In this document: one piece after another, positions 1-64,000 of the stretch
How positions within the stretch are numbered: the stretch's first letter is position 1
How the letters are laid out: every line of letters starts with the position of its first letter
DNA from: Actinomycetota bacterium
GTDB taxonomy: Bacteria; Actinomycetota; Actinomycetes; S36-B12; UBA5976
NCBI GenBank assembly: GCA_009698575.1
Contig: WLPX01000004.1
Coordinates: 16,160-80,159 of the forward strand
DNA length: 64,000 nucleotides
Direction of reading: 5' to 3'
Position numbers and translations under genes: made by a program
Notes under the pieces: generated by a model
What the model was told of the DNA's origin: nothing
What the model saw: only the letters and a program-made list of their open reading frames with translations
The model's database searches: none

Positions 1-1
1 T

Positions 2-370
2 GGAAAGACCATCGCCGTTCTAGGTTTAACTTTCAAGGCTGACACCGATGACACTCGTGAATCCCCGGCAATTGCAGTAATCGAAAGACTCATTGGTCGT
101 GGCGGTAAAGTCGTTGCCTTTGACCCAATGATCAACCAATATGAACTTTCCGGGTTAAGTGTTGTTACCTCGCCTGTTGTCGCGGCAACTGGAGCACACG
201 CACTCGTTGTTTTGACAGAGTGGGCTGAGTTTAAGGCGATTGATGCCAAGCAGATTATTGATGCAATGTCAGGCACAGTAGTAGTTGATACTCGAAATGT
301 ATTGAATCAAAAGATTTGGCAAGATGCTGGCGCTACCTTTCCAAATACCTCAGCTACGAAAGCTGTTTAA
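2..370 (+). CDS. ugd: UDP-glucose 6-dehydrogenase, C-terminal part (truncated by window start)
   Basis: Frame from base 2 reads GKTIAVLGLTFKADTDDTRESPAI...FDP...LVVLTEWAEF...VVDTRN, the typical C-terminal domain; the ORF-track 128..370 is its tail. Confidence 0.9.
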   Translation, partial: GKTIAVLGLTFKADTDDTRESPAIAVIERLIGRGGKVVAFDPMINQYELSGLSVVTSPVVAATGAHALVVLTEWAEFKAIDAKQIIDAMSGTVVVDTRNVLNQKIWQDAGATFPNTSATKAV

Positions 371-373
371 CTG

Positions 374-1315
374 ATGGCAAAAGTATTAGTTACCGGAGCG
401 GCCGGGTTCCTGGGTTCGCATTTGGTTGATTCGCTCTTGGCGGATGGGCACCAAGTGGTTGGCGTCGACAATTTCGCCACTGGAAACAACCGAAATCTTG
501 TGCACCTAGATGGATCTGATGGCTTTGACTTCGTTGAACAAGATATCTGTGACGGGCTCGACAGGCTAGCAAACCTTAAATTTGAACAGATATTTCATTT
601 AGCGAGTCCGGCTTCCCCACCGCAATACCTCGCGATGCCGCTTGAAACCATGCATGTAAATACTGCGGCGACTGAAATGTTGTTGCAGTATGCCAGTAAA
701 AATGGCGCTCGATTGTTGTTTGCCTCGACTTCGGAAGTTTATGGCGACCCACATGAGCATCCACAGTCGGAAAGTTATTGGGGCAATGTAAATCCAATTG
801 GCCCACGAAGCGTTTATGACGAAGCCAAGCGCTTTGGCGAAACTCTTGTGTCGCATTATCAACGCAACAAATTAGCCGATGCCGTAATCATTCGTATATT
901 TAATACTTACGGTCCACGTATGGATCCAGATGATGGTCGCGTTGTTTCCAGCTTTATTCGAGACGGCATTAAGGGTAGGCCGTTCCAAGTATTCGGAGAT
1001 GGTAAACAAACTCGCAGTTTTTGCTATGTCTCAGACTTGATTCGCGGGATTCGTGCCGCAATGGACAGCAAAATTACTGGGCCGGTAAATCTGGGTAACC
1101 CAAATGAATTCACTTTGCTCGAACTTGCAGCGCAAATCGGGAAAGTTCTGGAAATTGATCCAGACTTAGAGTTCAAAGAGTTACCAGTGGATGACCCAAA
1201 ACAACGTCAACCAGATATTTCCTACGCTAAGTCAGCACTTAATTGGGAGCCAACAGTGCAACTTACTGAAGGCTTGCAAGAAACTGCCAGTTGGATGAAA
1301 ACTCTACTTAACTAA
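374..1315 (+). CDS. UDP-glucuronate decarboxylase (UDP-xylose synthase-like extended SDR)
   Basis: [65 protein letters not shown] motifs; directly after ugd. Confidence 0.88.
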
Positions 1316-1839
1316 CTGTCAGTAGCAAGATTTTTTAGCTGCGCTTTTAATGTATCGCCTTTGTCGATTGCAACCTGGCGCATATCTACCTGAAACTTCT
1401 CTAGCTTCTTTGCCAACTCAATTCCAAAGTTATCTCCGGAACTTGCAATAATCCGAGCGGCTAACAAGCCAGCATTTTTAGCATTTCCAATTCCAACGGT
1501 GGCAACGGGAACTCCAGCTGGCATTTGCACAATGGATAGTAATGAGTCCAATCCGGCTAACTGATTTAATGGCACGGGCACCCCGATTACTGGCAATGTC
1601 GTAATTGAAGCAACCATGCCTGGTAAGTGAGCTGCACCACCTGCGCCTGCAATAATAACTCGTAATCCGCTAGCGGCAGCTTGCTTGGCATACGAAACCA
1701 TATCTTCGGGCATGCGATGTGCCGAAACAACTTCTGTTTTAAAACTGATGCCAAGTTCATCCAGAATCTGGGCAGCAGGTGCCATGGTGTCCCAATCCGA
1801 ATCACTACCCATGATGATGCCAACTAATGCATTACTCAT
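1312..1839 (-). CDS. purE: N5-CAIR mutase
   Basis: [48 protein letters not shown]; ATG at 1839. Confidence 0.97.
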
Positions 1840-2977
1840 CAATTACTCCCGTGAGGTAGTCGGCTGCATGCCAAGCGCGTTGCAGTAAGTCTTCAATGTT
1901 GCCACCTGTGGCATTCACATGGCCAATCTTGCGACCTGGTCGAACTTCTTTGCCATACAAATGCACCTTTATTCCAGGATCTCTCGCCATCACGTGCCGG
2001 AAAGCACTGTGTAAATCACCTAGATCTTTACCTAGCAAATTGACCATTACGGTCTGAGGTCCAGTTGGTGCTGGCGAACCAAGTGGCCAATCCAAAATGG
2101 CCCGCAAGTGATTTTCAAACTGACTAGTTACTGCCCCATCCATGGACCAATGGCCTGAGTTATGCGGACGCATCGCCAGTTCATTTACCAAAATCTCACT
2201 ACCAGTATCGAATAGTTCCACTGCCAGCATGCCTTGTACATCTAACAAATCTGCAATTCTGATGGCCATAGCTTGCGCGTTGGCAGCTCGCTCAGGATTC
2301 AGATCTGGACACGGCGCAATTACTTCGTGACAAATGCCATCTGTTTGCGTTGACTTTACGACTGGGTATGCCACACATTGACCATGTGGACTGCGAGCAA
2401 CTTGAGCAGCAAGTTCCCGTGTAAATGGCACTAGCTCCTCAGCCAAGACTCGATTGCCAGCGACAAGAATTTCATTTGTTATGCCAAGCGCTTCAGCAAG
2501 TGATTTCGCAACCCAAACGCCTTTGCCGTCATAACCACCGCGCGCCGTTTTTAGAATTAATGGCCAACCGACTTGCTCGCCAAATTCTGTTAAATCCGAT
2601 TCCGTTGATATCTCTTTCCACATCGGGCACGGAATTCCAGCTGCCGTTAGTGCGGTTCGCATTTCGATTTTGTCCTGGGCAAAACGCAGGGCATGTGGAC
2701 CCGGACGAACAGCAACTCCAAGATTTTGCAGCTCTTCAAGAAATTGCGTCGGTACATGTTCGTGATCGAATGTAACCACATCGCATTCCAATGCAAACGC
2801 TTTTAACGCTTCCCAATCTTCATGCGAGCCAACTATGGTGTCAGGTATTACTTGGGCCGCGCTGTCAGTTGCAGTTGCGGAAAGCGCGCGCAGATGTATT
2901 CCCAGGTTGATTGCTGCTGGTTGCATCATGCGGGCCAATTGACCACCGCCAATAACGCCAACTCGAGGAGTACTCAC
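1832..2977 (-). CDS. purK: N5-CAIR synthetase (ATP-grasp)
   Basis: [51 protein letters not shown]; adjacent to purE. Confidence 0.97.
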
Positions 2978-3000
2978 TGAACTAAGCCTAGTTGAGATAG

Positions 3001-3765
3001 TTACTTATTAAGTACGGTGATCAAAATTGTTAGAGCCGCCGGGGTGTTATTCACCATGTGTGCCACTATGGCGGCGCTGGTGCTACCAGTTCGTCGGCGA
3101 ACTTCACCAAATATCAATCCGATTGCAAACAGGATCACAAATCTCTTTGGTTCAAAGTGAAACAGCGAAAATACCAGCGCAGTAATTACGACTACCAAAT
3201 GCTCATTAATGTGTGCTTTAGTCAATGCGCCATAAAGCATGCCGCGAAAAGCAATCTCTTCAACTATTGGCGCCCCAAACATTGCCATTAAGACAAACAG
3301 CACAAGAACGATTCCCGTTTGATTTAAGCCCGCATCGCCAGCAGTTGAACTAAGTGGTCCGGTGAAACGTATAACTATTAATGCAACGAGGCTGGCAAGG
3401 ATTAGTGAGGCAATGCCAGCGACGAAACCAAGTCGCAAGTGTGTGGGCGGAGCCTGTAATCCAAAATCTAATTTGGGTCCATTGCCTTTGCGAATTGTTG
3501 CCAAGATTGGCCAACCAGCCATCACTAACCACGGTGCACTAAATGCAATTATCAATCCCCAACCATTCTGCGGATCGATACCTCTATTCATTAGCGCAAG
3601 TCCGAGTACCAGACTTAAGGCGCCGGCGCCAAGCAGCGCGATTAACGCATCGCCCATTCCCCATGTCGGGATTCTTAAATTTTCACCTCGTGCGAGCGCA
3701 CGCCGGAATGCCCACGGCGCCCCCGGAAAACCGGAAGCGCCGTCGGATGGAATTAAAGGATTCAT
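3001..3765 (-). CDS. CPBP (CAAX/Abi) family intramembrane metalloprotease
   Basis: Multiple hydrophobic helices; APIVEEIAFRG, FSLFHF, IVAHMVNN motifs. Confidence 0.88.
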   Translation of the reverse strand: MNPLIPSDGASGFPGAPWAFRRALARGENLRIPTWGMGDALIALLGAGALSLVLGLALMNRGIDPQNGWGLIIAFSAPWLVMAGWPILATIRKGNGPKLDFGLQAPPTHLRLGFVAGIASLILASLVALIVIRFTGPLSSTAGDAGLNQTGIVLVLFVLMAMFGAPIVEEIAFRGMLYGALTKAHINEHLVVVITALVFSLFHFEPKRFVILFAIGLIFGEVRRRTGSTSAAIVAHMVNNTPAALTILITVLNK

Positions 3766-3767
3766 TC

Positions 3768-5213
3768 CTAGTAACGATAGTGATCTGACTTGTAAGGACC
3801 GTCGACATCCACGCCGAGATAATCAGCCTGGGTCTTAGAAAGCTCAGTTAGCTTCACGCCAAGGGCCGAAAGGTGCAATCGGGCCACCTTTTCATCCAGA
3901 TGCTTAGGCAACACGTGCACGCCCAATTCGTATTCATCAATCTTGGTGAATAATTCGATCTGGGCCAAAACCTGGTTCGTGAAGGAGTTACTCATAACAA
4001 ACGATGGATGACCAGTTGCATTACCAAGGTTTAGTAAGCGACCTTCAGACAACATGATCACGCTGTGACCGTCTGGGAAGATCCATTCGTCAACCTGTGG
4101 CTTGATGTTGCGACGTTTGATACCTGGGTACTGTTGCAAACCAGCAATGTCTATTTCATTATCGAAGTGACCGATGTTGCCAACAATTGCTTGGTGCTTC
4201 ATCTGGGACATGTGTTCAACGCTGATGACATCTTTGTTGCCAGTTGCGGTGATGAAAATGTCAGCAGTTTCGATTACATCTTCGATTGGCAAGACTTGGT
4301 AACCATCCATCGCTGCCTGCAAAGCACAGATTGGATCAATTTCAGTAACGATCACGCGAGCGCCTTGGCCGCGAAGTGATTCAGCTGAACCTTTGCCGAC
4401 ATCGCCGTAACCACAAACCACCGCAACTTTGCCACCCATTAAAGTGTCAGTTGCGCGATTGATGCCATCGATCAAACTGTGGCGAGTGCCGTACTTGTTG
4501 TCGAATTTGGACTTGGTAACGGAATCATTGACGTTGATCGCAGGGAACATCAGAGTTCCGTCGCGGAACATGTCATAGAGACGAAGTACGCCAGTTGTGG
4601 TTTCTTCAGTTACGCCAATGATCTCGGATCCAACTGTGGTCCAACGCTTTGCATCTTCACCAAGAGAGCGTTGCAGTAGCGAAAGCACAACACCGTATTC
4701 CTCGGAGTCCGCGCCAGCAGGGTCTGGCACGAAGCCCGCTTTTTCAAATTCAGTTCCCTTGTGGATCAACATGGTGGCATCGCCGCCGTCATCAAGGATC
4801 ATGTTTGGACCAGATTGCCCTGGCCAACGAAGTGCTTGCTCAGTGCACCACCAGTATTCTTCGAGGGTTTCACCCTTCCAGGCATAAACCGGAACACCAC
4901 TAGGTGCATCGACGGTGCCGTTAGGGCCAACAGCTACTGCTGCAGCTGCGTGATCCTGAGTTGAGAAAATGTTGCAAGATACCCAGCGCACATCCGCGCC
5001 AAGTTCCACCAAAGTTTCGATCAAGACGGCGGTTTGGATTGTCATGTGAAGTGAACCCATGATGCGTGCGCCCTTGAGTGGCTTGGAGGCACCGAATTCA
5101 GTGCGCATTGCCATCAGACCAGGCATTTCATTTTCGGCTAAGCGAATTTCGTTGCGACCGTATTCAGCAAGTGAAAGATCGGCAACCTTGTAGTCATTAG
5201 GGCCAAGGGCCAT
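3768..5213 (-). CDS. ahcY: Adenosylhomocysteinase
   Basis: [59 protein letters not shown]; start placed at ATG 5213 behind GAGGAG rather than at 5273. Confidence 0.98.
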
Positions 5214-5382
5214 GGTGGTACTCCTCGTGAAAAGTGTGTGGTGGAATCTGTGACTGTGAGTCCGCAACGTCACGAGGCTTCGATGGCTAGCGGTAGAACT
5301 ATTGTGTCATAGATGCCTTTAAAGGGCCGCATTGGGATTGGTAGTGCCAGCTCAAAAAGGCTGAGTTCTGGCTTTTTTTGCA

Positions 5383-6006
5383 CTAGCCATTTCTGGCAAG
5401 AATTTGGATTGAAAGTGCCTCAATTGCTCGGGCATATTTAGAGAATCTAATTCTAGGAAACGGAAATTCATTACCTAAATAATCCAATGACGTTTCATTT
5501 GGAGCTTTAACTTCAACGGCTATGTTCTCATCTGGAACTACGAATCTACCCACACGCAGCGGCTCGCTTGAACGATAGGTGATGTTTGTATCAATAGTTA
5601 ATCGCACATCTTTGACTTGGAAATATTCCCGTAGGTATGAAACTTCAAGCACTGGTCTGATGTCGCCATACTGCAAATCAATTGCACCGAGTCTTCGTGT
5701 GCGATTCGCGTCTCTACACTTTTCAACCGTCTTGTATCGTCCCTCTACAGAAGAAATCTTTGTCTCCAAAAAGTGGTCACCAGAATCATGGTTGCATTCG
5801 CCATAGCATCGGATTCTTACCTTTTTTCGAGGCAAGCTACCCTCATTTGAATCGTGGTACATATGCAGACTCGAGGTATCGAAGTAAATAGAGTTGATAC
5901 GCCGGCGTGGATAAAGTGGCACCGCACCGTTACTGAATATCCAGTCCAGAATTACTGGCATCTGACTCTGAACTACCTGTAATTTCTGTTCGATTCGAAA
6001 ACTCAT
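5383..6006 (-). CDS. VTC/CYTH-like (polyphosphate polymerase domain) protein
   Basis: N-terminal RIEQK, INSIYFDT, RKKVRIRCY, FLETK, SYLREYF, RLTIDTNI, AVEVK, FSKYA motifs. Confidence 0.8.
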   Translation of the reverse strand: MSFRIEQKLQVVQSQMPVILDWIFSNGAVPLYPRRRINSIYFDTSSLHMYHDSNEGSLPRKKVRIRCYGECNHDSGDHFLETKISSVEGRYKTVEKCRDANRTRRLGAIDLQYGDIRPVLEVSYLREYFQVKDVRLTIDTNITYRSSEPLRVGRFVVPDENIAVEVKAPNETSLDYLGNEFPFPRIRFSKYARAIEALSIQILARNG

Positions 6007-8258
6007 TTACCCACACTTAGTTTTGAATAATCCTGAGTATCTATTGGTCTACCCAAGCAATCTAGTTGACCGATGTTAATCACAGCGCGGCCAAACTCTT
6101 GTTTTTTACGATAAGCAGAAATACAAGTTTGCGCCTGCGTAATTGAAACTGTTTCAGCAGTAAAGTCTGACCAGTCTTTTACGGCCACGCCTAATACTGC
6201 TTTGTCAACAACTACTTCTCTAAAGTTAACAACTGCGGTTTCACCAATCGATACACCTTTATCACCACAGTTTGTAAGCCTTACCTTCTCTGCGCGATAA
6301 TCGCCTGCTGATAGATCCAAGCAATCGTTTCCAGTATCCGAAACAATCAACTCAGCGATAGATACTTTTGAAAAATCCAAATCTAGGCCATCTTCTAAGG
6401 TATTTGAGATTTCCAGTCTTGGGACGTTTCCAGTCACTCGAATTAAGTTAAGCCCGTCTTCGCAAAGGGCAGAATCAACCTTGAAACTAACATCCACAAC
6501 TTTGGAATCAACAATGTTCACGCAACCAGTTAAGAGACGGTCATCAAAGCGATCTTCGGCGATCGGGGCCACGAGTCCTGGAGAGCCTGTGTAAGAAAAT
6601 GTCCAGCCAGTTAAATCTGCATTGGCAAGATATAGTCGACTACCAGCACTAAGCGCCGTTACGTCAATTGACTTTTGAGCCTCATCAATAACCACAGCTG
6701 ATTCGCCAGTAACTATGAATGAGTCTCCTGAAGCTAAGTAGTGAGTTGTGGCTGGAGACATTTCATCCTGATACGGCTCAAGTCCACCTCTATAGTTTTC
6801 TAAAGACCCGCCACCGTAAACAATTCTTGTTCCATTTTTTTCTAATTTGCCGGCAATCAAATCCTGGTAATCACCCATGCTCAGAACTGTCTCCGCGCAA
6901 ATCTTTAACTCAAAGTCACATTGCGTAACTTCATCTTGATTTTTTGCAAACATCAGAGCACGGTCTTTTGAATTTAGATCCGCAAAATTGTTTGCTTTCC
7001 AGGCAAATTCAGTTGGGGCAGCCACTTCAGTTAATGCGTAATCTGCCAACCGCTTCGCCAGGTCGTCAAGAATTACATTTAAATCTTCCTCAGAAATTGA
7101 AACGCCATAAGAGTTAAGAAGTTTGGCAAACTCGGCTCTATCTAAATTGTTCAGTCTGGTGATGACCCCAAAGGCACCTTGCTGTGATCCGTAACCAGCT
7201 GGAATAACCTCTCGGCTTGGGTCAAGGATTTTTGAATCGCCATCGTAATAGACAGGTTCTAGAGCATTTTTCATTGGGTCGAAGAAAAATCTTCTATTAT
7301 GTGTGATTAAACCGTGCTGAGCGTTCGTCGCATTCATCAAGGCTAAAAATTCATAATTCTTTTGTAGGTAGTCAGGGTTGTTATTTGCAATTAGTTCAGG
7401 AGTTAGATTTCTGGTTTCCCAATACGAGGCGTAGGCGGAATACAGCACATCCAATCCACGCTTTGCAATGGCAATACGGTTTTGGCTTTCACCCATCCAG
7501 GATGAATTTGTCATCTTGGGCACAATTATTCTTTGATCGTTACCCTCTGGTAGCTTCTTGTCTCTGCGATCATCCCAGAACATAGATTCATCTGATTCGA
7601 ACACTGGCGCTTCTCTGCGAAATTGAGACTCGAGCAATTCCTTTTCAAGATTCTCTTGGAACATATACTCAACAGGTACGCCATTCACTGTCACACTTAA
7701 TTGCGCTGTTCTAGGCGACAGTAAATCCATTTCGCGCATTAGCGCCGCTTGGACAATCTCATTGTCGCCACCACGAGTTTTTGGCAATAAAAGTTTGAAG
7801 TTCACTATCCCTGAAAAGTTTCCTTCATCCAACTGAACATCAATGCTGGCAATCGGTGTGCCATTTTTGATTGATAAGTGATCCCGCCAGTCTCCACTTA
7901 TTCGAATAGTGCCTTTGAATATGCATGGTGACCCATTTGGTGGTGTTACGTAAAATCGTGCTTTAAATTTCTTCTTAAACTCATCTGGGATCGTTGTTCC
8001 TGATGATGTCTTAGCAGCCACGATATTGGAAGACCATTTCCTGCTTTTTGGAATCTCAATTTCAATTTTGCTTTGTCGCAATTGCGCAATTGTGGAAATT
8101 GGGCCATTTGAATCCGTGCACAATGGTTCAATACTTCCAGGCACTGAAGCAACTTCGTATTCTTGTTCTGCTTCAACCTGTGAACCCGTGGCTAGAGTGC
8201 CAGCGCCAACGAGTAACGCGAGTGCGACTACCGCAACGACTGCCTGTCTGGATTTCAC
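6003..8258 (-). CDS. Exported CotH-like kinase-fold protein with C-terminal right-handed beta-helix
   Basis: N-terminal signal/anchor; SPRT..SVTVNG..YMFQE, HGLITHNRRFFFD..EPVYYDGD; C-terminal DGLDLDFS/NDCLDLS/GDKGVSIGE coils; GTGA and ATGA overlaps with neighbours. Confidence 0.65.
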   Translation of the reverse strand: MKSRQAVVAVVALALLVGAGTLATGSQVEAEQEYEVASVPGSIEPLCTDSNGPISTIAQLRQSKIEIEIPKSRKWSSNIVAAKTSSGTTIPDEFKKKFKARFYVTPPNGSPCIFKGTIRISGDWRDHLSIKNGTPIASIDVQLDEGNFSGIVNFKLLLPKTRGGDNEIVQAALMREMDLLSPRTAQLSVTVNGVPVEYMFQENLEKELLESQFRREAPVFESDESMFWDDRRDKKLPEGNDQRIIVPKMTNSSWMGESQNRIAIAKRGLDVLYSAYASYWETRNLTPELIANNNPDYLQKNYEFLALMNATNAQHGLITHNRRFFFDPMKNALEPVYYDGDSKILDPSREVIPAGYGSQQGAFGVITRLNNLDRAEFAKLLNSYGVSISEEDLNVILDDLAKRLADYALTEVAAPTEFAWKANNFADLNSKDRALMFAKNQDEVTQCDFELKICAETVLSMGDYQDLIAGKLEKNGTRIVYGGGSLENYRGGLEPYQDEMSPATTHYLASGDSFIVTGESAVVIDEAQKSIDVTALSAGSRLYLANADLTGWTFSYTGSPGLVAPIAEDRFDDRLLTGCVNIVDSKVVDVSFKVDSALCEDGLNLIRVTGNVPRLEISNTLEDGLDLDFSKVSIAELIVSDTGNDCLDLSAGDYRAEKVRLTNCGDKGVSIGETAVVNFREVVVDKAVLGVAVKDWSDFTAETVSITQAQTCISAYRKKQEFGRAVINIGQLDCLGRPIDTQDYSKLSVGK

Positions 8259-8878
8259 TGTGCTAGACGAAGCTCGATACGTTGAGCATCACTTGAGGCA
8301 CGAATGCGCGAAGCTATCTCTTCTAGCTCTTGACGCGAGCGAGATGCAATTCGGTAATCATGCTCCTGTGATGTCTCTAACCACGATGACATCACCAAGT
8401 CAGGATGCGCAGATAACTCAGGAATTTCAACTCGGGATGTAACTTCTAGGATATTTAGGGGCTCTCCCTCAGAAAATGAAACCGCGAATGTCTTAAATCC
8501 ACGCTTTGCTGCGAACTTTTGAAAAACGTCCACCGCAAAAATTGCAACCACAGCGTAAGCAGTTAGAAGAACTCCTAGACGAACATCAACAGTTAAAGTC
8601 ACTCCGACGGTTAGGAGCAAAAAGAAAACTACAAGCTCTAGCGGGCTTTTTACAGGGTGACGAAAACGCACAATAGAAAGTGCGCCAATCATGCCCAAAG
8701 ACAGAGCGATATTTCCTGAGATGGTTCTGGTGATCGCCATGCCAATAACCGGCAAAAGTAAATAGGTCATGGTGCTGTGGTACGTCGTTGCCCAGCGTTG
8801 ACCGACGGCGCCTAAGGCAAGTCTCATTACTAGACCCGAGGCGGCTGCAATTGCTACTAATTGGAGTGCGTTAACCAT
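8255..8878 (-). CDS. DUF4956 family membrane protein
   Basis: ISGNIALSLGMIGALSIVRFRHPVKSPLE signature, about 4 TM helices plus a small soluble C-terminal domain. Confidence 0.85.
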   Translation of the reverse strand: MVNALQLVAIAAASGLVMRLALGAVGQRWATTYHSTMTYLLLPVIGMAITRTISGNIALSLGMIGALSIVRFRHPVKSPLELVVFFLLLTVGVTLTVDVRLGVLLTAYAVVAIFAVDVFQKFAAKRGFKTFAVSFSEGEPLNILEVTSRVEIPELSAHPDLVMSSWLETSQEHDYRIASRSRQELEEIASRIRASSDAQRIELRLAQ

Positions 8879-8890
8879 GTGTTCACTTTA
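8879..8890 (-). promoter_or_regulatory. Putative -10 element (TAAAGT) for a leaderless DUF4956-CotH-VTC transcript
   Basis: Minus strand TAAAGT-gaacac-ATG(8878); no SD present. Confidence 0.55.
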
Positions 8891-8924
8891 CTGCAGAACG
8901 ATCGGGCTGTTGTGAATTTACAAA

Positions 8925-9845
8925 TTAAAGGGTTTTGCTACGATCCAGATCCGGCTCTAGGAACACATACTGCGCACTCGGTACTGCAATTCGCAGCAAC
9001 CGCTCGGCTTCGTCAATTCCACGCGCAATATCTGCGGCACTTTCATGATGCCTAATTGCAATCTTGGCGCCAACCAATAAGGCATCTGGTCCAACATGCA
9101 AAGTGCGAAGGTGAATTACTCGCTCGACTAGCGGCGCAGACTCAAGCGCAGCCTTAACTGCGTCATACTCCTCCGGCAGTGCACCTTCGCCAACTAACAT
9201 TCCTGACATTTCGCGTACCAAAATCAGTGCAATCACAATCAGCAATGATCCAATGGCCATCGCACCCATGCCATCCCAGCGACCATCTCCGGTTACTACC
9301 GCCAAGCTCACGCCAGTTAAAGCAAATACCAGACCGATAAGTGCACCAAAGTCTTCGAGCAAAATAACCGGAAGTTCTGGTTGGCGCGCATCCTTTACAA
9401 ACTTAGCGAAAGAGCGATTGCCGCGTACTTTATTGGTTTCGATAATTGCCGTGCGGAACGAAAAAGTCTCCAGCACAATAGCTACAGTCAAAACTGCTAT
9501 GGCAACACCAAAATCATGAACTGGCTCGGGGTGACTCCACTTTTGCCAACCTTCATAAAGTGAGTATGTTCCACCCACCATGAATAAAACTATGGCTACT
9601 AAAAAGCCATATACATATCGCACTCGACCATAACCAAATTGATAATGATCATCAGCTACACGCTTCGAGCGTTTGCCTCCAACAAGTAAAAGAACTTGAT
9701 TCAGTGAATCCGCAACTGAATGGATTGCTTCCGACAACATTGATGCTGACCCAGTAATTCCAAAGGCCACAAACTTGCTGATTGCAATTCCTGTGTTTGC
9801 CAACAGTGCTGCAATGACTGCTTTAGTACCACCTTCGGTACTCAT
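8925..9845 (-). CDS. Cation diffusion facilitator family transporter
   Basis: SMLSEAIHSVADSLNQ, YQFGYGR, ILLEDFGAL, DGMGAMAIG, C-terminal HLRTLHVGP; conserved upstream of ahcY in actinobacteria. Confidence 0.92.
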   Translation of the reverse strand: MSTEGGTKAVIAALLANTGIAISKFVAFGITGSASMLSEAIHSVADSLNQVLLLVGGKRSKRVADDHYQFGYGRVRYVYGFLVAIVLFMVGGTYSLYEGWQKWSHPEPVHDFGVAIAVLTVAIVLETFSFRTAIIETNKVRGNRSFAKFVKDARQPELPVILLEDFGALIGLVFALTGVSLAVVTGDGRWDGMGAMAIGSLLIVIALILVREMSGMLVGEGALPEEYDAVKAALESAPLVERVIHLRTLHVGPDALLVGAKIAIRHHESAADIARGIDEAERLLRIAVPSAQYVFLEPDLDRSKTL

Positions 9846-9879
9846 AAATTCATCCTTTAAGTAGTAATAATTTTGAAAC

Positions 9880-11010
9880 TTAGTTTGCTAATCCAGCTTT
9901 AAGTTGATTGATCGCGCTGATCTGTGATGGATCGATACCTAATGCTAAGCCGGCGTAAACACTTGCCCAATCTGTCGTAATGATTAAGGAGGCCAAGCGA
10001 CTTATTGGATGATTTCCTGATGCCTGCAACAAGGTGACCGGTACGTTGCGATCGAGTGCGATTTGACTAACGATGCCAATTCGTTTTTCCACTGCGGGAT
10101 GCTCATTAGTATCGCGCAATATGTAAAGGTGCGTACGGCGATCCACTGCACCATCGTCATCCCGGAAAATATCTCGTGCTGGGGATGCTCCAGCAAGTAC
10201 GCCATCAAAAGCAACAATTTGATTGTGGCCAACTTCAGGTAGCTCACCATGTGTCGCTGGTATTTTTGAGTTCTCCGCAAGTTGTGCCATGAATCTTGCC
10301 GCGGCAGTTGCGCCAATCATCCCGGTGCCCCAAACCATTGGTAATGATTCTGCACAAGATAACGCCAAGCCTTTGGCAAAGTTTTCAAGAGTTGGCACGG
10401 AAGGGCCGTTTGCAACACTTAATTCATCCATTAAGTCGGCTGCAATTTCATATTCTTTTTCATCAATATGTGCGATACCAAGTGCATTAGCAACCATCAG
10501 CAGTGGTGTGGCATGCGTCCAAAGTGAAGCGCGCGGGCTGCGGCCTTTAGCATCAATTGGGAAATGTACCGCCCCCGAAATTGAGTTCGAAAGTTTTTCC
10601 AGATCACTACCACCAGCACCGATAGTTATTACGCGCGCGCCGCGGCGACCGGCCTCGGCAGTAGTGCTCAATGTTTCTTCGGTCATCCCAGAACAGCTGA
10701 CTCCAACCACAACGTCCATTGGCCCAACCCAACCTGGCAGATTATGACTGCGCTCACTGATGATTGGTAGCGGCGTTGACTTGCCGATAACGGCCTTAAG
10801 TACATCCCCACCAACACCGGAACCACCTAGTCCTGCAATTACTAGGTTGCGTGGTTGGTCGCCCTTGGAAACAGCATGCAGGGTGTCGCGATTAATGGTG
10901 GCAATGGTTTCTCGCATCTGGGCACCAGAACTAGCAACTGCAGCCAACATCCCGCTGGCATCCAGCTTGCTCATGCCGTTGCTGTCGTCCAGCAACAGAT
11001 CATCAATCAT
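9880..11010 (-). CDS. SIS-domain protein, TobH / bifunctional phosphoglucose-phosphomannose isomerase-like
   Basis: GLGGSGVGG, SCSGMTEET, QLAENSK, LPEVGHNQI, DWASVYAGL; downstream of pmm. Confidence 0.85.
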   Translation of the reverse strand: MIDDLLLDDSNGMSKLDASGMLAAVASSGAQMRETIATINRDTLHAVSKGDQPRNLVIAGLGGSGVGGDVLKAVIGKSTPLPIISERSHNLPGWVGPMDVVVGVSCSGMTEETLSTTAEAGRRGARVITIGAGGSDLEKLSNSISGAVHFPIDAKGRSPRASLWTHATPLLMVANALGIAHIDEKEYEIAADLMDELSVANGPSVPTLENFAKGLALSCAESLPMVWGTGMIGATAAARFMAQLAENSKIPATHGELPEVGHNQIVAFDGVLAGASPARDIFRDDDGAVDRRTHLYILRDTNEHPAVEKRIGIVSQIALDRNVPVTLLQASGNHPISRLASLIITTDWASVYAGLALGIDPSQISAINQLKAGLAN

Positions 11011-11020
11011 GAACTACAGA

Positions 11021-12409
11021 CTACCCGACCATCATTGACAAAACTGAGTCCCGAACTATTTCCATGTTGGCAAAATCTTTTGCTTCCACATTCAATCGCA
11101 ACAATGGTTCAGTATTGCTCGAGCGAACATTGAACCACCAACCATCACCGGAAACGGTGAGGCCATCTAGCTCATCAATTTCTGAGCCTTGCTTGATTGC
11201 TGTCTCTTTGATCCGCGCAATTACGGCATTGGCATCAGAGACTTCGGTATTAATTTCCCCACTCATTACATAACGTAAGTAGGGCTTTAACAGGTCACTT
11301 AAGGTAGTTGCCTCCGAAGTTTCGCCAAGGGCTGCCAAGGCATGCATTGCGGCCAACATTCCCGAGTCAGCTTTCCAGAAATCTCGGAAATAGAAATGTC
11401 CCGAATGTTCCCCACCAAAGATCGCTCCGGTCTCGGCCATAGTGGCTTTGATAAATGAGTGACCCACTCGAGTACGGACTGGCGTGCCGCCGTTTTCGAT
11501 CACAATTTCTGGAACTGCCCGTGAAGTAATCAAGTTATGAATAACCGTGGAGCCCGGGGCTTTGGCAAGTTCGCGAGTTGCAATCAAAGCCGTCAAAGTA
11601 GACGGATCGACAATGCCGCCTTTTTCATCAACGACAAAACAGCGATCGGCGTCACCATCAAAAGCTAGGCCGATGTCAGCGCCGACTTCAAGTACGCGCT
11701 TTTGTAAATCACGTAAATTTTCCGGATCTATTGGATTAGCTTCATGATTTGGAAACGTGCCATCTAATTCAAAATACATCGCATCAATTTCAAGTGGTAG
11801 CGCAGGCAAAATGTCATCGCCTAAAACAGCTGGGACCGTGAAGCCGCCCATGCCGTTGCCAGTATCAATTACAACTTTTAAATTTCGTGAGTTTTCAAGT
11901 GGCACTAGCTCACGTAAATACTGCGCGTAAGCCGCCAACATATCTTGCGTTGATGCCGAGCCAGTTGTGCCTGAATACGTCGGCAAGTTTTCAGTTTCTA
12001 ACATTTCGCGAATTTGCGATAACCCAGAGTCTTGTCCCACTGGCGCAGCTCCCGCGCGACATAACTTAATGCCGTTGTATTCAGCTGGATTATGACTAGC
12101 AGTAAACATTGCGCCCGGAATATCTAATCGACCGGATGCAAAATACAAGCCGTCAGTGGAGCACAAACCGATATTGACGACATCTACTCCAGCAGCGGTA
12201 ACGCCATCTATGAAGGCGGCAACTAAATCTGGTCCCGTCGGTCGCATGTCATGACCAACCACAATTTGCCCGGCGCCACCATCAATTGATCGGATTCCTA
12301 AGACTTCGACAAATGCAGTTCCAACTTCGCGAGCCAGGTCAGGTCCCCACTGGTCCGGGACTACACCACGGATGTCATAGGCCTTAATCAGGGCTGATAA
12401 GTCGCGCAT
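11021..12409 (-). CDS. manB: Phosphomannomutase/phosphoglucomutase
   Basis: KAYDIRG, FTASHNPAEYNG (phosphoserine loop), FDGDADR, GEHSGHFYF, RSSNTEP. Confidence 0.95.
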   Translation of the reverse strand: MRDLSALIKAYDIRGVVPDQWGPDLAREVGTAFVEVLGIRSIDGGAGQIVVGHDMRPTGPDLVAAFIDGVTAAGVDVVNIGLCSTDGLYFASGRLDIPGAMFTASHNPAEYNGIKLCRAGAAPVGQDSGLSQIREMLETENLPTYSGTTGSASTQDMLAAYAQYLRELVPLENSRNLKVVIDTGNGMGGFTVPAVLGDDILPALPLEIDAMYFELDGTFPNHEANPIDPENLRDLQKRVLEVGADIGLAFDGDADRCFVVDEKGGIVDPSTLTALIATRELAKAPGSTVIHNLITSRAVPEIVIENGGTPVRTRVGHSFIKATMAETGAIFGGEHSGHFYFRDFWKADSGMLAAMHALAALGETSEATTLSDLLKPYLRYVMSGEINTEVSDANAVIARIKETAIKQGSEIDELDGLTVSGDGWWFNVRSSNTEPLLRLNVEAKDFANMEIVRDSVLSMMVG

Positions 12410-12465
12410 TAGGTAAGTCTAGGAGTAGCAAATTGTTGAGCCCGTAGGGCTTAAGCCGCTTCTGC

Positions 12466-12819
12466 TCAATTCGGTGGGTTTTGTCCAGAATCTCGTAGTA
12501 CTCGCAGGTGTCCACGGCGATTAACTTCGACCATGGCTTCAACGGGTTCCACTCGGCCAATTTCGCGCACGGCGTTGGCTAAAGCTTCAATGTCATCCAC
12601 GCTGGGTTTGAGGGCCTCTGGATCCGGAGCTAAGCGCACCACATCCCAGCCGCGCGGGGCAGTCATGCGAGCCGCGTGATCTTCGCATAAGTCATAACAA
12701 TGCGGTTCGGCAAAAGTTGCCAGCGGCCCAAGCACCGCGGTGGAATCGGCATAGACATACGTCAGCGTCGCAATAGCTCGCTTACTGCACGAAGGCTTAG
12801 AACATCGGCGTGATCCCAC
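12466..12819 (-). CDS. DUF3499 family protein
   Basis: RRCSKPSC..ATLTYVYADSTAVLGPLA..EPHCYDLCEDHA..TAPRGW; GTG at 12819 lies 7 nt after TAGTTT (leaderless); start could be further upstream. Confidence 0.88.
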   Translation of the reverse strand: MGSRRCSKPSCSKRAIATLTYVYADSTAVLGPLATFAEPHCYDLCEDHAARMTAPRGWDVVRLAPDPEALKPSVDDIEALANAVREIGRVEPVEAMVEVNRRGHLRVLRDSGQNPPN

Positions 12820-12883
12820 ATTCGCCAAACTAGTCGACATAGTCTTGGGTCGTGGGTATCGAAACACCAAAAGGCACAACGAC

Positions 12884-13315
12884 ATGAGTTCAGGAACACC
12901 TCCGGCAGTTAAACGCGATAGGCATGACCGAGGGTTGCGTGGCCCCGCGCTGCCGCACTCAGCACCGTTTCATGAATCCAGCGATCAATTCTTCGTTCGA
13001 GAAATGCGCGAAGCTATCGAAGATCTGGATGCTCGCCTAGGCACAATGCTGAGCTCCATAAAATTTGCGCTCGAAGAAATTCCAAACAAACGTGATTTAA
13101 CTTTTGCAAGCGGTCATGTGCCAATGGGTCGCATTGATCAAGGCAATCCAACAACGATTGTGTTGTATCAAAGGCCAATTGAAATGCGATCGCCAACTAA
13201 AGAACTGCTGGAGCGTATCTTGCGCGATGTCTTGGCCGAGTTAGTCAGTCTGGCAACGGGCCTGCGTCCAGATGACGTGGATCCAAACTATGAAGGCCCG
13301 GAAATTCGCAGCTAA
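12884..13315 (+). CDS. Zincin-like metallopeptidase family protein (Rv3259-like, no HExxH)
   Basis: RDRHDRGLRGP, IVLYQRPIEMR, DVLAELVS...PDDVDPNY; sits between DUF3499 and whiB2 as in other actinobacteria. Confidence 0.8.
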   Translation: MSSGTPPAVKRDRHDRGLRGPALPHSAPFHESSDQFFVREMREAIEDLDARLGTMLSSIKFALEEIPNKRDLTFASGHVPMGRIDQGNPTTIVLYQRPIEMRSPTKELLERILRDVLAELVSLATGLRPDDVDPNYEGPEIRS

Positions 13316-13333
13316 TTTCGACCTAGAAAAGCA

Positions 13334-13363
13334 ATCGGCCCCAACCCGAAGGTTGGAGCCGAT
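13334..13363 (-). terminator. Intrinsic terminator of whiB2 (possibly bidirectional)
   Basis: Minus strand atcggctccaacc-TTCG-ggttggggccgat hairpin followed by tgctttt; lies between convergent genes. Confidence 0.75.
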
Positions 13364-13381
13364 AAAAGTTGCTAAGTGAAA

Positions 13382-13642
13382 TTACCCGGCTTGCGCACGC
13401 TTTAGTCTGCGGCGCTCGCGTTCTGATAAGCCACCCCAAATTCCAAAACGTTCGTCGTTCTCTAGCGCGTATTCAAGGCACTCGACCTTGACTTCGCATG
13501 AGCTGCAAACTCGTTTTGCTTCACGAGTTGAGCCGCCCTTTTCGGGGAAGAATGCTTCGGGATCGGTCTGGGCGCAAAGTGCGCGTTCATGCCAACCCAG
13601 GTCTTCAGTTTCCGTGAAGGGAAGTCGAGCGAGATCGCTCAC
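13382..13642 (-). CDS. whiB2: WhiB2-type Fe-S transcription factor
   Basis: WHERALCAQTDPEAFFPEKGGSTREAKRVC..C.V..ECLEYAL..DERFGIWGGLSERERR; GTG at 13642 behind AGGAGG. Confidence 0.95.
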   Translation of the reverse strand: MSDLARLPFTETEDLGWHERALCAQTDPEAFFPEKGGSTREAKRVCSSCEVKVECLEYALENDERFGIWGGLSERERRRLKRAQAG

Positions 13643-13737
13643 TTGGAACCTCCTGGTTAGTCGTAACAAGTTCGCTGCTGCCCTGCTGCAAGCGACAAAC
13701 CCTTGTGTTACGTAGTCGGCGAACCGAACTTATCCTT

Positions 13738-13766
13738 AAATTACACAGGTGTCATTCGTTTGACAA
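13738..13766 (-). promoter_or_regulatory. Putative sigma-A promoter of whiB2 with a GACAC (WhiA-type) motif in the spacer
   Basis: Minus strand TTGTCA (13766-13761), 17-nt spacer containing GACAC (13753-13749), TAATTT (13743-13738). Confidence 0.65.
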
Positions 13767-13934
13767 GTCATATTCGTTTATAAATAAGGGTTTTTTTACC
13801 AAAAACTTACTAAAAGCCCGTATCCAATGGGTTTTGAGCGCAAAAAAATTTTTGTCCCTTTTGCGTGTTTCAAGGCGAAATCGAGTTTCAAAATGCGATT
13901 ACACAACGAGTGTTTACATGCAATGACCTCTGCT

Positions 13935-13955
13935 ACTGCAGAATATTTCTGCAGT
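13935..13955. promoter_or_regulatory. Perfect 9-bp inverted repeat, candidate operator of the dpaL operon
   Basis: actgcagaa-tat-ttctgcagt ending 14 nt before the ATG at 13970. Confidence 0.4.
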
Positions 13956-13969
13956 GAAATACTCAACCC

Positions 13970-15079
13970 ATGACTGTTGCTGCAACCACCTGGTATTCAA
14001 ATCCAGCTGCACGTAATTGGTCAATGCCATCACCAGCAAAAGAAGTTGCGCGTTTTCATCAGAGCTTGCCTAACTATGCCGTGACTCCCCTAATTGAACT
14101 GCCGGAAGTTGCGAGCGAACTAGGTGTTGGACGCATATTTGTTAAGGATGAATCAGCTCGGATGAATCTTTCGGCGTTTAAAATCTTAGGTGCGGCCTGG
14201 GCCGTTGCCCAAGCTCTAACCGATGGTGCTAACCCAGCAGATATCGATGAAGTTAAGGCTGCGATTGATTCGGAAAACAAACCAACCCTAGTTGCCGCAA
14301 CTGATGGAAATCACGGCCGAGCGGTTGCTCACATGGCCAAGCGCCTTGGCTTGGAATGCGCCATCGTGATTCCTGATGGGGTTAGCGAGCAGGCAATCAA
14401 CAACATTGCCGGAGAAGGCGCAGAGATCACCTTGATTGATGGTGACTACGACGAAGCGGTTGAGTTAGCTAAAGAGATAACTTCGACGTTGGATAACGCA
14501 ATCCACATTCAAGATATGTCTTGGCCAGGTTATGAACAGATACCGAATTGGATCATCGAGGGTTACACCACCCTTTGCGTCGAGACTGATGAACAATTGC
14601 GCCAGCTTGGAAGTGGTCCCGCAAATATGGTGGCAGTTCCCGTTGGAGTTGGCGCATTCCTGCATTCAGTCTTGGCGCACTATCGCAGCCAACGTGCAAA
14701 CCACCCAGTTGTCTTGAGCGTGGAAGCAATTGGCGCAGCCTGTGTTTTGCGATCTTTACAAACCGGTGAGTTAACGAGTGTGCAAACGGTGCCGACGATC
14801 ATGGCTGGCATGAACTGTGGCACGCCTTCTTCTGATTCTTGGCCAACACACCAAGCCGGCGTTGATGCCGCAATTGCACTGACTGATGATGAAACCCGAG
14901 CTGATCTCAAAGTACTGGCTGACCATGGAGTGGATGCGGGTCCTTGTGGCGCTGCAACCTTGGCTGGAGTACGCCTAGCTCTGAGCACACCACAACGCCG
15001 CCATGAACTCGGCATCACGAAAGTTTCCGTCATCGTTTTGTTTAGTACGGAAGGCCGCGCGGCTAATCCACTGCAATAG
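13970..15079 (+). CDS. dpaL: Diaminopropionate ammonia-lyase (PLP, fold type II)
   Basis: YAVTPL, VKDESARMNLSAFKILGA (PLP Lys), ATDGNHGRAVA, DYDEAV, IQDMSWPGYE, VPVGVGA, TIMAGMNCG. Confidence 0.88.
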   Translation: MTVAATTWYSNPAARNWSMPSPAKEVARFHQSLPNYAVTPLIELPEVASELGVGRIFVKDESARMNLSAFKILGAAWAVAQALTDGANPADIDEVKAAIDSENKPTLVAATDGNHGRAVAHMAKRLGLECAIVIPDGVSEQAINNIAGEGAEITLIDGDYDEAVELAKEITSTLDNAIHIQDMSWPGYEQIPNWIIEGYTTLCVETDEQLRQLGSGPANMVAVPVGVGAFLHSVLAHYRSQRANHPVVLSVEAIGAACVLRSLQTGELTSVQTVPTIMAGMNCGTPSSDSWPTHQAGVDAAIALTDDETRADLKVLADHGVDAGPCGAATLAGVRLALSTPQRRHELGITKVSVIVLFSTEGRAANPLQ

Positions 15080-15087
15080 GAGATCTG

Positions 15088-16239
15088 ATGTCCAAATACA
15101 ACCTTGATGACCCAGTTGAGTTGTTGTGCGCACTAACCGAGATCAACTCGGTCAACAGCACACTTGTGCCAGGTGCTCCCGGCGAAGCTGAAATTGCGGA
15201 CTTCATCGGTCAGTGGTTTAGCGACCGAAACTTTGAAGTTACGAGATTGGAAGCAACCCCCGGTCGACCATCAATCGTTGCTTGCAGCAAGGGCGCCACT
15301 ACTGATTCCAAAATCATGCTCAACGGTCACATCGACACAGTCACAATCGCAAGTTATGAGGGTGATGGACTTGAAGCAATTCGCAAAGACGGCAATGTGT
15401 ACGGGCGCGGAACTTTTGACATGAAAGGTGGCTTAGCCGCCCAGATGGTTGCTGCGCATCGTGCAGTACAACGCGGAATAGCAGGGCAAGTAATTGTTGC
15501 GGCGGTCTCAGATGAAGAACATGGCAATGTGGGCACCGAAGAAGTATTGAAACATTTCACGGCCGATGTTGGCGTAGTAGCAGAGCCAACAATGTTGGGA
15601 CTCACGGTTGCGCATAAAGGATTCGTTTGGTTTGAGTTAACTATTACTGGCCTGGCGGCTCACGGTTCCCGGCATGACCTAGGAATTGATGCCATTACTA
15701 AAGCAGGCTACGCACTCGTAGCTCTGGATAAGTACGCTGCGGAACTAACCTCACGACCGCACGTTAAGTATTTGGAAACTCCTTCTGTTCACGCTTCGAT
15801 CATCAAAGGTGGCGAAGAACTTTCCAGCTACCCAGCTGAGTGCACTATCGCGATAGAACGACGAACTGTCCCAGGAGAGACTCCTGAAGCAGTGCGAGCT
15901 GAGTTGGTTGCAATCCTCGACGATGTTGCTGCAAGTACAAAAGATTTCTCATACGAACTTGGTGGTGGATTTACCCGGGCACCACTTCAAGTCAGCGAAG
16001 ATCACAAAATCGTTAGCCTAATTCAAAATAGCTTCCAAGCACACACCGGCAAGCCAATTGGATTCCGCGGTGAGTGGTACTGGACCGACGCTGCCTTAAT
16101 GAATGATGCCGGGATCACAACTGTGCTTTTTGGTGTGGATGGCGAAGGAGCTCATGCTGCAACAGAGTGGGCAACGGAAAGTTCGGTTCACACCGTTGCT
16201 GATGTGTTAACAGATGTCGTCGTTGAGTGGTGTAACTAG
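15088..16239 (+). CDS. M20 family metallo-amidohydrolase (ArgE/DapE/YgeY-like)
   Basis: LNGHIDTV, GRGTFDMKGG, SDEEHG, VAEPT, AHKGF, GLAAHGS, WTDAA, GAHAATEW. Confidence 0.9.
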   Translation: MSKYNLDDPVELLCALTEINSVNSTLVPGAPGEAEIADFIGQWFSDRNFEVTRLEATPGRPSIVACSKGATTDSKIMLNGHIDTVTIASYEGDGLEAIRKDGNVYGRGTFDMKGGLAAQMVAAHRAVQRGIAGQVIVAAVSDEEHGNVGTEEVLKHFTADVGVVAEPTMLGLTVAHKGFVWFELTITGLAAHGSRHDLGIDAITKAGYALVALDKYAAELTSRPHVKYLETPSVHASIIKGGEELSSYPAECTIAIERRTVPGETPEAVRAELVAILDDVAASTKDFSYELGGGFTRAPLQVSEDHKIVSLIQNSFQAHTGKPIGFRGEWYWTDAALMNDAGITTVLFGVDGEGAHAATEWATESSVHTVADVLTDVVVEWCN

Positions 16240-16482
16240 CCATACACGTGCAAGCCGAAGGACCGGGATGAATAACGCACGAGTTGGTCGAAGGGCCAAC
16301 GAACGAATCAAACGGGGAAGCCAGGGCCAAATTCAAATGCCAATGCATTTGAATTAAATAAATGAGGGTGTTATGTATAAATACTGATTTCGACCCCAAA
16401 GCCCTGGCTGAATGATCGGGTTTCCCGATCAAGGGTAGGAAACCAAGAGATCTAGTTTGAAACTTTAAATATTCACTATCCG

Positions 16483-16556
16483 TGGCCAGGGCCGGGGTCG
16501 AACCGGCGACCTTTCGAGTTTCAGTCGAACGCTCGTACCAACTGAGCTACCTGGCC
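16483..16556 (-). tRNA. tRNA-Phe(GAA)
   Basis: GGCCAGG acceptor, ttcga-CTGAAAC-tcgaa anticodon arm, GTTCGA T-loop; CCA not encoded. Confidence 0.96.
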
Positions 16557-16599
16557 ACGCAAAATCGATCAACATCAAAGACGAAAACCGACCTTGCAG

Positions 16600-16673
16600 C
16601 GACCCCGACGGGACTCGAACCCGCGACCTCCGCCGTGACAGGGCGGCGCGCTAACCAACTGCGCTACGGGGCC
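16600..16673 (-). tRNA. tRNA-Asp(GTC)
   Basis: GGCCCCG acceptor, ccgcc-CTGTCAC-ggcgg anticodon arm, GTTCGAG T-loop. Confidence 0.96.
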
Positions 16674-16740
16674 TTAGATACCAACCTTAAAGGTTGGTAC
16701 TTCAGCCGATTTCCTGGCGGTCAGGCCAAGAAACCTTGCG

Positions 16741-16813
16741 TACCCCCAACGGGATTCGAACCCGTGTTACCGCCGTGAAAGGGCAGCGTCCTAGGCCACT
16801 AGACGATGGGGGC
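16741..16813 (-). tRNA. tRNA-Glu(TTC)
   Basis: GCCCCCA acceptor, ctgcc-CTTTCAC-ggcgg anticodon arm, GTTCGAA T-loop. Confidence 0.96.
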
Positions 16814-16929
16814 AAATGCCTTCTTGTGAAAGGCACGAGATTGAAGCATACGGGAAAACCACTATTTCAAGCAAAGTAGAACTATCGAGCCAAACTAATC
16901 AGCAGAAAACCAATTGCTCAGACTTAGGC

Positions 16930-17142
16930 TTAGGAGCTTTCGCCTACATAGGATGCTGCCCCAGAAATCGAACTGGCAACCAGTAGGTTCTGAACTTCAT
17001 CATGGCGATATCGACGATGTCCACCCAAGGTGCGCACTGCACTTAGTTTCCCAGCCTCGGCCCATCGAGTCACAGTCTTTGGATCAACTCGGAAAAGGGC
17101 TGCGACTTCAGCGGGGGTCATTAGGACTTGGGAATCAGACAC
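16930..17142 (-). CDS. bldC: BldC-family MerR-like DNA-binding protein
   Basis: LMTPAEVAALFRVDPKTVTRWAEAGKLSAVRTLGGHRRYR. Confidence 0.93.
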   Translation of the reverse strand: MSDSQVLMTPAEVAALFRVDPKTVTRWAEAGKLSAVRTLGGHRRYRHDEVQNLLVASSISGAASYVGESS

Positions 17143-17424
17143 TTGGAAAACCTACTTTTCAGGGTGAATTAAGACTCTCCGATTAAATCCCCCAAATCGG
17201 ACACCCGCGAGCCGAGAGGGCCTATTTCTAACAATCTTGTACAAATCCTTACTGTTACTCGCGAGTATGTGTAAATTCGCTAAGAAACCCTTTAAACAGC
17301 CCGTCAGATGCGCCAAAATCGGGCTCAGATAGACTGACATTCTGTTACCAGATGGCCGACTCGAAATGTTGTAGGCGAATCAGTAGCACCACTAGAAACT
17401 CCGGATAGTTAAGGGGGCCCAGCC

Positions 17425-17625
17425 ATGGGACGTGGCCGTGCAAAAGCCAAGCAAACTAAAGTTGCTCGCGACCTGAAATACAACAGCCCCAATACTGATT
17501 TGAGTGCATTGCAAGCTGAACTCGGCGGTTCATCGTATGCGCCAACTAATGATGATGTTGAATCCTCGGATCTAGAAAATGATCCCTACGCAAAGTATTA
17601 CGAGGACGAAGACGAGGAAGAATAA
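17425..17625 (+). CDS. DUF3073 family protein
   Basis: MGRGRAKAKQTKVARDLKY..PNTDLSALQAEL, acidic tail; usual neighbour of purM. Confidence 0.92.
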   Translation: MGRGRAKAKQTKVARDLKYNSPNTDLSALQAELGGSSYAPTNDDVESSDLENDPYAKYYEDEDEEE

Positions 17626-17645
17626 CGCGCCTAGTGTCTGGCTAC

Positions 17646-18758
17646 CTAGTTTTGGTAGTTTCCAACTAACCTAACAGCGCCACCATTTCCGCCTTTAGCA
17701 GTAGCGTCGCCAATTTCACCGTTCTTTCGAACTCGAACTGCGCCACATACCCAAGCCGATAGCCCACTTGCTTGTAGCGACGTGATCGCTAGTTGCGCGG
17801 CAGATTCAGGCACAAGCGCCAACATGCCAATGCCCATATTGAAAGTTTTTTCCGCTTCCGCGCGTTCGATATTTCCGCGCGCTTGCAACCAGGCAAAGAT
17901 TGCTTGCGGGCTCCAAGTTGAGCGATCTAAATCAAGTGCTAAATCACTTGGCATAACTCGGGCGACATTTGCAGCAATGCCGCCGCCGGTAATGTGCGAT
18001 ATCGAATGAACTGGAACAGCCTTAATTAAATTCAAAATATCTTTGGCGTAAATTTGCGTTGGTTCAAGTAACTCTTCCCCAAGTGTCCGACCAAACTCAG
18101 GAACATTGTCATGAACATCTAACCCGGCAATATTAAATGCCACATGTCTTGCCAATGAATAACCGTTTGAATGTAAGCCACTCGAGCCAATCGCTATTGC
18201 CACATCACCCGCAACGACTCGTTTTGGTCCAAGCAAATCAGGTTCATCAACTACGCCGGTTCCAGCGCCTGCAATGTCGTAGTCATCAATACCAAGAAGT
18301 CCTGGGTGCTCGGCAGTCTCGCCACCAACTAACGCGCAGCCTGCTATCACGCAGCCATTTGCGATTCCCGTAACAATTGCAGCCACCCGTTCTGGGTTTA
18401 CTTTGCCCACAGCTATGTAGTCCGTCATAAACAAAGGCTGGGCTCCACAAACCACTAAGTCATCAACGACCATGGCAACTAAATCGATACCAATGGTGTT
18501 ATGAATGTCCATACGCCGCGCCACATCGATCTTGGTTCCAACGCCATCAGTTGAAGTTGCAAGCAAGGGCTTAGTCATGGTTTTGAAAGCACTGATATCA
18601 AAAAGTCCAGCAAACCCACCAAAGTCACCGACAACTTCACTGCGAGTTGACTTTGCAATTGCGCTTCGCATTAAATCAACGGCGCGTTCTCCGGCTTCGG
18701 TATCAACACCAGCAGCCGCATATGAAGATACAGCTTGGCTTTTTGACTTATCGCTCAA
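17646..18758 (-). CDS. purM: Phosphoribosylformylglycinamidine cyclo-ligase (AIR synthetase)
   Basis: YAAAGVD, STDGVGTK, LVGGETAEHPG, SSGLHSNGYSL, HITGGG, TFNMGIG. Confidence 0.98.
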   Translation of the reverse strand: MSDKSKSQAVSSYAAAGVDTEAGERAVDLMRSAIAKSTRSEVVGDFGGFAGLFDISAFKTMTKPLLATSTDGVGTKIDVARRMDIHNTIGIDLVAMVVDDLVVCGAQPLFMTDYIAVGKVNPERVAAIVTGIANGCVIAGCALVGGETAEHPGLLGIDDYDIAGAGTGVVDEPDLLGPKRVVAGDVAIAIGSSGLHSNGYSLARHVAFNIAGLDVHDNVPEFGRTLGEELLEPTQIYAKDILNLIKAVPVHSISHITGGGIAANVARVMPSDLALDLDRSTWSPQAIFAWLQARGNIERAEAEKTFNMGIGMLALVPESAAQLAITSLQASGLSAWVCGAVRVRKNGEIGDATAKGGNGGAVRLVGNYQN

Positions 18759-20272
18759 GGCCGGCGAACCACTTCATCAATTGCTGTCATGCCATCGTGG
18801 GCAATTCCAAAACCTTCAAGCACATGCTTACCAAGTTTTGCTTCATCAGGAAGTTCAACTGGATAGACACCATCAAAGCAAGCTCGGCATAACCGATCCT
18901 TTGCCACGTTGGTTGATTCCACCAAAGCATCGAGGGAAATAAATGAAAGCGAATCTGCGCCAATTGACTGCCGAATTTCATCGATCGTTAAACCATTGGC
19001 AATAAGTTCCGCTCGGGTAGCAAAGTCAATGCCATAAAAACATGGCCACTGGACTGGTGGGCTAGAAATCCGAACGTGAACTTCCAAAGCGCCAGCCTCG
19101 CGCAACATCTTTACAATCGCTCGCTGGGTGTTGCCGCGAACGATGGAGTCGTCCACAACAACTAACCGCTTGCCTTCAATCACTTCGCGAAGTGGATTGA
19201 GTTTCAACCGAATACCAAGTTGGCGAATAGTTTGGCTTGGCTGAATAAAAGTTCGTCCAACGTATGCGTTCTTAACGAAGCCCTGCGCGAAGGGAATTCC
19301 ACTGGCTTGGGCGTAACCAACTGCAGCCGGAGTTCCTGATTCTGGCACTGGAATAACCACATCAGCATCAACTGGGAATTCTTTTGCTAGGCGACGCCCC
19401 ACTTCAACACGCACGCCGTGGACCGCATTGCCATTAATCGAAGTATCAGGACGAGCCAAATAAACAAACTCAAACAGGCAACCCTTTGGATCAGCCTCAG
19501 CAAATCGCATCGAACGCAAGCCGTGTTCATCGATGGCAACAATTTCACCTGGTTCAATTTCGCGGACAAAAGTAGCGCCCACGATATCTAGTGCTGCAGT
19601 CTCTGAAGCAATTACCCAGCCGCGCTCAAGGCGACCCAAAACCAACGGACGAATTCCCTGCGGATCTCGAGCGCCATACAAAGTTTGATCATCCATGAAC
19701 ACCAGCGAGAATGCGCCAGCAACTTTAGGGAGCTCAAGCATTGCAGCAGCTTCCATAGTCATGTCAGGATGCGCGGCAAGTAACGCAGTCAAAATATCAG
19801 TATCGGTGGTTGCTAAGTTTCCAAAGTCTGGATACAGCTCGCCTGCAGATTCGCGTGCCTCGCGAAGACGCGAAGAAAGTTCGTGAGTGTTAGTTATGTT
19901 GCCGTTATGAGAAAGCGCGAGGTGGCCGGTTGCTGTGGCACGGAATGTTGGTTGAGCGTTATCCCAGCAACTAGAGCCGGTAGTGCTGTAACGGGTGTGA
20001 CCAATTGCGATGTAACCAACTAAGGATTCCAGTGCCGATTCAGTAAAGACTTGAGAAACCAGTCCCATGTCTTTAAATACCGTGATGTTGTGACCATCGC
20101 TAACGGCGATGCCAGCTGATTCTTGGCCGCGATGTTGCAGCGCATACAGACCATAAAACGTAAGTTTGGCTACTTCTTCTCCGGGAGCCCATACGCCAAA
20201 TACGCCGCAGGCATCCTGCGGACCTTTTTCCCCTGGGAGCAACTCGTGATTGAGTCGACCATCGCCTGCCAC
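18755..20272 (-). CDS. purF: Amidophosphoribosyltransferase
   Basis: DACGVFG (Ntn Cys), LQHRGQESAG, IGHTRYSTTG, VVVDDSIVRGNT, CFYGIDF, CRACFDG. Confidence 0.98.
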   Translation of the reverse strand: MAGDGRLNHELLPGEKGPQDACGVFGVWAPGEEVAKLTFYGLYALQHRGQESAGIAVSDGHNITVFKDMGLVSQVFTESALESLVGYIAIGHTRYSTTGSSCWDNAQPTFRATATGHLALSHNGNITNTHELSSRLREARESAGELYPDFGNLATTDTDILTALLAAHPDMTMEAAAMLELPKVAGAFSLVFMDDQTLYGARDPQGIRPLVLGRLERGWVIASETAALDIVGATFVREIEPGEIVAIDEHGLRSMRFAEADPKGCLFEFVYLARPDTSINGNAVHGVRVEVGRRLAKEFPVDADVVIPVPESGTPAAVGYAQASGIPFAQGFVKNAYVGRTFIQPSQTIRQLGIRLKLNPLREVIEGKRLVVVDDSIVRGNTQRAIVKMLREAGALEVHVRISSPPVQWPCFYGIDFATRAELIANGLTIDEIRQSIGADSLSFISLDALVESTNVAKDRLCRACFDGVYPVELPDEAKLGKHVLEGFGIAHDGMTAIDEVVRRP

Positions 20273-20313
20273 GCCCCTAGTCTACTTGCCAACACCTGCG
20301 AGAAGATGGGTAC

Positions 20314-20661
20314 ATGTCCAAGGTTAACCGCGCCCTCGCGTTAGGCAATGCAACTATCGCCTTGGCCAATCCAACAAACCCTGAATTACTTGCCACCGGA
20401 GTTCGCACATCCCTGGAATGGTTTGCCGAACAAAACCCAGGACGTGCGGTTGAAGTCCGAGTCCCGCCGTACCTCGCCGTTCAGATCCTTGGCGGCACCA
20501 CACATCGCCGTGGCACACCACCAGCAGTCGTTGAGATGAGTCCACAAACCTGGCTGGAGTTATTCACCAAGAATCTAACTTGGGATGATGCAGTTTCAAC
20601 CGGGAAAATTAGTGCCAGCGGCGAACGAAGTGATTTAAGTAAATTTTTGGATCAGATTTAA
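20314..20661 (+). CDS. SCP2-like sterol carrier family protein
   Basis: PGRAVEVRVPPYLAVQILGGTTHRRGTPPAVVEM...ISASGERSDLS; conserved between purF and purL in actinobacteria. Confidence 0.82.
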   Translation: MSKVNRALALGNATIALANPTNPELLATGVRTSLEWFAEQNPGRAVEVRVPPYLAVQILGGTTHRRGTPPAVVEMSPQTWLELFTKNLTWDDAVSTGKISASGERSDLSKFLDQI

Positions 20662-20674
20662 CTAAGAAAATTGT

Positions 20675-22942
20675 CTATCCAAATAGGCGAGGAAGTGTTT
20701 CTTCACTAATTACGCGAAGTTCGTCAATAGCTAGCGAAATAGTTTCGCCAAATACTCCAGTCAATTCAATGGACTTAATTGAGGAATCAACCGAGCCAAT
20801 CTTGGTAACTGGGAATGACTTTGACTGACAAAGTGTCAAGAAAGCATCATTTTGATTCTGTGGAACTACAACAACAGCACGTGTTGCTGACTCACTCCAC
20901 AAAAATGTAAATGCGTCAAGCCCAGCTGGGACATCCAAACGAACACCAATTCCAGACCGCATCGCCATCTCGGCAGTTGTCTGAGCAATTCCACCTTCAG
21001 AAACATCGTGAGCTGCCGAGAAGAACCCTTCTCGCGAACCTGCAACCAAAATCTCAGCCAAAGTCATTTCAGCATTTAGATCCAAAACTGGTGGCAAGCC
21101 ACCGAGGTGATTATGAATTGCGTGGGCCCATTCCGAGCCAGCTAGTTCATCGCGAGTGGTTCCAAGCACATAAACAAATTCACCATCGAGTCCCCAGGCC
21201 ATCGGTGTGCGGCGCTCAACATTTTGGATAACTCCAAGTACACCGATCACTGGTGTTGGATGAATTGCAACCTCACCGGTTTGGTTATAGAACGATACGT
21301 TGCCACCTGTAACTGGAGTTCCCATTTCTAGACACGCATCAGCAAGACCAGTGACCGCCTGCTCAAACTGCCACATCACAGCTGGATCTTCTGGAGAACC
21401 AAAGTTTAAGCAGTTCGTTACTGCCAGTGGCTTTGCACCAGTCACGGCAACGTTGCGGTAAGACTCTGCAAGAGCAAGCTGCGCTCCCTTATAGGGATCA
21501 AGCGCAGCAAACCGAGCATTGCAATCCGTTGAAACTGCAACACCCAGTCCAGTCTTTTCATCGACTCGAATCATGCCGCTATCTTCTGGTTGAGCCAGGA
21601 TCGTATTGCCCATCACGTAGCGGTCGTATTGTGAAGTCACCCAAGACTTCGATGCAAGGTTTGGAGTGCCAGTCATGGTTAACCAAGTTTGCTTAACTTG
21701 AGCAGCACTTGATGGTCGTACTAAATTCTCTGGACCAGATGCCTGACGAACATCCATCCAATCTGGACGGGCATAAGGGCGTTCGTAAACCGGACCATCG
21801 TGGGCAACAGATCGAGGTGGCACATCAACAATTTGCTCACCGTGCGATTCAACGGTCAAGCGCCCAGAATTATTCACTTCGCCAATTACGACTGCTTCAA
21901 CATCCCACTTCTTGCAAACAGCCATGAAAGCGTCGATCTTGGCTGGCTCAACAACCGCACACATGCGCTCTTGCGATTCACTCATCAAGATTTCTTCTGG
22001 TGACAACGTGCTATCGCGTAGTAAGACCCGATCTAGCCAAACGTGCATGCCACCTTCGCCATTGCTGGCGAGCTCACTCGTAGCGCAAGATATTCCCGCG
22101 CCACCCAAATCCTGAATGCCTTCAACTAAGCCACCGTGCAAAACTTCCAATGTGCATTCAATAAGTAACTTCTCCATAAATGGATCGCCAACTTGGACGC
22201 TTGGTCGCTTGGCTGGTCCGTCAGCATCGAAAGTTTCGGATGCAAGCACGCTAACGCCGCCAATGCCATCGCCACCGGTTCGTGCACCATAAAGGATGAC
22301 AGCATTACCAATGCCCGTTGCTTTGGCCAAATGAATGTCTTCGTGCTTCATGGTTCCAACGCAAAGCGCATTAACTAGCGGATTGCCCTGATAGCTCGGA
22401 TCGAAGACAATTTCGCCACCAATGTTTGGCAGACCTAAACAGTTTCCGTAGCCACCAATACCTGAAACTATTCCTGTCAGCACTCGACGAGTGTCAGGGT
22501 TTTCAGGATCACCGAATCGAAGTGGATCCATTACGGCAACTGGACGAGCGCCCATAGAAATAATGTCGCGAACAATGCCACCAATTCCAGTTGCGGCACC
22601 TTGATATGGCTCAACATACGAAGGGTGATTATGCGACTCGACCTTGAAAGTCACTGCCCAACCTTGACCAATGTCAACAACGCCAGCATTCTCGCCAATA
22701 CCAACCAGCATGGAATTATTCTTTGGAACCTTGGTTCCAAACTGACGAAGGTGAACTTTTGATGACTTATAGCTGCAGTGCTCAGACCACATCACTGAAT
22801 ACATGGCCAACTCAGATGAGGTTGGTCGGCGGCCCAAAATCCCTCGAATTGATTCGTATTCGTCTTTCTTTAATCCAAGTTCAGCAAACGGCTGAGATTC
22901 ATCCGGAGAGGAAATCGCATCAGAAACTTTGTCGACGCTCAT
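20675..22942 (-). CDS. purL: FGAM synthase subunit PurL
   Basis: [50 protein letters not shown]. Confidence 0.98.
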
Positions 22943-23631
22943 GCTGAAACTTTTCCATCGTTTACCAATGACTTGAGTAGCGAGGAGAAAAAGCCCAGAC
23001 CATCAGTAGTCGGACCGGTCAATGTCTCAACAGCATGTTCTGGGTGCGGCATGATGCCAACCACATTGCCTCGAGAATTAGTAATCCCAGCAATGTCGCG
23101 GCGCGAACCATTTGGGTTGATCTCTAAGTAACGAGCAATTACTCGTCCTTCACCTTCAAGTTCATCCAAAGTCTTTTCATCGGCAACGTATCCACCTTCA
23201 CCATTCTTGAGTGGAATCAGGATTTCGTCACCAACATTAAAGTCAGAGGTCCACGCAGAGGTGTTGTTTTCAATTCGAAGTTTTTGATCTCGACAAATGA
23301 AATGTAAATGATCATTTCGAGTTAACGCTCCAGGCAGCAGATGGGATTCCGTCAAAACTTGGAAGCCGTTACAAATTCCCAAAATTGGCAGGCCACCGTT
23401 TGCCGCATCAACAAGCTTTTCCATAACGGGTGCGAACTTTGCAATCGCTCCGCAACGCAAGTAGTCGCCGTATGAAAATCCACCAGGTAAAACAACAGCA
23501 TCTACGGAATGAAGATCGGCATCAGCGTGCCAAAGCGCAACTGAGTCGGCGCCAGCAATTCGCACAGCACGTGCTGCGTCTTTATCATCAAGAGATCCAG
23601 GGAAGGTGATCACGCCAACCCGTGGAGTCAT
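22939..23631 (-). CDS. purQ: FGAM synthase glutaminase subunit PurQ
   Basis: [27 protein letters not shown]. Confidence 0.98.
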
Positions 23632-23873
23632 CGGCGAACCTGCACAGTGAAATCTTCGATAACTGGGTTACTTAAAAGAGTTGAAGCAATTTCATTTATC
23701 TGAGCGAGCTTGGCATCATCAATTTCGCCGTCGATAGTCAGCACAAACTGCTTGCCTTGTCGCACATCCGCAACGCCAGAAAGGCCAACGCGACCAAGAG
23801 CACTAACAATGGCACGACCTTGTGGGTCAAGAATTTCAGGCTTAAGTGCTACATCAACAACGACAATTGCCAC
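23628..23873 (-). CDS. purS: FGAM synthase subunit PurS
   Basis: [24 protein letters not shown]. Confidence 0.96.
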
Positions 23874-23955
23874 GGCTACTCCAAAAAGGCTTCTACGAAT
23901 ACTCTAATGGATTCTCGTAATCAACATTCGATGGGGCACATGGCAGATCTGAAGG

Positions 23956-24873
23956 CTAATTTTTAACCACTAAAACACCTAAGCGACCTAAGCGCAATCC
24001 ACCGACTTTTGCATTAGGTGTAGCCTCTGTTTTGAGAACAGTCGTTCCTAACTTTTCTAAAAGCATTGAAATCGACTTTAGATTGTAATAATTCAGGTGT
24101 TCCGACTGCTTAACTACCCCACGTTTCGGGATGCTGAATCCAAATTGGCGAGCAATTCCAGAAGCAAAGTCATGTGCAATGAATTTTCGTTTGCTGCTAG
24201 TTGATATTCGACTAAGCATTTCTGCATACTTCTCAGATCCATGATGACTCTTTATAGATGGGCGATCCATTGGAACTTCGACGTATAAGTAGGATCCAGA
24301 ATTCAAATGGGAAATCAAATTAGTGAAAAAATCTATCGGATCATTTACGTGTTCCGCGATGTGGGCTGCCACAATTAGATCAATTTTATCCTTCACAACA
24401 CCAAGGGAAGGTTCGCGAGAAACATTTTTTCGCAATGTCTTATTGGATACATCAATAACGATTCTTTCTTGGATATCTATCTCTGGAAAAAATTGTCCCT
24501 CATCTCCACCAAAGTCGACGACGGTTTTGCATTCCTGCAGCCCTGCAGAAATCAATATATTGGTCATGAATGAAACACGCTCATCTACATGATCAGACTC
24601 ACCAGAATAAGCATCATTTACTGTTCGTCGATACCACGGTTCCCAAGAATTCCGCACTGCATAATAGTTATCGCTGCGATACCCGGAATACATCGCTGCC
24701 ATTTCATTGTCTGAAAATCTTTTTTCAAAGAAACTAAATTCACAATTGTCGCAATTCAACAAAGTTGTGAACTGTGGATCCTTTTGGCCGGATATTTCGG
24801 TGATCCATGGCGCCACTACTGCATTAGCAATTTTTGTAACGCTTGCACCGCATGCGAGGCATTGATTTGCCAT
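23956..24873 (-). CDS. Class I SAM-dependent methyltransferase with N-terminal CxxC/CxxC motif
   Basis: CLAC...CDNC, VVDFGGDEG, HIAEHVNDP, LYVEVP, EHLNYY; ATG at 24873 immediately after the rfbG stop. Confidence 0.75.
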   Translation of the reverse strand: MANQCLACGASVTKIANAVVAPWITEISGQKDPQFTTLLNCDNCEFSFFEKRFSDNEMAAMYSGYRSDNYYAVRNSWEPWYRRTVNDAYSGESDHVDERVSFMTNILISAGLQECKTVVDFGGDEGQFFPEIDIQERIVIDVSNKTLRKNVSREPSLGVVKDKIDLIVAAHIAEHVNDPIDFFTNLISHLNSGSYLYVEVPMDRPSIKSHHGSEKYAEMLSRISTSSKRKFIAHDFASGIARQFGFSIPKRGVVKQSEHLNYYNLKSISMLLEKLGTTVLKTEATPNAKVGGLRLGRLGVLVVKN

Positions 24874-24874
24874 G

Positions 24875-25900
24875 TTAACCACCTTTAATTTCCAAGAAGG
24901 CACTCAATTGTTTTTGAGAAATCCCTAAGGCATGCTCACCAGATAAGAATTGCTTATGCCATCTAACTGTCCACTCAATTGAATCTCTAAACTCAAGCTT
25001 GTTTTTCCATAGCAAATTACTTTTTGCTCTTGTTGCATCCAGTGCTAACAAGCCAGCCTCATGTGGATTTTCCTGCACGTCATGTGACCATACAGATTTA
25101 CTACCCCATAAATCGGCCACAATTGTGGCAACTTCTCCCACGGAAACGAAGCTGTCTTGATCAGGCCCAATGTTAAACGATTCAGGCATTTTCTTGGACA
25201 TCAATAAACGATCACAAATCATTAGGTACCCATTTAGGCAATCAAGTACGTGTTGCCAAGGACGTACGGCTTGCGGGTAGCGCAGTACAGGAGGCATCCC
25301 ATTTACGTACGAATTGATCAGATCCGGTAACAGCCGATCTGGGCTAACGTCGCCACCACCGATTACATTTCCTGCTCTCGCGATTGCCGTGGGTGCGCCT
25401 GGAAATGACGTTATCCATGAATGAGTAGCAATGTCTGCCATTGCTTTTGAGGCACTGTATGGATCATCTCCGCCTAGAGGGTCGTCTTCAACGTAACCAG
25501 CAATCTGATTTACATTTCGGTAAACCTTGTCTGTAGTTATAACCAGGTGAGCCTTAACAGCAGGCGTAGCGGAAACTGATTCCAGAATATTTAGAGTCCC
25601 CATTGCATTGGTCTCAAACGTTGTGCGCGGGTCTTTATATGATTCGCGTACAAGTGGTTGGGCAGCCATGTGGATAACTACATCTGGTGAAGTCGACGTA
25701 ATTGCCTCCTTAACGGCGGAAAAGTCCCGGATATCAACACGCATATCATTGGTAATTAAATCTTTTACACCCGCAACTTCATAAAGGCTGCCAGTGATTG
25801 GGTCAAGTGATATTCCCGAGACGGAATGGCCTTGAGATTGTAGCCAAATTGAAAGCCACGCTCCCTTAAATCCTGTATGACCGGTTATCAAGTAGTGCAT
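24875..25900 (-). CDS. rfbG: CDP-glucose 4,6-dehydratase
   Basis: ITGHTGFKGAWL, HMAAQPLVRESY, TTDKVY, DPYSASK, ARAGNVIGGGD, RPWQHVLD, HEAGLLALD. Confidence 0.95.
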   Translation of the reverse strand: MHYLITGHTGFKGAWLSIWLQSQGHSVSGISLDPITGSLYEVAGVKDLITNDMRVDIRDFSAVKEAITSTSPDVVIHMAAQPLVRESYKDPRTTFETNAMGTLNILESVSATPAVKAHLVITTDKVYRNVNQIAGYVEDDPLGGDDPYSASKAMADIATHSWITSFPGAPTAIARAGNVIGGGDVSPDRLLPDLINSYVNGMPPVLRYPQAVRPWQHVLDCLNGYLMICDRLLMSKKMPESFNIGPDQDSFVSVGEVATIVADLWGSKSVWSHDVQENPHEAGLLALDATRAKSNLLWKNKLEFRDSIEWTVRWHKQFLSGEHALGISQKQLSAFLEIKGG

Positions 25901-25910
25901 TTACAAATGC

Positions 25911-27230
25911 CTATGCGTGCTTATTTACAAACTCGGTGATCGAGTCAGAAATGTAATCCAGCATCGGTTCTGTTAGACCCGGATAAACACCGACCCAGAA
26001 TGTTCGGCGCATAACTATATCGGTGTTCGTTAAGTCACCAACAACGCGAAAATCAACATTTCTATATGCCGGTTGCTTCATAATGTTTCCAGCAAACATT
26101 AATCTCGTACCAATTTTTCGAGAATCCAAGAATCGCAACAATTCCTCTCTATTCACAGGATGTTTTGGATCAAGGGTGATTGGAAAACCAAACCATGATG
26201 GATCAGATTTTGGAGTGGCTTTTGGCATGATCAAGCCTTGAACGCCCTTTAGCTTCTTGGAGAGATACTTGAAATTCTTTTTACGAGCATCGCTGAAGGA
26301 ATCTAGTTTGGTGAGCTGTGAAAGACCTAGTGCCGCCTGCATGTCAGTAGCTTTTAGGTTGTAGCCGATGTGGCTGTAAATATACTTGTGGTCGTAACCT
26401 TCTGGCAGATCACCAAGCGTCCAACCAAAACGCTTATTACACGTGTCATCGTGACCAGTTTCGCAGTAGCAATCACGTCCCCAATCTCGGAAAGATTCAA
26501 CTTGTTTCTTGACTAACGGGGACTTAACAAATACCGCTCCACCCTCACCTGTTGTTATATGATGTGCTGGATAAAAACTAGCTGTTGCAGTGTCACCGAA
26601 GCTTCCAGTTTTTTGACCATCATATGTAGATCCAAGTGCGTCGCAAGAGTCTTCAATCAACCAAAGATTGTGTTCATCACACAACTCTTGCACGGTGTCC
26701 AAATCAAACGGGTTGCCTAAGGTGTGTGCCATCATGATCGCGCGAGTTTTTGGACCTACAGCTTCTCGCAATCGATCCGATTTTGCGTCATAGGTTTCTA
26801 ATTCAACGTCAACAACTACGGGCCTTAATCCATTTTGAATTATCGGATTTACTGTGGTTGGAAATCCCATGGCTACCGTCAAGACTTCGTCACCAGGCTT
26901 TAGTGCCTTTTTCCCGAGTTTTGGACTTGTCAACCCTGAAAGCGCAACAAGATTTGCACTTGAGCCACTGTTTACAAAAAGGGCACTTCGTGAACCTACG
27001 TATTTTGCAAGTTTTCTTTCAAACTCGGCAGTGAACCTACCTGCAGTAAGCCAGCCATCTAGGGATGAATCAACCAGTGCTACTAGATCGTCCGGATCGA
27101 GCACCTTCCCAGATACTGGAACGACTGACTCTCCAGGCTTGAATTCTGATTTTTCAAGGTTTTTTTCAGCAAATGCTCTTGCGGCATCCAGCGCGACTTT
27201 TCTTAATGTTTCCAACTCGCTTTTTGCCAC
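25911..27230 (-). CDS. rfbH: CDP-4-keto-6-deoxy-D-glucose 3-dehydrase (E1, PMP/[2Fe-2S])
   Basis: [32 protein letters not shown] (His in place of the PLP Lys), WGRDCYC..DDTC cluster motif, YDHKY. Confidence 0.95.
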
Positions 27231-27353
27231 AAATTCTCCAAGTTTAAATATATTTAATTTTCATATTCTATCCCAACTGTTGCCAATTCGTTCTTAATCA
27301 TCAGATAAACGAAAGAGGGGTATCCTGTAACAACGCCGAATATTGGAGGAAAT

Positions 27354-28127
27354 GTGAAGGCTGTTTTACTTGCAGGCGGTCTTGGTACGCGTTTGCGCGA
27401 AGAAACCGAATTCAAGCCAAAACCTATGGTTGAAGTTGGTGGAAGACCAATAATTTGGCACATTATGAAGAACATAGCTATGCACAATATCGGAGAGTTT
27501 GTTGTTGCTACTGGATATAAGAGTGAAGTTATTAAGGACTATTTTCTAGACTATGAAGCAAGAAATAACGATTTCACGGTTTCACTCGGTGAAAAGCATG
27601 CAATTGAATTCCATGATGCCCACGATGAAGGCGACTGGAGAGTAACTCTCGCATTTACCGGTGAGTTAACTATGACCGGCGGACGCGTTAAGCGAATTGA
27701 AAAATACCTTGGTGGAGAAAGATTCCTCTGCACTTATGGAGACGGCCTAGCAGACGTAGATATTTCTGCCTTACTCGATTTCCATAAATCCCACGGAAAA
27801 CTAGCCACCGTAACTACCGTTCAACCTTCAAGTCGATTTGGAATCATGGATGTGAACTCAGGGGGTGAAGTTAAGAGCTTCAAAGAAAAGCCAAAGTTAG
27901 ACGGTTGGATAAACATTGGCTTCTTCATCTTTGAGCCTGAAGTATTAAGTTACCTAGACACAGAATGCGTGCTTGAACAGGAACCACTTGCAAAACTAGC
28001 CAAGGATGGCCAACTTATGGCATTTCGTCATGAGGGTTTCTGGCAACCAATGGATACGTATCGTGAATCAACGATGTTGAATGAGATGTGGAATGACGGA
28101 AGTGCTCCTTGGAAGACATGGAGTTAA
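27354..28127 (+). CDS. rfbF: Glucose-1-phosphate cytidylyltransferase
   Basis: LAGGLGTRLREET..KPKPMVEVG, TMTGGR, TYGDG, FWQPMDTYRE, APWKTW. Confidence 0.95.
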   Translation: MKAVLLAGGLGTRLREETEFKPKPMVEVGGRPIIWHIMKNIAMHNIGEFVVATGYKSEVIKDYFLDYEARNNDFTVSLGEKHAIEFHDAHDEGDWRVTLAFTGELTMTGGRVKRIEKYLGGERFLCTYGDGLADVDISALLDFHKSHGKLATVTTVQPSSRFGIMDVNSGGEVKSFKEKPKLDGWINIGFFIFEPEVLSYLDTECVLEQEPLAKLAKDGQLMAFRHEGFWQPMDTYRESTMLNEMWNDGSAPWKTWS

Positions 28128-28133
28128 AAAGTA

Positions 28134-29066
28134 ATGTCAAAAAAACTAATCAGCGTGATCATTCCTGCCTACAACGAAACAGAATGCATTGAAGAGCTTC
28201 ATTCGCGTCTTGCGAATATTTTTGATGTAGAAACTGACTACGACTTTGAAGCGGTGATCGTGGAAAATGGCTCGAGCGATGACACCTACGAGAAACTACT
28301 TGTAATTAACCAAAAGGATTCTAGATTCAAAATCCTAAAGCTGGCTAGAAACTTTCGAATGGATGGCGGCCTAACTGCTGGACTAAGTGTTATCGATAGC
28401 GATGCCTGTATTTTGATGACTGCTGACCTACAAGATCCCCCAGAACAAATTCCAGCCCTAATCAGGAAATGGGAAGAGGGATTTGAAAACATATACGGCA
28501 TTGTCACTGAGCGCCAGGGCACTGGGCCAATTAGAACATTCAATTCGAAGGCTTTTTATTGGGTCGCGGGGAAATTGACCGATAATCGAATTCCGAAGAA
28601 CGCAAGTGACTTTCGACTTCTTGACCGCAAAGTGTATGAAGCGGTTCGAGACATGGACGAGCGAAATCGTTTTGTACGCGGACTTGTTGCTTGGGTTGGA
28701 TTCACATCTGTTGGCGTGGAGATCGCTCGTCCGCCAAGATTCGCCGGCGAATCTAAGGCCTATTCATTCCAAGTTATTGACTTAGCATTCAAGGGCATTT
28801 TTGCGCATTCATACAAACCGTTAAGAATCATCACTGTGACAGGAATATTGGTCAGTGTGCTTTCGGTAATTGGATTCATCGCATTGGCATCGCGCTGGTT
28901 CTTAGTTGGCGTTCCATTCGGTGGCTATGGAACTCTCACAACAATTGCTCTTTTTTCTTTCGGGCTACTGACCTTTATGTTAGGAATCATTGCTGAATAT
29001 CTTGGCTTGATTTATGAGGAAGTTAAGAAGAGGCCAAACTACGTCGTTGACCGTTGGTTGTCTTAA
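28134..29066 (+). CDS. GT2 polyprenyl-phosphate glycosyltransferase (GtrB/ArnC-like)
   Basis: IPAYNE, NGSSDDT, RNF, TADLQDPPE, DFRLLDR, RFVRGLVAWVGF, two C-terminal TM helices, EEVKKRPNY. Confidence 0.88.
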   Translation: MSKKLISVIIPAYNETECIEELHSRLANIFDVETDYDFEAVIVENGSSDDTYEKLLVINQKDSRFKILKLARNFRMDGGLTAGLSVIDSDACILMTADLQDPPEQIPALIRKWEEGFENIYGIVTERQGTGPIRTFNSKAFYWVAGKLTDNRIPKNASDFRLLDRKVYEAVRDMDERNRFVRGLVAWVGFTSVGVEIARPPRFAGESKAYSFQVIDLAFKGIFAHSYKPLRIITVTGILVSVLSVIGFIALASRWFLVGVPFGGYGTLTTIALFSFGLLTFMLGIIAEYLGLIYEEVKKRPNYVVDRWLS

Positions 29067-29746
29067 TGAATCGGGTAGCGGTTTTTGGTAGTTCCGGCGC
29101 ATTGGGATCGACGATATCAAATGACTTTGAAAACTTGGGGTTTGATTCCGTTCGATTAACTAGTAGTTCTTCAAAAGAGAATCTTGTTTCTACTTTGGAT
29201 GAGAATTGGGTCGAAGTTCTTACTAAGCCCGGAAAACTCGATGCGGCCGTTTGGGCTCAAGGATTTAATCAGTCTGACAACATAAGTGAGTTTTCGATAG
29301 ATGTCTTTAATAAGCACCTTGATGCGAATGTTTCTTACATTCTTGACACTGTGCACAAACTTATTGCAGCCGATGCCTTTACAAACAGAGCCCGCATCGT
29401 AATTTTGAGTTCAATATGGCAAGAGTCATCGAAAGCGAACAAGCTTAGCTACATGGTTTCTAAGTCTGCTCTCAAAGGGCTAGTAACCAGTCTCTGCCTT
29501 GACTTGGGACATAAAGGCATAAGTGTCAATGCGGTATTGCCTGGTGTCACTGATTCGCCAATGACCCATCGCAACTTATCTTCAGAGCAAATTGCTCACG
29601 TGGTTGACGAGACACCCTTGAATATCCTGCCTCGAATCGAAGAAGTCTCAAAGACGGTTACGTGGTTAGCGTCTACAGACTCAAGCGGTATCAATGGACA
29701 ATTCATCACAGTTGATAACGGTTGGACTCGATACCGAAATGTTTGA
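29066..29746 (+). CDS. Classical SDR oxidoreductase
   Basis: GSSGALG, LSSIW, YMVSK, NAVLPG, INGQFITVDNG; TAATG overlap with the upstream gene. Confidence 0.88.
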   Translation: MNRVAVFGSSGALGSTISNDFENLGFDSVRLTSSSSKENLVSTLDENWVEVLTKPGKLDAAVWAQGFNQSDNISEFSIDVFNKHLDANVSYILDTVHKLIAADAFTNRARIVILSSIWQESSKANKLSYMVSKSALKGLVTSLCLDLGHKGISVNAVLPGVTDSPMTHRNLSSEQIAHVVDETPLNILPRIEEVSKTVTWLASTDSSGINGQFITVDNGWTRYRNV

Positions 29747-30797
29747 AATTCCGGTATCGAGCAAGTTGGGTTCGTACACAATAAATATAAATAGCAGCAT
29801 CGATCCGATTACTGTACCTGGCATCGCGATCGTGGATTCGAATACTAGATCGCACTTAGTTGCTCAAGACTCAGCAAAGCTCATCATCATTGAAGCGTCG
29901 GAGGAAGTTAAAACCCTGCCTTCGTGCGAATCCGTAATTATCAAACTTAATGATTTGGGGCTGAAGCGAAGCGATTCGATCAGCGCAATCGGTGGTGGCA
30001 CAACTCAAGATCTGGCAACACTGACTGCCAGCCTTTACATGCGCGGTGTCTCATGGACCTACTATCCAACAACACTGATGTCTATGACTGACTCATGCAT
30101 CGGCGGCAAATCAGCAATCAATGCTGGCGATCGAAAGAATCTGATTGGAAACTTCTACCCACCTAATGAAATCCAAATCAACACGAGATTCCTGGAAACA
30201 AACTCAAACATAGATATTGTTAATGGGTTGTCTGAGGCAGTAAAGATTTGCTTTGCTCGAGGTGCGAACGCGTTTGAAAAGTACATCGCCTTGCCCTCAT
30301 CTCTAAAGCCAGGCAACGATAAGAACACAGCCGAATTGATTAATCACACGTTGAGCACGAAAAAGTGGTTTGTCGAAATTGATGAATTTGATTTAAAGGA
30401 ACGACAACTACTTAACTTTGGGCATTCTTTTGCTCATGCACTCGAGTCAGCGACTAATTATTCAATTCCGCATGGAACAGCCGTAGGAATCGGCATGATT
30501 GCGGCACTACGTCATCCAGAATCAAGCAGTTCTGGCAGGTCCAAGGTGTTGATTGACTATTCATTAAAGATGCTCGACCTAACTAAGGAATCTATATCAG
30601 ACGGCATGAAGCATTTTGATGACACAAAATTCGTTACTGCTCTTGATCGAGATAAAAAAAATTCCCAAGAATACTTACGTTTAGTTTTACTCAACAGAAA
30701 TGATGAGTTGGAACTAATCTCGTTAGAGCGAAATGATTACCAACTTCAAATAGCACTTTCATCCTTAAAAGAAGCAATTAGTGAGGTCCTGCTGTGA
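29739..30797 (+). CDS. 3-dehydroquinate synthase-like / sugar-phosphate cyclase family protein
   Basis: IGGGTTQD, PTTLMSMTDSCIGGK, KNLIGNFYPP, SEAVK, LNFGHSFAHALE, HGTAV metal ligands. Confidence 0.85.
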   Translation: MFEIPVSSKLGSYTININSSIDPITVPGIAIVDSNTRSHLVAQDSAKLIIIEASEEVKTLPSCESVIIKLNDLGLKRSDSISAIGGGTTQDLATLTASLYMRGVSWTYYPTTLMSMTDSCIGGKSAINAGDRKNLIGNFYPPNEIQINTRFLETNSNIDIVNGLSEAVKICFARGANAFEKYIALPSSLKPGNDKNTAELINHTLSTKKWFVEIDEFDLKERQLLNFGHSFAHALESATNYSIPHGTAVGIGMIAALRHPESSSSGRSKVLIDYSLKMLDLTKESISDGMKHFDDTKFVTALDRDKKNSQEYLRLVLLNRNDELELISLERNDYQLQIALSSLKEAISEVLL

Positions 30798-32560
30798 AAT
30801 ATTCAGATCAATTAGTTCAATGGCTTAAAAGCGAAGGTTTCACTCACTGCTTTTTTGTAGCAGGTGGAAACATTATGCACTTGCTCAACTCCGTTCGTAA
30901 TGAAATGACATGCATACCCTTTGTTAATGAAGTTGGTGCAGCAATCGCAGTTGAGTCCTTTAATGAGACTTCAAATTCTAAGAATGAAAAAGCGTTCGTG
31001 CTTGTCACTGCTGGACCTGGATTAACTAATGCAATTACTGGAATATCAGGAGCATGGCTAGAAAGTCGGGAACTCCTTGTAATTGGTGGCCAGGTCAAAA
31101 GTTCAGACCTGAAGGAAAAAGAAATGCGACAACGAGGAATTCAAGAAATTGACGGAGTTGAACTTGTTTCCACAATTACTAAGGATGCAATTCGAATAAC
31201 TAAACCAATTTCACGGGAACTATTCTTGTCCACGGTAAAAAAGGGAAGCACTGGCAGGAAGGGTCCTGTGTTCATTGAAATCTGTCTCGATGCCCAAGCC
31301 AATCCACCTCTGGATGAGGTCTCACCTAATCAAGAAGAGAACTCAACCTCTAAGGCCGCGCAGATCTTGGATGACAAGACCTTGGACTTGATAAAGAACT
31401 CAAAGCGCCCAGTTTTACTCATCGGTGGAGGCGTGGGATTTGATTTTGCCCAGAACCACTCAGAAGACTTTAAAAATCTGGGAATTCCACTCATGACGAC
31501 CTGGAATGGTGCGGATCGAATTTCATCAATTAACCCTCTTTATTTTGGTCGTCCAAACACATGGGGTCAGCGCTCTGCCAACATTCTGATTCAGCAGTCA
31601 GATCTGGTCCTCGCAGTAGGTACCAGACTAGGTCTGCAGCAAACTGGATTTGCCTGGGAAGAATTTGTTCCAAACGGAAAAGTAATACAGATAGACATAG
31701 ATAAAAGCGAACTCGATAAAGGTCACCCAACAATTGAGCATGGAATAAACGTCGATGCAACAGAATTTCTAAAGGCTCTGTTTACAAGCGCAAATGACTT
31801 AGAGCTTGATTTCTCAACTTGGAAAGAATTTTGCAACGAAGTTAAAGGTGCGCTGCCACTTACTGATCCAGAAAACATAACTAGACCTGGATTCGTTGAT
31901 CCATATCTTTTCGGAATGGCAATCTCTGGAGTTGCAAATCCTGATGCCGTTATCGTGCCTTGTAGCAGTGGTAGTTCTTTCACAGTGTTGATGCAAACAC
32001 TCAGCCAATCAGGCTCCCAGCGAATAATCTCCAGCAAAGGTTTGGCAAGCATGGGGTATGGACTCAGTACCGCCATAGGTAGTGCATTCGCAAATCCTGG
32101 GAAACAGATCTTCTTGGTTGAAGGCGATGGCGGATTTGCCCAAAACCTCCAAGAGCTCGGTACCGTTGCAGCAAATAACCTGCCGATCAAAATCTTCATT
32201 TGGGCCAATAATGGCTATGCCTCAATTCGCATGACCCAAAGAAACTATTTTGACGGGGCTTGGGTCGGTTGCGATTCAGAAACAGGGCTTGGACTACCAG
32301 ATTTGGAATTGCTAGCAAAGACCTACGGGATTTCCTACCTTCGCATGACAGAAAACATTTTTAACGAACAGGGCATTGTCAATATATTGGCTGCGCCTGG
32401 GCCTGCAATCATAGAAGTTCCAATTGATCCAGAGCAAACATTTTATCCAAAAATCACTTCATCGGTTCAGCCTGACGGGTCTATGAAATCTAATCCATTA
32501 CACTTAATGAATCCGGAGTTGTCGAAAAAAATCGCAAAGCAAGTCTTTAAATACCTCTAG
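30794..32560 (+). CDS. Thiamine diphosphate-dependent enzyme (acetolactate synthase-like, YerE-type)
   Basis: NEVGAAIA (catalytic Glu), VTAGPGLTN, GRKGPVFIEI, LASMGYGL, EGDGG...NNGYASIR ThDP motif. Confidence 0.9.
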   Translation: MKYSDQLVQWLKSEGFTHCFFVAGGNIMHLLNSVRNEMTCIPFVNEVGAAIAVESFNETSNSKNEKAFVLVTAGPGLTNAITGISGAWLESRELLVIGGQVKSSDLKEKEMRQRGIQEIDGVELVSTITKDAIRITKPISRELFLSTVKKGSTGRKGPVFIEICLDAQANPPLDEVSPNQEENSTSKAAQILDDKTLDLIKNSKRPVLLIGGGVGFDFAQNHSEDFKNLGIPLMTTWNGADRISSINPLYFGRPNTWGQRSANILIQQSDLVLAVGTRLGLQQTGFAWEEFVPNGKVIQIDIDKSELDKGHPTIEHGINVDATEFLKALFTSANDLELDFSTWKEFCNEVKGALPLTDPENITRPGFVDPYLFGMAISGVANPDAVIVPCSSGSSFTVLMQTLSQSGSQRIISSKGLASMGYGLSTAIGSAFANPGKQIFLVEGDGGFAQNLQELGTVAANNLPIKIFIWANNGYASIRMTQRNYFDGAWVGCDSETGLGLPDLELLAKTYGISYLRMTENIFNEQGIVNILAAPGPAIIEVPIDPEQTFYPKITSSVQPDGSMKSNPLHLMNPELSKKIAKQVFKYL

Positions 32561-32575
32561 AAAACGGAGTACGAC

Positions 32576-33373
32576 ATGAATAAAACCGAACGCAAGATGT
32601 CAGAAATTCTTAAGCGCGGAAAAAATGAATTTGGTGTCGTTAGCATCAAGGCAGAATTTGAGGCTGAAGGTACTCGCGTAGATGAACTATTGCGTTTGGT
32701 TGATATTGCAAGATCAGCTGATTTGCCTATGACGGTAAAAATTGGTGGCTGTGAAGCTGTTCGAGATTTGCTTGAATCGAAGCAGATCGGCGTTAGATAT
32801 GTAGTAGCACCAATGGTTGAGACTCCGTACGCGCTGAGCAAATACATTCTTGCCAAGAACATGGTTTTCAATGAGGACGAATTAGAAGACAGCGACTTTT
32901 TATTTAATTTGGAAACAATAACTGGCTTTAACAACTTGGATGAACTAGTCACAGTTGCTCGCTCAGAAGGCGGAGTTCAAGGTGTGGTCTTTGGGCGCGT
33001 AGATTTCGCTGGTTCACTGGGTGAAAACCGAGACACAATCAATGAAGCAAAGATTACTGAATACGTTGCCAAGGCATCTGCTGCTGCCAAGGACGCATCG
33101 CTTGATTTCGTCATGGGTGGCGCGATTTCAAGTGACTCATTGCATGTGATTAAAGAAATCGCCGGAATTCACCTAACTAGGTTTGAAACCCGCAAAGTTG
33201 TTTTTAGTGGTGAAGCCGGAACTATCAAGAATATCGAACAAGGTCTGGTTAATGCCGTACACTTTGAATTACTGTGGCTTTTGAACAAGCGGGATTACTA
33301 CGGTCGCATCACCCAAGAAGATGCAAAGAGAATCGATATGCTTGAAGCTCGTTGGAATGTCCTCAGTAGCTGA
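32576..33373 (+). CDS. HpcH/HpaI aldolase / citrate lyase beta-like protein
   Basis: [40 protein letters not shown]. Confidence 0.75.
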
Positions 33374-34337
33374 AAACTCGAGACTTTTAGAGAATTTTCT
33401 TAAGCAGGCTCTGCCCAGCAACGTTCGCATCTTAGTTAATGGTGCGAACGGCTGGTTAGGTAAGAATATTTCCGAATCACTTTGGAATATGTTCGGTGGG
33501 GAATTTAGTTCACAAGTTTTGCTAACCGGCTCTAAGAATGGAATTCTGCAGTTGCAGAATGGTTCCGAGTTAGAGATCAATCGGTGGACCGAAGAACTTA
33601 TAGAGGAATTCAAACCAACCCATGTGATTCAGTTAGCGTTTAAGACACGTGACCATGTGGGTGAAATCTCCAATGACGAGTACGTCTCTCTAAACGAAGA
33701 AATCATTAACCGCGCCCTATGGACAATTTCGCTACCAAGCACGCAAGGATTTCTTCACACTTCCAGTGGAGCAGCACTTGGTGAAACTGCTTTTGACAAA
33801 CATATTGACCCATACGGATATCTCAAGAAATTCGAAGAATCCAGTTACTCAAGTGCTTGCAAGGATAACGGCAAACGTTATCTAGGTTTGCGGGTTTGGT
33901 CTACTACGGGTCGATACATCAAGTCAGGTGGCCTCTTTGCGATTGAAAGTCTAATCAGTCAGGCAATGTCTTCAGAAAACTTAAGCATTAATAGTCAAGG
34001 AGAAGTTTGGCGCAGCTATGCAGACGCCAATGAGATTCTGCTTGCTGGACTTATCGCACTTTTCACTGGTGAAACGGGTTTGTACAATTCCGGAGGAACT
34101 GACACAGAAATCGGTGAGCTGGCTGATCTTGTCTCCTCTTTGACACCCAGTCGCACGCCTGCAATAAATCGGATCAAAGATAGCGCAGCTACCGCAAGTA
34201 TTTATACCTCTATCGAACCCTCTATCGAACAGGTTCTGGCTTTACATGACTTGCGATATTCGGATTTACGGGCTCAGGTAATTAATACAATGCAATACTT
34301 GACATGGCTACATAGTCAATCAAATCCTCAGGACTAA
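33357..34337 (+). CDS. NAD-dependent epimerase/dehydratase/reductase (extended SDR)
   Basis: [20 protein letters not shown]; start at ATG 33357 is uncertain (track gives 33321). Confidence 0.75.
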
Positions 34338-34346
34338 GGGAGATAA

Positions 34347-34739
34347 GTGAAGCTTCTTAGAGCCGCTCCCCTCCAAGTCAGATACACAATTGTCGGACTC
34401 TGGAATACATTCGTGGGATTTGGACTGTTTACCATGTTTATCTACGTGCTACCTGTTTCGAGATATCTACTTGCCCTTATGTTGGCTACTGTCTTTGCAG
34501 GAATGAATGCTTACCTCACCCAAAGAATATACGTGTGGCAAAGCAGTGCAACGATTAAAAAGGAAGCGAGTAAGTTTTTCACAGTCTACATTACTCAATC
34601 TGTGGCAAATGTAATTTTGCTTTACTTGCTTGTTAACTACTTGAATTTAAATCCGCTCTGGACACAGTATGTAATCGCGACAGTGCTTATCGTCCTTACT
34701 TACCTCTCACACAAGTACTGGACATTTAAAGTTAGTTAG
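34347..34739 (+). CDS. GtrA-family flippase
   Basis: RYTIVGLWNT, four TM helices, NAYLTQRIYVW, TYLSHKYWTF. Confidence 0.88.
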   Translation: MKLLRAAPLQVRYTIVGLWNTFVGFGLFTMFIYVLPVSRYLLALMLATVFAGMNAYLTQRIYVWQSSATIKKEASKFFTVYITQSVANVILLYLLVNYLNLNPLWTQYVIATVLIVLTYLSHKYWTFKVS

Positions 34740-35451
34740 CTACAATCGCAAGAAGCAAGCACTGTACAGAAGATCCCACATATTTCAAGCGAAGTGCTGG
34801 ATCTACCAGAACATACTCATTTAATATTTTTCGCTCATCCTCATCAAATGCTTCATCGAAATACAAGAAATCACCCACCTGAAGATGATTTTTCATATAG
34901 TTCCAGGCAAATTCTGTTGGCTCGAATAAATCGAAGTCAAAGAATAATATAAGTTGCTGACCTGCTTTTCGTTCGAATACGAAAGTTGGAAGGGTTTCTT
35001 CAATGTTCCATTTGTAAAAGGTAACTCGTTCGTCATTCAAATCAGGTGCTTGGCCACCTGCATCAAAGTGACCTTCCTTCAGGGACCGCCAACTAGCAGG
35101 TAACCCAGTGAACCTATCAAATCCATGCCATTCGACTTTGGTTGACTTGTTTATCTACTTAATCCACCAATTGGTTGCGTACCCATGTGCAACACCAAAC
35201 TCAAGTACGGCGATTGACTTGCCTTGCAACCTATCGACCAGTGATTCCCAAACGCTCTCTCGCTGAACTTTTTGATGTAAGTTTTCTCCAAAATTCTGTT
35301 TCAACCAGGAACGATAATCCATAACGGTTACAGCATTTTGGGCTTTTCTCTTGATGCCCTCGATCTTTCCACCAAGTAGTCCAAACATCCACAAACCAAA
35401 CAAAATTACGAAACTGGCAGAAGGGTCTTTGAATCTTGTTTCTTGCGTCAT
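34732..35451 (-). pseudogene. TylF/MycF/NovP-type O-methyltransferase interrupted by one in-frame TAG (35155-35157)
   Basis: VLEFGVAHG..WWIK*INKSTKVEWHGFDRFTGLPASW...EETLP...FDFDLFEPT...LYFDE reads in a single frame across ORFs 35155..35475 and 34732..35040. Confidence 0.8.
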
Positions 35452-35479
35452 GCTGTTCACACTAACAAAATGCAATGCG

Positions 35480-35890
35480 TTATTTTGTTGATAAGAATGA
35501 TTTCAATTGCTCGGCACAGGTATCCGAAGGGCTATCTCCCCGATTAACCGCGACTTGCCAATCAACGGTCCACTTCAAAGATTCCTTGAAGCTCAACTTG
35601 TTGTGCCAATTAAGTTCTAGTTCAGCTTTGCGGGCATCTAGTGCCAATAGGTTTGCCACATCGCGAACATATACAAACGAGCTGGTTTCAGGGCAAAAGT
35701 TCCATTCGCCTTGCCCGTTGCCTTTAAGTAACGAGACAGATAGCTTCAAATAGCGATTCAGGCAGTCGAGGACGTGTTGCTACAGCCTAGCCGCTCCTGG
35801 GGGAAGCGCAGAACAGGAGCCTGGACAGGAAGGTAGGCATTTAGCAGGTTTGGGGAAGGCAATCTTTGCTGACATCACCGCCGCCCGTTA
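35480..35890 (-). pseudogene. Decayed 3' half of a second CDP-glucose 4,6-dehydratase (rfbG) gene
   Basis: GGGDVSKD / PNLLNAY..APVLRFPQ / *QHVLDCLNRYL / WNF.PETSSFVYV / LLALDA..WHNKLSFKESLKWTVDW align with intact RfbG; frameshifts, a TGG>TAG change at 35780-35782 and an internal deletion. Confidence 0.85.
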
Positions 35891-35958
35891 CAGAGAAACA
35901 GTCCTTGATGCCAAGGTAAGCAAGCCTTGCCGCTACGTAATCTGATAACTTCATTGCA

Positions 35959-37494
35959 TTAATTCCCGATGACTTGGATTTTGCGAAACTGCCCAATTAG
36001 AACTATCGATGAGGCCGCATAAAGCACACAAAACAGGATAGCTACTTCCCAATAATCAGGGACCCACTTGAGGTCCCACCATAACTTATTCTTAAAAAGT
36101 GGAAATCCGATTCCATACCTGCTGTAACTCCATAAAAGTGTGCTGAAGTGCATCAGCACTGTAACTCCAACTAAATTTCTAAAGTCAAGAACTGTGACAC
36201 GAATATTCTTCTTTAAGGTTACTGAATAGATTGCTCCAGCTAAAAAAGGTAGCGATACAAAGAGCGCTCCAGTGTACCTAGACTGAAATCCTGCGCCTCC
36301 AAGCAATCCGAGAGTCCGCGTTGAAAAGATAGGAATTAAGGCATAGGTGATAAACATAAAACCTACAATTGATATCTTGCTACATATATTTAAAATGCGC
36401 GCAAAGAAGTAAATCATTCCAAAGTAGATCGCAGCCCATGTAATAAGTACCCATAGCGGAGGCGTGTGATCGCGCCAACCAAGCCAGCCAAAATGTTCTA
36501 TGGTATACGAAGCGAAATTTGAAAGAATAGATCTAGCGGATGCTCCTAGAGATAGAACCTCTGATTCTGTACCTCTAAGTTCCAAAACATCGCGATACTT
36601 TGAATTTGAAATGTATCCGATCGCACCCGAAATCGAAATCACACTTACTAGCAAAGTGCTCTCAAGCTTTGAAATAAACTTACCTATAACTCTGGGCATT
36701 TTCGTTTCAACTAGAGACGAGCCAATAAGTGCAAACAATGGCATTCCAATAATCAAAACTACATAAAAATAAGACAGTGGCTTTGCGACACTTAGGCTTA
36801 GTGAAATAAAGAAAATCGCGATTAGCCTAATTTTCCATAAGTTGTTTCGTTTATCAAAAGAATCTCTATCAATGTGTAAGCCCGCCAAAAGACCCGCAAG
36901 TGAAAGTCCACATGCCATTTCAAATCCATTTGGATTTACGGCAGTTGTGAAAGTAGTAAACATGGGGGTGACCGCAACAATTGTGGCAATTGCTAGAAGT
37001 GCATAATTTTTTTTCGGCCAAAGTAAAACCATCAATCCAAACATGATTAGCGTCAAAAATGTAGAAACTAGTCTCATTCCATACATTGCATGCAAGCCAC
37101 TCATGAATCGCGAAGGCTGGCCCACGAAATAGAAATATGGCTCAGGATATCCGCTAATCATTGTATCCATTGAAGTCACAGTCGGTTTGTTAGAGGTCGA
37201 AAACCATCCCGATCTTCGTTGACAGTCGGCAGTTGCTTTCGGATTAAACGCCGTGCATGCAAGTGCAGGCGCATACTGTAGGTACTCTGGGATGCTAGCG
37301 TCTCCAAAGTTTTGCCCACTGGCGATTACATTGGCGTAAATTGCGTAAGCCGGTTCATCGGCAACACCTCCAATTGGAGTAGTGCTTGCCCACATTAAAT
37401 TAACAAAAGCTATAGTAGCGAATAGTGATGCCCGAAATTTTGTCTCATAGTTTTCTCGAAAGTAATCAAAACGACTTGCTTTACTGCTCATCAT
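35959..37494 (-). CDS. DUF2142-like polytopic membrane protein (probable GT-C glycosyltransferase)
   Basis: ADEPAY after the first TM, GYPEPYFY, MRLVS, TPM..AVNPNGFE, FGWLGWRD, QSRY; about 11-12 TM helices. Confidence 0.72.
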   Translation of the reverse strand: MMSSKASRFDYFRENYETKFRASLFATIAFVNLMWASTTPIGGVADEPAYAIYANVIASGQNFGDASIPEYLQYAPALACTAFNPKATADCQRRSGWFSTSNKPTVTSMDTMISGYPEPYFYFVGQPSRFMSGLHAMYGMRLVSTFLTLIMFGLMVLLWPKKNYALLAIATIVAVTPMFTTFTTAVNPNGFEMACGLSLAGLLAGLHIDRDSFDKRNNLWKIRLIAIFFISLSLSVAKPLSYFYVVLIIGMPLFALIGSSLVETKMPRVIGKFISKLESTLLVSVISISGAIGYISNSKYRDVLELRGTESEVLSLGASARSILSNFASYTIEHFGWLGWRDHTPPLWVLITWAAIYFGMIYFFARILNICSKISIVGFMFITYALIPIFSTRTLGLLGGAGFQSRYTGALFVSLPFLAGAIYSVTLKKNIRVTVLDFRNLVGVTVLMHFSTLLWSYSRYGIGFPLFKNKLWWDLKWVPDYWEVAILFCVLYAASSIVLIGQFRKIQVIGN

Positions 37495-37625
37495 CTTTGA
37501 TTCTCCGGTTTACTGCAGGTCTATTTCAAACTCGGCATGAGATTCCAGGCTTCAGACTTGAAACTTCACTTTCTTTATCAACAATTAATTAATTCTAACC
37601 GACATCATGGGAATTCTTATCACTA

Positions 37626-38207
37626 TTAACCTGAATATAAATGGTTAAAATCAAACTGAGATAGCTGCTCCGAAATCTCAAGTAGTAACGGCGCCACAGC
37701 ATCTTTAGTAGATAGCAGCGGGGTGATGCCGTTGGGCCAACTAATTCCAATTTCTGGATCCAACGGATTGATTTCTCTCTCATTGGATGGGTCGTAACGC
37801 TGATCGCACAAATAAACAACGGTTGAGTTATCTTCAAGGGCCATAAATGCGTGTCCAACACCATTAGGTATTGACATGGCCTTATGGTTTTCAGCGTTTA
37901 GGATTTCACCGTGCCACTTTCCGAAAGTTGGCGAACCGTTTCTTAAATCGACAATCACATCAAAAATTTCCCCAGTAAAGCAGCTTACGTACTTGCGCTG
38001 CCCCGGAGGATCATCGGCAAAATGAATTCCTCTCAAAGTGCCCTTGCTTGAAATTGAACAATTTGCCTGCGCAAGTGTGAAGCTATGTCCAGCCGCTTCC
38101 ACAAATGTTGAATCTTGAAACCACTCGAAAAATGTTCCGCGATCATCGGAGAATTGCTTTGGCGTGAAAACCCAGGTACCAGGTATATCTAATTGCGTGA
38201 CTGTCAT
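37626..38207 (-). CDS. rmlC: dTDP-4-dehydrorhamnose 3,5-epimerase
   Basis: DDRGTFFEWF, QANCSISSKGTLRGIH, VDLRNGSPTFGKW, GHAF, LSTKD. Confidence 0.95.
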   Translation of the reverse strand: MTVTQLDIPGTWVFTPKQFSDDRGTFFEWFQDSTFVEAAGHSFTLAQANCSISSKGTLRGIHFADDPPGQRKYVSCFTGEIFDVIVDLRNGSPTFGKWHGEILNAENHKAMSIPNGVGHAFMALEDNSTVVYLCDQRYDPSNEREINPLDPEIGISWPNGITPLLSTKDAVAPLLLEISEQLSQFDFNHLYSG

Positions 38208-38268
38208 TCTGCAACTTTACCTTTGTATTTCTTGGGCAGGTGTATTTGAGCAATGATAGCGTCGGGTT

Positions 38269-39345
38269 GTGAAACATTCCGTATCAATAATCCTTCCTTT
38301 TTATAACTCTGAAGAAACTCTTGGTGAGACGCTTCAATCGGTATTTGAAGAAATCACTAGGTCTCCGCAATTTAGTTGGGAGCTTATTGCGTTAGATGAC
38401 GGTTCATCGGATCGATCGGTTGCAATCGTTGAATCCTGGGTCTCAAAAATTTCTATCAATCTTCAAAAGTTGGACCATACGGGTACACCCGCAACTGCTA
38501 GAAATTTTGGTATTGATCTTTGCGAATCAGAATTTATGTTTTTTCTTGATGCTGATGACATATTGCTTCCGGGAGGACTGAGCTGCGCAATTCAATACGC
38601 AATAGACAATGAGTCAGACGTAGTCTTGCCACGATTAAAAAGCATCGGTGGTCGAGGAGTTCCTCGTGGAATGTATAAAAAATCAAATCCAGATGTGAAT
38701 TTTCTTAAGTCCCGAGTTTATTGGGCAATGAATCCGATGAAAGTTTTTAGAACCGCCTTTGTAAAAGCTAGCGGAATTAAATTTGATACTAGTTTGCGCA
38801 AAGATTCAGATCAGCCTTTTTCTTTGCGCGCGTATATTGCAGCTGAGAAGATTTCTGTCCTTGCGAATCCTCCTGTTGTTGGATACCGCTACACACCTTC
38901 GGGAAGCAACCTGACGTTGCGACCTTACCTTCCCACCTTTTGCTACGACTATTTAAATGTGATGATGAAAATTCTTGACGAGAGCGGTATCGATCAGGAA
39001 CACCTCTTCCCACTATTAATACGAAATTGGGAAATAGAAGTTGCTAGGGAATTCATTTGGAAGCGATTAGGAAAGCTGTCGGAAACTGAATGGTTGCCGG
39101 CATTGGAGTGGCTGCATCAATTCAGTAAAGATCGCTTAATTTCAAGCATGTTACCTGACACTTCGATTCGCTGGCGCGGCATCGTAGGCATGATTGGTGT
39201 TGCCAATTTCGCGGATTTGCAAAAGTTGCTAAAAGGGCGGCGACTTGTTCTCGAGAATTCCTCAAAGTCAAATAAGCTAGCGGGAATTGTATTGTCGAAC
39301 TGGATTCGGCTAAAGGCAACTATGTTCCTGCCAAAATCCCTTTAG
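38269..39345 (+). CDS. GT2 glycosyltransferase (TarS-like)
   Basis: ILPFYN, DDGSSD, TPATARNFG, FLDADD, GGRGVP, KDSDQPF. Confidence 0.82.
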   Translation: MKHSVSIILPFYNSEETLGETLQSVFEEITRSPQFSWELIALDDGSSDRSVAIVESWVSKISINLQKLDHTGTPATARNFGIDLCESEFMFFLDADDILLPGGLSCAIQYAIDNESDVVLPRLKSIGGRGVPRGMYKKSNPDVNFLKSRVYWAMNPMKVFRTAFVKASGIKFDTSLRKDSDQPFSLRAYIAAEKISVLANPPVVGYRYTPSGSNLTLRPYLPTFCYDYLNVMMKILDESGIDQEHLFPLLIRNWEIEVAREFIWKRLGKLSETEWLPALEWLHQFSKDRLISSMLPDTSIRWRGIVGMIGVANFADLQKLLKGRRLVLENSSKSNKLAGIVLSNWIRLKATMFLPKSL

Positions 39346-39348
39346 AAA

Positions 39349-40557
39349 CTAATGGTCGAGAGCGACCATTATCGCTTCACGGGTATTTACCCCAGGCAAT
39401 GCGCCTATCTGTTGAACTATTTCGTTTATGTAGTGCACGCGAGATTCCATCATCGAATCAGATATGACTGCATTGGTGACTTGTACTTCTAGTTCATTAA
39501 TTTCACGCACTATATAGGCAATTTCCAGCTGCTTTTCATCTTCAATTGCCGGGCACATTAATTGATAGTTTTCGTAATCAATTAATACTGAAACAGTGGG
39601 TATTCCTAGCATCAAAGAGTCATGTGCAATCCCACTGAAATCTGTTACAACTGCGCTGTAGTTTCGAAGACTATTAGTACTTACTGTGCTGGAGTTGGGC
39701 TTTATGCCTGTTGCCTGCTTAATTTTTCCGTGAAGTTTTGGTTTAGCGCCAGGATGCAGAGCGATGTCAACTTCCCAATTATTTCGGTTAGCGATAACTA
39801 CCAATTTGGCTATCCAGGCTGTAAGTGCAATTTCTCCAGTCTTTGATTCTGAATAAGTGGGGGCGACTAAAATCTTTTTCTGTATCGGTGGACTCCAAGA
39901 TCCATTGCTTAGTTCATCAACGAGGCGATATTCGACATCATAAAGGGATTGCTTAGCGAGGATACTTCTTGTTCGTCGGTATTCAGCTTGGTTCGGCTCG
40001 TTAACTAATGCATCGAAACCAACGCTGCTTGTTGCGACCGCGGTGAAGTGCCAGAAGGACTTCGCTGTATCTAGGCGCTCCAACCCAAATACTTTGCCAA
40101 CTGGCCCGGTGGCGCCATGCCAAAGTTGGATTTTATATGAGCCCTCGAGCAATGACCTTTGCAGAAGTTGATCGTTAGTGCGCCACCAATTATGAGTGTC
40201 ATAAACACTAACTTTGGCACGAATCAGTTTGTCCCAAAGTTCTGCAGAACTAGGTACTGATTTGGAGTTAAAAACTGCCGATTGCAGTCCCTGCGATTTG
40301 GCCCAATCCAAACCTTCTTTGTCGTGTGCAAGAAATAGCAACTCATCCTCGTCAAGGACCTTGTTCAAATCCAAGGCTATTGCGCGTGCATTTCCATACG
40401 CTAAATCTGAATCAACAATTACAACTCGTCGATCTTTCGGAATCGTATTCGAGGCTTCCGCGAGCAATCTAGCTTCATCTGGATTTCTTGAAGACCGCAT
40501 AAATCGGTCGAAAACGACCATCTGAATTTTTCGAAACTCTTTACTCAGCGATCCCAT
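39349..40557 (-). CDS. CDP-glycerol/ribitol glycerophosphotransferase family protein (TagB/TagF-like)
   Basis: IQLWHG, ILVAPTY, LHP, VTDFSGIAHD..MLGIP motifs. Confidence 0.68.
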   Translation of the reverse strand: MGSLSKEFRKIQMVVFDRFMRSSRNPDEARLLAEASNTIPKDRRVVIVDSDLAYGNARAIALDLNKVLDEDELLFLAHDKEGLDWAKSQGLQSAVFNSKSVPSSAELWDKLIRAKVSVYDTHNWWRTNDQLLQRSLLEGSYKIQLWHGATGPVGKVFGLERLDTAKSFWHFTAVATSSVGFDALVNEPNQAEYRRTRSILAKQSLYDVEYRLVDELSNGSWSPPIQKKILVAPTYSESKTGEIALTAWIAKLVVIANRNNWEVDIALHPGAKPKLHGKIKQATGIKPNSSTVSTNSLRNYSAVVTDFSGIAHDSLMLGIPTVSVLIDYENYQLMCPAIEDEKQLEIAYIVREINELEVQVTNAVISDSMMESRVHYINEIVQQIGALPGVNTREAIMVALDH

Positions 40558-40626
40558 GTCCTAAGTCAATCACGGGAGCCTTGATTCACGCGATTTTGCA
40601 ATCTGGATTCCTTTGAATTAGTGAAA

Positions 40627-41700
40627 TTAGAGATTTGCCAGAGCAGCCTGGACCAGTAATTTGGCTCGTTGGTCAAATGAGTGTTCAATTCCAACTTGGC
40701 GCGCTCTTGCAGTGATTTCATCCTGTGTCCCCCAAGAACCCCTATTTGCGGGCAAACATAGTTTTGCAAGATTACTTGCATCCGTATAAACAGCAACCGA
40801 GTTACCAAATACTTCATCGATTCCAACTGCATAATCGCTAATCACTCGGCCTCCGGAGGATACGGCATCAAATAATCTATTGGACAGAAATCCATGTTTA
40901 GCCATGTCAGGCCAGTGGTCATTTAAAACGACTCCAGCAGAACGATACATGCCAGGCAATTTATCATTTTGGACAAAAGATCCTTTGATCAAATCGTTGG
41001 AAACAAATCGATCCCAACCTTTACCGTAGATTAAAGGATTTACCCCAGAGTCAACGCAGTCCTTTATGATCTTGCGATATACATTTCTAGTATTACCAAC
41101 AAACAAAATCTCATCACCGGTATCTGGTTGACTAACGTCGGGATGAAACTTCTCGGGGTTTGTTGCTTGCAGCAAAGCTCTAATTTCTACTCCCGAGCTT
41201 CTTGTCTTGTCTATAGCCCATGCGTTACTTGCCGCAAACACCAAATCAAAAGACTTGAATTCGTTTTGAGAAATTCGATCTGGATGTGAAATAACCCAAA
41301 GAATATTCAGCGCATTAGCCTGCGGCCGAATACGCTCAATGCCGCGCAAAACTAGAACTACGTCGTCATCTGCTGAGTCAGCATGGATAACATCGCTTCG
41401 AAAATCAACTCGCGCGGTATGACCGAGCTTTTTCAAAGATGCTGCGACTTCATTTGCAAAATAAAGATCTCCCCAGCCTTTGCCAGAAATTCCAGCTGGC
41501 ACCGAAGTCTTGATTGCCCATCGTAGATTGTTTGGGTCTCTAATTCGTTTTCTATTTGCAACGGCAGCATTTAGTCGCTTACGGGCTAAACGAGCTTGTG
41601 ACATACTCGTCTGAAGTTGTGCTGCCTCCATTCGAAGCTGAAGATACGCATAAGCCCCAGGCATGCCCCAGCCAATTCGAAATACCCAATCAGGAAGCAC
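40627..41700 (-). CDS. GT-B glycosyltransferase (CgeB/Glyco_trans_1_2-like)
   Basis: WAIK...WGDLYFA, LWVISHPD, LFVGNTR, VLNDHWPDM, SNRLFDAV; start uncertain (GTG 41700 or up to 41739). Confidence 0.78.
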   Translation of the reverse strand: MLPDWVFRIGWGMPGAYAYLQLRMEAAQLQTSMSQARLARKRLNAAVANRKRIRDPNNLRWAIKTSVPAGISGKGWGDLYFANEVAASLKKLGHTARVDFRSDVIHADSADDDVVLVLRGIERIRPQANALNILWVISHPDRISQNEFKSFDLVFAASNAWAIDKTRSSGVEIRALLQATNPEKFHPDVSQPDTGDEILFVGNTRNVYRKIIKDCVDSGVNPLIYGKGWDRFVSNDLIKGSFVQNDKLPGMYRSAGVVLNDHWPDMAKHGFLSNRLFDAVSSGGRVISDYAVGIDEVFGNSVAVYTDASNLAKLCLPANRGSWGTQDEITARARQVGIEHSFDQRAKLLVQAALANL

Positions 41701-42547
41701 TGAAGGCCCCTGCTTCGAAGGCATCGGAAAGTGCATCATCCCAGTTTCGGATCGGCTTCATCCCGACTAACGCCCACTTGTCGTGAGAAAGAACTGAATA
41801 GGCAGGCCTTGGTGCTGGGCGCACGAAAGCATCTGAAGTTGTAGGAAGCACCCGATTTGGATCAGCACCAATTTCCTTAAAAATTCTCTTAGCGAATTCA
41901 AACCAACTAGTTTGGCCCGATGCTGTTGCGTGATAGATGCCTGCTGGAACATTTAATTCAATCATCTTCAAAACTTGCTCGACTAGGTCAGCTGTCCAAG
42001 TTGGCTGTCCCAACTGATCATCGACAACGGAAACAGTGGCTTTTGATTTCTCTAGAGACTGCATTGTCTTTACAAAATTTGGTCCATGTTCTCCGTATAG
42101 CCAGGCAGTTCGAACTATGAAATGTGACTCTGGAAGTTCCGCTTTGACCGCAATTTCGCCAGCAAGTTTGGTTCTGCCGTATGCAGACTTCGGTCCGGTC
42201 GAATCATCCACTTGGTAAGGCTGGTCAGCATTCCCGGAAAAAACGTAATCAGTAGAAATTTGCACCATACGTGCTCCAATTTCACTACAAATAATCGCGA
42301 CATTTTTTGGACCTACTCCATTTATCGCGTGAGCAGTTTCCTCATTTTCTTCGGCTTCATCTACTGCGGTCCACGCCGCGCAATTAACAACCACATCAAA
42401 ATCCACAAGAATCTTTCGAACAGAATTCAGGTTCGTGATATCAAACTCATCTCGATCAAAACCTTCAGCATTCGGAAGGGCCTTAATAAAGTCCTGCCCC
42501 AGCATTCCTGCAGAACCAAGAATCGCCCACTTCAAATTTGAACTCAC
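41690..42547 (-). CDS. rmlD: dTDP-4-dehydrorhamnose reductase
   Basis: GSAGMLG, NCAAWTAVD, ISTDYVF, YGRTK, VDDQLGQPT, APRPAYS. Confidence 0.96.
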   Translation of the reverse strand: MSSNLKWAILGSAGMLGQDFIKALPNAEGFDRDEFDITNLNSVRKILVDFDVVVNCAAWTAVDEAEENEETAHAINGVGPKNVAIICSEIGARMVQISTDYVFSGNADQPYQVDDSTGPKSAYGRTKLAGEIAVKAELPESHFIVRTAWLYGEHGPNFVKTMQSLEKSKATVSVVDDQLGQPTWTADLVEQVLKMIELNVPAGIYHATASGQTSWFEFAKRIFKEIGADPNRVLPTTSDAFVRPAPRPAYSVLSHDKWALVGMKPIRNWDDALSDAFEAGAFSAS

Positions 42548-43525
42548 TTAGGTGCGATTCTTTAGTGGTTCCCACCACGAACGATTGTCGCGATACCACT
42601 GAACAGTTTCGGCTAATCCTTGCTTGAAATCAACTTGCGGCGCATAGCCAAGTTCATTTGAAATCTTTGTGATATCAACGCTGTAACGAAGATCATGGCC
42701 TTTACGATCTTCGACTCGATCTACGCGATCCCAATCAGCACCACAAGCTTCTAGGAGCATGGCGGTTAATTCCTTGTTGGTTAATTCAGTTCCGCCGCCG
42801 ATGTTGTAAATCTCGCCGGCACGTCCTCCTTCTAATACTTTGTGGATGCCAGCGCAATGATCATCAACATGCAACCAATCTCGGACGTTATTGCCCTCAC
42901 CATAAAGTGGGACGTTCTTGCCATCAATCAAGTTCGAAACAAAAAGTGGAATTACTTTTTCCGGATATTGATACGACCCATAATTATTTGAACAGCGCGT
43001 GGTAACTACATTCATGTTGTGTGTCCGGCCATAAGAACGCACTAATAAATCACTGCTTGCTTTTGATGCTGAGTAAGGAGAATTAGGCAGGAGTGGGCAC
43101 TCCTCATTCCAAGAACCAGTTGGTATCGAGCCATAAACTTCATCGGTTGAAACATGAACAAATTTTCCAAGTTTGGTTGTTCGAGCTGCTTCTAGCAAGG
43201 TGTGGGTACCGACAACATTTGTCATTATGAATTCGCGCGATCCGCTAATTGAGCGATCAACATGTGATTCAGCCGCAAAGTGCACTACTGCGTCAACGGA
43301 TCCCACAAGGTCATTAACTAGGTCAGAATCAAGAATGTCCCTATGGACAAATGAAAACTTTGGATTGCTTCGAATTGGATCTAGGTTTGCTGGATTGCCG
43401 GCATATGTAAGTGCATCTAGCACGATTACATCATGCTCGGTCGAACCTGGGTAGTTGCCGTTTAGCAACTGCCGTGTGTAATTCGAACCAATGAATCCTG
43501 CACCGCCAGTGACTAAGATCTTCAA
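42548..43525 (-). CDS. rmlB: dTDP-glucose 4,6-dehydratase
   Basis: TGGAGFIGS, LTYAGN, HFAAESHVDRS, VSTDEVYG, PYSASK, SNNYG, RDWLHVDDH, DRKGHDLRY. Confidence 0.97.
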   Translation of the reverse strand: MKILVTGGAGFIGSNYTRQLLNGNYPGSTEHDVIVLDALTYAGNPANLDPIRSNPKFSFVHRDILDSDLVNDLVGSVDAVVHFAAESHVDRSISGSREFIMTNVVGTHTLLEAARTTKLGKFVHVSTDEVYGSIPTGSWNEECPLLPNSPYSASKASSDLLVRSYGRTHNMNVVTTRCSNNYGSYQYPEKVIPLFVSNLIDGKNVPLYGEGNNVRDWLHVDDHCAGIHKVLEGGRAGEIYNIGGGTELTNKELTAMLLEACGADWDRVDRVEDRKGHDLRYSVDITKISNELGYAPQVDFKQGLAETVQWYRDNRSWWEPLKNRT

Positions 43526-43583
43526 CAGCTTTGCCCTTCCTAGGTTTTCCTAGTCTATCCGAGCCTCCGATAGACTTTCATTT

Positions 43584-44444
43584 ATGCGCGGAATCATATT
43601 GGCCGGCGGATCTGGAACCAGACTGCACCCAATTACAAAAGGTGTCAGCAAGCAACTGCTTCCGATTTACGACAAGCCAATGATCTACTACCCATTAAGC
43701 ATCCTGTTGATGTCAGGAATTAGAGAAGTACTTGTTATCTCAACACCTGACGATATCCAAAATTTTGAAAAGCTCCTCGGGGATGGTTCTCAGATTGGTA
43801 TTGAAATCACTTACGCGATTCAGCCAAGCCCTGATGGCCTGGCTCAAGCTTTCATCATTGGTGAAGAATTCATTGGTGACGAAAAAGTATGCCTAGTTCT
43901 TGGTGACAATATCTTTTATGGCTCCGGATTAGGTACCTCCTTAAAGGAAAACACAAATGTAACTGGCGGGCATATCTTTGCCTACCATGTCAGCAATCCA
44001 ACAGAATATGGCGTAGTTGAATTTGATTCACAGGGCAACGTAATTTCTATTGAAGAGAAACCGGCACAGCCAAAAAGTAACTATGCAGTGCCAGGCTTGT
44101 ATTTTTATGACAACGACGTTGTAGAGATAGCGAAAAAGATTAAACCAAGTGCAAGAGGTGAACTGGAAATCAGTTCCGTAAACGATGAGTATTTGAAAGC
44201 CAAGAATCTCACGGTAACTGTGCTTGATCGTGGAACGGCGTGGTTAGACACTGGCACCGTTGACTCACTAATCGCTGCAAGTGAATTTGTGCAAGTTATC
44301 GAAAAGCGCCAAGGCTTTAAAATTGGTTGCATAGAGGAGATAGCCTGGCGGCAAGGATTCATAAATGATAGGCAACTAGCTGAGATCGCAACACCACTAA
44401 TTAAGAGTGGTTACGGTACTTACCTGAGGGAGCTGCTTAGTTAG
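43584..44444 (+). CDS. rmlA: Glucose-1-phosphate thymidylyltransferase
   Basis: [56 protein letters not shown]. Confidence 0.97.
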
Positions 44445-44447
44445 CTC

Positions 44448-45509
44448 ATGGATAGTGACAATGGTGCTAGGGAAATAGACAATTACTCGAAAGAGATTTT
44501 CAAAATTGAAAATGAAAAAGAAGATTGGAAATTTCGAGCAATTAGAGCAGAGCAAAAACTAGAAATAATTTTAGACAGTCCGGCTTGGAGAATTTCCAAG
44601 CCAATACGTGTAATTAACCTGCTTTACTGGAAATTTCGCTCAGCTGAATACCGGCACAGCCAAAGCAAATTTGAAATTGTAAAAGAAGGTCCTACCGTCA
44701 TCGAGGAAGCACGAGGTCGAGTAACTATTGAATGCGAAAATTCCAAGTTAGAGGCCTCCAGAGTTGCGCTCGTAGCCCACTGGTCTATTCAACCAAATAT
44801 ATCTACCTCCTTGGAAAAACTCATTTTAGAGTTGCTAAATAATGATTACGAAGTGATTCTCATTTCAGCATGTGAGAGTCCGAACAAATTGGTATCTTCG
44901 CCTAAGCTTACGGAACGCATTACTATTATTAGAAAACCAAATCTCGGATATGACTTCGGCTCTTGGGCTTTAGGTAATGAATATTTAAAGAACTTTTCCG
45001 GCGTACGAGAAGTAATTTTGGTAAATGACTCATGTGCAGGTCCATTTGGAAAATTGGGCGAGACGCTGAGTCGGTTGTCGGATGCACCATTCGATGTCAC
45101 TGGAATAACGGATTCCCTACAGTTCAGATTTCACCTTCAAAGCTACTTTATTCATTTCAAAAATGGATCTTTTTATAATCACGGTATTCAAGATTTCTTA
45201 AGAGATGTTCGAATCCAGCCATCAAAGAATTCAGTGATAGCCGCGTACGAACTGGGCTTGTCCGCAATAGCGATGGAAAATGGATTTTTAGTGGGTGCAC
45301 TTTATCCATGGAATATAGTTTCTCAGTATTGGAAAAACCCAAGTGTTACTGGCTGGAAGAACTTACTAGAATTAGGGCACCCATTTATAAAGCGTGAAGT
45401 CGTTAGGAAGCTAAAAGTCACGCAAAAGAAAGAGCTTATCGCATTTTTGGCAAATCATTTTTCGATTTCAGATTCTGAAATTGAACTTTTGCTTGAATCA
45501 CCTAATTGA
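44448..45509 (+). CDS. Rhamnan synthesis F (RgpF-like) protein
   Basis: NLGYDFGSW, LVNDS, HLQSYF, YELGLS, PFIKR; N-terminal coiled coil plus SPAWRISKPIR. Confidence 0.72.
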   Translation: MDSDNGAREIDNYSKEIFKIENEKEDWKFRAIRAEQKLEIILDSPAWRISKPIRVINLLYWKFRSAEYRHSQSKFEIVKEGPTVIEEARGRVTIECENSKLEASRVALVAHWSIQPNISTSLEKLILELLNNDYEVILISACESPNKLVSSPKLTERITIIRKPNLGYDFGSWALGNEYLKNFSGVREVILVNDSCAGPFGKLGETLSRLSDAPFDVTGITDSLQFRFHLQSYFIHFKNGSFYNHGIQDFLRDVRIQPSKNSVIAAYELGLSAIAMENGFLVGALYPWNIVSQYWKNPSVTGWKNLLELGHPFIKREVVRKLKVTQKKELIAFLANHFSISDSEIELLLESPN

Positions 45510-45641
45510 AAATCAATTGCTAAACAAGGTTTGTAAAACATCATAAATTTTCGCTAGCTTCAATGATTTGATTTCCCGCATGAGATTTGATTTTCATCCA
45601 ATGCTTTGGAAAAGTGGAAGCAGAATAGGATCAAGTTCTTC

Positions 45642-46790
45642 TCATCCTTCCAAATTGCCAATTGATACTTCAACTGGGATCAATCCAGAATTACTTGCTG
45701 AACGTGGTATCGCTATAAATCCCACAGATTCATTGACGGCAACCAAAGAATCGTCACTAGTGTTCATTAACCGTAGTGCGAGTCTATATTCACCCTCACC
45801 TAGGACGAGGTTACGTAACGTAATAGTTCCAGAATGAGATTGGGCTATGGAATGAATCAATAATTTCTGAACACTGTTAACAATTCGATATCCATCAGAT
45901 GTCCAAATTTCAACATTTAATGACAATTCAAGCGATTCTTGAATTGCATTGAATGCAAAATCGATATTGACATCGGCTGACACTTTATGCTGCAACGTAT
46001 TGCTGCTGTCGGAATTTACGATTTTACCTGTTATTGGAGAAACGGTGTTTGAATTTGTTATCGCGGATTCATTTACAATTTGATGGTATTTTCCAGCAGC
46101 AACCTCTGTTGGGCCAGCATAAACGACTTGTCCATGTTTTAGAAGTACGGATTCCTGGGTAAAGGCAATTGCATTATCCATACTGTGCGTTACTAATACG
46201 ATGCTTCTACCTTCGGACTGCAAAACTCTAACTTTTTTAAGGCATTGGTTTTGAAAGGCTTCATCGCCGACGGCAAGGACTTCGTCAACCAGCAATAAAT
46301 CCGGATCGACGTGAACCGCCACTGCAAAACCTAATCTGACATACATTCCACTGCTATAGGTCTTTACTGGCGAATCGATAAATTGACTGATGCCGCTGAA
46401 GTCAACAATATCGTCAAAAATCGTATTGATTGATTTTTTGCTAAGTCCCAGAATTGAGCCATTGAGATATATGTTTTCGCGCCCAGTTAGCTCCGGGTGG
46501 AAACCAGCACCTAGTTCCAGGAGAGCTCCTAGCCTGCCTTTTCTATACACATTGCCAGTAGTCGGTCTATAAATTCCACCGACAACTTTTAGTAAAGTCG
46601 ATTTCCCAGAACCGTTTGCTCCAAGTAGCGCAAGGCTCTTGCCCGCCTCGAGATCGAAACTAACTTGCTCAAGTGCCCAAAAACTGTCAGCTTCTACTTT
46701 TGCTCTTGTAAAGCGATCTTGAATAGTCCTTGCGCGCCGATAATCAAACCTTTGCGAAACTCCTTCTACTCTCAAAATTTTATTTGGCAC
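45642..46790 (-). CDS. wzt: Polysaccharide ABC transporter ATPase Wzt with C-terminal Wzt_C domain
   Basis: GANGSGKST, ELGAGFHPELTGRENI, YSSGM, LLVDEVLAVGD, VTH; ~130-aa beta-rich C-terminal domain; start GTG 46790 or TTG 46808. Confidence 0.92.
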   Translation of the reverse strand: MPNKILRVEGVSQRFDYRRARTIQDRFTRAKVEADSFWALEQVSFDLEAGKSLALLGANGSGKSTLLKVVGGIYRPTTGNVYRKGRLGALLELGAGFHPELTGRENIYLNGSILGLSKKSINTIFDDIVDFSGISQFIDSPVKTYSSGMYVRLGFAVAVHVDPDLLLVDEVLAVGDEAFQNQCLKKVRVLQSEGRSIVLVTHSMDNAIAFTQESVLLKHGQVVYAGPTEVAAGKYHQIVNESAITNSNTVSPITGKIVNSDSSNTLQHKVSADVNIDFAFNAIQESLELSLNVEIWTSDGYRIVNSVQKLLIHSIAQSHSGTITLRNLVLGEGEYRLALRLMNTSDDSLVAVNESVGFIAIPRSASNSGLIPVEVSIGNLEG

Positions 46791-46791
46791 G

Positions 46792-47691
46792 TTAGAGTTC
46801 CCTTGCAAAATTTGGTTCTAATCGAAGGAATAGTCGGTAAGCAAAATAGAACCCAATAAGTCCAAAGATTGGCAATCCCCAGTATGTGAGAGTTCCTGTT
46901 CCAATCAAGTCACTAGCAATGCTTCCGTCTGAATAGAAACGATCGCCACCCCAAAGCAGGTCTTGGAATTCAATCACAATTGATGAAATTGGATTCAACA
47001 TATAAATCTTAAAAAATAGCTCTGATCCAAAACGTTCTTGAACTGCATTCCAAACAAAAGTCCACGAATACATAATGGGAGACAAATACAGAAATAGCAT
47101 TAATAAAACTTCAACAAGATGCTGTGTATCTCGAGCGTAAACATTTATCGCACTCAAAATCAATGCTGCGCTTAGGGCAAAAAGTATGGCAGCAAATGCA
47201 ATTGGAATAATCAGTACTACATTACTAATTGGCGGCCAAATTCCTGCGATCGCAAAACCAATAATCAAAACTGGGATCTGGACTAAGAAATTGTAGCCAC
47301 CAATAATTACTCTCGATAACGGAAGGATTTCTCTTGGAAACGAAACCTTCGTGATCAATGCCGCACTTGAAGTAATCGAAGTTGCACCGCCGGAAATACA
47401 TTCCGAAAAGAATCCCCAGACCATAAGACTTACAAAAATAAAAATTGAATAATCCTCAATTGATTTACTGGCACCCAGAAATTTTCCAATCACAACTGAA
47501 AACAGGACTAGTTGCATTAAAGGCTTAAAAACTGCCCAGGCAAATCCAAAAACGCTTCCGCGATATCGAGAGCTGATCTCACGTCTGACCAAAGCTCGAA
47601 CTACACCTCGCGCTTCCCAAACTTCGCGAACTGCAGTCCCAACATGCCGCTTCGGACCAACCACAATCCAAGGCGTTTCACTTGTAATCAA
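46792..47691 (-). CDS. wzm: Polysaccharide ABC transporter permease Wzm
   Basis: SRYRGSVFGFAW, LITKVSFPRE, YARD, YLSPIMY, NPIS, EPNFAREL. Confidence 0.93.
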   Translation of the reverse strand: MITSETPWIVVGPKRHVGTAVREVWEARGVVRALVRREISSRYRGSVFGFAWAVFKPLMQLVLFSVVIGKFLGASKSIEDYSIFIFVSLMVWGFFSECISGGATSITSSAALITKVSFPREILPLSRVIIGGYNFLVQIPVLIIGFAIAGIWPPISNVVLIIPIAFAAILFALSAALILSAINVYARDTQHLVEVLLMLFLYLSPIMYSWTFVWNAVQERFGSELFFKIYMLNPISSIVIEFQDLLWGGDRFYSDGSIASDLIGTGTLTYWGLPIFGLIGFYFAYRLFLRLEPNFAREL

Positions 47692-47758
47692 GGAAAATGC
47701 TCCGATTTCTGACGGGATGGGACATCCCTATTCTATTTATTTATTCCAGTTGGCATTT

Positions 47759-48634
47759 CTATCGGAAAACGTGGCGAAATAAGGTTGTTACGGCACCGCC
47801 AGAGCGAATCGCCTTTGGGATCAGGGTAAGCGCATGAAGCCTTGATGTAGCGTGAAAGCGTGCCGACCTAGCAGCCACGTTCCAGCCTGCCGCAGCTAAC
47901 TCATTGGATAGGCCTGAATAGAAGGCTTTTTCCTCAGTAAACCTCTCGCCGCTAATTGCCTTGAGTGATGAATCGCTTCCAGAATGACGACGGTACTGGA
48001 AAACAACTTGGCTCGAAACATACATTGGCTTACCAAGTAAAAGCATGTCTACTGCAAGACCCAAGTCCTGACAAACATTTAGATCAGATCTAAAACCAAC
48101 CTGCTGTAACAGCTTTGTATTCCAGACAATAGATGGGAAGTACATCCAATTACCGCGCATTAACGATTTTGCTACTTGCTCACCCGAGAGTAACTGATCC
48201 TCGCTGCCGTTTGGTCTGACGAATGTTTTTATACGGTCGGTTAGAGAATTTATCGTCTTGCCAGTTTCATCAATTACTTCAACACCGGTATGCAGGAAAC
48301 CGATGTCCTTGTTAGATTCAATAATCTGATTCACGTTATTAACAAAAGCTGGCAGAAGGATGTCATCGGCACCCATTATTAGGCAGAATTCAGAGGTAAC
48401 AAGTTCAATGCATTTTCTATAGTTACCATTTGCCCCAAGGTTTTTTGGATTTCGCTGGTAACTGATTCGAGAATCATTTAACGACTCAAACCAACCTGGA
48501 ATTGAATCATCTGGATACCCATCATCGACCACAATCAAGCGCCAATTGCGATCAGTTTGGGTCAGAATGCTGGCAACGGTTTGCTTTAGATAATCCACAT
48601 CACCATAGAAAGGTAAGGCTATGTCTAAAGTCAT
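47759..48634 (-). CDS. GT2 glycosyltransferase
   Basis: LPFYG, VVDDGYPD, NLGANGNY, MGADD, YFPS, QDL, YRRH. Confidence 0.85.
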   Translation of the reverse strand: MTLDIALPFYGDVDYLKQTVASILTQTDRNWRLIVVDDGYPDDSIPGWFESLNDSRISYQRNPKNLGANGNYRKCIELVTSEFCLIMGADDILLPAFVNNVNQIIESNKDIGFLHTGVEVIDETGKTINSLTDRIKTFVRPNGSEDQLLSGEQVAKSLMRGNWMYFPSIVWNTKLLQQVGFRSDLNVCQDLGLAVDMLLLGKPMYVSSQVVFQYRRHSGSDSSLKAISGERFTEEKAFYSGLSNELAAAGWNVAARSARFHATSRLHALTLIPKAIRSGGAVTTLFRHVFR

Positions 48635-48714
48635 GAATGAATTCCTATCGCTCTCCAAGTAGCCTAGAACACATAGGTAGAATTACATCGTTCCCCTGCT
48701 ATCAAAGAGGATAA

Positions 48715-49884
<1,170 letters not shown>

Positions 49885-49901
49885 GTAACACGGGGCAGAA
49901 A

Positions 49902-50708
49902 ATGATTTTAAGATTCTCTAGAAGTTTATATAGGACACTCTTGCCGAGTGACTTCCGATCTAAAATTCATAACTTTTTGATGCGAAGTTCAGGTGCCGAA
50001 TTTGAAATTGCTCAACTCAAAAACGTTATACACGAACGTGAAAATCGACTTCACGACTATGTGAAACAGGCTTTAGCAACAGCTGCTTCTGAGGCATCTC
50101 CAGTTACGTATTACACGCGCAATTCTAACGACTCCAAACTGGGTCAGAGTTTCGATACGTACGGAAGTGATAAAAATCAACGACACAGCTACGCGCAATT
50201 TTATGAAGATCAATTGGATGGTATCGAATCACCACGCATACTCGAAATAGGAATTGGTTCTTTAGGGCAATTCCCCTACGCCGGCTTGAAGCCGGGTGGG
50301 AGTTTGCAAGCCTGGCGAGAGCGATACCCAACATCGGTAATCGTCGGCGGGGACATAGATGAAGAAGCATTCGCCTCTGTTTCGGAAATCGCATTCCAAT
50401 TAGATCAAACGGATACCGACTCCCTTGATGTATTTTCCACACAAATAGCGAGCTACGGTCCTTTCGATCTAATTGTTGATGATGGCTTCCATGATCCTCA
50501 TGCAAACATCCTCACTGTTTTGAGCATGCTGCCACTCTTGGCTCCGAACGGAAGTTACGTTATTGAGGATGTTCATTCGAGTCTGATTGATTTCTGGCGC
50601 GTGGTTCTCGACGTCAGAAAAATTCACGGAACCGTTATCGACATGAGCGCTTTGCGCCCTGATACTGATGACAATGTACTTGTTCTAATTAAAGGAAAAC
50701 AGTTTTAG
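49902..50708 (+). CDS. SAM-dependent sugar O-methyltransferase (MycE/TylE-like) with N-terminal amphipathic/coiled-coil segment
   Basis: YGSDK..HSY, ILEIGIG, GGSL..W, GGDID, DQTD, IVDDGFH, YVIEDV. Confidence 0.72.
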   Translation: MILRFSRSLYRTLLPSDFRSKIHNFLMRSSGAEFEIAQLKNVIHERENRLHDYVKQALATAASEASPVTYYTRNSNDSKLGQSFDTYGSDKNQRHSYAQFYEDQLDGIESPRILEIGIGSLGQFPYAGLKPGGSLQAWRERYPTSVIVGGDIDEEAFASVSEIAFQLDQTDTDSLDVFSTQIASYGPFDLIVDDGFHDPHANILTVLSMLPLLAPNGSYVIEDVHSSLIDFWRVVLDVRKIHGTVIDMSALRPDTDDNVLVLIKGKQF

Positions 50709-50820
50709 CGCTATCTGTACTTTGTCCCTGAGTACAAACCTAGAAGACATGAGTTGCCAAGTGTGTTTATTGAGCACGAACCTAGACCTGGGATTTTGGA
50801 CTAGATTTAACTCATTGACT

Positions 50821-50893
50821 GGCCCCGTAGCTCAGGGGATAGAGCAGTGGTTTCCTAAACCATGTGTCGCATGTTCGAATCATGCCGGGGCCA
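50821..50893 (+). tRNA. tRNA-Arg(CCT)
   Basis: GGCCCCG/CGGGGCC acceptor, gtggt-TTCCTAA-accat anticodon arm, gcatg-TTCGAAT-catgc T-arm. Confidence 0.95.
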
Positions 50894-50971
50894 CTTGCGA
50901 AGGTTTAGACATTTAGATGCAAAATCCAAATTTCATTCCATCGGTATTTTCAAAATGCGTGTTAAAAATGC

Positions 50972-52111
50972 TTAGTGTTTGTATAGATTTTTGAATAAAT
51001 CTAGACAAAATCGGATTGGTTGAGTCACTTTCCAAGACATTGATTTATTCATTTCTGCCACTTGAAGCAGTGCAGAGTCGCGCTCCTGAATAACTTTCAT
51101 CATAAAGTTATGTGTATCCAATAAAGAATTCCTAATTCCTACGTCTACCAGTGAGATTTCTACTTCAATTGACTCTATGAATTTTGTTACCTCTTCATCA
51201 AAAACTTTTTTTTCATTAGTAATTTTATTTCTATAGGTACTCTGCATCTCTAAATTTGTACAAATGTTAAAGTCCATAGCTTCCACAATGGAGAGAAGTT
51301 CCAATTCGAAGCCATCTAATGAGTCATCAATTTTGAATCTCTCTACGTCAATTGGAATATCAATGTCGTTGTCCGAAGCGCCTCGCGTATTAGTTAAGAC
51401 AATGCAATTCAGCAATGCTGCTTCGCGGGGAAATCTATCTTTTCCTGGATGAGTGCCCAGATCAAGATAGTAGGTTGAAGAAGCTAAAGCATCCATAACT
51501 TCTGGTCGTGACATGTTTTCTAACCTTAAAAATTTTTTACTTGGGAATTTTTTAATTACTATTTCTGTGCGTTCAAATCCTTTAGCAGGATTTATTGCAA
51601 CTATTTTTTTTGAGCTTTGATCGCATTCATGTCTTTTTAAAGTAGAAGCAAACGTTATGAAATCCAAATTTGTGTAGTCTGATAATGCCAGCTGATTTCC
51701 CAATTCATGCATTTCGATAAAATTACGAGCATACTCTGATTGATAGCAGTGAATTAGATCTGGGTAGCATTCCCGAATCACTTCGATTGGTAATTGACTC
51801 GTACTTATGAAATTGTCAACCGACAACCACCAAATTACACAAAGGTTTTTAGAGTAATATTTAGGAATTAACTCTGTCATAACTTCAGGGAAAACAACTA
51901 CATCACCAGGCTTAGGTCCCTCAGAGTCCCATGTGCACCCATAGCTTTCATACTCCTTGGCCGGTATCGCGTCACTTCGAGATTCTTCTGGATCCCAGAG
52001 CACTGCAACACTTCCTAAACTGTTGATCGCATTGACAAGCTGATGTAGGCACTCCGGACCACCCGTCACAAATCCTTTCGGACAAGCGACTACAAAGACG
52101 GTTGACTCCAT
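50972..52111 (-). CDS. Uncharacterised GT-B-like glycan biosynthesis protein
   Basis: TGGPECLHQL, FPE, WWLSVDN, NPAKG, LDLGTHPGKDRFPREA; very AT-rich; C-terminal SMSWKVTQPIR. Confidence 0.55.
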   Translation of the reverse strand: MESTVFVVACPKGFVTGGPECLHQLVNAINSLGSVAVLWDPEESRSDAIPAKEYESYGCTWDSEGPKPGDVVVFPEVMTELIPKYYSKNLCVIWWLSVDNFISTSQLPIEVIRECYPDLIHCYQSEYARNFIEMHELGNQLALSDYTNLDFITFASTLKRHECDQSSKKIVAINPAKGFERTEIVIKKFPSKKFLRLENMSRPEVMDALASSTYYLDLGTHPGKDRFPREAALLNCIVLTNTRGASDNDIDIPIDVERFKIDDSLDGFELELLSIVEAMDFNICTNLEMQSTYRNKITNEKKVFDEEVTKFIESIEVEISLVDVGIRNSLLDTHNFMMKVIQERDSALLQVAEMNKSMSWKVTQPIRFCLDLFKNLYKH

Positions 52112-52158
52112 GTTCTATAGTTTAGTGTGCAATCGTTTGATATTTTCTGGCCACAGTC

Positions 52159-53133
52159 ATGACTTGGTTGATTACCGGTGGTGCTGGATACATAGGCGCA
52201 CATGTGGTTTCGCAAGCCGCAAACTCAGGTCTTAAAACTTTTGTAGTTGACGATCTCAGCACTGGAATTTCAACTCGCCTTAAATCAGAAATCGAATTAC
52301 GAAAGTTCTCGCTCCAAGACACAAGCAGCCTGCAGGCACTTTTTCAAGAACATGATTTCGAAGGTGTGGTCCACATTGCGGCTAAAAAACGTGTTGGTGA
52401 GTCGGTTGAGCGACCAGACTATTACTGGCAGGAAAATGTCGTTGGCTACCAAAACTTACTTGGAGTTATGGCTAAACATGATGTGAAGAATTTAGTCTTT
52501 AGCTCAAGTGCCGCAGTTTATGGTGAGCCCAATGAATCTTCAGATTCCCTAATTTCCGAATCAACGATGTGTTCTCCGATTAACCCATACGGAGAAACCA
52601 AGCTTGAATGCGAAAGGTTATCTGAGGCATTCTCAGGCGAGACTGGTGCGAAAGTAATCTCGCTTCGTTATTTCAATGTTGCTGGCGCGGGGCGTCCAGA
52701 TCTTGGAGATCAATACATCTTCAATTTAATCCCGATAGTTTTCGATGCGCTGGACCGAGGACAACAACCACAAGTGTTTGGCAATGACTACGAAACCATT
52801 GATGGAACTTGCGTTAGGGATTACGTTCACGTGCAAGACCTTGCAAAAGCTCATATGGACGCCATGGAACATGTCGTTACAGCTCAACCCTTCTATCTGC
52901 CGATAAACATCGGAACTGGATACGGTGCGTCAGTAGCTCAAGTACTGGCGATGATTTCCGAAGTTACCGGCCAAAAGATTGATCCGATAGTTGCGCCGCG
53001 ACGACAAGGCGATCCTGCGTCTTTAGTTGCTGATGTATCCCGCGCTGCAGAGATCCTGAACTGGAATAGCGAGCAAGGACTGCGAGAGATTGTGTCTAGC
53101 GCCTGGGATGCTTGGCAATTGAGCCATAAATAG
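52159..53133 (+). CDS. galE: UDP-glucose 4-epimerase
   Basis: GGAGYIGAH, HIAAKKRVGESV, FSSSAAVYG, NPYGETK, LRYFNVAG, GTCVRDYVHV, RRQGDP. Confidence 0.92.
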   Translation: MTWLITGGAGYIGAHVVSQAANSGLKTFVVDDLSTGISTRLKSEIELRKFSLQDTSSLQALFQEHDFEGVVHIAAKKRVGESVERPDYYWQENVVGYQNLLGVMAKHDVKNLVFSSSAAVYGEPNESSDSLISESTMCSPINPYGETKLECERLSEAFSGETGAKVISLRYFNVAGAGRPDLGDQYIFNLIPIVFDALDRGQQPQVFGNDYETIDGTCVRDYVHVQDLAKAHMDAMEHVVTAQPFYLPINIGTGYGASVAQVLAMISEVTGQKIDPIVAPRRQGDPASLVADVSRAAEILNWNSEQGLREIVSSAWDAWQLSHK

Positions 53134-53215
53134 TCTGCTTTAGGTTGGGCATGATGAATTTGCATCGGCCTGCACTACCCTTTAAACAGCACATTTCTTA
53201 AGCGAAAGTTCCAAC

Positions 53216-54193
53216 ATGGCTTCAGCACTAATCACTGGAATAACCGGACAAGACGGTCTTTATCTTGGCGAGCTCCTGCTTGAAAAAGGTTATGACGTCT
53301 ATGGACTGATTCGTGGACAGAACAATCCAAAGGAAGATTTAGTTCGCTCCGAATTGCCTGGAGTGAAATTGATCAACGGTGACCTGACCGATACCGCAAG
53401 TCTATTCCGTGCATTAGATACTGCTGCACCGGATGAGGTTTATAACCTTGGTGCTATTTCATATGTTGCCTATTCCTGGGATCAAGCACAGTTAACTTCG
53501 CAAGTCACTGCGCTTGGCGTTTTGAACATGCTCGAGGCCATTCGCATTAACACTGTGGGTGGATCAAGAAAACCAAAATTTTATCAAGCATCAAGTTCCG
53601 AAATGTTCGGCAAGGTGCAAGATGTGCCACAGCGCGAATCAACATTGTTGTGGCCTCGCAGTCCTTACGGTGTGGCGAAAGTGTTTGGCCACTACATGAC
53701 CATTAACTATCGTGAGTCATATAACTTCCATGCCAGTTCCGGAATCCTTTTTAATCATGAATCGCCACGTCGCGGTCCTGAGTTTGTCACTCGGAAAGTG
53801 ACGCAATCAGTTGCCCGAATCGCAGCTGGCAAACAAGACAAGTTAGTTATGGGAAATCTTGATGCCCAACGCGACTGGGGATTTGCCGGAGATTATGTAA
53901 AAGCTATGTGGTTAATGCTCCAACAAGAAGTTGCAGATGACTACGTTGTCTCGACTGGCGAAACCCACGCGGTCAGAGAGCTTGTAGAACTCGCGTTTTC
54001 AATTGCCGGAATTTCTAACTGGCAGGATTACGTAACACAGTCGGAAGCTTTTATGCGACCGGCCGAGGTTGACCTACTAATCGGAGACCCAACTAAAGCA
54101 AAGGAAAAGCTTGGCTGGCAAACCGAAACATCGTTTGAGGAACTTGTAACGATGATGGTCGAAAATGACCTTCGAATCGAAACGCAATCTTAA
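53216..54193 (+). CDS. gmd: GDP-mannose 4,6-dehydratase
   Basis: ITGITGQDG, QASSSEMFG, PRSPYGVAK, GILFNHESPRRG.EFVTRK, GNLDAQRDWG, MRPAEVD. Confidence 0.96.
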   Translation: MASALITGITGQDGLYLGELLLEKGYDVYGLIRGQNNPKEDLVRSELPGVKLINGDLTDTASLFRALDTAAPDEVYNLGAISYVAYSWDQAQLTSQVTALGVLNMLEAIRINTVGGSRKPKFYQASSSEMFGKVQDVPQRESTLLWPRSPYGVAKVFGHYMTINYRESYNFHASSGILFNHESPRRGPEFVTRKVTQSVARIAAGKQDKLVMGNLDAQRDWGFAGDYVKAMWLMLQQEVADDYVVSTGETHAVRELVELAFSIAGISNWQDYVTQSEAFMRPAEVDLLIGDPTKAKEKLGWQTETSFEELVTMMVENDLRIETQS

Positions 54194-54204
54194 GTTTGGC
54201 TCCA

Positions 54205-55161
54205 ATGCGCGCATTGATAACAGGGGCAGCTGGACAAGATGGGACTTTATTATCCGAGGAACTTCTTGCTCTTAATTGGGATTTAGTCGGAACTAAATTG
54301 GCATCGGAAGTTCTAAGTGAAGACTATCCACTTTATGGTTCTCAGGTAGAAATTCTTGACATCACAGATTTTGATTCAGTCAAGCGAGTTGTGGCATCCG
54401 CCAAACCCGAGGTCATCTTTCATTTGGCAGGAATCAGTTCCGTTGGATTTTCAATTGAGAATCCGGAGTTAACCAAATCCGTTAATGTCGGTGGAGTTGA
54501 AAATTTTCTTAAGGTTTTATCGGATGCGCAGTTTAGTAATATCCACTTCATAAATGCAGCCACGGTTGAAATTTATGATGCAGCTAAAGGTGTAATCACA
54601 GAATCAAGTTCACTTGAGCCACAATCTCCATACGCGCAATCCAAATCAGAAGGCTACCTACTTTGCAGGGCTGCCCGCCAAACAGGACTTCCCACTACAA
54701 ACGCAATTCTTTCCAATCATGAGTCTTACCTTCGGCCCGTTGAATTTGTAACAGGGAAAATCGCCAACGGTGTTGCTCGAATCTCGTTAGGTCTCGATAC
54801 TCGCATTGAGCTTGGAAACATAGATGTGGCGAAAGACTGGTGTTCAGCACGGGACATTGTTGCTGGGTTAGTTTCAATTGCATCGAAGCAATTTGTAGGA
54901 GATGTAATTCTTGCTAGTGGCGAATCAACGAATTTAACGGAAATAATTCGGGAAGCATTTTCTTATGTCGGGATCGAAAATTGGCACGACTACATTACGT
55001 TTAAGGAATCCCTGATACGAAAAGATGAACGAAGAGAAATTCGAATTGATCCATCTCTGGCAAAGCGTGAACTGGATTGGTCCACAACAACTCCGCTTAG
55101 AGATTGGGTGGGTGAAATGGTGCAGCACCACCTTGATTCACTTGGCGAGTCTGTCCATTAA
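54205..55161 (+). CDS. Gmd paralog; possible GDP-4-keto-6-deoxymannose reductase (Rmd-like)
   Basis: ITGAAGQDG, HLAGISSV, AATVEIY, SPYAQSK, NHESYLRPVEFVTGK, GNIDVAKDW; tandem with gmd. Confidence 0.65.
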   Translation: MRALITGAAGQDGTLLSEELLALNWDLVGTKLASEVLSEDYPLYGSQVEILDITDFDSVKRVVASAKPEVIFHLAGISSVGFSIENPELTKSVNVGGVENFLKVLSDAQFSNIHFINAATVEIYDAAKGVITESSSLEPQSPYAQSKSEGYLLCRAARQTGLPTTNAILSNHESYLRPVEFVTGKIANGVARISLGLDTRIELGNIDVAKDWCSARDIVAGLVSIASKQFVGDVILASGESTNLTEIIREAFSYVGIENWHDYITFKESLIRKDERREIRIDPSLAKRELDWSTTTPLRDWVGEMVQHHLDSLGESVH

Positions 55162-57473
55162 CACCCAGTAACAAGGCACCGATTGCCGGTGTAACCACTT
55201 CCCTGTTTTACCACTTTAATTGTGATCCAAGCTTTTGCAGTGCCACCTTTACCATCGGTTAGGTAGTAGCGAAGTTTAAAGATGCCATGCCACTTCTTTG
55301 GCGGGGTAAATGTAACGATGTCGCCATTAACGGTTGCTTTTCCGTGCTTAACTCTTCCAAGCCTGACATGCAATGCGTCGCCATCACTGTCTGAAATTTT
55401 TGTGGCAAGTGACATTTGGATGGCGGAACCACCAGTTTTTGCGGTTGCTTTGCCATCTTTTGCTTTCGGCTTGTGATTGACATAGAGCATTGTCTCTGCA
55501 GTGTCGTTATCTGGATTTGGATCCCCCGCAGCCACACTCGTTTTAGTCGTTGCCCAAACCTGCATCGAGGAAGTTGATTTGGCTGGAGTAACGATAAAGG
55601 AAACACTTGCAGTCATGCCTGGTTCTAGCGCATTTGCTTGCGAGATTCCTAGAGCTGACGCTCCACAGGTCAAAGTTGTTGGCGCCGTTTTAGTGCAACC
55701 CGACGGAATGTTGGCGACAGTTAGGAGCGCATCTTCTTGAGCAGTTAACTCCAGAGATGGGTTTGAATCGCTGGCTGGGCCAAGGTTGGTAACTGATCCA
55801 GTAATTGTTGTCGACTGTCCTGCCTGGATGTAATCTCTACTCCACGAAACTCCAGCTGCTAGATCTGCAGTTGTTGTTCCATACTCAACAGTGACAACTT
55901 CTGATACTGCAGTTTGCGGGCCAAGTGTGCTTTCAAATTCTGCAGTGACGCGGTTATCGAAAGCTCCTGTGGTCGTAATGGATGCGCCGTTTAATGTTCC
56001 GGTTATCGTAAATGAAATTTCCGTACCAGCATTCAAGGTTCCAATGTCTTTGCAAATCTCTCCTGATGGAATGACTACACAATCAATTCCGGTGCTTCCA
56101 GTCACATCTAGATCAGCAGGCAACACATCGCGCACTTCTAAGGTGCTGGCATTTGCTTGGCCTGAATTTTCCGCTGTGATTGTGTAAGTGATGGTGTCGC
56201 CAGATTCAACTAAATCCGGATCACCACCTGTTATTGACGATACATATTTAGTTAGGTGCACATCCGGTGAAGTTATTTCATTTGATAGAGCAAGTCCTGT
56301 TATGTAAAAGGAATCGCCACTAACTGATGGCCAGAGCTTTGCGCTCACCACATCATGACTTAGACCATTCACCATTGAAATTTGATCGACATCTACACCA
56401 AAGGTATTTTTCGATCTATCGACAGAAGAATTGTTTAAATATGGCGAAATAATTCCACCTATAGAAATTGTGCTGTTGGCGATGTTGTTATCTGGATTTA
56501 CACCATCGGCAATGATGGCACTACCTCCTGCATCAATCATGGAAATCGAATCGGTTGCATTGCTGGCATCGCCATCAAATGCAATTATTCCAAAATCTGT
56601 TAGCACGTTGCCAGTTGCAGCAGTTTGGAAGCCATCGAAAATAAATTCATCATCTTCAACTAAGGATTCTTGCGCTAAGCCTTTTAGGATTCGGATATGG
56701 TGTGGTGCTTCACGTGAGTCTTCATAAACAACAATTACTCCCCAGCCGGCAGCTTTATCGCGACCAGTTGTGGTTTGAATGTTTGCAACAGAGACGTTAA
56801 GTGATTTGTGTGGTCCATTGATAGTCCAAGTAAGTGATGAATCCGTGAGCTTGGCAGTGACATCAGAACTGGCTCTATACGGTCCTAAGTTTGATGTCGG
56901 ATTGATCTGGGCAATATCGGAAGCGATGGCAGTTACTGCGCACGGATCACCGAAGCCAGAACAATCATCACCTGGCCGCGAAAATAGTACTGATCCTTTT
57001 GCGCTCGGGTTAACAGCACCGACATCGCCAGTGTTCAAGCGCATCGATCCACCCCAAAATAATGTTGCATGTTTAATGACTGCGCCAGCAGGAATCACAA
57101 TCGATCCACTCGATGCATTGAAATAGTTTGCTTCAGCTAACTGACCAAAAGGAACCTTGAAATTGATCATCGAGTAGTCGTCATTATTAAGGCGACTGCC
57201 AGATCGTTTTCGTGCATCGATACATTGCGACGCATAGGCTCCGGCTGAGGTGGAACAAGTAAGCACGCTATTACCAGTTGTGGCAACGTTGCCCGAAACT
57301 ATCCCCTCATAGGCAATGGACATTGGCTGCAGGGTCACAGCCTTTGAGATGGGCGGGGCAGAAACAATGAAGGACATGGCCAGTAATGTGCTCAAGACGA
57401 GTCGCACGCGTTGCTTTTGATGATTTGCAGGACAATTTGAGCCGGTATTTTGAAAAAAGCCAAGTAGCCGCAT
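55158..57473 (-). CDS. Secreted surface protein with two DUF11-like domains and a C-terminal Ig/cadherin-like domain
   Basis: Signal peptide; DVHLTK...GDTITYTITAENSG..A..LEVRDVLP; DLAAGVS..ITGSVTNLGP...DPNPDND; NHKPKAKD..DSDGD..TFTP..YYLTDGKGG. Confidence 0.72.
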   Translation of the reverse strand: MRLLGFFQNTGSNCPANHQKQRVRLVLSTLLAMSFIVSAPPISKAVTLQPMSIAYEGIVSGNVATTGNSVLTCSTSAGAYASQCIDARKRSGSRLNNDDYSMINFKVPFGQLAEANYFNASSGSIVIPAGAVIKHATLFWGGSMRLNTGDVGAVNPSAKGSVLFSRPGDDCSGFGDPCAVTAIASDIAQINPTSNLGPYRASSDVTAKLTDSSLTWTINGPHKSLNVSVANIQTTTGRDKAAGWGVIVVYEDSREAPHHIRILKGLAQESLVEDDEFIFDGFQTAATGNVLTDFGIIAFDGDASNATDSISMIDAGGSAIIADGVNPDNNIANSTISIGGIISPYLNNSSVDRSKNTFGVDVDQISMVNGLSHDVVSAKLWPSVSGDSFYITGLALSNEITSPDVHLTKYVSSITGGDPDLVESGDTITYTITAENSGQANASTLEVRDVLPADLDVTGSTGIDCVVIPSGEICKDIGTLNAGTEISFTITGTLNGASITTTGAFDNRVTAEFESTLGPQTAVSEVVTVEYGTTTADLAAGVSWSRDYIQAGQSTTITGSVTNLGPASDSNPSLELTAQEDALLTVANIPSGCTKTAPTTLTCGASALGISQANALEPGMTASVSFIVTPAKSTSSMQVWATTKTSVAAGDPNPDNDTAETMLYVNHKPKAKDGKATAKTGGSAIQMSLATKISDSDGDALHVRLGRVKHGKATVNGDIVTFTPPKKWHGIFKLRYYLTDGKGGTAKAWITIKVVKQGSGYTGNRCLVTGC

Positions 57474-57688
57474 GACTCACCCCGTTAACTAATCCGCATC
57501 CCCAACGGCTAATTTCGACCAGATTAGGACTTTGTTTGAGCAATTTCAAGCATTTAAACATTAGGATTTAACCCAAAATTGGCCGTTCCTTGGGTGTGTG
57601 ACAGGTGTGACTCGGCCACAAAATTGCTATGTTTAATAAAGATCGAGGCGTTCGCGCCACTTCCCCAAGCGATCTACGAGGATTTGAG

Positions 57689-59680
57689 ATGAGCCAGCGC
57701 TCCCAGGTAATGAGATTCGTCGTTGCCTGCGCAACATCGGTATCGCTGATTGCTGGCGTGGCAATGGTTCCAACAACTTCAGCTAACGCAGTCTCCGTAG
57801 GTATTGGCGCTAAGAAAAAAGTTTTAACTACTGAGCAAAAAAATGCTAAGGCTGCTCTCGACAAGGCTAGTAAAGATCTGACGACTAAAGAAAAGAATTT
57901 GGCTGCCGCGATTAAATCACAGGCTAAGGCAGCTAAAGCACTTGAAAAAGCAACTGCGGCAGCCGAGATATCATCGGTTCGAAACGTTAAAAGTGCCAGT
58001 AAAAAAGCTAAAGCAAAAAGCAAAGCAGCCGCCGCGGCACTAAAAAAGGCAAAGCTAGCGAATACTAAAGCAGCCTCGCTTGTAGCCAGGCGAACGGTGT
58101 TGCGCGATATTGCTCAAGCAAAAGTAATCCGGTTAGATGCCAAATATGCTTGGTTGATTAATGATATTTCGACTTTGGATTGTGGCGCCGGAACTGATGT
58201 TGTGAGTGCATCAGGTGCACTTGAGCACGTTTGGGAATGTGGAATTGTTTACATGCACGAAGACGGTGACACGACACACGTCAAGACAACGGCAAATAAG
58301 CTAGTTGAAGTTAGAAACATAGGTTTACAGACGCCGGAAATGAAAAAGGGATCAAACCCTGCACAATGTGGCGCCACCCAGGCTTACGAAAACTTCAAGT
58401 CTTTGATGCCGGAAGAAATCACAATTGTGCAATTACGCTCGCTGACGAATGGTACAAATAACTTTGGTGGTGGTGCGCGGCCTACACGCAGCGTTTACAA
58501 ATTGAATAATGCCACTGGCGCTTTTGATATTGACGTCCAGACTGAACAACTTAAAGCAGGCTGGTCTATGTGGTGGCCAAACGCTGCCGAATGGGTTCAT
58601 AACAAGGAATACCTTGACTTGATGAACGATGCCAAGGCTCGTGGCGTTGGTCTTTGGAACCCAAGCCTCTGTGGTCCCGCAGTTGGCGAGGCACCACTAA
58701 TTTGGTTCAATCAAAATGCACCAACAATTGGTTCCGACACTGAACCGGCTTTCGGCGAATATGTGATTCTTTATAACCAAACAACCGCATCTATGGACTT
58801 AACTGGATGGTCACTGCGAGATGACTCACTCAATTTTTTCTGGAATTCAGTAACTGGCACATGGATGCAGAATAAGAATAAGTTTGGCGCTTTGGTTCTA
58901 AAGCCAGGTGAGCACAAGATTGTCTACATCGATAACCCAGCTGGATACCCACTTTCACCAACTGAATACGAATACTTCAACTGGAGCCGAAACGCACCAG
59001 GTGCTCAGTTAACAAATGGTTCGATAAATGGAAACTATGCAAATGGTGATGGCATTTATATGCAGGATAAATCTGGAAACATGCGAGTTTCTATGACAAA
59101 CCCATGCACCAGCACTGCGATGTGTGCAACACCAAAATGGGTTACAGACATAATTTCAACGTCTCGCGCAAACCAAATCATTCCTATCCCAGTTGCGCTA
59201 ACCAAGGTAGCTAACGTGACTCGTGATCGCTACAACCCAGTTGTCACTATGGCCAATAGCGCGAGCATTACCACTATTCGAACTCCACTATTGGCAAAAG
59301 GCTACGACGTTAGCGCGACGGTAGGCACTCCAATAGATTCAGTCCTAGCGCCTGGCACACCTGCGGCAATTGCTACCGCTATTGATGGGGCAAATGTAGT
59401 TGGAACTCGAGTTGGAATCGCTGACTTACTGGGAACAACGCGAACTAAGTTGTGGATTCGCCTTGCTTCCGGTTACAACACATTCCCATCAATCGTGGGC
59501 TTAACCACACAGCAGGCAACCGATGCGCTAACTGCGTCAGGATTTAAAAACGTAACGACCGTAACTGGTGAAAGCGTTGGCGGGGTTTCAGGCACAGTAG
59601 CTAGTTTGAGCGTGGATGGCTCGGCGCCAGGGACCAGGCATTTACTAACTTCAGTAATTGTGTTAACTGTAAACCCGTAA
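57689..59680 (+). CDS. Secreted thermonuclease (SNase)-lamin-tail-PASTA multidomain protein
   Basis: Signal peptide, K/A-rich helix, EDGDT..VRNIGLQTPE..CG..ARPTRSV..AKARGVGLW, GEYVILYN..MDLTGWSLRD..NGDGIY, PSIVGLTTQQATDAL..GF; ATG 57689 behind GAGGA. Confidence 0.75.
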   Translation: MSQRSQVMRFVVACATSVSLIAGVAMVPTTSANAVSVGIGAKKKVLTTEQKNAKAALDKASKDLTTKEKNLAAAIKSQAKAAKALEKATAAAEISSVRNVKSASKKAKAKSKAAAAALKKAKLANTKAASLVARRTVLRDIAQAKVIRLDAKYAWLINDISTLDCGAGTDVVSASGALEHVWECGIVYMHEDGDTTHVKTTANKLVEVRNIGLQTPEMKKGSNPAQCGATQAYENFKSLMPEEITIVQLRSLTNGTNNFGGGARPTRSVYKLNNATGAFDIDVQTEQLKAGWSMWWPNAAEWVHNKEYLDLMNDAKARGVGLWNPSLCGPAVGEAPLIWFNQNAPTIGSDTEPAFGEYVILYNQTTASMDLTGWSLRDDSLNFFWNSVTGTWMQNKNKFGALVLKPGEHKIVYIDNPAGYPLSPTEYEYFNWSRNAPGAQLTNGSINGNYANGDGIYMQDKSGNMRVSMTNPCTSTAMCATPKWVTDIISTSRANQIIPIPVALTKVANVTRDRYNPVVTMANSASITTIRTPLLAKGYDVSATVGTPIDSVLAPGTPAAIATAIDGANVVGTRVGIADLLGTTRTKLWIRLASGYNTFPSIVGLTTQQATDALTASGFKNVTTVTGESVGGVSGTVASLSVDGSAPGTRHLLTSVIVLTVNP

Positions 59681-59734
59681 AACCTCTAAATAGATCCCAG
59701 CGGTAAACATCCCGGGATTGTTGCCTACCAACGT

Positions 59735-61714
59735 CTACGAGGCTGGATCAGATTCAGGTAAATTCTGCGGCGAGATTGTTATTTGAAGTTGTGGTGCTGC
59801 GGCTTTAACGGCTTCAAGTTCTGCGGTCTTCTCCGCAACTTCAGCAATCGCTTTGCCATTGATTGCGGAAGTTGGCACACGACCATAAGTTGGATTTCCC
59901 CAAATTGATTTCTTGCCAACTCGGCGTCCAGGATATGGAGAATCCCACATCTTGCCATCACCTGCGTAAATACCTACGTGATAGACGCCACCGCTTCCAT
60001 GCCAAAACATCAGGTCGCCGACTTTGCGATCGCTAGCCGATACCTTGTCAGCCCAGCGCGACTGCGCAGCTGCGGTACGAGGCAAATCAATTCCGAGTTT
60101 GGCAAAGACATACGAGGTGTAGCCAGAGCAGTCAAAGCCTTTAGGAGTAGTGCCGCCGCGAACATAAGGCACGCCACTGTAGTCATTGGCAACATCGATT
60201 ACGGTGCCACCGTCAATACTTACTGTTCCAATGCGTGCCTGCGCGGCAGCGATCTCTGTTTCCAGAGTTTGAATTGTGCGGGATCTATCCGCTTGCAGTG
60301 CCTGGAAGGACTCGCGCACGCTTAAGTATTGAGCAACGGCATCTTTAGCCGCGCCAGCTTCGATTTTGACTGAACTGTCGATATCGATTGGAGTTTGGCT
60401 GGCACTTATTGCTGATGCGCCAGTTGCTGCTCCCAAAGTTCCCAAAACCAATGTAAGAGATGTTGCTACCCATGGTGGCGCTGCCGAGGCACGCTTGCCA
60501 GCATGGGCAGGTTGGCCATTGGTTTCCAGCACAAAGGCATCTACTCGAGCATCAATTCGCGAAAGCGACTTTGCCAAAGTTACATCGGCATCGTCTGTTC
60601 GATCGATAATAAAGTGTGCGACTCCGGTTGCCGCAGTGACGATTGTGGCCGCTGCAGTATCGATTCGGGTATCTGCCGTGGTAAGGCGAGAAGTTAAGTT
60701 CGCATCGAATGTTGCCATTCGATTGCTGGCCTTACTTGTGGCAGCCGCATATGCATAAGCGCCTTGAGAAATTCGGTAGTTGATCTTGCGATCAACTCGC
60801 GCTAATCCCCGATCCAAACCGTGGTCAGTTGCAGTCACGTTTGCAATCGCAGCATTTTTGAAGGCCTCGGCTTGATTTACTCGGTGCTGCACTCGGGAAT
60901 CAATCCGAGTGATACCCAGGTCCATGGTGCGCTCAAAGGCCGCAGCTTTGGTGTTAACCAGATTCACGGTTGTGGCCGCTGCATGCGAAAGCTGGTTTAC
61001 GCGATTTGCCACTCGAGCGTCGATTCGAGTTACGGCGTTTGCCAATCGAGTGTCGGTGGCATTGGTGGCTGCCACAAAATAAGCGACCGCAGTATGCGTT
61101 GCAGTAACTGTGCGATCAATGCCAGCGTCGATGCGAACATCGGCGCGATTGAAATCCGTTTGAATTCTTTGGTCAATGCGCATAGCGCTGCGATGGGCTA
61201 AATCTAGAGTTTTCATTTGTCGACGCTGCGCACGGTTTGCCACGTTGGTTACACGATTATCAACTCGACTAAATCCGCGAGTAACTTTGTTATCTATCCG
61301 TTCGGCCAATCTCACACTTGCTGGAACGCAAGCGTAAGCCGTACTAGATACGATCGCGCTGATGCGATCTGCAGTATGAAGATTTCGAACTAAGCGCGCA
61401 TCAAGGCGAGCTTCTAAGTTTTGGGTAACGCTAGCTAAGTTGCGGGTGCGAGTGTGAAACTTTGCGATCCGAAGTTTGGTTTTGGCATCCGAATTAGAAA
61501 GGCGTTGATCGAGCGCTCTGTCTGTTGCCTTAGCTTTGCCGGCTACGCCTTGGCCAAGGCTTGAAGTTAATTCAGTTGTGGATTGAATGCCTCGAGTAAT
61601 TAGGGAGTCGATACGGGTAAATCCAGCATCAAATCGAGCGTCCACGCGGTCGAGTAAGCCCATCGGCAGCGCAACAGCGCGGCGAATCATGGCCGTCGGA
61701 CGTGCAATAGACAT
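59735..61714 (-). CDS. NlpC/P60 (C40) cell-wall peptidase with a long N-terminal repeat region and one TM helix
   Basis: GVPYVRGG..GFDCSG...LPRTAAAQ..GDLMFW..YHVGIY..MWDSP; TM at aa ~415-435; ~10 repeats in aa 22-390. Confidence 0.88.
   Translation of the reverse strand: MSIARPTAMIRRAVALPMGLLDRVDARFDAGFTRIDSLITRGIQSTTELTSSLGQGVAGKAKATDRALDQRLSNSDAKTKLRIAKFHTRTRNLASVTQNLEARLDARLVRNLHTADRISAIVSSTAYACVPASVRLAERIDNKVTRGFSRVDNRVTNVANRAQRRQMKTLDLAHRSAMRIDQRIQTDFNRADVRIDAGIDRTVTATHTAVAYFVAATNATDTRLANAVTRIDARVANRVNQLSHAAATTVNLVNTKAAAFERTMDLGITRIDSRVQHRVNQAEAFKNAAIANVTATDHGLDRGLARVDRKINYRISQGAYAYAAATSKASNRMATFDANLTSRLTTADTRIDTAAATIVTAATGVAHFIIDRTDDADVTLAKSLSRIDARVDAFVLETNGQPAHAGKRASAAPPWVATSLTLVLGTLGAATGASAISASQTPIDIDSSVKIEAGAAKDAVAQYLSVRESFQALQADRSRTIQTLETEIAAAQARIGTVSIDGGTVIDVANDYSGVPYVRGGTTPKGFDCSGYTSYVFAKLGIDLPRTAAAQSRWADKVSASDRKVGDLMFWHGSGGVYHVGIYAGDGKMWDSPYPGRRVGKKSIWGNPTYGRVPTSAINGKAIAEVAEKTAELEAVKAAAPQLQITISPQNLPESDPAS
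60545..61651 (-). repeat. Protein-level tandem repeat, about 10 units of 36 or 40 aa
   Basis: (R/T)(I/V/A)D motif at about aa 34, 74, 114, 150, 190, 230, 270, 306, 346, 386; each is preceded by a D/E 11 residues before its D. Confidence 0.8.
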
Positions 61715-61722
61715 TTGTCTCC

Positions 61723-61880
61723 CAGCGCCGGTGGGGTGAGCTGTCGGGTGCGGCTCTGGGAAGTCAGCCGGCCAGTTTCCTGGCTTTACCCCAAGGTCCT
61801 TTGTGGACCGCTTACCTGTGGTTCCCCCACACTCACCAAAGTTTTGTGTCCCGCAGCAGGTGGTGAGACTTGGCGCCCTG
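61723..61880 (-). ncRNA. c-di-AMP (ydaO/yuaA) riboswitch
   Basis: Minus strand: gcgcc...GGGGGAACC (61828-61820)...TTGGGGTAAAGCC (61794-61782)...CCCGACAGCT (61748-61739)...ggcgc, ending next to the SD of the NlpC/P60 gene. Confidence 0.85.
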
Positions 61881-62163
61881 CTTTGGTCGGTCCCGGGTAG
61901 GACCTACCCTTGAATTCTACCTTTTTGGTTATTTGTAAGGGTTTTTGACTTGGTAAATAAAGGGTAAATCTGGGCTAGCCTGTGGATAAGTCAACCAAAA
62001 CAATGGGTTTTCAGCGCTATTTCTCATAATGTGGGATAAACCCTGTGACATATGCCCCAGCGCGACGACACGCCAGATTCGGACATTTCGCTAGTCATAG
62101 AACGGATTCCAAGCTTTGGACGCCCCTAATGCGCGTCTGAGAGCCTGGCGATAACTTTGTGAC

Positions 62164-63564
62164 ATGGCGACAGTGTTGTGGTTTCGGCGAGATCTGCGCA
62201 TCCACGACAACCCAGCTCTGGTGGCGGCTGTCGAGGCAGCCTGGGCCACAGGCGATGGCAACGTGGTTCCAGTAGTCCTGATAGACCCAGCGCTTTGGCC
62301 AACTTGGGGTCCCGCCAAGCAGGCCTACCTAATCGATTCGCTGCGAAGTTTGGATGCCTCGCTGGCAGATAACCTCGTGCTTCGCCATGGCAAGGCCCAA
62401 GAAGTCATCCCTGCCATAGCCATAGAATTTGGCGCCACGTCCGTGCACTGCGCTTCGGATTACTCAGGCTATGGAATCGTGCGCGATAACGAGATCGCCG
62501 CAACTTTGGCCAAAGCGGGAATTGATTTTGTGCAGACCGGATCGGGTTATGCCGTAGCACCAGGACGTGTTACCAAAGACGATGGAACTTACTACAAGGT
62601 CTACACCCCGTTTTATAAACGATGGTTGATTCACGGTTGGCGCGCACCAGCTGGCGATGCGACCAAGGCGCCAAATTGGATTGGTGTTGAAACTTGCGAT
62701 GGTTATCCCGATCGTCCAGATACTCGCGGAGTTGTGATTCCAAAAGCTGGCGAAGCTGCAGCCTTGGAATTGTTTGAAACTTTCTTGGCCGGGCCAATTG
62801 AAAACTATGACGAAGATCGAAATCGCCCGGACCTTGCTGGAACTTCGAAATTAAGTATTGCTTTGAAGTGGGGCGAAATTCATCCGCGCACATTGCTGGC
62901 GCGCCTGGGCGACAGTAAAGGTCATGAAGTGTTCCGCAAAGAAATTGCTTGGCGTGAGTTCTACGCCGAGGTTGCATTCCAGCGTCCAGACACAATTACT
63001 GATTATTTCAATCCGCTCTATAAGCAAATGAAATACGACACTGGAAAACTTGCAGATGAAAAGTTTGCAGCTTGGTGCGAAGGACGAACTGGGTATCCAT
63101 TTGTTGATGCCGGAATGCGCCAGCTACGCACCGAGGGCTGGATGCATAATCGAGTCCGCATGGTGGTGGCTTCGTTTTTGCTAAAAGATTTGCATATCGA
63201 ATGGCAACGCGGGGCGAACTATTTCTTTGACTGGTTACTAGATGGCGACTTAGCTAGCAACAGTCATGGTTGGCAATGGACTGCGGGCTGTGGCACAGAT
63301 GCCTCGCCGTATTACCGAGTGTTCAATCCACTTGGGCAAGGCATCAAGTTTGATCCAAATGGCGAATACGTGCGCAAATACATTCCTGAGCTTTCGCATA
63401 TCCAAGACGGCGCTGTGCACGAACCTTGGAAAGTTTTAGGTGGCTTAGATCATGGCTACCCCGAGCCGATTGTGGATCATGCCGCCGAGCGCTTAGAAGC
63501 ATTAGATCGCTTAGGTAAATTACCAAAAGGTGTCCAACAAGCCCATAATCCAAAGGGTGAATGA
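62164..63564 (+). CDS. phrB: DNA photolyase (cryptochrome/photolyase family, CPD type)
   Basis: WFRRDLRIHDNPAL, YKVYTPF, TSKLS, WREFY, TGYPFVDAGMRQL, WMHNRVRM, DGDLASN..GWQW, RVFNP. Confidence 0.93.
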   Translation: MATVLWFRRDLRIHDNPALVAAVEAAWATGDGNVVPVVLIDPALWPTWGPAKQAYLIDSLRSLDASLADNLVLRHGKAQEVIPAIAIEFGATSVHCASDYSGYGIVRDNEIAATLAKAGIDFVQTGSGYAVAPGRVTKDDGTYYKVYTPFYKRWLIHGWRAPAGDATKAPNWIGVETCDGYPDRPDTRGVVIPKAGEAAALELFETFLAGPIENYDEDRNRPDLAGTSKLSIALKWGEIHPRTLLARLGDSKGHEVFRKEIAWREFYAEVAFQRPDTITDYFNPLYKQMKYDTGKLADEKFAAWCEGRTGYPFVDAGMRQLRTEGWMHNRVRMVVASFLLKDLHIEWQRGANYFFDWLLDGDLASNSHGWQWTAGCGTDASPYYRVFNPLGQGIKFDPNGEYVRKYIPELSHIQDGAVHEPWKVLGGLDHGYPEPIVDHAAERLEALDRLGKLPKGVQQAHNPKGE

Positions 63565-63604
63565 CTTAACTGATTCTCGCTAAGTTCTTCGCTAGCCTGA
63601 ATTC

Positions 63605-64000
63605 ATGAGCGCAACTGTTTCGAATCAGGAATTAAACGATAAGCCGGCCGCTGGCTGGACCCCGATGATTTTTATTGGCCTTGGTGTGGCCTTGATCATT
63701 ATGGATGCCACCATCGTCAATGTAATTTTGCCAACCATCATTGTTGATCTGGGGATTGACTCAATTGATGCCGAATGGATCAACGCGATTTATGCGTTGA
63801 CGTTTGCCGCGTTCTTGATTGTCGCAGGACGTTTGGGCGATAGATATGGTCGCCGCTTGGTATTTATCTTGGGCGGGTTAGTTTTTGCTGGTTCCAGCAT
63901 TTTGGCTGCGACATCAACTTCAGCCGGGACTTTGATTGCTGCTCGGGCATTGCAAGGTCTAGGCGGAGCGATGATTTCGCCAACTTCACTTTCAATTGTT
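63605..64000 (+). CDS. MFS drug:H+ antiporter (DHA2/EmrB-QacA-like), 5' part only
   Basis: IMDATIVNVILPTI, WINAIYAL, GRLGDRYGRR, ARALQGLGGAMI; runs off the window end. Confidence 0.88.
   Translation, partial: MSATVSNQELNDKPAAGWTPMIFIGLGVALIIMDATIVNVILPTIIVDLGIDSIDAEWINAIYALTFAAFLIVAGRLGDRYGRRLVFILGGLVFAGSSILAATSTSAGTLIAARALQGLGGAMISPTSLSIV

Follow-up and report, generated by a model that had tools for sequence, protein, structure and literature searches.

In the 64,000-nucleotide stretch of Actinomycetota DNA that we analysed (hereafter the window), genes for a methyltransferase (MT), RfbG and RfbH are transcribed divergently from a tightly coupled operon, rfbF-GT2-SDR-DHQS-like-ThDP-aldolase-like-extended SDR-gtrA (Table 1). 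Open reading frame calls and Pfam and NCBIfam searches bore out the eleven genes and the arrangement claimed for them in a preliminary description. Its overlapping junctions are likewise seen, given the likely start codons (ATG at 24873 for MT, 29066 for the SDR, 29739 for the DHQS-like gene and 33357 for the extended SDR): GT2 and SDR share TAATG, an overlap of 1 nt; SDR and DHQS-like genes overlap by 8 nt; DHQS-like and ThDP genes share GTGA, an overlap of 4 nt; and aldolase and extended SDR genes overlap by 17 nt. The MT start is preceded by the ribosome-binding site AAAGGTGG. One boundary had to be corrected: gtrA had been placed inside a span of 23956-34337, but it lies just past that end, and the locus functionally reaches as far as the decayed rfbG and the DUF2142 gene on the minus strand. 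A consensus promoter scan of the rfbH/rfbF intergenic region yielded weak matches only, fewer than in shuffled sequence. That the block is not a chance arrangement follows from the recurrence of identical gene order in distant phyla.

Table 1. Features of the locus, in window coordinates, with the principal evidence for each assignment.
Feature	Position	Strand	Evidence
SAM-dependent methyltransferase (MT), ~305 aa	23956..24873	-	Pfam Methyltransf_23, 52.6 bits
rfbG, CDP-glucose 4,6-dehydratase	24875..25900	-	TIGR02622 389 bits (cut-off 278); 60% identical to MMAR_2336
rfbH (E1), CDP-4-keto-6-deoxyglucose 3-dehydrase	25911..27230	-	NF011936 706 bits (cut-off 423); 76% identical to MMAR_2335
rfbH/rfbF intergenic region, divergent	27231..27353		putative promoters presumed inside
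rfbF, glucose-1-phosphate cytidylyltransferase	27354..28127	+	TIGR02623 342 bits (cut-off 300); 65% identical to MMAR_2334
GT2, GtrB/ArnC/PgfS type	28134..29066	+	Pfam Glycos_transf_2; 67% identical to MMAR_2333
Classical SDR ketoreductase, 226 aa	29066..29746	+	Pfam adh_short_C2, 107 bits
DHQS-fold paralogue, 352 aa	29739..30797	+	Pfam DHQ_synthase and DHQS_C domains
YerE-like ThDP carboligase, 588 aa	30794..32560	+	three TPP domains (Pfam); 58% identical to MMAR_2332
Class II (HpcH/HpaI-fold) pyruvate aldolase-like enzyme, 265 aa	32576..33373	+	Pfam HpcH_HpaI, 31 bits (weak); 72% identical to MMAR_2331
Extended SDR, ~326 aa	33357..34337	+	Pfam Epimerase, 34.7 bits (weak)
GtrA-family small membrane protein	34347..34739	+	Pfam GtrA_DPMS_TM, 64 bits
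Decayed C-terminal rfbG remnant	~35483..35885	-	tblastn 35-42% identical to RfbG and MMAR_2336
DUF2142 multi-pass membrane protein, 511 aa	35959..37494	-	Pfam DUF2142, 61 bits

RfbF, RfbG and RfbH each score above their NCBIfam equivalog cut-offs and, by orthology, would supply CDP-4-keto-3,6-dideoxy-D-glucose with the help of an unlinked reductase in place of E3. The window has no E3 (AscD/RfbI) gene, and the single FAD_binding_6 match in the genome is on a different contig; in Mycobacterium marinum, whose locus is compared below, E3 was not found within 10 kb. The intact rfbG is only 66% (nucleotide) and 62% (amino acid) identical to that of the closest relative contig, L007, and the decayed remnant is 85% identical in nucleotide sequence to the intact rfbG at the equivalent position there. 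The intact window gene is thus a replacement copy and the remnant is left over from an older rfbG, a fossil that records turnover of the cassette.

The gene set closely resembles that of a characterized system, the M. marinum lipooligosaccharide (LOS) sub-locus MMAR_2327-MMAR_2337 (gene names of MMAR_2327-2336 from the supplement of PMC12395582). The two have in common the divergent rfbH-rfbG / rfbF-GT2 layout, an SDR gene overlapping a DHQS-family gene, and ThDP, HpcH-fold aldolase, GT2, RfbF/G/H, GtrA and large GT-C-like membrane proteins. Six window proteins are 58-76% identical to the products of MMAR_2331-2336. M. marinum mutants in MMAR_2331 (aldolase), MMAR_2332 (YerE-like ThDP enzyme) or MMAR_2333 (GT2) lack caryophyllose (PMC9306805; PMC5706390), an acyclic (PMC9306805, PMC5706390), 12-carbon branched cell-surface sugar whose side chain ends in a methyl group. 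The order of the tailoring block differs, being ThDP-aldolase-SDR-DHQS-FGGY in M. marinum and SDR-DHQS-ThDP-aldolase-extended SDR in the window, which has no FGGY-like gene, whereas no extended SDR is found near the M. marinum genes; the GT-C protein is of the DUF2142 type in the window and GT87 in M. marinum; the methyltransferases also differ; and the presumed acceptor is a wall polymer rather than a trehalose lipooligosaccharide. The resemblance is weakest in the SDR (25% identical to MMAR_2330) and the DHQS-like protein (33% identical to MMAR_2329), and since MMAR_2329 is also long-branched, the side-chain chemistry may differ from that of M. marinum.

The ThDP enzyme carries the GDG...NN cofactor motif and matches MMAR_2332 over its full length (590 aa, E = 0). 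It is not an acetolactate synthase (ALS): all ALS models fall far below cut-off, the best reaching 257 bits where the cut-off is 738 (NCBIfam), and its PDB matches rank in YerE-like order, 8rph, then 5ahk, then true ALS. For the aldolase-like protein the predicted structure (AF2, pLDDT 97.3) confirms an HpcH/HpaI fold, the top Foldseek matches being HpcH/HpaI/YfaU aldolases (TM 0.61, E 9e-9). Its E113 and D143 align with the YfaU metal ligands, and are invariant in all seven close homologues and nearly so (at least 90%) among 49 diverse family members.

The DHQS-like protein scores below cut-off with both the best NCBIfam model, TIGR04425 (274 bits; cut-off 400), and the aroB model TIGR01357 (231 bits; cut-off 305). 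The cassette proteins form a clade distinct from AroBs (support 97/98), with MMAR_2329 on a long branch as sister (95/94), and the residues Q105, W121, C135 and S140 are derived features common to the clade and MMAR_2329. A separate, better-scoring housekeeping AroB is encoded on another contig of the genome. The DHQS-like protein was accordingly rejected as the housekeeping enzyme, and with it goes the prospect that the ThDP/DHQS-like genes perform merely housekeeping acetolactate and dehydroquinate synthesis. In fold and domains it nevertheless agrees with AroB and with the sugar phosphate cyclases (DOIS, EEVS). None of the 13 DHQS active-site columns, among them those that bind carboxylate and phosphate, varies across the cassette clade, MMAR_2329 and 59 AroBs. 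These columns we take to be, in A. nidulans numbering, R130, D146, K152, N162, E194, K197, K250, R264, N268, H271, H275, H287 and K356. Such complete conservation of the DHQS active site is just as much what an ordinary cyclising enzyme would show. The coupled classical SDR has FabG-like PDB matches, with the motifs GSSGALG and YMVSK, and in 12 of the 13 informative loci its gene immediately precedes the DHQS-like gene.

On this evidence the locus probably serves to make and export a sugar of the caryophyllose type, in which C4 of a 3,6-dideoxyhexose bears a long polyhydroxyalkyl branch. The steps would be as follows. By orthology with MMAR_2331, the HpcH-fold aldolase would join pyruvate to an aldehyde, giving a hydroxylated 2-keto acid, and the YerE-like enzyme, by orthology with MMAR_2332, which takes hydroxylated keto acids (PMC9306805), would decarboxylate the acid and join the remainder to the C4 ketone of the CDP-sugar. 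The aldehyde may be erythrose 4-phosphate, in which case the aldolase product would be a DAHP-like 3-deoxyheptulosonate 7-phosphate. We infer that the DHQS-like enzyme and its coupled SDR strip the terminal phosphate from this acid to leave the methyl end of the branch: the DHQS-fold paralogue would carry out NAD-dependent oxidation and phosphate elimination as in dehydroquinate synthase, and the SDR would reduce the resulting ketone to 3,7-dideoxyheptulosonate, whose skeleton less CO2 would be exactly the caryophyllose side chain, methyl end included. The extended SDR would then reduce the 1'-ketone in the manner of YerF, and the methyltransferase may decorate the product. As predicted from sequence, this product is most likely a 3,6-dideoxyhexose that is CDP-activated, bears a long polyhydroxyalkyl branch at C4 and is possibly methylated. 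The post-elimination intermediate of DHQS cyclises spontaneously in solution, so that the SDR is here assumed to intercept it first. What would set the window enzyme apart from AroB, besides its place in a sugar operon, its own clade and its derived residues, is an outcome of elimination without ring closure; if so, it would add a non-cyclising activity to a classic fold.

The preliminary description had proposed a higher-carbon CDP-sugar branched at C4, its side chain exceeding the C2 unit of yersiniose. This is supported by the close relationship of the ThDP and aldolase proteins to MMAR_2332 and MMAR_2331, which mutants and in vitro work link to caryophyllose (PMC9306805, PMC5706390). That the pathway is undescribed does not hold, however. 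The locus is a nearly gene-for-gene match to the M. marinum caryophyllose genes, DHQS-family gene included, and the pathway type is already known, having been set out in 2022 as the action of an aldolase, a YerE-like ThDP enzyme and a reductase on CDP-4-keto-3,6-dideoxyglucose (PMC9306805). The same unifying scheme takes in yersiniose (YerE/YerF), erwiniose (ErwE/F/I/J) and gastriose (MyGE), and has, as the window would, an aldolase-made hydroxylated 2-keto acid, ThDP addition and a reductase; some of its clusters contain a SAM methyltransferase, as does the window (PMC9306805). It mentions no DHQS-like enzyme, however, and does not settle where the 4-deoxy C4 aldehyde comes from; its account of the erwiniose cluster gives a BphI/BphJ-type aldolase and dehydrogenase, with no DHQS-like gene listed (PMC9306805). 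The one part to which the known pathway assigns no role is the DHQS look-alike paired with a reductase, and conversion of a DAHP-like acid to a 3,7-dideoxy keto acid would, if true, provide the source of the methyl-ended side chain that is missing from the published scheme.

The pair might instead act outside the branched-sugar route, as a spare shikimate or quinate enzyme or in making some other surface component, the branch then being built by the aldolase only and ending in a hydroxyl. M. malmoense has the ThDP and aldolase genes and lacks the SDR and DHQS-like genes, and a literature search gave no role for MMAR_2329. We nevertheless consider such a separate role unlikely: the genome encodes an AroB besides; in at least four phyla the SDR, DHQS-like and ThDP genes are kept together and overlapping, even without sugar genes nearby; and the methyl end of caryophyllose is unexplained by the aldolase and ThDP steps alone. 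M. rhodesiae JS60 presents another split, having ThDP, SDR, DHQS-like and FGGY genes but no aldolase within 10 kb, and the two splits fit a separable precursor-tailoring module whose substrate possibly comes from primary metabolism.

The DHQS-like enzyme could also be a true cyclase, yielding a sugar or substituent with a dehydroquinate-like six-membered carbocycle of the caryose or bradyrhizose type. The complete catalytic set is conserved, the best NCBIfam model is named for a cyclizing phospholyase, and at 33% identity to the M. marinum enzyme the chemistry of that species need not transfer. Yet MMAR_2329 and the window type fall in one clade with common derived residues, the product of the homologous locus is acyclic, and a dehydroquinate-type product, not being a 2-keto acid, would leave the ThDP enzyme of the overlapping next gene without a donor. 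A carbocyclic product, offered originally as an alternative to a C4-branched one, is therefore quite unlikely, and the C4-branched option stands; if ring closure did occur, it would be the first route known for the biosynthesis of carbocyclic units in bacterial glycans. It is most improbable that the end product is plain abequose, paratose, tyvelose or C2-branched yersiniose, canonical though rfbF, rfbG and rfbH are and able as YerE-type enzymes are to use pyruvate (PMC9306805), since close orthology ties the ThDP enzyme and aldolase to the caryophyllose pair, four additional conserved enzymes would be left idle, and no abequose/paratose synthase-type reductase need be assigned to explain the genes.

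The remaining genes can be fitted to tailoring, loading and export of a caryophyllose-type sugar. The methyltransferase has an N-terminal CxxC...CxxC zinc ribbon, gave no match in a PDB search and shares only 19% identity with the Methyltransf_23 gene product of another cassette; it is probably an accessory tailoring enzyme that O-methylates the sugar or its branch. The extended SDR (motifs GANGWLG and PYGYLK, hence, as in the classical SDR, an intact YxxxK) weakly matches the UDP-glucose 4-epimerase 4zrm and is a candidate YerF-like reductase of the branch 1'-keto group; it occurs in window-type cassettes at 27-83% identity and is absent from the M. marinum locus. GT2, with two C-terminal transmembrane helices (232-250 and 268-286) and sub-cut-off NCBIfam scores as PgfS (221 bits) and ArnC (130 bits), is predicted to be a polyprenyl-phosphate:CDP-sugar glycosyltransferase. 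In GtrB-like fashion it would place the sugar on polyprenyl phosphate, and GtrA, whose genes are present also in the M. marinum, M. rhodesiae and M. malmoense loci, would act as a putative flippase of the polyprenyl-P-sugar. The DUF2142 protein, with about ten hydrophobic segments, is a candidate GT-C-type transferase acting outside the membrane, tied to the sugar by position only; it would attach the sugar to a wall glycopolymer specified by adjoining rhamnose, galactofuranose and ABC-transporter genes. Related loci have GT87 or other large membrane proteins in its place. A GT2 with two C-terminal helices and a GtrA agree with the GtrA/GtrB/GT-C systems (phage Gtr, ArnC/ArnT, Streptococcus Pgf, lactococcal Csd), in which the multi-pass protein, lying beside wall-polymer genes, would be the third component, the differences being a UDP-glucose donor in those systems as against the CDP-activated C12 branched sugar proposed here, and a GT-C assigned in the window by position. 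In an M. marinum mmpL12 mutant, caryophyllose-bearing LOS-II and LOS-III build up in the cell-associated fraction (PMC12507525). This phenotype offers no obvious support for sugar addition outside the membrane.

Very few cultured bacteria are known to carry caryophyllose-type sugars, namely M. marinum, Burkholderia caryophylli and Rhodopseudomonas palustris. Among the loci compared, the cassette was found also in other Actinomycetota, a Paceibacterota genome, Proteobacteria and Acidobacteria. The gene set is thus now seen in abundant, uncultured, small-genome Actinomycetota as well as in these other groups, so 12-carbon branched sugars of this type may commonly decorate cell surfaces. Composition varies between loci, that of Paceibacterota being without the classical SDR and those of mycobacteria having the FGGY-like gene and no extended SDR. 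Within the genus the cassette sits in a strain-variable island and was found in two of 25 genomes; this, together with the fossil rfbG, is what phage or grazer pressure on surface structures would be expected to produce.

Gene calls made from open reading frames with Pfam and NCBIfam profile searches bear out the gene list of the preliminary description: a + strand cassette running from rfbF to gtrA, divergent from methyltransferase, rfbG and rfbH genes, with purS-purQ-purL-purF on its left flank and a wall-polymer locus on its right. With the most likely start codons the + strand junctions are TAATG, an 8-nt overlap, GTGA and a 17-nt overlap, and the cassette genes on this strand are, given these starts, translationally coupled. 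A scan for promoters and terminators returned fewer sites than shuffled sequence and is thus uninformative, and no E3 gene for RfbH was found in the region.

Features of the window locus, their M. marinum counterparts (amino acid identity), and features of related loci (own coordinates)
Feature	Position	Strand	Annotation	Counterpart
purS-purQ-purL	23628-23873 (part adjoining the cassette)			
methyltransferase		-	Methyltransf_23 (Pfam)	
rfbG	24875-25900	-	TIGR02622, 389 bits, above cut-off	MMAR_2336, 60%
rfbH		-	NF011936, 706 bits, above cut-off	MMAR_2335, 76%
rfbF		+	TIGR02623, 342 bits, above cut-off	MMAR_2334, 65%
GT2		+	closest NCBIfam models PgfS/ArnC	MMAR_2333, 67%
classical SDR		+	Pfam/NCBIfam annotation	MMAR_2330, 25%
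DHQS-like	29739-30797	+	DHQS-family protein, Pfam/NCBIfam annotation	MMAR_2329, 33%
ThDP enzyme		+	588 aa, ALS-like	MMAR_2332, 58%
aldolase-like		+	weak HpcH/HpaI match, 31 bits (Pfam)	MMAR_2331, 72%
extended SDR		+	weak match	
gtrA		+	GtrA family	
rfbG remnant	about 35483-35885	-	C-terminal fragment	
right flank, wall-polymer locus			DUF2142, rmlA-D, RgpF-like, TagF-like, Glf, ABC-2 exporter	
wall-polysaccharide locus	37626-50708		rmlC, GT2, TagF-like glycerophosphotransferase, GT1-like, rmlD, rmlB, rmlA, RgpF-like, ABC-2 exporter pair, GT2, UDP-galactopyranose mutase	
FGGY_N-only kinase-like gene, M. marinum (L094)	14668-15945		MMAR_2328; overlaps end of DHQS-like gene	
FGGY_N-only kinase-like gene, M. 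rhodesiae JS60 (L095)	13546-14823		overlaps end of DHQS-like gene	
SDR-DHQS-like-ThDP trio, uncultured Terriglobus (L015)	9295-12843			
DHQS-like gene, same-genus contig (L090)	G021:C160:1299-2399		internal TAA stop	

The lipooligosaccharide locus of M. marinum that specifies caryophyllose, a 12-carbon branched sugar, was reached by searching for homologues of the Gordonia ThDP protein and then by exact-protein look-up. MMAR_2327, MMAR_2335 and MMAR_2336 of this locus are listed as a GT87 protein, RfbH and CDP-glucose 4,6-dehydratase, respectively (supplementary expression table, PMC12395582). As in the window, rfbG-rfbH is divergent from rfbF-GT2, the M. marinum group being gtrA-rfbG-rfbH. 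The protein-by-protein identities and the common layout therefore make the window locus a homologue of the caryophyllose locus; as judged from sequence it is a caryophyllose-type acyl-branched sugar cluster, a kind of pathway already described. Steitz et al. (2022, PMC9306805) set out how acyl-branched sugars are made in general: the hydroxylated 2-keto acid formed by an aldolase is joined to CDP-4-keto-3,6-dideoxyglucose by a YerE-like ThDP enzyme, after which a reductase acts. The preliminary description had proposed an undescribed pathway to a sugar with a long C4 branch: the long branch stands, through the M. marinum orthology, but the claim that the pathway is undescribed does not, given this published route and the M. 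marinum locus. What remains new is the pair formed by the DHQS-fold enzyme and its SDR.

The ThDP enzyme falls far below every NCBIfam cut-off for ALS; in the PDB it matches 8rph at 295 bits and 5ahk at 216 bits, presumably the PpYerE and JanthE entries, and any ALS at 171 bits or less. The YerE-like structures that have been solved are those of PpYerE and JanthE (2025 review). For the aldolase-like protein a single-sequence search of the PDB gave no match and a profile search reached at best E = 0.6, with YfaU, so that the protein had to be compared by its fold. A confident AlphaFold model, made from an alignment of 49 homologues (pLDDT 97.3), is nearest to the class II pyruvate aldolases HpcH/HpaI/YfaU (TM 0.61, E 9e-9), and E113 and D143, which line up with the YfaU metal ligands, are invariant in seven close homologues and present in at least 90% of the 49-member alignment. 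The family is modest, at 250 clusters with E <= 1e-30 among 1.84 billion representatives. Both SDRs retain the glycine-rich and YxxxK motifs; the methyltransferase found no match among PDB sequences.

The DHQS-like protein is an extra paralogue, a better-scoring AroB being encoded on another contig of the same genome. In a maximum-likelihood tree the cassette-linked DHQS-like proteins form one clade (97/98), to which MMAR_2329 is sister on a long branch (95/94), and both stand apart from 27 AroBs. Thirteen active-site columns of dehydroquinate synthase, which we take to be the residues binding zinc, phosphate, carboxylate and hydroxyls, are invariant across the cassette clade, MMAR_2329 and 59 AroBs, and this invariance is independent of how the residues are numbered. 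Four derived residues, Q105, W121, C135 and S140, are common to the cassette clade and MMAR_2329 and rare in AroBs. On this evidence the substrate bound by the enzyme is very probably a DAHP-like 3-deoxyheptulosonate 7-phosphate.

Removing the carboxyl group from a 3,7-dideoxyheptulosonate gives the skeleton of the caryophyllose side chain, a 1,3,4,5-tetrahydroxyhexyl group ending in a methyl; worked out from the published configuration, this acid is the C4 epimer of 7-deoxy-DAH. The chains of R. palustris CGA009 and B. caryophylli likewise have methyl ends. We propose that the aldolase would join pyruvate to erythrose 4-phosphate, that the DHQS-like enzyme would then carry out the oxidation and phosphate elimination of the DHQS reaction, and that the overlapping SDR would reduce the resulting ketone to a methyl-ended 2-keto acid for use by the ThDP enzyme; in a possible late-stage variant, elimination would come after coupling. 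Should this route hold, it would account for the "4-deoxy" carbon, the source of which is not settled in the published scheme. Ring closure by the DHQS-like enzyme, which would give the carbocyclic product also envisaged at the outset, suits the intact DHQS site equally well and is graded unlikely. The proposed elimination route has evidence against it too: the classical SDR is missing from the Paceibacterota locus and the extended SDR from the mycobacterial loci, which carry an unexplained FGGY-like gene, and the literature searched assigns no role to MMAR_2329. The FGGY_N-only gene, a weak match to the xylulokinase model (58 bits, cut-off 380), is missing from cassettes of the window type.

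Other functions were considered and rejected. A sedoheptulose-7-phosphate cyclase was set aside because the carboxylate-binding K and R are kept and DHQS outscores both DOIS and ValA, and phosphonate biosynthesis because a PEP mutase signature is absent and the ThDP enzyme has its full length and resembles ALS; the readings of the DHQS-like protein as housekeeping AroB and of the ThDP enzyme as housekeeping ALS were dismissed as well.

Context look-ups showed the block (rfbF)-GT2-SDR-DHQS-like-ThDP-aldolase-like-extended SDR-GtrA to be kept around DHQS-like homologues even at 47% identity, frequently accompanied by rfbG and/or rfbH, a Methyltransf_23 gene, and GT87 or another large membrane protein. 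A local tblastn comparison covering every locus retrieved confirmed the cassette in several lineages: Actinomycetota MAGs, a Gordonia MAG, a Paceibacterota genome, Pseudolabrys, Sulfurirhabdus and Acidobacteriaceae. When a genome collection was scanned with the DHQS-like alignment, the matches listed were mostly ordinary AroBs and did not include M. marinum. Mycolicibacterium rhodesiae JS60 has the ThDP, SDR, DHQS-like and FGGY genes and no aldolase within 10 kb; Mycobacterium malmoense (L096) has the ThDP enzyme and an aldolase that shares 93% identity with MMAR_2331, and lacks the SDR, DHQS-like and FGGY genes; and the uncultured Terriglobus has an SDR-DHQS-like-ThDP trio beside a HAD hydrolase, amid two-component signalling genes, with no nucleotide-sugar genes within 10 kb. 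Such natural variation agrees with a separable precursor-tailoring module. We predict different side chains from the half cassettes of JS60 and M. malmoense, which offer ready-made comparison strains.

The GT2 has two C-terminal TM helices, as do polyprenyl-phosphate glycosyltransferases. Going by family resemblance and position only, the presence of this GtrB-like GT2 together with GtrA and a multi-pass membrane protein (DUF2142 in the window, GT87 or others in other loci) suggests transfer through a polyprenyl-phosphate-linked sugar that is added on the outer side of the membrane, and the probable acceptor is the polymer whose genes, among them the large wall-polysaccharide locus at 37626-50708, lie to the right of the cassette.

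The host genome comprises 1.70 Mb in 30 contigs; its AroB groups with an actinobacterial AroB in the tree, and hundreds of metagenomic proteins are related to its PurL at 92% identity or above, one of them labelled Actinomycetota. The DHQS-like gene occurs in 2 of the 25 genomes of the genus, and the copy in the other carrier, 88% identical, is interrupted by a stop codon that may reflect decay of the cassette there or a sequencing error. Between rfbH and gtrA the window is collinear with L007, its closest relative contig, and 83% identical to it in nucleotides. The rfbG remnant, compared over 35532-35885, is 85% identical at the nucleotide level to the intact L007 rfbG at the same position, whereas the functional rfbG is only 66% identical to it. 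By this comparison the island has undergone remodelling, in which the older rfbG fell into decay and a new rfbG-methyltransferase pair took the place of GT87 genes at the purS side, the functional rfbG being evidently a diverged replacement that arrived with the methyltransferase. The cassette lies beside purS-purQ-purL in the window, in L007 (a 91% relative) and in a JGI 3300059473 contig whose DHQS-like protein is 47% identical, a recurrence suggesting that in this lineage the flank of the pur operon is a conserved hotspot where glycan islands insert.

Follow-up and report, generated by a model that had tools for sequence, protein, structure and literature searches.

The region is best read, with a confidence somewhat above even, as a three-component module in which an acyl-branched 3,6-dideoxyhexose is transferred by way of polyprenyl phosphate, set inside a variable wall-polysaccharide island of a small freshwater actinobacterium with a 1.7-Mb genome (assembly 92% complete). 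The window, by which is meant the whole 64-kb stretch of DNA analysed, holds a GtrB-type glycosyltransferase (GT2), a small GtrA-family membrane protein and a polytopic DUF2142 protein, all three at the coordinates of the original prediction (Table 1). Systems of this sort have been described before; the variant here has a candidate partner of the DUF2142 type and a loading enzyme that lacks the first Asp of its DxD motif.

Layout of the locus

Between GT2 and GtrA lie five genes that overlap or are closely packed, in order those for an SDR, a DHQS-like protein, a ThDP enzyme, an HpcH-like aldolase and an epimerase-like protein, within one operon that is opened by rfbF (stop 6 nt upstream of GT2) and ends with GtrA. 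All three components had been said to bracket the sugar pathway, which is correct for GT2 and GtrA but not for DUF2142, which lies 1.2 kb beyond GtrA in convergent orientation with three gene remnants between; the original prediction had not given its minus strand. The remnant of a ThDP-enzyme gene immediately past the DUF2142 stop is a recombination scar, and the gene remnants beside DUF2142 show an exchange of the sugar cassette. That the module is exchangeable, as had been proposed, is supported by such scars, by its uneven occurrence across the genus (2/25 genomes have the GT2, one of the 25 has DUF2142) and by the different cassette that a sister species carries at the same purSQL-adjacent site. 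The island is probably a variable cell-wall polysaccharide region with a swappable sugar cassette. DUF2142 has rmlC as its neighbour here and in two related loci (L003 and L092), and RgpF-like, Glf and rmlABD genes lie near the Wzt/Wzm exporter.

Table 1. Features of the locus, with positions in the window
Feature	Position	Strand	Evidence or remark
SAM-dependent methyltransferase, possible O-methylase of sugar or side chain	23956..24903	-	PF13489 5.7e-14
RfbG, CDP-glucose 4,6-dehydratase, functional copy	24875..25900	-	TIGR02622 equivalog, 389.5 bits (cut-off 278)
RfbH (E1), CDP-4-keto-6-deoxyglucose 3-dehydrase	25911..27230	-	NF011936, 706 bits (cut-off 423)
RfbF, glucose-1-phosphate cytidylyltransferase	27354..28127	+	TIGR02623 equivalog, 342 bits (cut-off 300)
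GtrB-type polyprenyl-phosphate glycosyltransferase (GT2), 310 aa, TAD instead of DAD	28134..29066	+	PF00535 1.7e-23
Classical short-chain dehydrogenase (SDR)	29054..29746	+	PF13561 1.4e-30
DHQS-fold enzyme	29694..30797	+	PF01761/PF24621; best PDB matches DHQS, DOI synthase
YerE-like ThDP-dependent carboligase	30794..32560	+	three TPP domains
HpcH/HpaI-type pyruvate aldolase	32576..33373	+	PF03328 1.9e-7
Divergent extended-SDR ("epimerase-like")	33321..34337	+	PF01370 1.6e-8; weak PDB match 4ZRM
GtrA-family small membrane protein, putative lipid-P-sugar flippase, 130 aa	34347..34739	+	PF04138 1.8e-17, model 1-117 of 117
Methyltransferase pseudogene	34735..35451	-	one in-frame TAG at 35155-35157; 76.6% identity over 239 aa to L007 methyltransferase
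Second rfbG remnant, C-terminal part only	35486..35894	-	tblastn 60% identity to L007 RfbG residues 192-321, plus fragments
Remnant, first ~26 codons of L003-type ThDP-enzyme gene	35876..35955	-	DNA alignment with L003 ~90% identical, ends abruptly
DUF2142 polytopic membrane protein, 511 aa	35959..37494	-	PF09913 61 bits (cut-off 30), model 2-391 of 395
RmlC	37626..38207	-	PF00908 2.1e-62; upstream neighbour of DUF2142, rhamnose-polymer locus
Wzt/Wzm-type ABC exporter, of the presumed acceptor polymer (from context)	45642..47691	-	PF00005, PF01061

The probable sugar pathway

Taken together, rfbF, rfbG, rfbH and the genes that lie between GT2 and GtrA correspond to the route published for acyl-branched 3,6-dideoxyhexoses such as caryophyllose. 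The original prediction had spoken of an exotic sugar and had missed the fit to this scheme. RfbF, RfbG and RfbH, all of which exceed curated cut-offs and so favour the preferred reading, would lead to CDP-4-keto-3,6-dideoxyglucose. The aldolase, which is 72-73% identical to the product of the gene following the ThDP gene in mycobacterial loci and whose role is assigned after PMC9306805, would make a 4-hydroxy-2-keto acid donor from pyruvate and an aldehyde that the SDR/DHQS-like pair may provide. The ThDP enzyme (closest solved homologue the YerE-like JanthE, 8RPH, E 1.3e-86; acetolactate synthase 7e-63) would decarboxylate the keto acid and add the acyl branch at C4 of the CDP-4-keto-3,6-dideoxyhexose. 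The sugar, presumably an acyl-branched 3,6-dideoxyhexose, would be completed by a reductase (the SDR or the epimerase-like protein), perhaps with the help of the methyltransferase.

The epimerase-like protein, whose gene comes after GT2 in L003 and L092, is a candidate YerF-type side-chain ketoreductase, and the SDR is a candidate for either side-chain precursor synthesis or ketoreduction; an E3 (AscD-type) reductase was not found at the locus, which tells against the preferred reading. In related loci the SDR always travels with the DHQS-like gene, which is present in 22/42 of those with full flanks. Identification of the DHQS-like protein as AroB was rejected (231 bits, below the aroB cut-off of 305), and it also scores under the cut-off of TIGR04425 (274 bits against 400). 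Homologues of the methyltransferase, at 39-43% identity, occur in several mycobacterial cassette loci.

The putative loading enzyme and flippase

Residues 6-308 of the GT2 align with the solved Synechocystis GtrB (5EKP, E 1.1e-69), including both C-terminal membrane helices, and two C-terminal hydrophobic segments span residues 228-263 and 265-294; the match to ArnC is weaker (E 1e-32). Its earlier description as a polyprenyl-phosphate GT2 is borne out by this full-length homology, which supports a GtrB-type lipid-phosphate glycosyltransferase. Most of the lipid-phosphate-binding basic residues of GtrB are retained, and the equivalents of D96, Q98, D99, D157, R125 and R197 are invariant. The base-contacting DDGS/NDGS has become ENGS, and T96-A97-D98 stands where GtrB has D94-A-D96. 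This Thr is retained in 118 of 120 close homologues; TAD is a clade-wide motif. To our knowledge the first Asp of the DxD in loading enzymes has been thought universal; as the GT2 lacks this residue, the proposed base, its activity is assumed.

The donor would be the CDP-sugar of the cassette. The tie of the GT2 to CDP-sugar genes stands, with rfbF present in 42/42 related loci having full flanks (immediately upstream of GT2 in 33/72 loci) and the ThDP enzyme in 39 of the 42. GtrA accompanies the GT2 clade in 30/40 cassette loci, and its family assignment likewise holds, the match extending across the whole model. The GT2 would move the CDP-bound sugar onto polyprenyl phosphate at the inner membrane face, and GtrA would flip the resulting lipid-P-sugar.

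The DUF2142 protein

The DUF2142 protein models confidently as a GT-C fold (AF2, pLDDT 92.3, pTM 0.94). The top Foldseek match was ArnT (probability 1.0, E 8e-4, TM 0.40), followed by Pmt4, STT3, Pmt1/2 and AftA; GT-C enzymes were the only high-probability structural matches, at modest TM-scores of ~0.4, and no GT-C match came up for a polytopic protein used as control. The original prediction had proposed this comparison, and its outcome was GT-C, with Wzy not seen. The DE motif was also real: D46-E47, in the first outer loop after the first helix, is conserved in at least 90% of 96 homologues, and C80, C91, N187, E192 and R406 are conserved as well. The protein is thus a candidate extracytoplasmic transferase of a lipid-linked sugar. 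It would act outside the membrane, and of the two acceptors considered, a Wzm/Wzt-exported polymer or a protein, the rhamnose/galactofuranose polymer of that exporter seems the likeliest. Camouflage, the purpose that had been suggested for the module, is speculative.

Alternative explanations

As a conserved member of the triad DUF2142 did not survive comparison, since it is missing from all 80 cassette loci of this GT2 clade, in which the recurrent GT-C is of the GT87 type (23/40 loci; in Methylomonas in a gapless GT2-GtrA-GT87 order). Nor did the proposed co-occurrence survey help, there being no link of DUF2142 family-wide with rfbF or the ThDP enzyme (0/30 loci) and a lipid-P-sugar synthase nearby in only ~8/30. 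The closest cassette relatives (L007/L008) have no DUF2142; they carry another 512-aa membrane protein, also found in L026, and a GT87 at the position held in the window by the methyltransferase and rfbG. Scars mark the junction between DUF2142 and the cassette, DUF2142 is convergent and outside the operon transcript, and an rmlC-DUF2142-GT2(358 aa) block is conserved whatever the cassette type. DUF2142 may then serve the neighbouring rhamnan-type backbone locus and draw on a different lipid-linked donor. The branched sugar would be moved by another GT-C, possibly one of two distant GT87s encoded on contig 26 of the genome, or the cassette would have lost its cognate transferase; this explanation is a good deal less probable than the preferred one. 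It is weakened by the genome itself, which holds a single GtrB-like GT2 and a single DUF2142, with no second lipid-P-sugar synthase able to feed the latter found, and whose two GT87s are far from the cassette-associated subfamily and sit in housekeeping contexts. It is also at odds with the DUF2142 orthologues, which adjoin a similar GtrB-like GT2 in 3/3 informative loci (L003, L092/L093). Orthologues at 74% and 40% identity adjoin a GT2 likewise lacking the first Asp, in one case pointing the same way as the GT2 within a single row of genes on one strand, in the other convergent with GtrA. More distant DUF2142 genes occur in GT2-DUF2304-DUF2142 operons inside Wzm/Wzt loci.

It is improbable that the lipid-P-sugar is instead a primer for cytoplasmic glycosyltransferases, with DUF2142 polymerising or ligating a side chain en bloc in a dual-chain system like Lactococcus Wps. 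Several soluble GTs do lie near the locus, and DUF2142 proteins of Lactococcus/Pseudolactococcus cwps clusters are candidate polymerases/ligases of the WpsI/WpsJ type (PMC12599335). The window, however, has no Wzx/MOP-type flippase, DUF2142 is its sole large polytopic protein, and the GT2 lies within a single-sugar pathway operon. The flippase in the window is a small protein of the GtrA type, typical of monosaccharide carriers. Slightly less probable again is a GT2 that is not a lipid-phosphate glycosyltransferase, being either inactive or passing the sugar, on the cytoplasmic side, straight to an acceptor anchored in the membrane; direct transfer has been put forward for DPM-like GTs in LOS clusters of mycobacteria (PMC4403928). 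The Asp that work on GtrB and ArnC prefers as catalytic base (PMC12698845) is replaced by T96, and GtrB residues R122 and W207 are changed. The loss of that Asp is nevertheless fixed across hundreds of species, with strong conservation of the remaining active site and of the juxtamembrane and TM parts (close homologues are 60-97% identical), and a lasting linkage to GtrA and GT-C genes is sensible only given a flipped lipid intermediate.

Comparison with known systems

Yersiniose A of Yersinia pseudotuberculosis (YerE/YerF) starts from the same CDP-4-keto-3,6-dideoxyglucose acceptor, with ThDP-dependent branching at C4 and then reduction. The window also has an aldolase, and its branch is therefore predicted to be longer than C2, unlike that of yersiniose; yersiniose follows ordinary cytoplasmic O-antigen assembly without a GtrB/GtrA step, whereas the window has both genes.

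The caryophyllose genes of the Mycobacterium marinum LOS cluster, MMAR_2331 (aldolase), MMAR_2332 (ThDP carboligase) and MMAR_2333 (GT2), form the same set with rfbF/G/H and a reductase. Sarkar et al. in 2011 reportedly proposed a lipid-linked donor role for MMAR_2333. By gene order the two agree, both running GT2-ThDP-aldolase, and the GT2 of mycobacterial loci, that of M. gastri included, belongs to the same clade and is 65-71% identical. These genes belong to a "unifying scheme" for acyl-branched sugars (erwiniose, caryophyllose, gastriose; PMC9306805), and for the DPM-like GTs of LOS clusters the possibility of a lipid-linked donor has been considered (PMC4403928), a precedent that the original prediction had missed. 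The window differs in its host (a freshwater actinobacterium), in its presumed acceptor (a wall polymer, against an acyltrehalose glycolipid), in its additional SDR/DHQS-like pair and in having DUF2142, not GT87, as GT-C candidate.

The WpsI/WpsJ-like DUF2142 proteins of Lactococcus and Streptococcus thermophilus share the Pfam family and the rml/RgpF/ABC-exporter wall-polysaccharide setting. They are assigned to oligosaccharide side-chain polymerisation or ligation, whereas the partners in the window, a GtrB type and GtrA, point to single-sugar transfer; we know of none that has been characterised biochemically.

The logic of the window is that of the Gtr-type systems (phage GtrA/GtrB/GtrC, Bacillus/Listeria CsbB-GtcA-YfhO, streptococcal GacI/J/K/L, ArnC/ArnEF/ArnT), in which a GT2 lipid-phosphate glycosyltransferase works with a small flippase and a polytopic GT-C transferase. 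Those use UDP-sugars, whereas the donor here would be a CDP-activated branched dideoxyhexose; the GT2 has Thr at the first DxD Asp and ENGS for DDGS/NDGS, the entire sugar pathway is nested between GT2 and GtrA, and a convergent gene of the DUF2142 type would encode the third component.

The glycosyltransferase and its motif

The original prediction proposed a triad of a GT2 glycosyltransferase, a GtrA flippase and a DUF2142 protein, and all three ORFs are present where it placed them. The GT2 carries a PF00535 domain and aligns over its full length (residues 6-308, E 1.1e-69) with GtrB, the Synechocystis lipid-phosphate glucosyltransferase of known structure (5EKP), and also with ArnC (1e-32); archaeal DPMS aligns with its N-terminal GT-A part alone (residues 5-120). 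C-terminal hydrophobic segments at 228-263 and 265-294 give it a GtrB-type architecture. The activity predicted from the sequence is formation of a polyprenyl-phosphate sugar from a nucleotide sugar, and it is solely gene linkage that points to a CDP donor. The window comes from contig 25 in a 1.7 Mb genome, 92% complete, in which this is the one GtrB-like GT2, DUF2142 likewise occurs once and no Ppm1/DPM1-like or other lipid-phosphate-sugar synthase was detected.

Coordinates of the features discussed, in the window and in related loci
Feature	Location	Coordinates	Strand
GT2	window	28134-29066	+
SDR and DHQS-fold pair	window	29054-30797	+
GtrA	window	34347-34739	+
Interrupted methyltransferase	window	34735-35451	-
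Its single in-frame TAG	window	35155-35157	
Two fused remnants	window	35486-35955	-
DUF2142 protein	window	35959-37494	-
Three consecutive extended-SDR genes	window	52159-55161	+
~512-aa family protein	L007	17396-18934	
~512-aa family protein	L026	7458-8996	
~512-aa family protein	L136 (genome G010, same genus)	15860-17431	
Split NeuB-like and FkbM-type genes	L003	6778-8966	
Sister-species cassette (L136)	G010:C2	332000-351900	
GT87-like protein, own-genome contig 26	L094	15659-16894	
GT87-like protein, own-genome contig 26	L094	4880-6430	

The complete DxD motif of GtrB (D94-x-D96) is absent from the GT2, which has T96-A-D98 in its place. The TAD motif was therefore read correctly at the outset, and it is a feature of the whole clade. 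Thr occupies the first position in 118/120 close homologues, and in all readable motifs of 80 genome loci (71 read by pattern and six of the nine pattern misses by eye, three not being read) the first residue was T, A, S or Y, never D. The metal-binding second Asp and Q98 are retained, and the equivalents of GtrB D96, Q98, D99, D157, R125 and R197 are invariant in the clade. Among 21 clade members R127, R134, R182, R199 and D159 are invariant, corresponding to GtrB R125, K132, K180, R197 and D157, so that both the lipid-phosphate contacts and the proposed alternative base (D157) are in place. Other positions have changed: R122 of GtrB is Val, W207 is Ala and the base-contacting DDGS/NDGS is ENGS.

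Time-resolved cryo-EM published in 2025 described D94 of GtrB as part of a 'universally conserved' DxD and, following work on ArnC, as the most likely catalytic base (PMC12698845). An active TAD clade would argue that D157 or D99 can serve as the base. The clade is thus a natural experiment on the GtrB/ArnC mechanism, with the favoured Asp replaced throughout and the candidate base D157 invariant.

Gene neighbourhoods of the GT2 clade

A scan of one genome per species recovered the TAD clade from the genomes of at least 563 species, and the best 80 loci were analysed; forms with SAD or ASD are related to it. Their hosts include Mycobacterium (M. gastri among them), Nanopelagicaceae, Planktophila, Aurantimicrobium, Rhodoluna, Cellulomonas, Acidimicrobiia and Solirubrobacterales as well as the gammaproteobacterium Methylomonas, and the nearest loci are from freshwater actinobacterial MAGs. 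Like these nearest loci, a WhiB gene in one relative's locus marks the window as actinobacterial. Gene content was counted in the 42 loci whose flanks reach 8 kb or more on each side: rfbF was found in 42/42, the ThDP enzyme and an rfbG-like gene in 39/42 each, rfbH in 30/42, the aldolase in 27/42 and a DHQS-like gene in 22/42. The rfbF gene lies directly upstream of the GT2 in 33/72 loci.

GT87 is a GT-C family dependent on polyprenyl-phosphate-sugar donors. Of 40 full loci searched with iterated profiles, 30 have GtrA and 23 a polytopic protein of the GT87 type. In the three Methylomonas loci (L079, L086 and L089) the whole cassette is on one strand with GT2, GtrA and GT87 contiguous, and the cultured acI strain IMCC19121 has the entire cassette from rfbF to GtrA, followed by GT87. 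Aurantimicrobium minutum MWH-Bo1 (L015) is a further cultured carrier of the cassette. The Methylomonas GT2 shares 59-61% identity with its actinobacterial counterpart, a level suggestive of inter-phylum transfer. The GtrA of the window is a small protein matching the whole of PF04138 (1.8e-17, model positions 1-117 of 117), with three clear hydrophobic segments and a fourth, weaker one in a crude hydropathy plot; its putative role in flipping the lipid-phosphate sugar is suggested by its linkage to the cassette. Taken together, gene linkage argues strongly that the GT2 clade converts the cassette's CDP-sugar into a lipid-linked form, which would then be flipped and used outside the membrane.

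The sugar pathway

The operon consists of eight near-contiguous or overlapping genes, for RfbF, the GT2, an SDR, a DHQS-fold enzyme, a ThDP enzyme, an HpcH-type aldolase, an epimerase-like SDR of divergent sequence and GtrA, with genes for RfbH, RfbG and a methyltransferase divergent from it. RfbH scores 706 bits, RfbG 389 bits (TIGR02622) and RfbF is over the cut-off of TIGR02623; the DHQS-fold enzyme is under the cut-offs of both AroB and TIGR04425. The genes rfbF, rfbG and rfbH thus occur in one cluster with a YerE-like ThDP enzyme and an aldolase, the set indicative of an acyl-branched 3,6-dideoxyhexose. An AscD-type E3 reductase, the partner of E1, is not in the locus, and elsewhere the genome has just two generic NAD_binding_1 proteins. 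The SDR and DHQS-fold pair travels with about half of the cassette loci, and in two loci (L007 and L008) a HAD hydrolase stands in its place; the pair may provide the aldolase with its aldehyde or have a quite different side-chain role.

The best solved homologue of the ThDP enzyme is JanthE (8RPH, 1.3e-86), described as a YerE-like carboligase coupling keto acids with ketones, and no solved homologue of the HpcH-like protein was found by sequence search. Steitz et al. (PMC9306805) showed that YerE-like enzymes accept aldolase-made 4-hydroxy-2-keto acids, and proposed a common scheme for erwiniose, caryophyllose and gastriose in which CDP-4-keto-3,6-dideoxyglucose is joined to a keto acid and then reduced. 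In M. marinum, MMAR_2331 is the aldolase, MMAR_2332 the ThDP enzyme and MMAR_2333 the glycosyltransferase (PMC9306805). This gene set and its order, GT2-ThDP-aldolase, are the same in the window, and the 'exotic CDP-sugar' of the original prediction is therefore read as an acyl-branched 3,6-dideoxyhexose. A polyprenol-linked donor role was reportedly proposed for MMAR_2333 by Sarkar et al. in 2011. The idea of polyprenol-linked donors for the DPM-like glycosyltransferases of mycobacterial LOS clusters has likewise been raised (PMC4403928).

The DUF2142 protein and the outer transferase

The DUF2142 protein matches PF09913 with 61.2 bits against a cut-off of 30.1, over model positions 2-391 of 395. 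A sequence search of the PDB gave no match, and it was a fold search that linked the protein to GT-C. An AlphaFold model built on a 96-sequence alignment (pLDDT 92.3, pTM 0.94) was compared with the PDB by Foldseek, and every match at a probability of about 0.8 or above was a GT-C enzyme (ArnT, Pmt4, STT3, Pmt1/2), although TM-scores were modest at 0.41 or less. ArnT matched with E 8e-4, probability 1.0 and TM 0.40, and AftA came next at probability 0.54. A control polytopic protein, from the ~512-aa family, was modelled and searched without a match, so polytopic proteins do not match GT-C by default. The acidic motif of the first extracytoplasmic loop is present as D46-E47, at least 90% conserved, directly after TM1 and on the opposite side from an N-terminus with five K/R; two invariant loop Cys, N187, E192 and R406 are also conserved in the family. 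The model thus points to a GT-C fold, as had been proposed. A Wzy/O-antigen ligase reading of the protein was rejected, there being no such Pfam match and none among the listed Foldseek matches.

The proposal of a lipid-linked sugar that is loaded, flipped and transferred outside held in outline, but DUF2142 as its third component proved the weak link. A DUF2142 profile found no match among the large membrane proteins of the 80 cassette loci, and the idea of DUF2142 as a conserved partner was therefore dropped. The single sequence also found no relatives in the genome contigs. Nor did the co-occurrence check suggested at the outset link DUF2142 to rfbF: in 301 Actinomycetota genomes, from which 30 DUF2142 loci were sampled, none of these loci had rfbF or the ThDP enzyme, only three had a full-length GtrB-like GT2 and five a short GT2 with DUF2304. 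GT2 and DUF2142 are paired in 3/3 loci of the DUF2142 subfamily against 0/80 cassette loci; what is conserved is GT2 with GtrA and some GT-C protein. At 74% identity (locus L003) the order is rmlC-DUF2142-ThDP-NeuB-methyltransferase-GT2(TAD)-epimerase-like on a single strand, at 40% (L092/L093) rmlC-DUF2142 is followed by a convergent GtrA and then a GT2 with ASD, and at about 30% (L134, L005) GT2-DUF2304 adjoins DUF2142 in Wzm/Wzt loci. In L003, a metagenome contig, two genes are each broken into a pair of ORFs, the NeuB-like one (250 and 107 aa) and that for the FkbM-type methyltransferase (248 and 92 aa), through either decay or assembly errors.

Other candidates for the outer transferase were considered. 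The closest cassette relatives bear GT87 and/or an unclassified 512-aa protein, and a minor rival is that GT87 genes elsewhere in the window's own genome are the cassette's partners. Two distant GT87-like proteins are encoded on contig 26; the own-genome GT87 genes did not match the cassette GT87 profile and lie in housekeeping contexts. The unclassified protein belongs to a polytopic family of ~512-523 aa without a Pfam match, which has an invariant P-L-M-D-V-R..W-F just past TM1 and whose gene follows GtrA in sister islands, the place of DUF2142 in the window. When the L007/L026 protein was examined as a hidden DUF2142 or GT-C, hhalign gave a probability of <1%, and Foldseek gave no significant match for a model with a pLDDT of only 72.5. 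The family is a candidate for an undescribed GT-C-like transferase. For the window itself, DUF2142 is retained as a candidate alternative outer transferase.

Scars and exchange of cassettes

Three gene remnants lie between GtrA and DUF2142. One is a methyltransferase 76.6% identical to its L007 counterpart and interrupted by a stop codon, the result of either gene decay to a pseudogene or misassembly. The other two are fused. Of a second rfbG only the C-terminal part is left; the other remnant, directly past the DUF2142 stop, comprises the opening ~26 codons of a ThDP gene of the L003 type, with about 90% identity to L003 up to an abrupt end. The fused remnants lie at the junction left by a replacement of sugar cassettes: DUF2142 formerly stood at the head of an L003-type cassette, later replaced by an inverted cassette of the L007/L026 type.

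It had also been suggested that the module is exchangeable, and here the evidence agrees. Besides the scars, the GT2 occurs in 2/25 and DUF2142 in 1/25 genomes of the genus, and G+C is lowered across the locus. In a sister species the same purSQL-adjacent (purL/purQ) site holds a different polyprenyl-phosphate glycosyltransferase (PI-GT) cassette, with rmlB-rmlA, a SAD-type GtrB-like GT2, GNAT, WbqC and DegT amino-sugar genes, then GtrA and a 512-aa-family protein; the slot is taken there by another lipid-carrier module. These observations fit an island where sugar cassettes and outer transferases recombine.

That SAD enzyme, together with the ASD of the L092 relative, places the loss of the first Asp outside CDP cassettes as well, and the SAD enzyme's setting among rmlA/rmlB and amino-sugar genes weakens the loss as a mark specific to CDP donors. 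A wider reading is tentative and on balance rather doubtful. First-Asp-less GtrB-type PI-GTs would form a large functional group specialised for non-UDP 6-deoxy or dideoxy donors, with CDP-branched dideoxyhexoses used in the window and, in the sister species, a dTDP amino-sugar; the purSQL-adjacent island of small freshwater actinobacteria would house such enzymes; and sugar cassette and outer transferase (DUF2142, GT87 or the ~512-aa family) would be shuffled independently, varying the surface glycan. If true, the GtrB-type class cannot in general rely on the first Asp as catalytic base.

Acceptor and comparison with known systems

The rest of the island contains rmlA, rmlB, rmlC, rmlD, an RgpF-like protein, Wzm/Wzt, Glf, several glycosyltransferases, a TagF-like protein and GDP-6-deoxyhexose genes. 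The last lie at the island's far end, where three extended-SDR genes, one of them for a GDP-mannose 4,6-dehydratase (PF16363, 409 bits), make up the pathway. Streptococcal and lactococcal rhamnose-polysaccharide loci have a similar layout, with DUF2142 genes there too, and by this likeness the exported Wzm/Wzt polymer is the most plausible acceptor. A protein may be the acceptor instead, since the fold matches of DUF2142 include PMT enzymes.

Gtr-like triads, the acyl-branched sugar scheme and polyprenol-linked donors for the DPM-like enzymes of mycobacterial LOS clusters were already known. New are the absence of the first Asp throughout the clade, the CDP donor suggested by linkage, the wide occurrence of the cassette among freshwater actinobacteria and the swap scars, to which DUF2142 may be added in its candidate role. 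The scars make visible the swapping of sugar cassettes and outer transferases, a matter relevant to lake ecology through phage-host and grazing interactions. Acyl-branched sugars are predicted to reach the surface via a lipid-phosphate carrier, and their pathway, familiar from Yersinia, Pectobacterium and mycobacterial glycolipids, would extend to abundant freshwater actinobacteria and to methanotrophs.

Follow-up and report, generated by a model that had tools for sequence, protein, structure and literature searches.

A pathway type for acyl-branched sugars was published in 2022 (Steitz et al. 2022, PMC9306805). In it, an aldolase forms a 4-hydroxy-2-oxoacid, which a ThDP enzyme then couples to CDP-4-keto-3,6-dideoxyglucose. 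For caryophyllose, the genes from the Mycobacterium marinum lipooligosaccharide (LOS) locus are MMAR_2333, MMAR_2332 and MMAR_2331 – encoding a glycosyltransferase (GT), a ThDP enzyme and an aldolase, respectively – and mutants in them lack this sugar (PMC9306805, PMC5706390); the aldolase and ThDP mutants accumulate an intermediate devoid of caryophyllose. The sugar is acyclic, and its side chain ends in a methyl group (PMC5706390, PMC9306805); this chain is 1,3,4,5-tetrahydroxyhexyl, i.e. 6'-deoxy (PMC5706390), and its donor must therefore be a 3,7-dideoxyheptulosonate. The accessible text of the 2022 paper draws the donor from pyruvate and an aldehyde ‘28’ – here taken to be a 4-deoxytetrose – naming no source for the aldehyde and giving no role to the genes for a 3-dehydroquinate synthase (DHQS)-like protein and a short-chain dehydrogenase/reductase (SDR) (PMC9306805). 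No description of a role for the DHQS-like gene in LOS or branched-sugar clusters turned up in literature searches.

The DHQS-like protein itself can be compared with AroB (EC 4.2.3.4, TIGR01357), with which it shares the fold and the residues for NAD, metal, phosphate and carboxylate, and probably also the oxidation, phosphate-elimination and reduction steps; in DHQS, the enol-pyranose intermediate then cyclises spontaneously. Unlike AroB, the DHQS-like protein is encoded outside an aro operon, is always paired with an SDR and would, as proposed below, have an acyclic product. Its best-scoring NCBIfam model is TIGR04425, the ‘AroB-related putative sugar phosphate phospholyase (cyclizing)’ family, at 273.8 bits and thus below the 400-bit cut-off; its orthologues from equivalent gene cassettes score 265–281 bits, compared with 354 for a protein from Pelagibacteraceae and 393 for one from Desulfobacterales. 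TIGR04425 members lie on the same side of the tree as the DHQS-like protein and likewise follow an SDR, yet the Pelagibacteraceae locus, the sole one annotated, lacks ThDP and HpcH genes and instead encodes GFO/IDH/MocA oxidoreductases, a SIS domain protein and a CMP-type cytidylyltransferase. EEVS (ValA), DDGS and DOIS (BtrC) share the superfamily and fold. In phmmer comparisons, DHQS proteins reach 94.8–124.6 bits, DOIS 95.6 (inside the DHQS range, near its lower end), ValA 85.5 and DDGS 61.5. DHQS-type carboxylate ligands differ in sedoheptulose-7-phosphate cyclases. Identity as such a cyclase or as a DOIS was rejected, because the protein resembles these no more closely than it does DHQS and retains the carboxylate ligands of DHQS.

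The window – the whole 64,000-nucleotide stretch analysed, from an Actinomycetota bacterium – contains the DHQS-like gene together with the following neighbours:

23956..24903, minus strand: SAM-dependent methyltransferase (Pfam Methyltransf_23)
24875..25900, minus strand: RfbG, CDP-glucose 4,6-dehydratase (TIGR02622 389.5 bits, cut-off 278.45)
25911..27230, minus strand: RfbH, CDP-6-deoxy-4-hexulose 3-dehydrase, E1 (NF011936 706.3 bits, cut-off 423)
27354..28127, plus strand: RfbF, glucose-1-phosphate cytidylyltransferase (TIGR02623 342.2 bits, cut-off 300.25)
28134..29066, plus strand: GT2 polyprenyl-phosphate glycosyltransferase, PgfS/ArnC-like (Pfam Glycos_transf_2)
29054..29746, plus strand: SDR, upstream partner of the DHQS-like gene (Pfam adh_short_C2)
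29739..30797, plus strand: DHQS-like enzyme, the feature under study (P0001; 352 aa; DHQ_synthase and DHQS_C, DHQS fold)
30794..32560, plus strand: YerE/AHAS-like ThDP-dependent carboligase (three TPP_enzyme domains)
32576..33373, plus strand: HpcH/HpaI (citrate-lyase-family) aldolase-like protein (Pfam HpcH_HpaI 31.1 bits)
33321..34337, plus strand: extended SDR of the NAD epimerase/dehydratase family (Pfam Epimerase 34.7 bits)
34347..34739, plus strand: GtrA-family membrane protein (Pfam GtrA_DPMS_TM 64.1 bits)
35959..37494, minus strand: DUF2142 membrane protein (Pfam DUF2142 61.2 bits)

The DHQS-like open reading frame (29739–30797, plus strand) translates without a stop into 352 residues. 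A longer version could start at ATG 29694; the ATG at 29739 is the likelier start because homologues of 352 residues span the query end to end. The gene overlaps both of its neighbours, as an earlier note on this DNA had recorded: its ATG at 29739 precedes the end of the SDR stop at 29746 (8 nt of overlap), and its TGA (30795–30797) overlaps the GTG start of the ThDP gene at 30794 by 4 nt. The protein matches Pfam DHQ_synthase at 109 bits and DHQS_C at 85.6 bits, and its AlphaFold model (pLDDT 93.2) superimposes on solved DHQS structures with TM scores of 0.7–0.83.

The neighbours resemble the caryophyllose genes of the M. marinum LOS locus, as far as the accessible text describes them: RfbF, RfbG and RfbH, the genes for CDP-4-keto-3,6-dideoxyglucose, all exceed their equivalog cut-offs, and the YerE-like ThDP carboligase adjoins the aldolase/citrate-lyase-family gene, as in the caryophyllose-type cassette, accompanied by a reductase and a GT. 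The ThDP enzyme scores below all AHAS cut-offs, and its best solved relatives are the non-AHAS ThDP proteins 8rph (294.7 bits) and 5ahk (216.3 bits), with canonical AHAS behind; for the HpcH-like aldolase, a sequence search found no solved relative. All 10 SDR orthologues compared share the GxxGxxG motif, S119/S120, Y133 and K137. The extended SDR, which has a homologue beside most cassettes, is a candidate YerF-type side-chain ketoreductase by analogy with the accessible account in PMC9306805. The GT2 protein scores 220.7 bits as PgfS and 129.9 bits as ArnC-type, both under the cut-off; the DUF2142 protein is a candidate extracytoplasmic glycosyltransferase. Compared with caryophyllose, the acceptor here is predicted to be an actinobacterial envelope glycan, reached via a GT2/GtrA/DUF2142 route.

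The gene set comprises RfbF, GT2, SDR, the DHQS-like protein, the YerE-like ThDP enzyme and the HpcH-like aldolase, alongside divergently transcribed RfbH and RfbG, and it turns up again in Actinobacteria, in Alphaproteobacteria and in a small number of Mycobacterium genomes. The order RfbF–GT2–SDR–DHQS-like–ThDP–HpcH, with RfbH/RfbG nearby, is found at eight further actinobacterial loci and in Brevundimonas, and a partial copy in Pseudolabrys. The cultured strain Aurantimicrobium minutum MWH-Bo1 is a carrier. At all loci examined, an SDR lies directly 5' of the DHQS-like gene, and it is intact in all three deep clades. Three genomes assigned to Mycobacterium from their PPE genes are arranged differently, as RfbG–RfbH diverging from RfbF–GT2–ThDP–HpcH–SDR–DHQS-like; here the pair follows the aldolase and is itself followed by an FGGY-type kinase gene, whereas the cassette of the window has SDR–DHQS-like–ThDP–HpcH and no kinase. 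The kinase would fit a scheme of ‘install phosphate, then eliminate’. The mycobacterial order GT/ThDP/aldolase is the same as that published for MMAR_2333/2332/2331, and it is this synteny that suggests equating these cassettes with the M. marinum locus.

Between the window and the Mycobacterium cassettes, identity is 59% for the ThDP enzyme, 71–72% for the HpcH-like protein and 66% for GT2; the window aldolase is also 69–73% identical to an aldolase-like gene product in five Mycobacterium genomes, and a homologue of the methyltransferase (39% identical) lies beside the cassette in one of the genus (G447). The DHQS-like proteins of the window and of mycobacteria are only 33% identical, and an approximately unbiased (AU) test does not reject grouping the mycobacterial proteins with AroB (p = 0.41). 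Orthology of the mycobacterial DHQS-like protein, and with it the transfer of the caryophyllose assignment, is accordingly not secure. A further Mycobacterium cassette (G781) is without the SDR and DHQS-like genes and has different tailoring genes, so the pair behaves as an optional side-chain module. The best explanation for the DHQS-like gene is that it serves an ‘acyl-branched sugar’ pathway of the caryophyllose type.

A housekeeping role in the shikimate pathway fits the data poorly. Against the aroB model TIGR01357, the DHQS-like protein scores 230.7 bits, under the 305-bit equivalog cut-off, and the genome has a true aroB elsewhere (C29:8212–9198, 328.5 bits), about 600 bp from aroC (C29:9806–10918), with a DAHP synthase gene on contig C26; for these reasons, the comparison supports reading the gene as a second copy that is not the housekeeping AroB and probably does not serve aromatic amino-acid synthesis. 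The observation of the earlier note that no aro genes lie nearby holds for the part of the window from 18.7 to 40.6 kb, where the open reading frames examined are pur genes, sugar genes and glycosyltransferases. In other cassette genomes, too, an AroB above the cut-off accompanies a cassette copy below it, and the cassette copy falls under the cut-off in every cassette genome tested. A phylogeny separates 8 AroBs, sampled from Actinobacteria and one alphaproteobacterium, from 27 cassette and TIGR04425-like proteins by a branch with SH-aLRT 100, and the DHQS-like protein does not nest within the AroBs of cassette-bearing genomes. A representative search with phmmer yielded relatives of the cassette and TIGR04425-like kinds alone (at least 187 bits), with AroB absent; more than 150 clusters, formed at 50% identity, scored above the level of the match between the DHQS-like protein and AroB. 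Named relatives are annotated ‘3-dehydroquinate synthase’. A second homologue search, seeded with a protein from a ‘Gordonia’ MAG, returned no Mycobacterium.

At its catalytic positions, the active site matches that of a DHQS. The NAD-binding and Zn/Co-ligand motifs reported earlier are intact in the translation (SEAVK at 165–169, GHSFAH at 228–233 and HG at 245–246). Residue conservation was scored in an alignment of 35 proteins, among them 21 cassette proteins and 8 AroBs, with positions that we take, from motif register, to correspond to Aspergillus nidulans DHQS R130, D146, K152, N162, E194, K197, K250, R264, N268, H271, H275, H287 and K356. Neither these 13 positions nor the GGG/D119 NAD motif varies among the cassette proteins (21/21) and AroBs (8/8), apart from a truncated row with a gap at K356; all three mycobacterial DHQS-like proteins likewise keep every residue for NAD, metal, phosphate and carboxylate. 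TIGR04425-like proteins, unlike those of the cassettes, have a His at the K197 position. A comparison of specificity-determining positions found only eight conservative differences between cassette proteins and AroB, none at a known catalytic position. The catalytic positions are thus indistinguishable from those of real DHQS, which counts against a non-cyclising reading, and nothing in the sequence by itself indicates that the enzyme avoids cyclisation. K250 and R264 are presumably the DAHP carboxylate ligands in the A. nidulans structure. As all DAHP-type ligands are invariant, the substrate should be a DAHP-like ulosonate phosphate, with phosphate elimination retained. An aldolase-derived ketose acid is the most plausible candidate, in keeping with the suggestion of the earlier note that the enzyme acts on an aldolase- or ThDP-derived ketose; its further suggestion that the substrate is still attached to CDP has lost ground, the retained carboxylate and phosphate ligands pointing instead to a free 3-deoxy-2-ulosonate phosphate.

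We therefore give about an even chance to a pathway in which the DHQS-like protein and the SDR take a DAHP-like aldol product through the first half of DHQS chemistry and so provide the 7-deoxy (methyl) end of the donor. RfbF, RfbG and RfbH, families with established chemistry and here assigned by their scores, would supply CDP-4-keto-3,6-dideoxyglucose. The HpcH-like aldolase would condense pyruvate with a phosphorylated C4 aldehyde, the simplest guess being D-erythrose 4-phosphate, giving a 3-deoxy-heptulosonate 7-phosphate that is the C4 epimer of DAHP. The DHQS-like enzyme would take this into its unchanged DAHP pocket, oxidise it transiently at C5 with NAD+, release the C7 phosphate by beta-elimination and re-reduce C5, after which the translationally coupled SDR would reduce the resulting C6 ketone to yield 3,7-dideoxyheptulosonate (4,5,6-trihydroxy-2-oxoheptanoate) with its methyl end. 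The YerE-like ThDP enzyme would decarboxylate this 2-oxoacid and add the C6 unit to C4 of the CDP-ketosugar, the extended SDR would reduce the 1'-ketone, and GT2, GtrA and DUF2142 would charge polyprenyl phosphate with the sugar, flip the product and join the sugar to an envelope glycan. The sugar expected is a 12-carbon 3,6-dideoxy-4-C-(tetrahydroxyhexyl)hexose or a methylated version of it. The net role of the DHQS-like/SDR pair would be terminal deoxygenation, with phosphate as the leaving group. The order given, with the pair after the aldolase and before ThDP ligation, is our proposal, and the pair could also act before the aldolase or after the ligation.

Two other placements of the pair keep the deoxygenation and move it along the pathway. 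It may act earlier, turning a tetrose or tetrulose 4-phosphate into 4-deoxytetrose (2,3-dihydroxybutanal), to which the aldolase then adds pyruvate: this would agree with the pyruvate and aldehyde ‘28’ that the accessible text of PMC9306805 proposes as aldolase substrates, the mycobacterial FGGY-type kinase could phosphorylate a small free sugar, and the SDR pairing is compatible. It nonetheless seems unlikely, as the invariant K250 and R264, being carboxylate ligands, would be needless for a tetrose phosphate, and all other pocket residues are kept too. The pair could instead act late, with the phosphate carried through ThDP ligation and then eliminated from the branch of the CDP-bound sugar, where the necessary 1,3-relationship of hydroxyl and phosphate persists; co-transcription with the CDP-sugar genes would suit this. 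After decarboxylation, however, the retained carboxylate ligands would be left without a partner, and the closed DHQS pocket of the predicted model appears to offer no obvious space for a CDP-hexose, which makes this placement a distinctly improbable one.

A change of chemistry rather than of timing is implied if the enzyme is a true cyclase, forming a dehydroquinate-like carbocycle from the aldol product whose ring ketone the SDR reduces – a task for which it is equally suited – before the ring enters the glycan. The acyclic and the cyclic products would be isomers, C7H10O6 ahead of the SDR step and C7H12O6 following it. The full DHQS catalytic set is present, and the mycobacterial placement (AU p = 0.41) means that non-mycobacterial cassettes could make something else. 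Yet cyclisation turns the 2-oxo group into a tertiary alcohol and would deprive the ThDP carboligase of its 2-oxoacid donor; moreover, aldolase (72%) and ThDP enzyme (59%) have close counterparts in a Mycobacterium cassette with the caryophyllose gene order, and caryophyllose is acyclic (PMC5706390). For these reasons, the new cyclase subfamily proposed in the earlier note is not borne out, and we hold true cyclisation to be a long shot. Even less credible is a redundant or specialised 3-dehydroquinate synthase isozyme converting DAHP to DHQ. The catalytic residues are identical, the closest solved structures are DHQSs, and a search of one Mycobacterium genome (G579, 97% complete) at E <= 1e-20 yielded no second aroB; against it stand the scores under the aroB cut-off in every cassette genome tested, the constant embedding between SDR and sugar genes, and the true aroB beside aroC in the genome of the window. 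All in all, the DHQS-like enzyme is more likely to remove phosphate, so that the side-chain precursor ends in a methyl group, than to form a carbocycle.

Should non-mycobacterial cassettes cyclise the aldol product after all – an outcome we consider improbable – they would make a CDP-activated or lipid-linked sugar with a quinate-like carbocycle. Such carbocyclic envelope sugars would form a new class, and the sugar-phosphate cyclases would gain a new branch. If phosphate elimination is true, a DHQS-fold enzyme with an unchanged active site would be used for terminal deoxygenation instead of ring formation, supplying the unexplained step of caryophyllose-type pathways, the origin of the methyl-ended side-chain precursor. 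By gene order, the mycobacterial counterpart apparently belongs to a lipooligosaccharide locus that shapes host interaction. Relatives in this cassette context that are annotated as 3-dehydroquinate synthase should not count as shikimate genes in metabolic reconstructions of small-genome bacteria.

Both halves of 3-dehydroquinate synthase (DHQS; AroB of the shikimate pathway) are assigned by Pfam to the 352-residue product of the open frame at 29739-30797 (+). The motifs quoted in the earlier note are present in this protein, and the claimed overlaps of its gene with both neighbours – part of the cassette listed here – are confirmed.

Genes of the cassette and its surroundings in the window
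RfbF, + strand; 342 bits, above cut-off
GT2, PgfS/ArnC-like, + strand, after RfbF
SDR, + strand, upstream of the DHQS-like gene, 8 nt overlap
29739-30797, + strand, DHQS-like gene (Pfam)
ThDP enzyme, AHAS/YerE-like, + strand, downstream of the DHQS-like gene, 4 nt overlap
HpcH/HpaI-family protein, + strand, after the ThDP enzyme
Extended SDR, longest ORF from 33321, + strand, after the HpcH/HpaI-family gene
GtrA, + strand, after the extended SDR
RfbH, divergent to the + strand block; 706 bits
RfbG, divergent to the + strand block; 389 bits
Methyltransferase, divergent, with RfbH and RfbG
DUF2142 membrane protein, after the cassette genes

RfbH (E1) is present in the window, within the RfbH/RfbG/methyltransferase block at 23956-27230. 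For the extended SDR, the longest ORF opens 53 nt within the HpcH-like gene (33321-33373); the true start of this SDR probably lies further downstream. The solved structures nearest to the ThDP enzyme are non-AHAS ‘thiamine pyrophosphate-binding’ proteins, with canonical AHAS behind them.

The AlphaFold model of the DHQS-like protein (25 sequences; pLDDT 93.2) superposes on solved DHQS structures with TM 0.7-0.83. In a 35-protein alignment, the DHQS catalytic positions – R130, D146, K152, N162, E194, K197, K250, R264, N268, H271, H275, H287 and K356, together with the GGG/D119 NAD motif, in Aspergillus nidulans DHQS numbering, placed by motif register and the 1DQS literature – are invariant in all 21 cassette-family proteins, all three mycobacterial relatives and all eight true AroBs. 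The phosphate and carboxylate ligands are all kept, and the eight conservative substitutions that set the family apart from AroB lie away from known catalytic positions.

On the aroB equivalog model the protein reaches 230.7 bits, short of the cut-off of 305, and on TIGR04425 (‘AroB-related putative sugar phosphate phospholyase (cyclizing)’) it reaches 273.8 bits, where the cut-off is 400. Elsewhere in this 1.7-Mb genome, which is 92% complete, contig C29 carries a true aroB of 328.5 bits, with aroC about 600 bp away, and contig C26 carries a DAHP synthase of class II; six other cassette-bearing genomes likewise combine an AroB above cut-off with a cassette copy below it. In a maximum-likelihood tree with narrow AroB sampling, a branch with SH-aLRT 100 separates the eight AroBs from the 27 proteins of cassette or TIGR04425-like type. 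Given the separate aroB, the six two-copy genomes and this split, the gene neither nests within AroB nor is its genome's only copy, and the earlier view of a non-shikimate paralogue stands. More than 150 clusters of relatives (50% identity) score above the AroB level; the gene belongs to a DHQS-family branch that is large, distinct and broadly spread. Its named members are annotated ‘3-dehydroquinate synthase’, and the papers searched describe no function for the gene. For the mycobacterial DHQS-like protein, which has a long branch, a grouping with AroB is not rejected (AU test, p = 0.41); it may represent an independent recruitment. In one Mycobacterium genome (G579, 97% complete), a search with the aroB model at E <= 1e-20 matches only the cassette copy (254.9 bits) and no AroB above cut-off, which could reflect an assembly gap or a sole copy.

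Traced by tblastn with the window proteins, the same block occurs in Microbacteriaceae-like MAGs, Aurantimicrobium minutum, Propionicimonas, Cellulomonas, a Solirubrobacterales MAG, a contig binned as Gordonia, Brevundimonas and, in part only, Pseudolabrys. Such cassettes are rare: of the genomes sampled, 3 of 401 from Actinomycetota and 5 of 400 from Mycobacterium encode the aldolase-like protein. On the contig binned as Gordonia (L016, assigned to a G. polyisoprenivorans MAG), the cassette proteins are nearest to Microbacteriaceae-type sequences (DHQS-like 57-61%) rather than to the Mycobacterium cassette, which suggests mis-binning or lateral transfer. A Pelagibacteraceae SAG (L013:5137-11862) carries a TIGR04425-like relative (354 bits) with an SDR in front, beside a CMP-type cytidylyltransferase (CTP_transf_3), a SIS_2 isomerase, two GFO/IDH/MocA oxidoreductases and methyltransferases; here the SDR and the DHQS relative may work in a pathway to a CMP-activated ulosonic acid. 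TIGR04425-like proteins have His at the K197 position.

Erwiniose, caryophyllose and gastriose are long acyl-branched sugars, and Steitz et al. 2022 (PMC9306805) showed a three-step build for them: an aldolase joins pyruvate and an aldehyde into a 4-hydroxy-2-oxoacid, a YerE-like ThDP enzyme adds this decarboxylatively to CDP-4-keto-3,6-dideoxyglucose, and a reductase completes the branch. In the pathway passages of that paper the donor is drawn from pyruvate and an aldehyde ‘28’, taken to be a 4-deoxytetrose, with no source stated in those passages. The caryophyllose branch, D-altro-1,3,4,5-tetrahydroxyhexyl (PMC5706390), is methyl-ended; going by the published names, this requires 4,5,6-trihydroxy-2-oxoheptanoate, a 3,7-dideoxyheptulosonate, as the ThDP donor. 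Compared with DAHP, this donor lacks the oxygen of the C7 phosphate and has the opposite configuration at C4; C5 and C6 are configured as in D-erythrose. The window cluster is a new member of this caryophyllose-type pathway class.

In M. marinum, caryophyllose is missing in mutants of MMAR_2331 (aldolase/citrate-lyase family), MMAR_2332 (ThDP enzyme) and MMAR_2333 (GT) (PMC5706390). Three genomes, assigned to Mycobacterium from their PPE genes, carry RfbG-RfbH divergent from RfbF-GT2-ThDP-HpcH-SDR-DHQS-like, with GT, ThDP enzyme and aldolase in the order of 2333/2332/2331; from synteny, MMAR_2330 would be the SDR gene and MMAR_2329 the DHQS-like one, if numbering is contiguous. Identity to the window proteins is 59-62% for RfbG, 75-76% for RfbH, 64-67% for RfbF, 66-67% for GT2, 59% for ThDP and 71-72% for HpcH, and only 25-27% for the SDR and 33-34% for the DHQS-like protein. 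In G447 (L026:2699-4294) the longest ThDP ORF spans 531 aa, shorter than the roughly 590 aa of G687 and G579, and its tblastn match ends early; the gene may be truncated.

DHQS first oxidises C5 with NAD+, then expels the C7 phosphate by β-elimination and reduces C5 again, which leaves C6 as an enol/ketone and C7 as a methyl group. Were the C6 ketone then reduced rather than attacking C2, exactly the required donor would result, and this is the favoured reading of the DHQS-like enzyme. The retention of all phosphate and carboxylate ligands fits such an elimination, and the intact SDR directly upstream in the window family, the mycobacterial loci and the TIGR04425-like loci fits elimination followed by ketone reduction. 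Also consistent is a divergent sugar kinase of the FGGY family, whose gene immediately follows the DHQS-like one in each of the three mycobacterial cassettes (L026, L027/L028, L029; 66-71% mutual identity); neither the window nor the remaining cassette loci have it. In G447 it lies at L026:7270-8535; in G687 its match spreads over two frames, and the gene may be frameshifted. The cassette of another Mycobacterium genome, G781 (L030, 10300-19600), fits as well: it has RfbH, RfbF, GT2, ThDP and HpcH genes and lacks both SDR and DHQS-like. These two are replaced by an 876-aa fusion of an epimerase with a PEP-utilising mobile domain, a methyltransferase and a PPDK_N/PEP-utilizer protein, and the cassette may be a variant for a different side chain.

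The enol-pyranose intermediate of DHQS cyclises spontaneously; an acyclic product would need C7 protonation on the enzyme, or fast capture by the SDR, and the sequence gives no sign of avoided cyclisation. Against a true cyclase, which we consider improbable, ring closure would consume the 2-oxo group needed by the adjacent carboligase; the new cyclase proposed in the earlier note is probably wrong. The enzyme could instead act before the aldolase, on a tetrose phosphate, or after ligation, on the CDP-linked product. The CDP-bound substrate entertained earlier is probably wrong too. An aldolase-derived substrate, in contrast, we judge to have been rightly predicted in the earlier note. If phosphate elimination is indeed its role, the DHQS-like enzyme would represent a new reaction outcome for a textbook enzyme fold.

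Follow-up and report, generated by a model that had tools for sequence, protein, structure and literature searches.

The restraint and positioning of wall-cutting enzymes constitute a central open problem for cells, and the known solutions rely on separate partners, i.e., FtsEX, SteAB, or a bactofilin acting with LmdC. LmdC is a bitopic M23 endopeptidase recruited by bactofilin in Hyphomonas neptunium and Rhodospirillum rubrum; its cytoplasmic part decides the site of wall cutting and affects curvature in R. rubrum (PMC10945521). The RipA-type enzymes are governed from the cytoplasmic side via the membrane proteins FtsEX and SteAB and via coiled coils (PMC12977500). In Actinobacteria, the c-di-AMP riboswitch is generally linked with wall hydrolases, and nlpC of Corynebacterium glutamicum, encoding a cell-wall peptidase, is under the control of such a riboswitch (PMC9960051). 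Long rods are also known from this phylum, as Scy and FilP are hendecad-rich coiled-coil cytoskeletal proteins of Streptomyces forming Ala-rich hendecad dimers (PMC9858780, PMC6599971).

The window analyzed here, i.e., the whole 64,000-nucleotide stretch of contig WLPX01000004.1, contains a complete gene (59735..61714, minus strand; 659 aa plus stop) for an NlpC/P60 endopeptidase predicted to be riboswitch-controlled and bitopic and carrying an N-terminal rod. The hydrolase and a predicted cytoplasmic element are parts of one chain. The host group comprises tiny freshwater actinobacteria, which are uncultured, and all of the source genomes used in the comparisons are MAGs.

Riboswitch and start of the coding sequence

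The ATG at 61714 is the first start codon downstream of the preceding stop in the ORF 59735..61714 (minus strand). It is abutted by a c-di-AMP (ydaO/kimA-type) riboswitch aptamer (RF00379; 61714..61856, minus strand), which was matched over the full model (positions 1-134) with 58.9 bits (gathering threshold 38, E 5.9e-12). The 3' end of the aptamer contains the Shine-Dalgarno (SD) sequence GGGAG (61719-61723, 4 nt upstream of the ATG) and extends to the A of the start codon. The sequence-only reading had considered the long N-terminus credible on the grounds that the riboswitch and SD end exactly at ATG 61714, and the aptamer boundaries bear this out. The same layout, with the riboswitch abutting the start, is present at 13 orthologous loci of both long and short forms. 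The location of the SD at the aptamer 3' end is consistent with control at the level of translation, which has been proposed for nlpC of C. glutamicum (PMC9960051), and translation of the long-form gene would be gated by the c-di-AMP riboswitch in a ligand-dependent manner, as in other Actinobacteria.

Codons 1-17 (MSIARPTAMIRRAVALP; 61664..61714, minus strand) encode a nearly invariant peptide that includes the short hydrophobic run AVALPMGLL. Their synonymous sites are unusually conserved as well: pS over these codons equals 0.00-0.39 (mostly 0.06-0.33) vs 0.45-0.8 elsewhere in the gene, and it is therefore probable that an RNA-level constraint overlaps the 5' end of the CDS. A conserved hairpin was predicted at approximately +22..+58 of the CDS. 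That the N-terminus is translated is further supported by 40+ full-length orthologue clusters with the same start and by dN/dS values of 0.12-0.25 over the rod. The neighbouring genes encode a nuclease and a photolyase and give no hint of a cytoplasmic partner.

Catalytic domain, predicted membrane segment and topology

The NlpC/P60 (peptidase C40) domain was located at aa 514-603 (59906..60175, minus strand; PF00877, 82.5 bits vs cut-off of 23). Its catalytic residues, Cys529 (60128-60130), His579 (59978-59980), and Asp591 (59942-59944; all on the minus strand), are invariant in 16 diverse relatives, in agreement with the intact Cys-His-Asp site claimed earlier. The fold is papain-like, and all 36 PDB matches obtained with Foldseek at E<=1e-3 are NlpC/P60 proteins, including structures of SagA, MepS, RipA/B/D, CwlO, and LytE. 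The best reading of the gene product is an NlpC/P60 D,L-endopeptidase with putative activity toward peptidoglycan. The NCBIfam scores are far below the respective cut-offs (RipB 61.9 vs 335, RipA 55.2 vs 625, and RipC 41.8 vs 425). The NCBIfam DIP1281 alignment extends into the rod (aa 224-601); homology of the rod to DIP1281 was rejected, as the catalytic domain by itself accounts for the score (56.8 bits vs cut-off of 517).

The catalytic domain is preceded by a predicted extracytoplasmic helix (aa 447-494; 60233..60376, minus strand; majority frequency 0.88) resembling the N-terminal module of RipB, and the NCBIfam RipB profile alignment spans aa 438-593. The AlphaFold2 (AF2) pLDDT values are 70-90 for this helix and ~75-90 for the catalytic part. 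The protein ends with a moderately conserved C-terminal tail (aa 616-659; 59738..59869, minus strand), with a helix predicted at 620-638.

Upstream of the outer helix, a hydrophobic segment (aa 414-437, PPWVATSLTLVLGTLGAATGASAI; 60404..60475, minus strand) was predicted as a signal-anchor or transmembrane (TM) helix. A single 19-aa window, starting at aa 420, exceeds a mean Kyte-Doolittle (KD) value of 1.4, in line with the earlier claim of one TM helix. The segment is weakly hydrophobic (best 19-aa mean KD 1.47), and its cleavage by signal peptidase is conceivable. It is, at the same time, the best-conserved part of the protein (majority-residue frequency 0.95, entropy 0.25) and carries G425xxG428xxxG432, a GxxxG-containing pattern whose Gly residues are invariant. 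The segment follows a basic linker (aa 399-413, ETNGQPAHAGKRASA; 60476..60520, minus strand) that is similar to the basic N-terminal tail of the short orthologues (MSRHGRH...), a likeness judged by eye on short peptides, and its position matches that of their N-terminal signal. The charges are distributed with K/R ahead of the segment and D/E behind it. Considering the positive-inside rule, the derivation of the anchor from an ancestral signal, and the requirement that the enzyme act outside the cell, the rod would be cytoplasmic, and a bitopic topology with N-terminus in and C-terminus out may be inferred.

The rod and its possible readings

The rod (aa 17-398; 60521..61666, minus strand) is composed of ~10 repeats of 40 or 36 aa and is predicted to be a continuous amphipathic helix. 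The BLOSUM autocorrelation over aa 1-420 (200 shuffles, z up to 8.9) revealed peaks at lags 4, 7, 11, 14, 18, 22, and 25, and further ones at 29, 36, 40, 76, 80, 116, and 120. The sequence-only reading had given the repeat spacings as 40, 40, 36, 40, 40, 40, 36, 40, and 40 aa, and this series turned out to be exact when measured on the Asp anchors (D36, 76, 116, 152, 192, 232, 272, 308, 348, and 388). Its further observation, a D-x10-D spacing inside every repeat, applies to nine out of ten units, and the exception is the seventh, with Glu261 at the upstream position. In the Fourier analysis of hydropathy, a single sharp peak was found at 3.63 residues per turn (power 340 vs shuffle maximum of 98), identical in 40/40 relatives, and the phase is coherent across 382 residues, with 87% of 15-aa windows within 45 degrees. 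The hendecad-type periodicity noticed before is hence genuine, and more precisely equals 40/11 = 3.63. This is the period of an undistorted helix (PMC9858780), so the hydrophobic seam would run straight along the helix axis. As in non-heptad coiled coils, the seam is continuous and its period falls between 3.5 and 3.67.

The rod contains no conserved Pro and about a dozen conserved Gly positions, more than classical coiled coils. Tandem Repeats Finder detected no DNA-level repeats, which indicates that the duplications are old. The indels observed in the rod comprise 40-aa deletions, which affect three separate places, and one 4-aa indel near its N-terminal end. The rod evolves under purifying selection (dN/dS 0.12-0.25), similar in strength to that on the catalytic domain in the less saturated pairs.

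The V/L/I seam is flanked in every relative by an Arg stripe at ~-120 degrees and an Asp stripe at ~+85 degrees (R/K vs D/E flanks), while the back face, i.e., the polar centre, is made of Ala/Thr/Ser/Asn, and the hydrophobic sector is narrow (~100-130 degrees). The R[VIL]D motif occurs 13 times vs 0.8 expected (z 14.6). Opposite-charge pairs within the helix at i/i+3 and i/i+4 are depleted (for i/i+4, 1-2 observed vs ~5.8 expected), and a single alpha-helix (SAH) domain was rejected, as the i/i+4 pairs are not enriched and a strong hydrophobic seam is present. The placement of opposite charges on the two sides of the seam (e/g-like) is that of a coiled coil. As one flank is lined by Arg and the opposite one by Asp, parallel, in-register zipping would be the sole option for the chains, and we infer a parallel, unsupercoiled coiled-coil stalk, either a homodimer or a small homo-oligomer. 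The Arg stripe, at -120 degrees, lies somewhat behind the canonical g position, so salt bridges in a dimer are plausible, albeit uncertain. The 40-aa deletions suit an in-register homo-oligomer and clash with a folded-back bundle.

The AF2 models are monomer models, and those of the rod were used for secondary structure only. In the full-length run the rod is one unbroken helix (17-398), followed by helices 415-433 and 447-494, whereas the N-domain modelled alone consists of three helices (6-147, 155-270, and 275-397) with breaks at 148-154 and 271-274. Confidence over the rod is low (pLDDT below 50-60; N-domain run pLDDT 49, pTM 0.20), and the two runs disagree on its tertiary arrangement and agree that it is all helix. 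Foldseek found no matches to the rod; only the catalytic domain was matched.

We give an even chance to the reading in which the gene encodes a riboswitch-gated bitopic NlpC/P60 endopeptidase with a parallel, straight cytoplasmic stalk that pairs, clusters or localizes the enzyme. The rod would then be a continuous amphipathic helix of ~382 residues, i.e., ~57 nm at 0.15 nm per residue, and the invariant GxxxG membrane helix would extend the pairing of the chains from the rod end. Such a stalk could pair or cluster the outer catalytic domains, and it may serve on the cytoplasmic side as a long handle with a 6 nm period, by which the enzyme could be held, localized or gated. The logic would be that of LmdC-bactofilin or SteAB-RipA, within one polypeptide. 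The architecture suggests that wall cleavage may be paired up or positioned from inside the cell.

Several alternatives concern the extent and the location of the rod. It is extremely improbable that translation truly starts near aa 400 and that the 1.2 kb ahead of this point represent a long leader or were mis-called as an ORF. The short orthologues begin at the equivalent place and Met is retained there in some long forms, but all long forms have the riboswitch and SD directly at ATG 61714, 40+ clusters share an open frame that aligns over its whole length, and the rod shows the dN/dS values given above, with indels consisting of 40-aa deletions and one of 4 aa. Moreover, a scan of the long forms for SD-preceded starts ahead of the anchor revealed none that is conserved, all internal starts being devoid of SD, and at the position of the ancestral Met the protein encoded in the window carries Thr. 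An extracytoplasmic rod, like those of RipA/DIP1281, CwlO, and PcsB, would require export driven by MSIARPTAMIRRAVALPMGLL as a Sec or Tat-like signal, without transfer being stopped at the internal segment. The N-terminus is indeed invariant and contains three Arg, two of them adjacent (RR), ahead of a run of nine hydrophobic residues, the DIP1281 profile alignment covers aa 224-601, and the internal segment is weakly hydrophobic. We nevertheless regard this reading as very unlikely, since the hydrophobic run has just 9 residues and is followed by D-R-x-D, the N-terminal conservation is at least partly RNA-level (low synonymous change), and the DIP1281 score is no better than that of the catalytic domain alone; 12% Arg and a charge of up to +20 are unfavourable to export, and a new signal would have been needed while the old one stayed and turned invariant. 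The internal segment might alternatively be a cleavable signal, from which the NlpC/P60 part is released to the wall, as is probable for the short orthologues, with the rod and anchor retained; the rod would in that case influence synthesis, targeting or timing of export, and not the position of the mature enzyme. The descent of the segment from an N-terminal signal, its weakly hydrophobic, Ala/Gly/Thr-rich composition and the small residues behind it (GAS, ASA, SAS) all speak for such processing. However, the segment is the best-conserved part of the protein, its GxxxG is absent from the short-form signals, and the -3/-1 pattern after it is not kept across the family. To our knowledge, there is no precedent for a 400-residue n-region on a cleaved signal, and we consider cleavage improbable.

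The remaining alternatives place the rod in the cytoplasm and differ in its fold or partner. It may be a compact monomeric antiparallel bundle, e.g., of three helices of ~120-140 residues, ~20 nm long, serving as a cytoplasmic regulatory or interaction domain. A monomer has to bury its hydrophobic seam, the conserved Gly could make turns, and the AF2 run on the N-domain alone shows three helices with short breaks; that model is poor (pLDDT 49, pTM 0.20), though, and the full-length run gives an unbroken helix. Antiparallel packing would, in addition, bring stripes of like charge together, with Arg facing Arg and Asp facing Asp, the 40-aa deletions at three places would give helices of unequal length, and the hydrophobic phase continues through the supposed turns, so a bundle appears unlikely. 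Rather improbable, in our view, is a peripheral amphipathic helix of the 11-mer type (apolipoprotein, alpha-synuclein, perilipin), lying flat on the inner leaflet, sensing or imposing curvature and perhaps held in place at either end, by the TM helix and by the hydrophobic N-terminal peptide. The near-11/3 period with a straight hydrophobic face, the net charge of +5 to +20 in most members and the AVALPMGLL stretch of the invariant N-terminal peptide would suit membrane binding. Against it, the hydrophobic sector is narrow (~100-130 degrees), acidic residues line one whole polar/apolar boundary and would face anionic head groups, and a net negative charge is found in two divergent members. In class A helices, both polar/apolar boundaries are basic and the centre of the polar face is acidic. 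Lipid-binding 11-mer repeats of this class were rejected here, the rod having Arg on one boundary, Asp on the other and a polar centre of Ala/Thr/Ser/Asn.

The sequence-only reading had proposed a one-protein cytoskeleton-hydrolase that positions wall cleavage from inside, as a candidate determinant of curvature, size or division site. Going further than the paired or clustered stalk favoured above, the rod may be a membrane-anchored cytoskeletal element that patterns cleavage from inside and helps to set cell size, shape or division site; we find this unlikely. Straight parallel coiled coils, bearing a strict 40-residue (~6 nm) surface period and complementary Arg/Asp stripes, would come together side by side as a submembrane lattice or filament, or, alternatively, the rod would dock on a periodic cytoplasmic structure.

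Distribution, significance and comparison with known systems

The 659-aa protein has 42 homologous clusters that agree with it in start and length. The rod is confined to one clade of one Ca. Nanopelagicales genus, within which the long forms are monophyletic (support 100/98); the long forms in the tree include L015 and L023-L025, which are open frames of 555-702 aa, and L021 (295 aa, cut off at a contig end), which was placed with them by C-domain identity and a partial rod match at the contig end. Sister species possess a short, syntenic, riboswitch-controlled orthologue without the rod, which shows that the rod is not essential for the enzyme, i.e., it is dispensable at the genus level. The comparison of these relatives shows a single gain of the rod within the long-form clade. 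The ancestor would have been a short protein composed of a basic tail, a signal or anchor, the outer helix and NlpC/P60, and ~400 residues would have been gained in the long-form clade between the start codon and the anchor.

No relatives of the rod outside its own family were found by phmmer against 1.8 billion representatives or by a profile search of 5.8 billion proteins, and none in the PDB sequences (single sequence and profile), Pfam, NCBIfam, PHROGs or its own genome. Weak matches of the rod (DUF4360, REF, a mutY model, and an alpha-amylase chain with E 0.045) were rejected as noise.

The rod is unusually regular, with the period of an undistorted helix, a body length that changes in 40-residue steps, and no relatives, and structural studies may find in it a model of a straight (unsupercoiled) coiled coil. 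It is also a clean case of a long structural domain born recently through repeat growth, and the rod-less orthologues in sister species provide a natural plus/minus comparison. The protein is thus a compact construct for asking whether a cytoplasmic coiled coil can localize or gate an extracellular hydrolase. If the cytoskeletal reading were true, one polypeptide would pattern peptidoglycan cleavage in a cell a few hundred nanometres wide, and the protein would be a young cytoskeleton-enzyme fusion, with no detectable source, within a single genus.

Among two-chain rods, tropomyosin is a parallel dimeric coiled coil with ~40-residue quasi-repeats that match actin subunits. The long-form rod is similar to it in its (here deduced) two-chain parallel arrangement and in a surface pattern recurring every ~40 residues, whereas tropomyosin is heptad-based, supercoiled and binds a known polymer, and the rod is non-heptad. 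A tropomyosin-like binding to MreB was rejected because MreB is absent from the genus, where PF06723 matches only 58-bit, 615-aa DnaK-like frames. PF06723 also gives a match in the C. glutamicum control.

Like Scy and FilP (PMC9858780, PMC6599971), the rod is a long actinobacterial one, rich in small residues and with a periodicity that is non-heptad and near-unsupercoiled, but Scy and FilP are soluble and lack a fused enzyme or TM helix. Neither phmmer (1.8 billion representatives) nor the profile search revealed homology of the rod to Scy, FilP or DivIVA, and the N-terminus gave no match to the DivIVA-like motif (PF05103) at E<=1. DivIVA itself occurs in species with the long form as well as in those with the short one and is therefore non-discriminating.

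With respect to regulation, the closest counterpart is C. glutamicum nlpC, an NlpC/P60 gene that likewise has RF00379 directly upstream and its SD in the aptamer 3' end (PMC9960051). The C. glutamicum protein, as well as the short orthologues, has no long N-terminal domain, and the long form adds ~400 residues before the anchor. An actinobacterial D,L-endopeptidase domain with a preceding helix is shared with RipA, RipB, RipC, and Cg1735 (PMC12977500). The RipA-type enzymes are secreted, with coiled coils outside and control in trans, while the long form has its predicted cytoplasmic element in the same chain.

LmdC differs in that it combines a ~38-residue tail bearing a beta-hairpin with an M23 domain, and its partner polymer is encoded next door (PMC10945521), whereas the long form has a ~380-residue helical rod, an NlpC/P60 domain and no adjacent cytoskeletal (bactofilin) gene. 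In its overall plan, LmdC has the N-terminus in the cytoplasm, a single TM helix, a coiled coil outside and an endopeptidase (PMC10945521), and the predicted bitopic arrangement of the long form would be alike.

Gene, riboswitch and translation start

The open reading frame of the rod-hydrolase (61714..59735, minus strand; 659 aa) begins at the first start codon past the upstream stop and stands alone between a convergent gene of a secreted SNase-like protein (57629-59680, plus strand; 683 aa), which meets its 3' end, and, on its 5' side, a divergent gene of a deoxyribodipyrimidine photolyase-like protein (62164-63564, plus strand; 466 aa). It is preceded by a full-length c-di-AMP riboswitch aptamer (61856..61714, minus strand; RF00379, 58.9 bits vs. 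a gathering score of 38). As the sequence-only reading had proposed, riboswitch and Shine-Dalgarno (SD) site end right at the ATG: the RF00379 match stops at 61714, and GGGAG is placed within the riboswitch 3' end, 4 bases ahead of the start codon. Such a pairing of riboswitch and hydrolase has a precedent in C. glutamicum nlpC (PMC9960051). The frame is open throughout the aptamer (722 aa in genome G000), which invites mis-annotated starts, and the public gene calls P0027, P0032, and P0040 start upstream, translating the riboswitch itself (…PGNWPADFPEPHPTAHPTGA…MSIARP).

Translation of the long N-terminus, judged credible previously, was corroborated by several findings. A search with aa 1-420 only gave 42 clusters, all of them containing PF00877; most were 610-720 aa long, and most covered 100% of the query with 36-76% identity. 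The rod relatives have a common N-terminus, MSIARPTA(L/M)IRRAVALP, and the dN/dS of the rod (aa 17-398) was 0.12-0.25 (Nei-Gojobori, eight genes), comparable to that of the catalytic domain in the less saturated pairs. No conserved start codon with an SD was found in the 40 codons before the hydrophobic segment, and at the position of an ancestral Met, retained by some relatives, the window's protein carries Thr. The majority-residue frequency was 0.95 for the hydrophobic segment (aa 414-437), 0.88 for both the first 17 residues and the outer helix (aa 447-494), 0.83 for the catalytic domain, and 0.71 for the rod. Judged from the sequences, the rod is a real, translated, and conserved domain.

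Within codons 1-17 synonymous differences were low (pS 0.00-0.39, mostly 0.06-0.33, vs. 0.45-0.8 in the rest of the gene), and RNAalifold predicted a conserved hairpin at about +22..+58 (61657-61714, minus strand; codons 1-19). The invariance of the first 17 residues therefore probably reflects, in part, a constraint on the RNA that is linked to the riboswitch or initiation. A UUCCCAG stretch of the aptamer can base-pair with the SD region (CUGGGAG); taken together with the low pS and the hairpin, this suggests that the expression platform may extend into the coding sequence.

Helical rod

Autocorrelation of aa 1-420 (BLOSUM) revealed peaks at lags 4, 7, 11, 14, 18, 22, 25, 29, 36, 40, 76, 80, 116, and 120 (z up to 8.9). 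The Asp anchors at residues 36, 76, 116, 152, 192, 232, 272, 308, 348, and 388 reproduced exactly the earlier series of about 10 repeats spaced 40,40,36,40,40,40,36,40,40 aa. The D-x10-D spacing ascribed to each repeat held in 9 of the 10 units, where Asp is found 11 residues before the anchor, and failed in the seventh, which carries Glu261. The motif R[VIL]D was observed 13 times vs. 0.8 in shuffles. The hydropathy spectrum of aa 17-400 showed a single, very narrow line at a period of 3.63 residues per turn (power 340 vs. a shuffle maximum of 98; close to zero at 3.60 and 3.667), which agrees with the hendecad-type periodicity noted before. This value equals 40/11 and is the period of an undistorted alpha-helix (PMC9858780); a period of 3.626-3.632 recurred in all 40 full-length relatives.

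In the family-averaged profile, 87% of 15-residue windows deviated by no more than 45 degrees from the global phase, with a single local slip at aa 69-84. Since windows at every repeat offset share one phase, the rod is a continuous helix and not a series of hairpins. Among 40 sequences the indels comprised 40-residue deletions, found at three different sites, and a single 4-residue indel close to residue 24, so the rod changes its length by exactly 11 turns. Most rods fall into two length classes (342-346 and 382-386 residues), and a few have 378 residues (two values of 337-344 come from N-terminally incomplete sequences).

Plotted on a 3.63 wheel relative to the hydrophobic seam (Val, Leu, Ile, and some Ala, Thr, and Phe), Arg dominates the sector from -100 to -130 degrees and Asp that from +35 to +100 degrees, while the back face is built of Ala, Thr, Ser, and Asn. 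These stripes keep constant angles in 40/40 full-length relatives (R/K near -120, D/E near +85 degrees). A single-alpha-helix domain was ruled out by the depletion of intrahelical i/i+3 and i/i+4 ion pairs. Coiled-coil geometry argues for parallel, in-register association, in which the Arg flank of one chain meets the Asp flank of its neighbor, and against antiparallel or folded-back packing, in which like charges would meet. A rod folded back as a helical bundle is suggested by the AF2 model of the rod alone, where breaks at 148-154 and 271-274 split it into three helices (pLDDT 49), but this form is disfavored, as charge stripes, phase coherence, and the 40-residue deletions all favor the extended parallel one. 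The full-length model gave one helix at 17-398 (pLDDT <50), a TM segment at 415-433, a helix at 447-494, and a confident NlpC/P60 fold; from both runs, we take for the rod only that it is modeled as all helical.

Anchor, topology and catalytic domain

The earlier assignment of one TM helix agrees with these predictions: aa 414-437 is the sole strongly hydrophobic stretch, overlapping the AF2 segment. Its G425, G428, and G432 are invariant and include a GxxxG motif. An NlpC/P60 domain C-terminal to it, also assigned earlier, was recovered at aa 514-603 (Pfam, 82.5 bits) and has the confident AF2 fold; the NCBIfam models of RipA, RipB, RipC, and DIP1281 matched the 659-aa protein only far under their cut-offs. 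The uniqueness of the hydrophobic stretch, its flanks (K and R before, D and E after), its position, which is that of the N-terminal signal in the rod-less orthologues, and the need of the peptidase to reach the wall together point to an N-in, C-out topology with the rod in the cytoplasm. Hydrophobicity within the segment is weak, which makes its cleavage by signal peptidase possible. The N-terminal RRAVALPMGLL is faintly signal-like, and its function as a signal is of low probability compared with the cytoplasmic placement of the rod.

Distribution, single gain and comparison with known systems

The rod is confined to the window's own genus (12/37 genus genomes; 61 related genomes compared), and the genomes bearing it are Candidatus Nanopelagicales or Actinomycetota MAGs of lake origin. 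A phmmer search of 1.8 billion representatives (12 clusters) retrieved only the rod-NlpC/P60 family, as did a search of 5.8 billion proteins with a profile built from 13 sequences, in which the rod was fused to NlpC/P60 except in fragments. No relatives were found in PDB, Pfam, or PHROGs, nor any paralogue in the window's genome. P0055 (254 aa, contig of 1177 nt), a fragmentary rod-only match with a precomputed PF14126 label, is probably a truncated member of the family whose annotation is weak.

All 14 high-quality genus genomes have an NlpC/P60 match: six the long form, six an orthologue of 240-300 aa (38-48% identity), and two weak matches only. The short orthologues examined (L026-L032) open with MSRHGRH... 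and continue with a basic tail, a segment that is a signal or anchor, and a helix ahead of NlpC/P60; RF00379 reached the gathering score in 6 of the 7 loci scanned, and the orthologues adjoin the photolyase (L028 and L030) or the SNase-like gene. As the latter is the neighbor in L026, L029, and L032, synteny of the locus extends through the genus. In the short orthologues of G017 and G012 (L030 1180-2082 and L031 608-1636, both plus strand), a Lys/Ala-rich helical insert (…KAKARAKVIARIKARAAAKAAAHKYVAARMKAQRRAA…) lies between signal and NlpC/P60; it expands the extracellular side and is a lineage-specific elaboration of this enzyme distinct from the rod.

In the tree of the C-terminal part, all long forms fell into one clade (support 100/98), so the rod was gained once, and the sequences suggest a point of gain after the start codon and ahead of the ancestral signal. 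Long forms start with MS… and carry …G(R/Q)(H/P)A… directly ahead of the anchor, and short forms begin with MSRHGRHA/V…. The long-form peptides resembling the short-form start (60476-60520 and 61709-61714, minus strand) would fit an insertion or growth of the rod after codon 2 and before the former basic tail; they are too short for statistics. No DNA-level tandem repeat is left in the rod gene.

The analysis confirmed the rod and supported the riboswitch-rod-anchor-NlpC/P60 architecture: an NlpC/P60 gene with predicted riboswitch gating acquired, in a single gain, a continuous amphipathic helix that is conserved and under selection and whose seam runs straight. Such a rod could form a straight coiled-coil stalk of parallel chains, ~57 nm long (0.15 nm for each of 382 residues), continuing into a GxxxG TM pair and pairing or clustering the external catalytic domains, and a 6-nm-periodic cytoplasmic handle by which the cell could hold, localize, or gate the enzyme. 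The earlier proposal of a cytoskeletal rod with a part in curvature or division is a hypothesis. DivIVA was found in 39/41 genomes, in long- and short-form species alike. Matches to PF06723 (MreB_Mbl; 58 bits, frames of ~615 aa, profile positions 2-220; G000:C1:530881-531597 and equivalents) were rejected as MreB, as they behave like Hsp70/DnaK cross-hits and the MreB-less C. glutamicum control also matches; the genus therefore seems to have no true MreB.

The nearest working analogues are LmdC-bactofilin, in which the bitopic LmdC is recruited by bactofilin via a short cytoplasmic tail (PMC10945521), and the SteAB-RipA and FtsEX-type systems (PMC12977500). Scy/FilP resemble the rod in class only, as non-heptad, small-residue-rich actinobacterial rods (PMC9858780), and differ from it in sequence and in the N-terminal motif.
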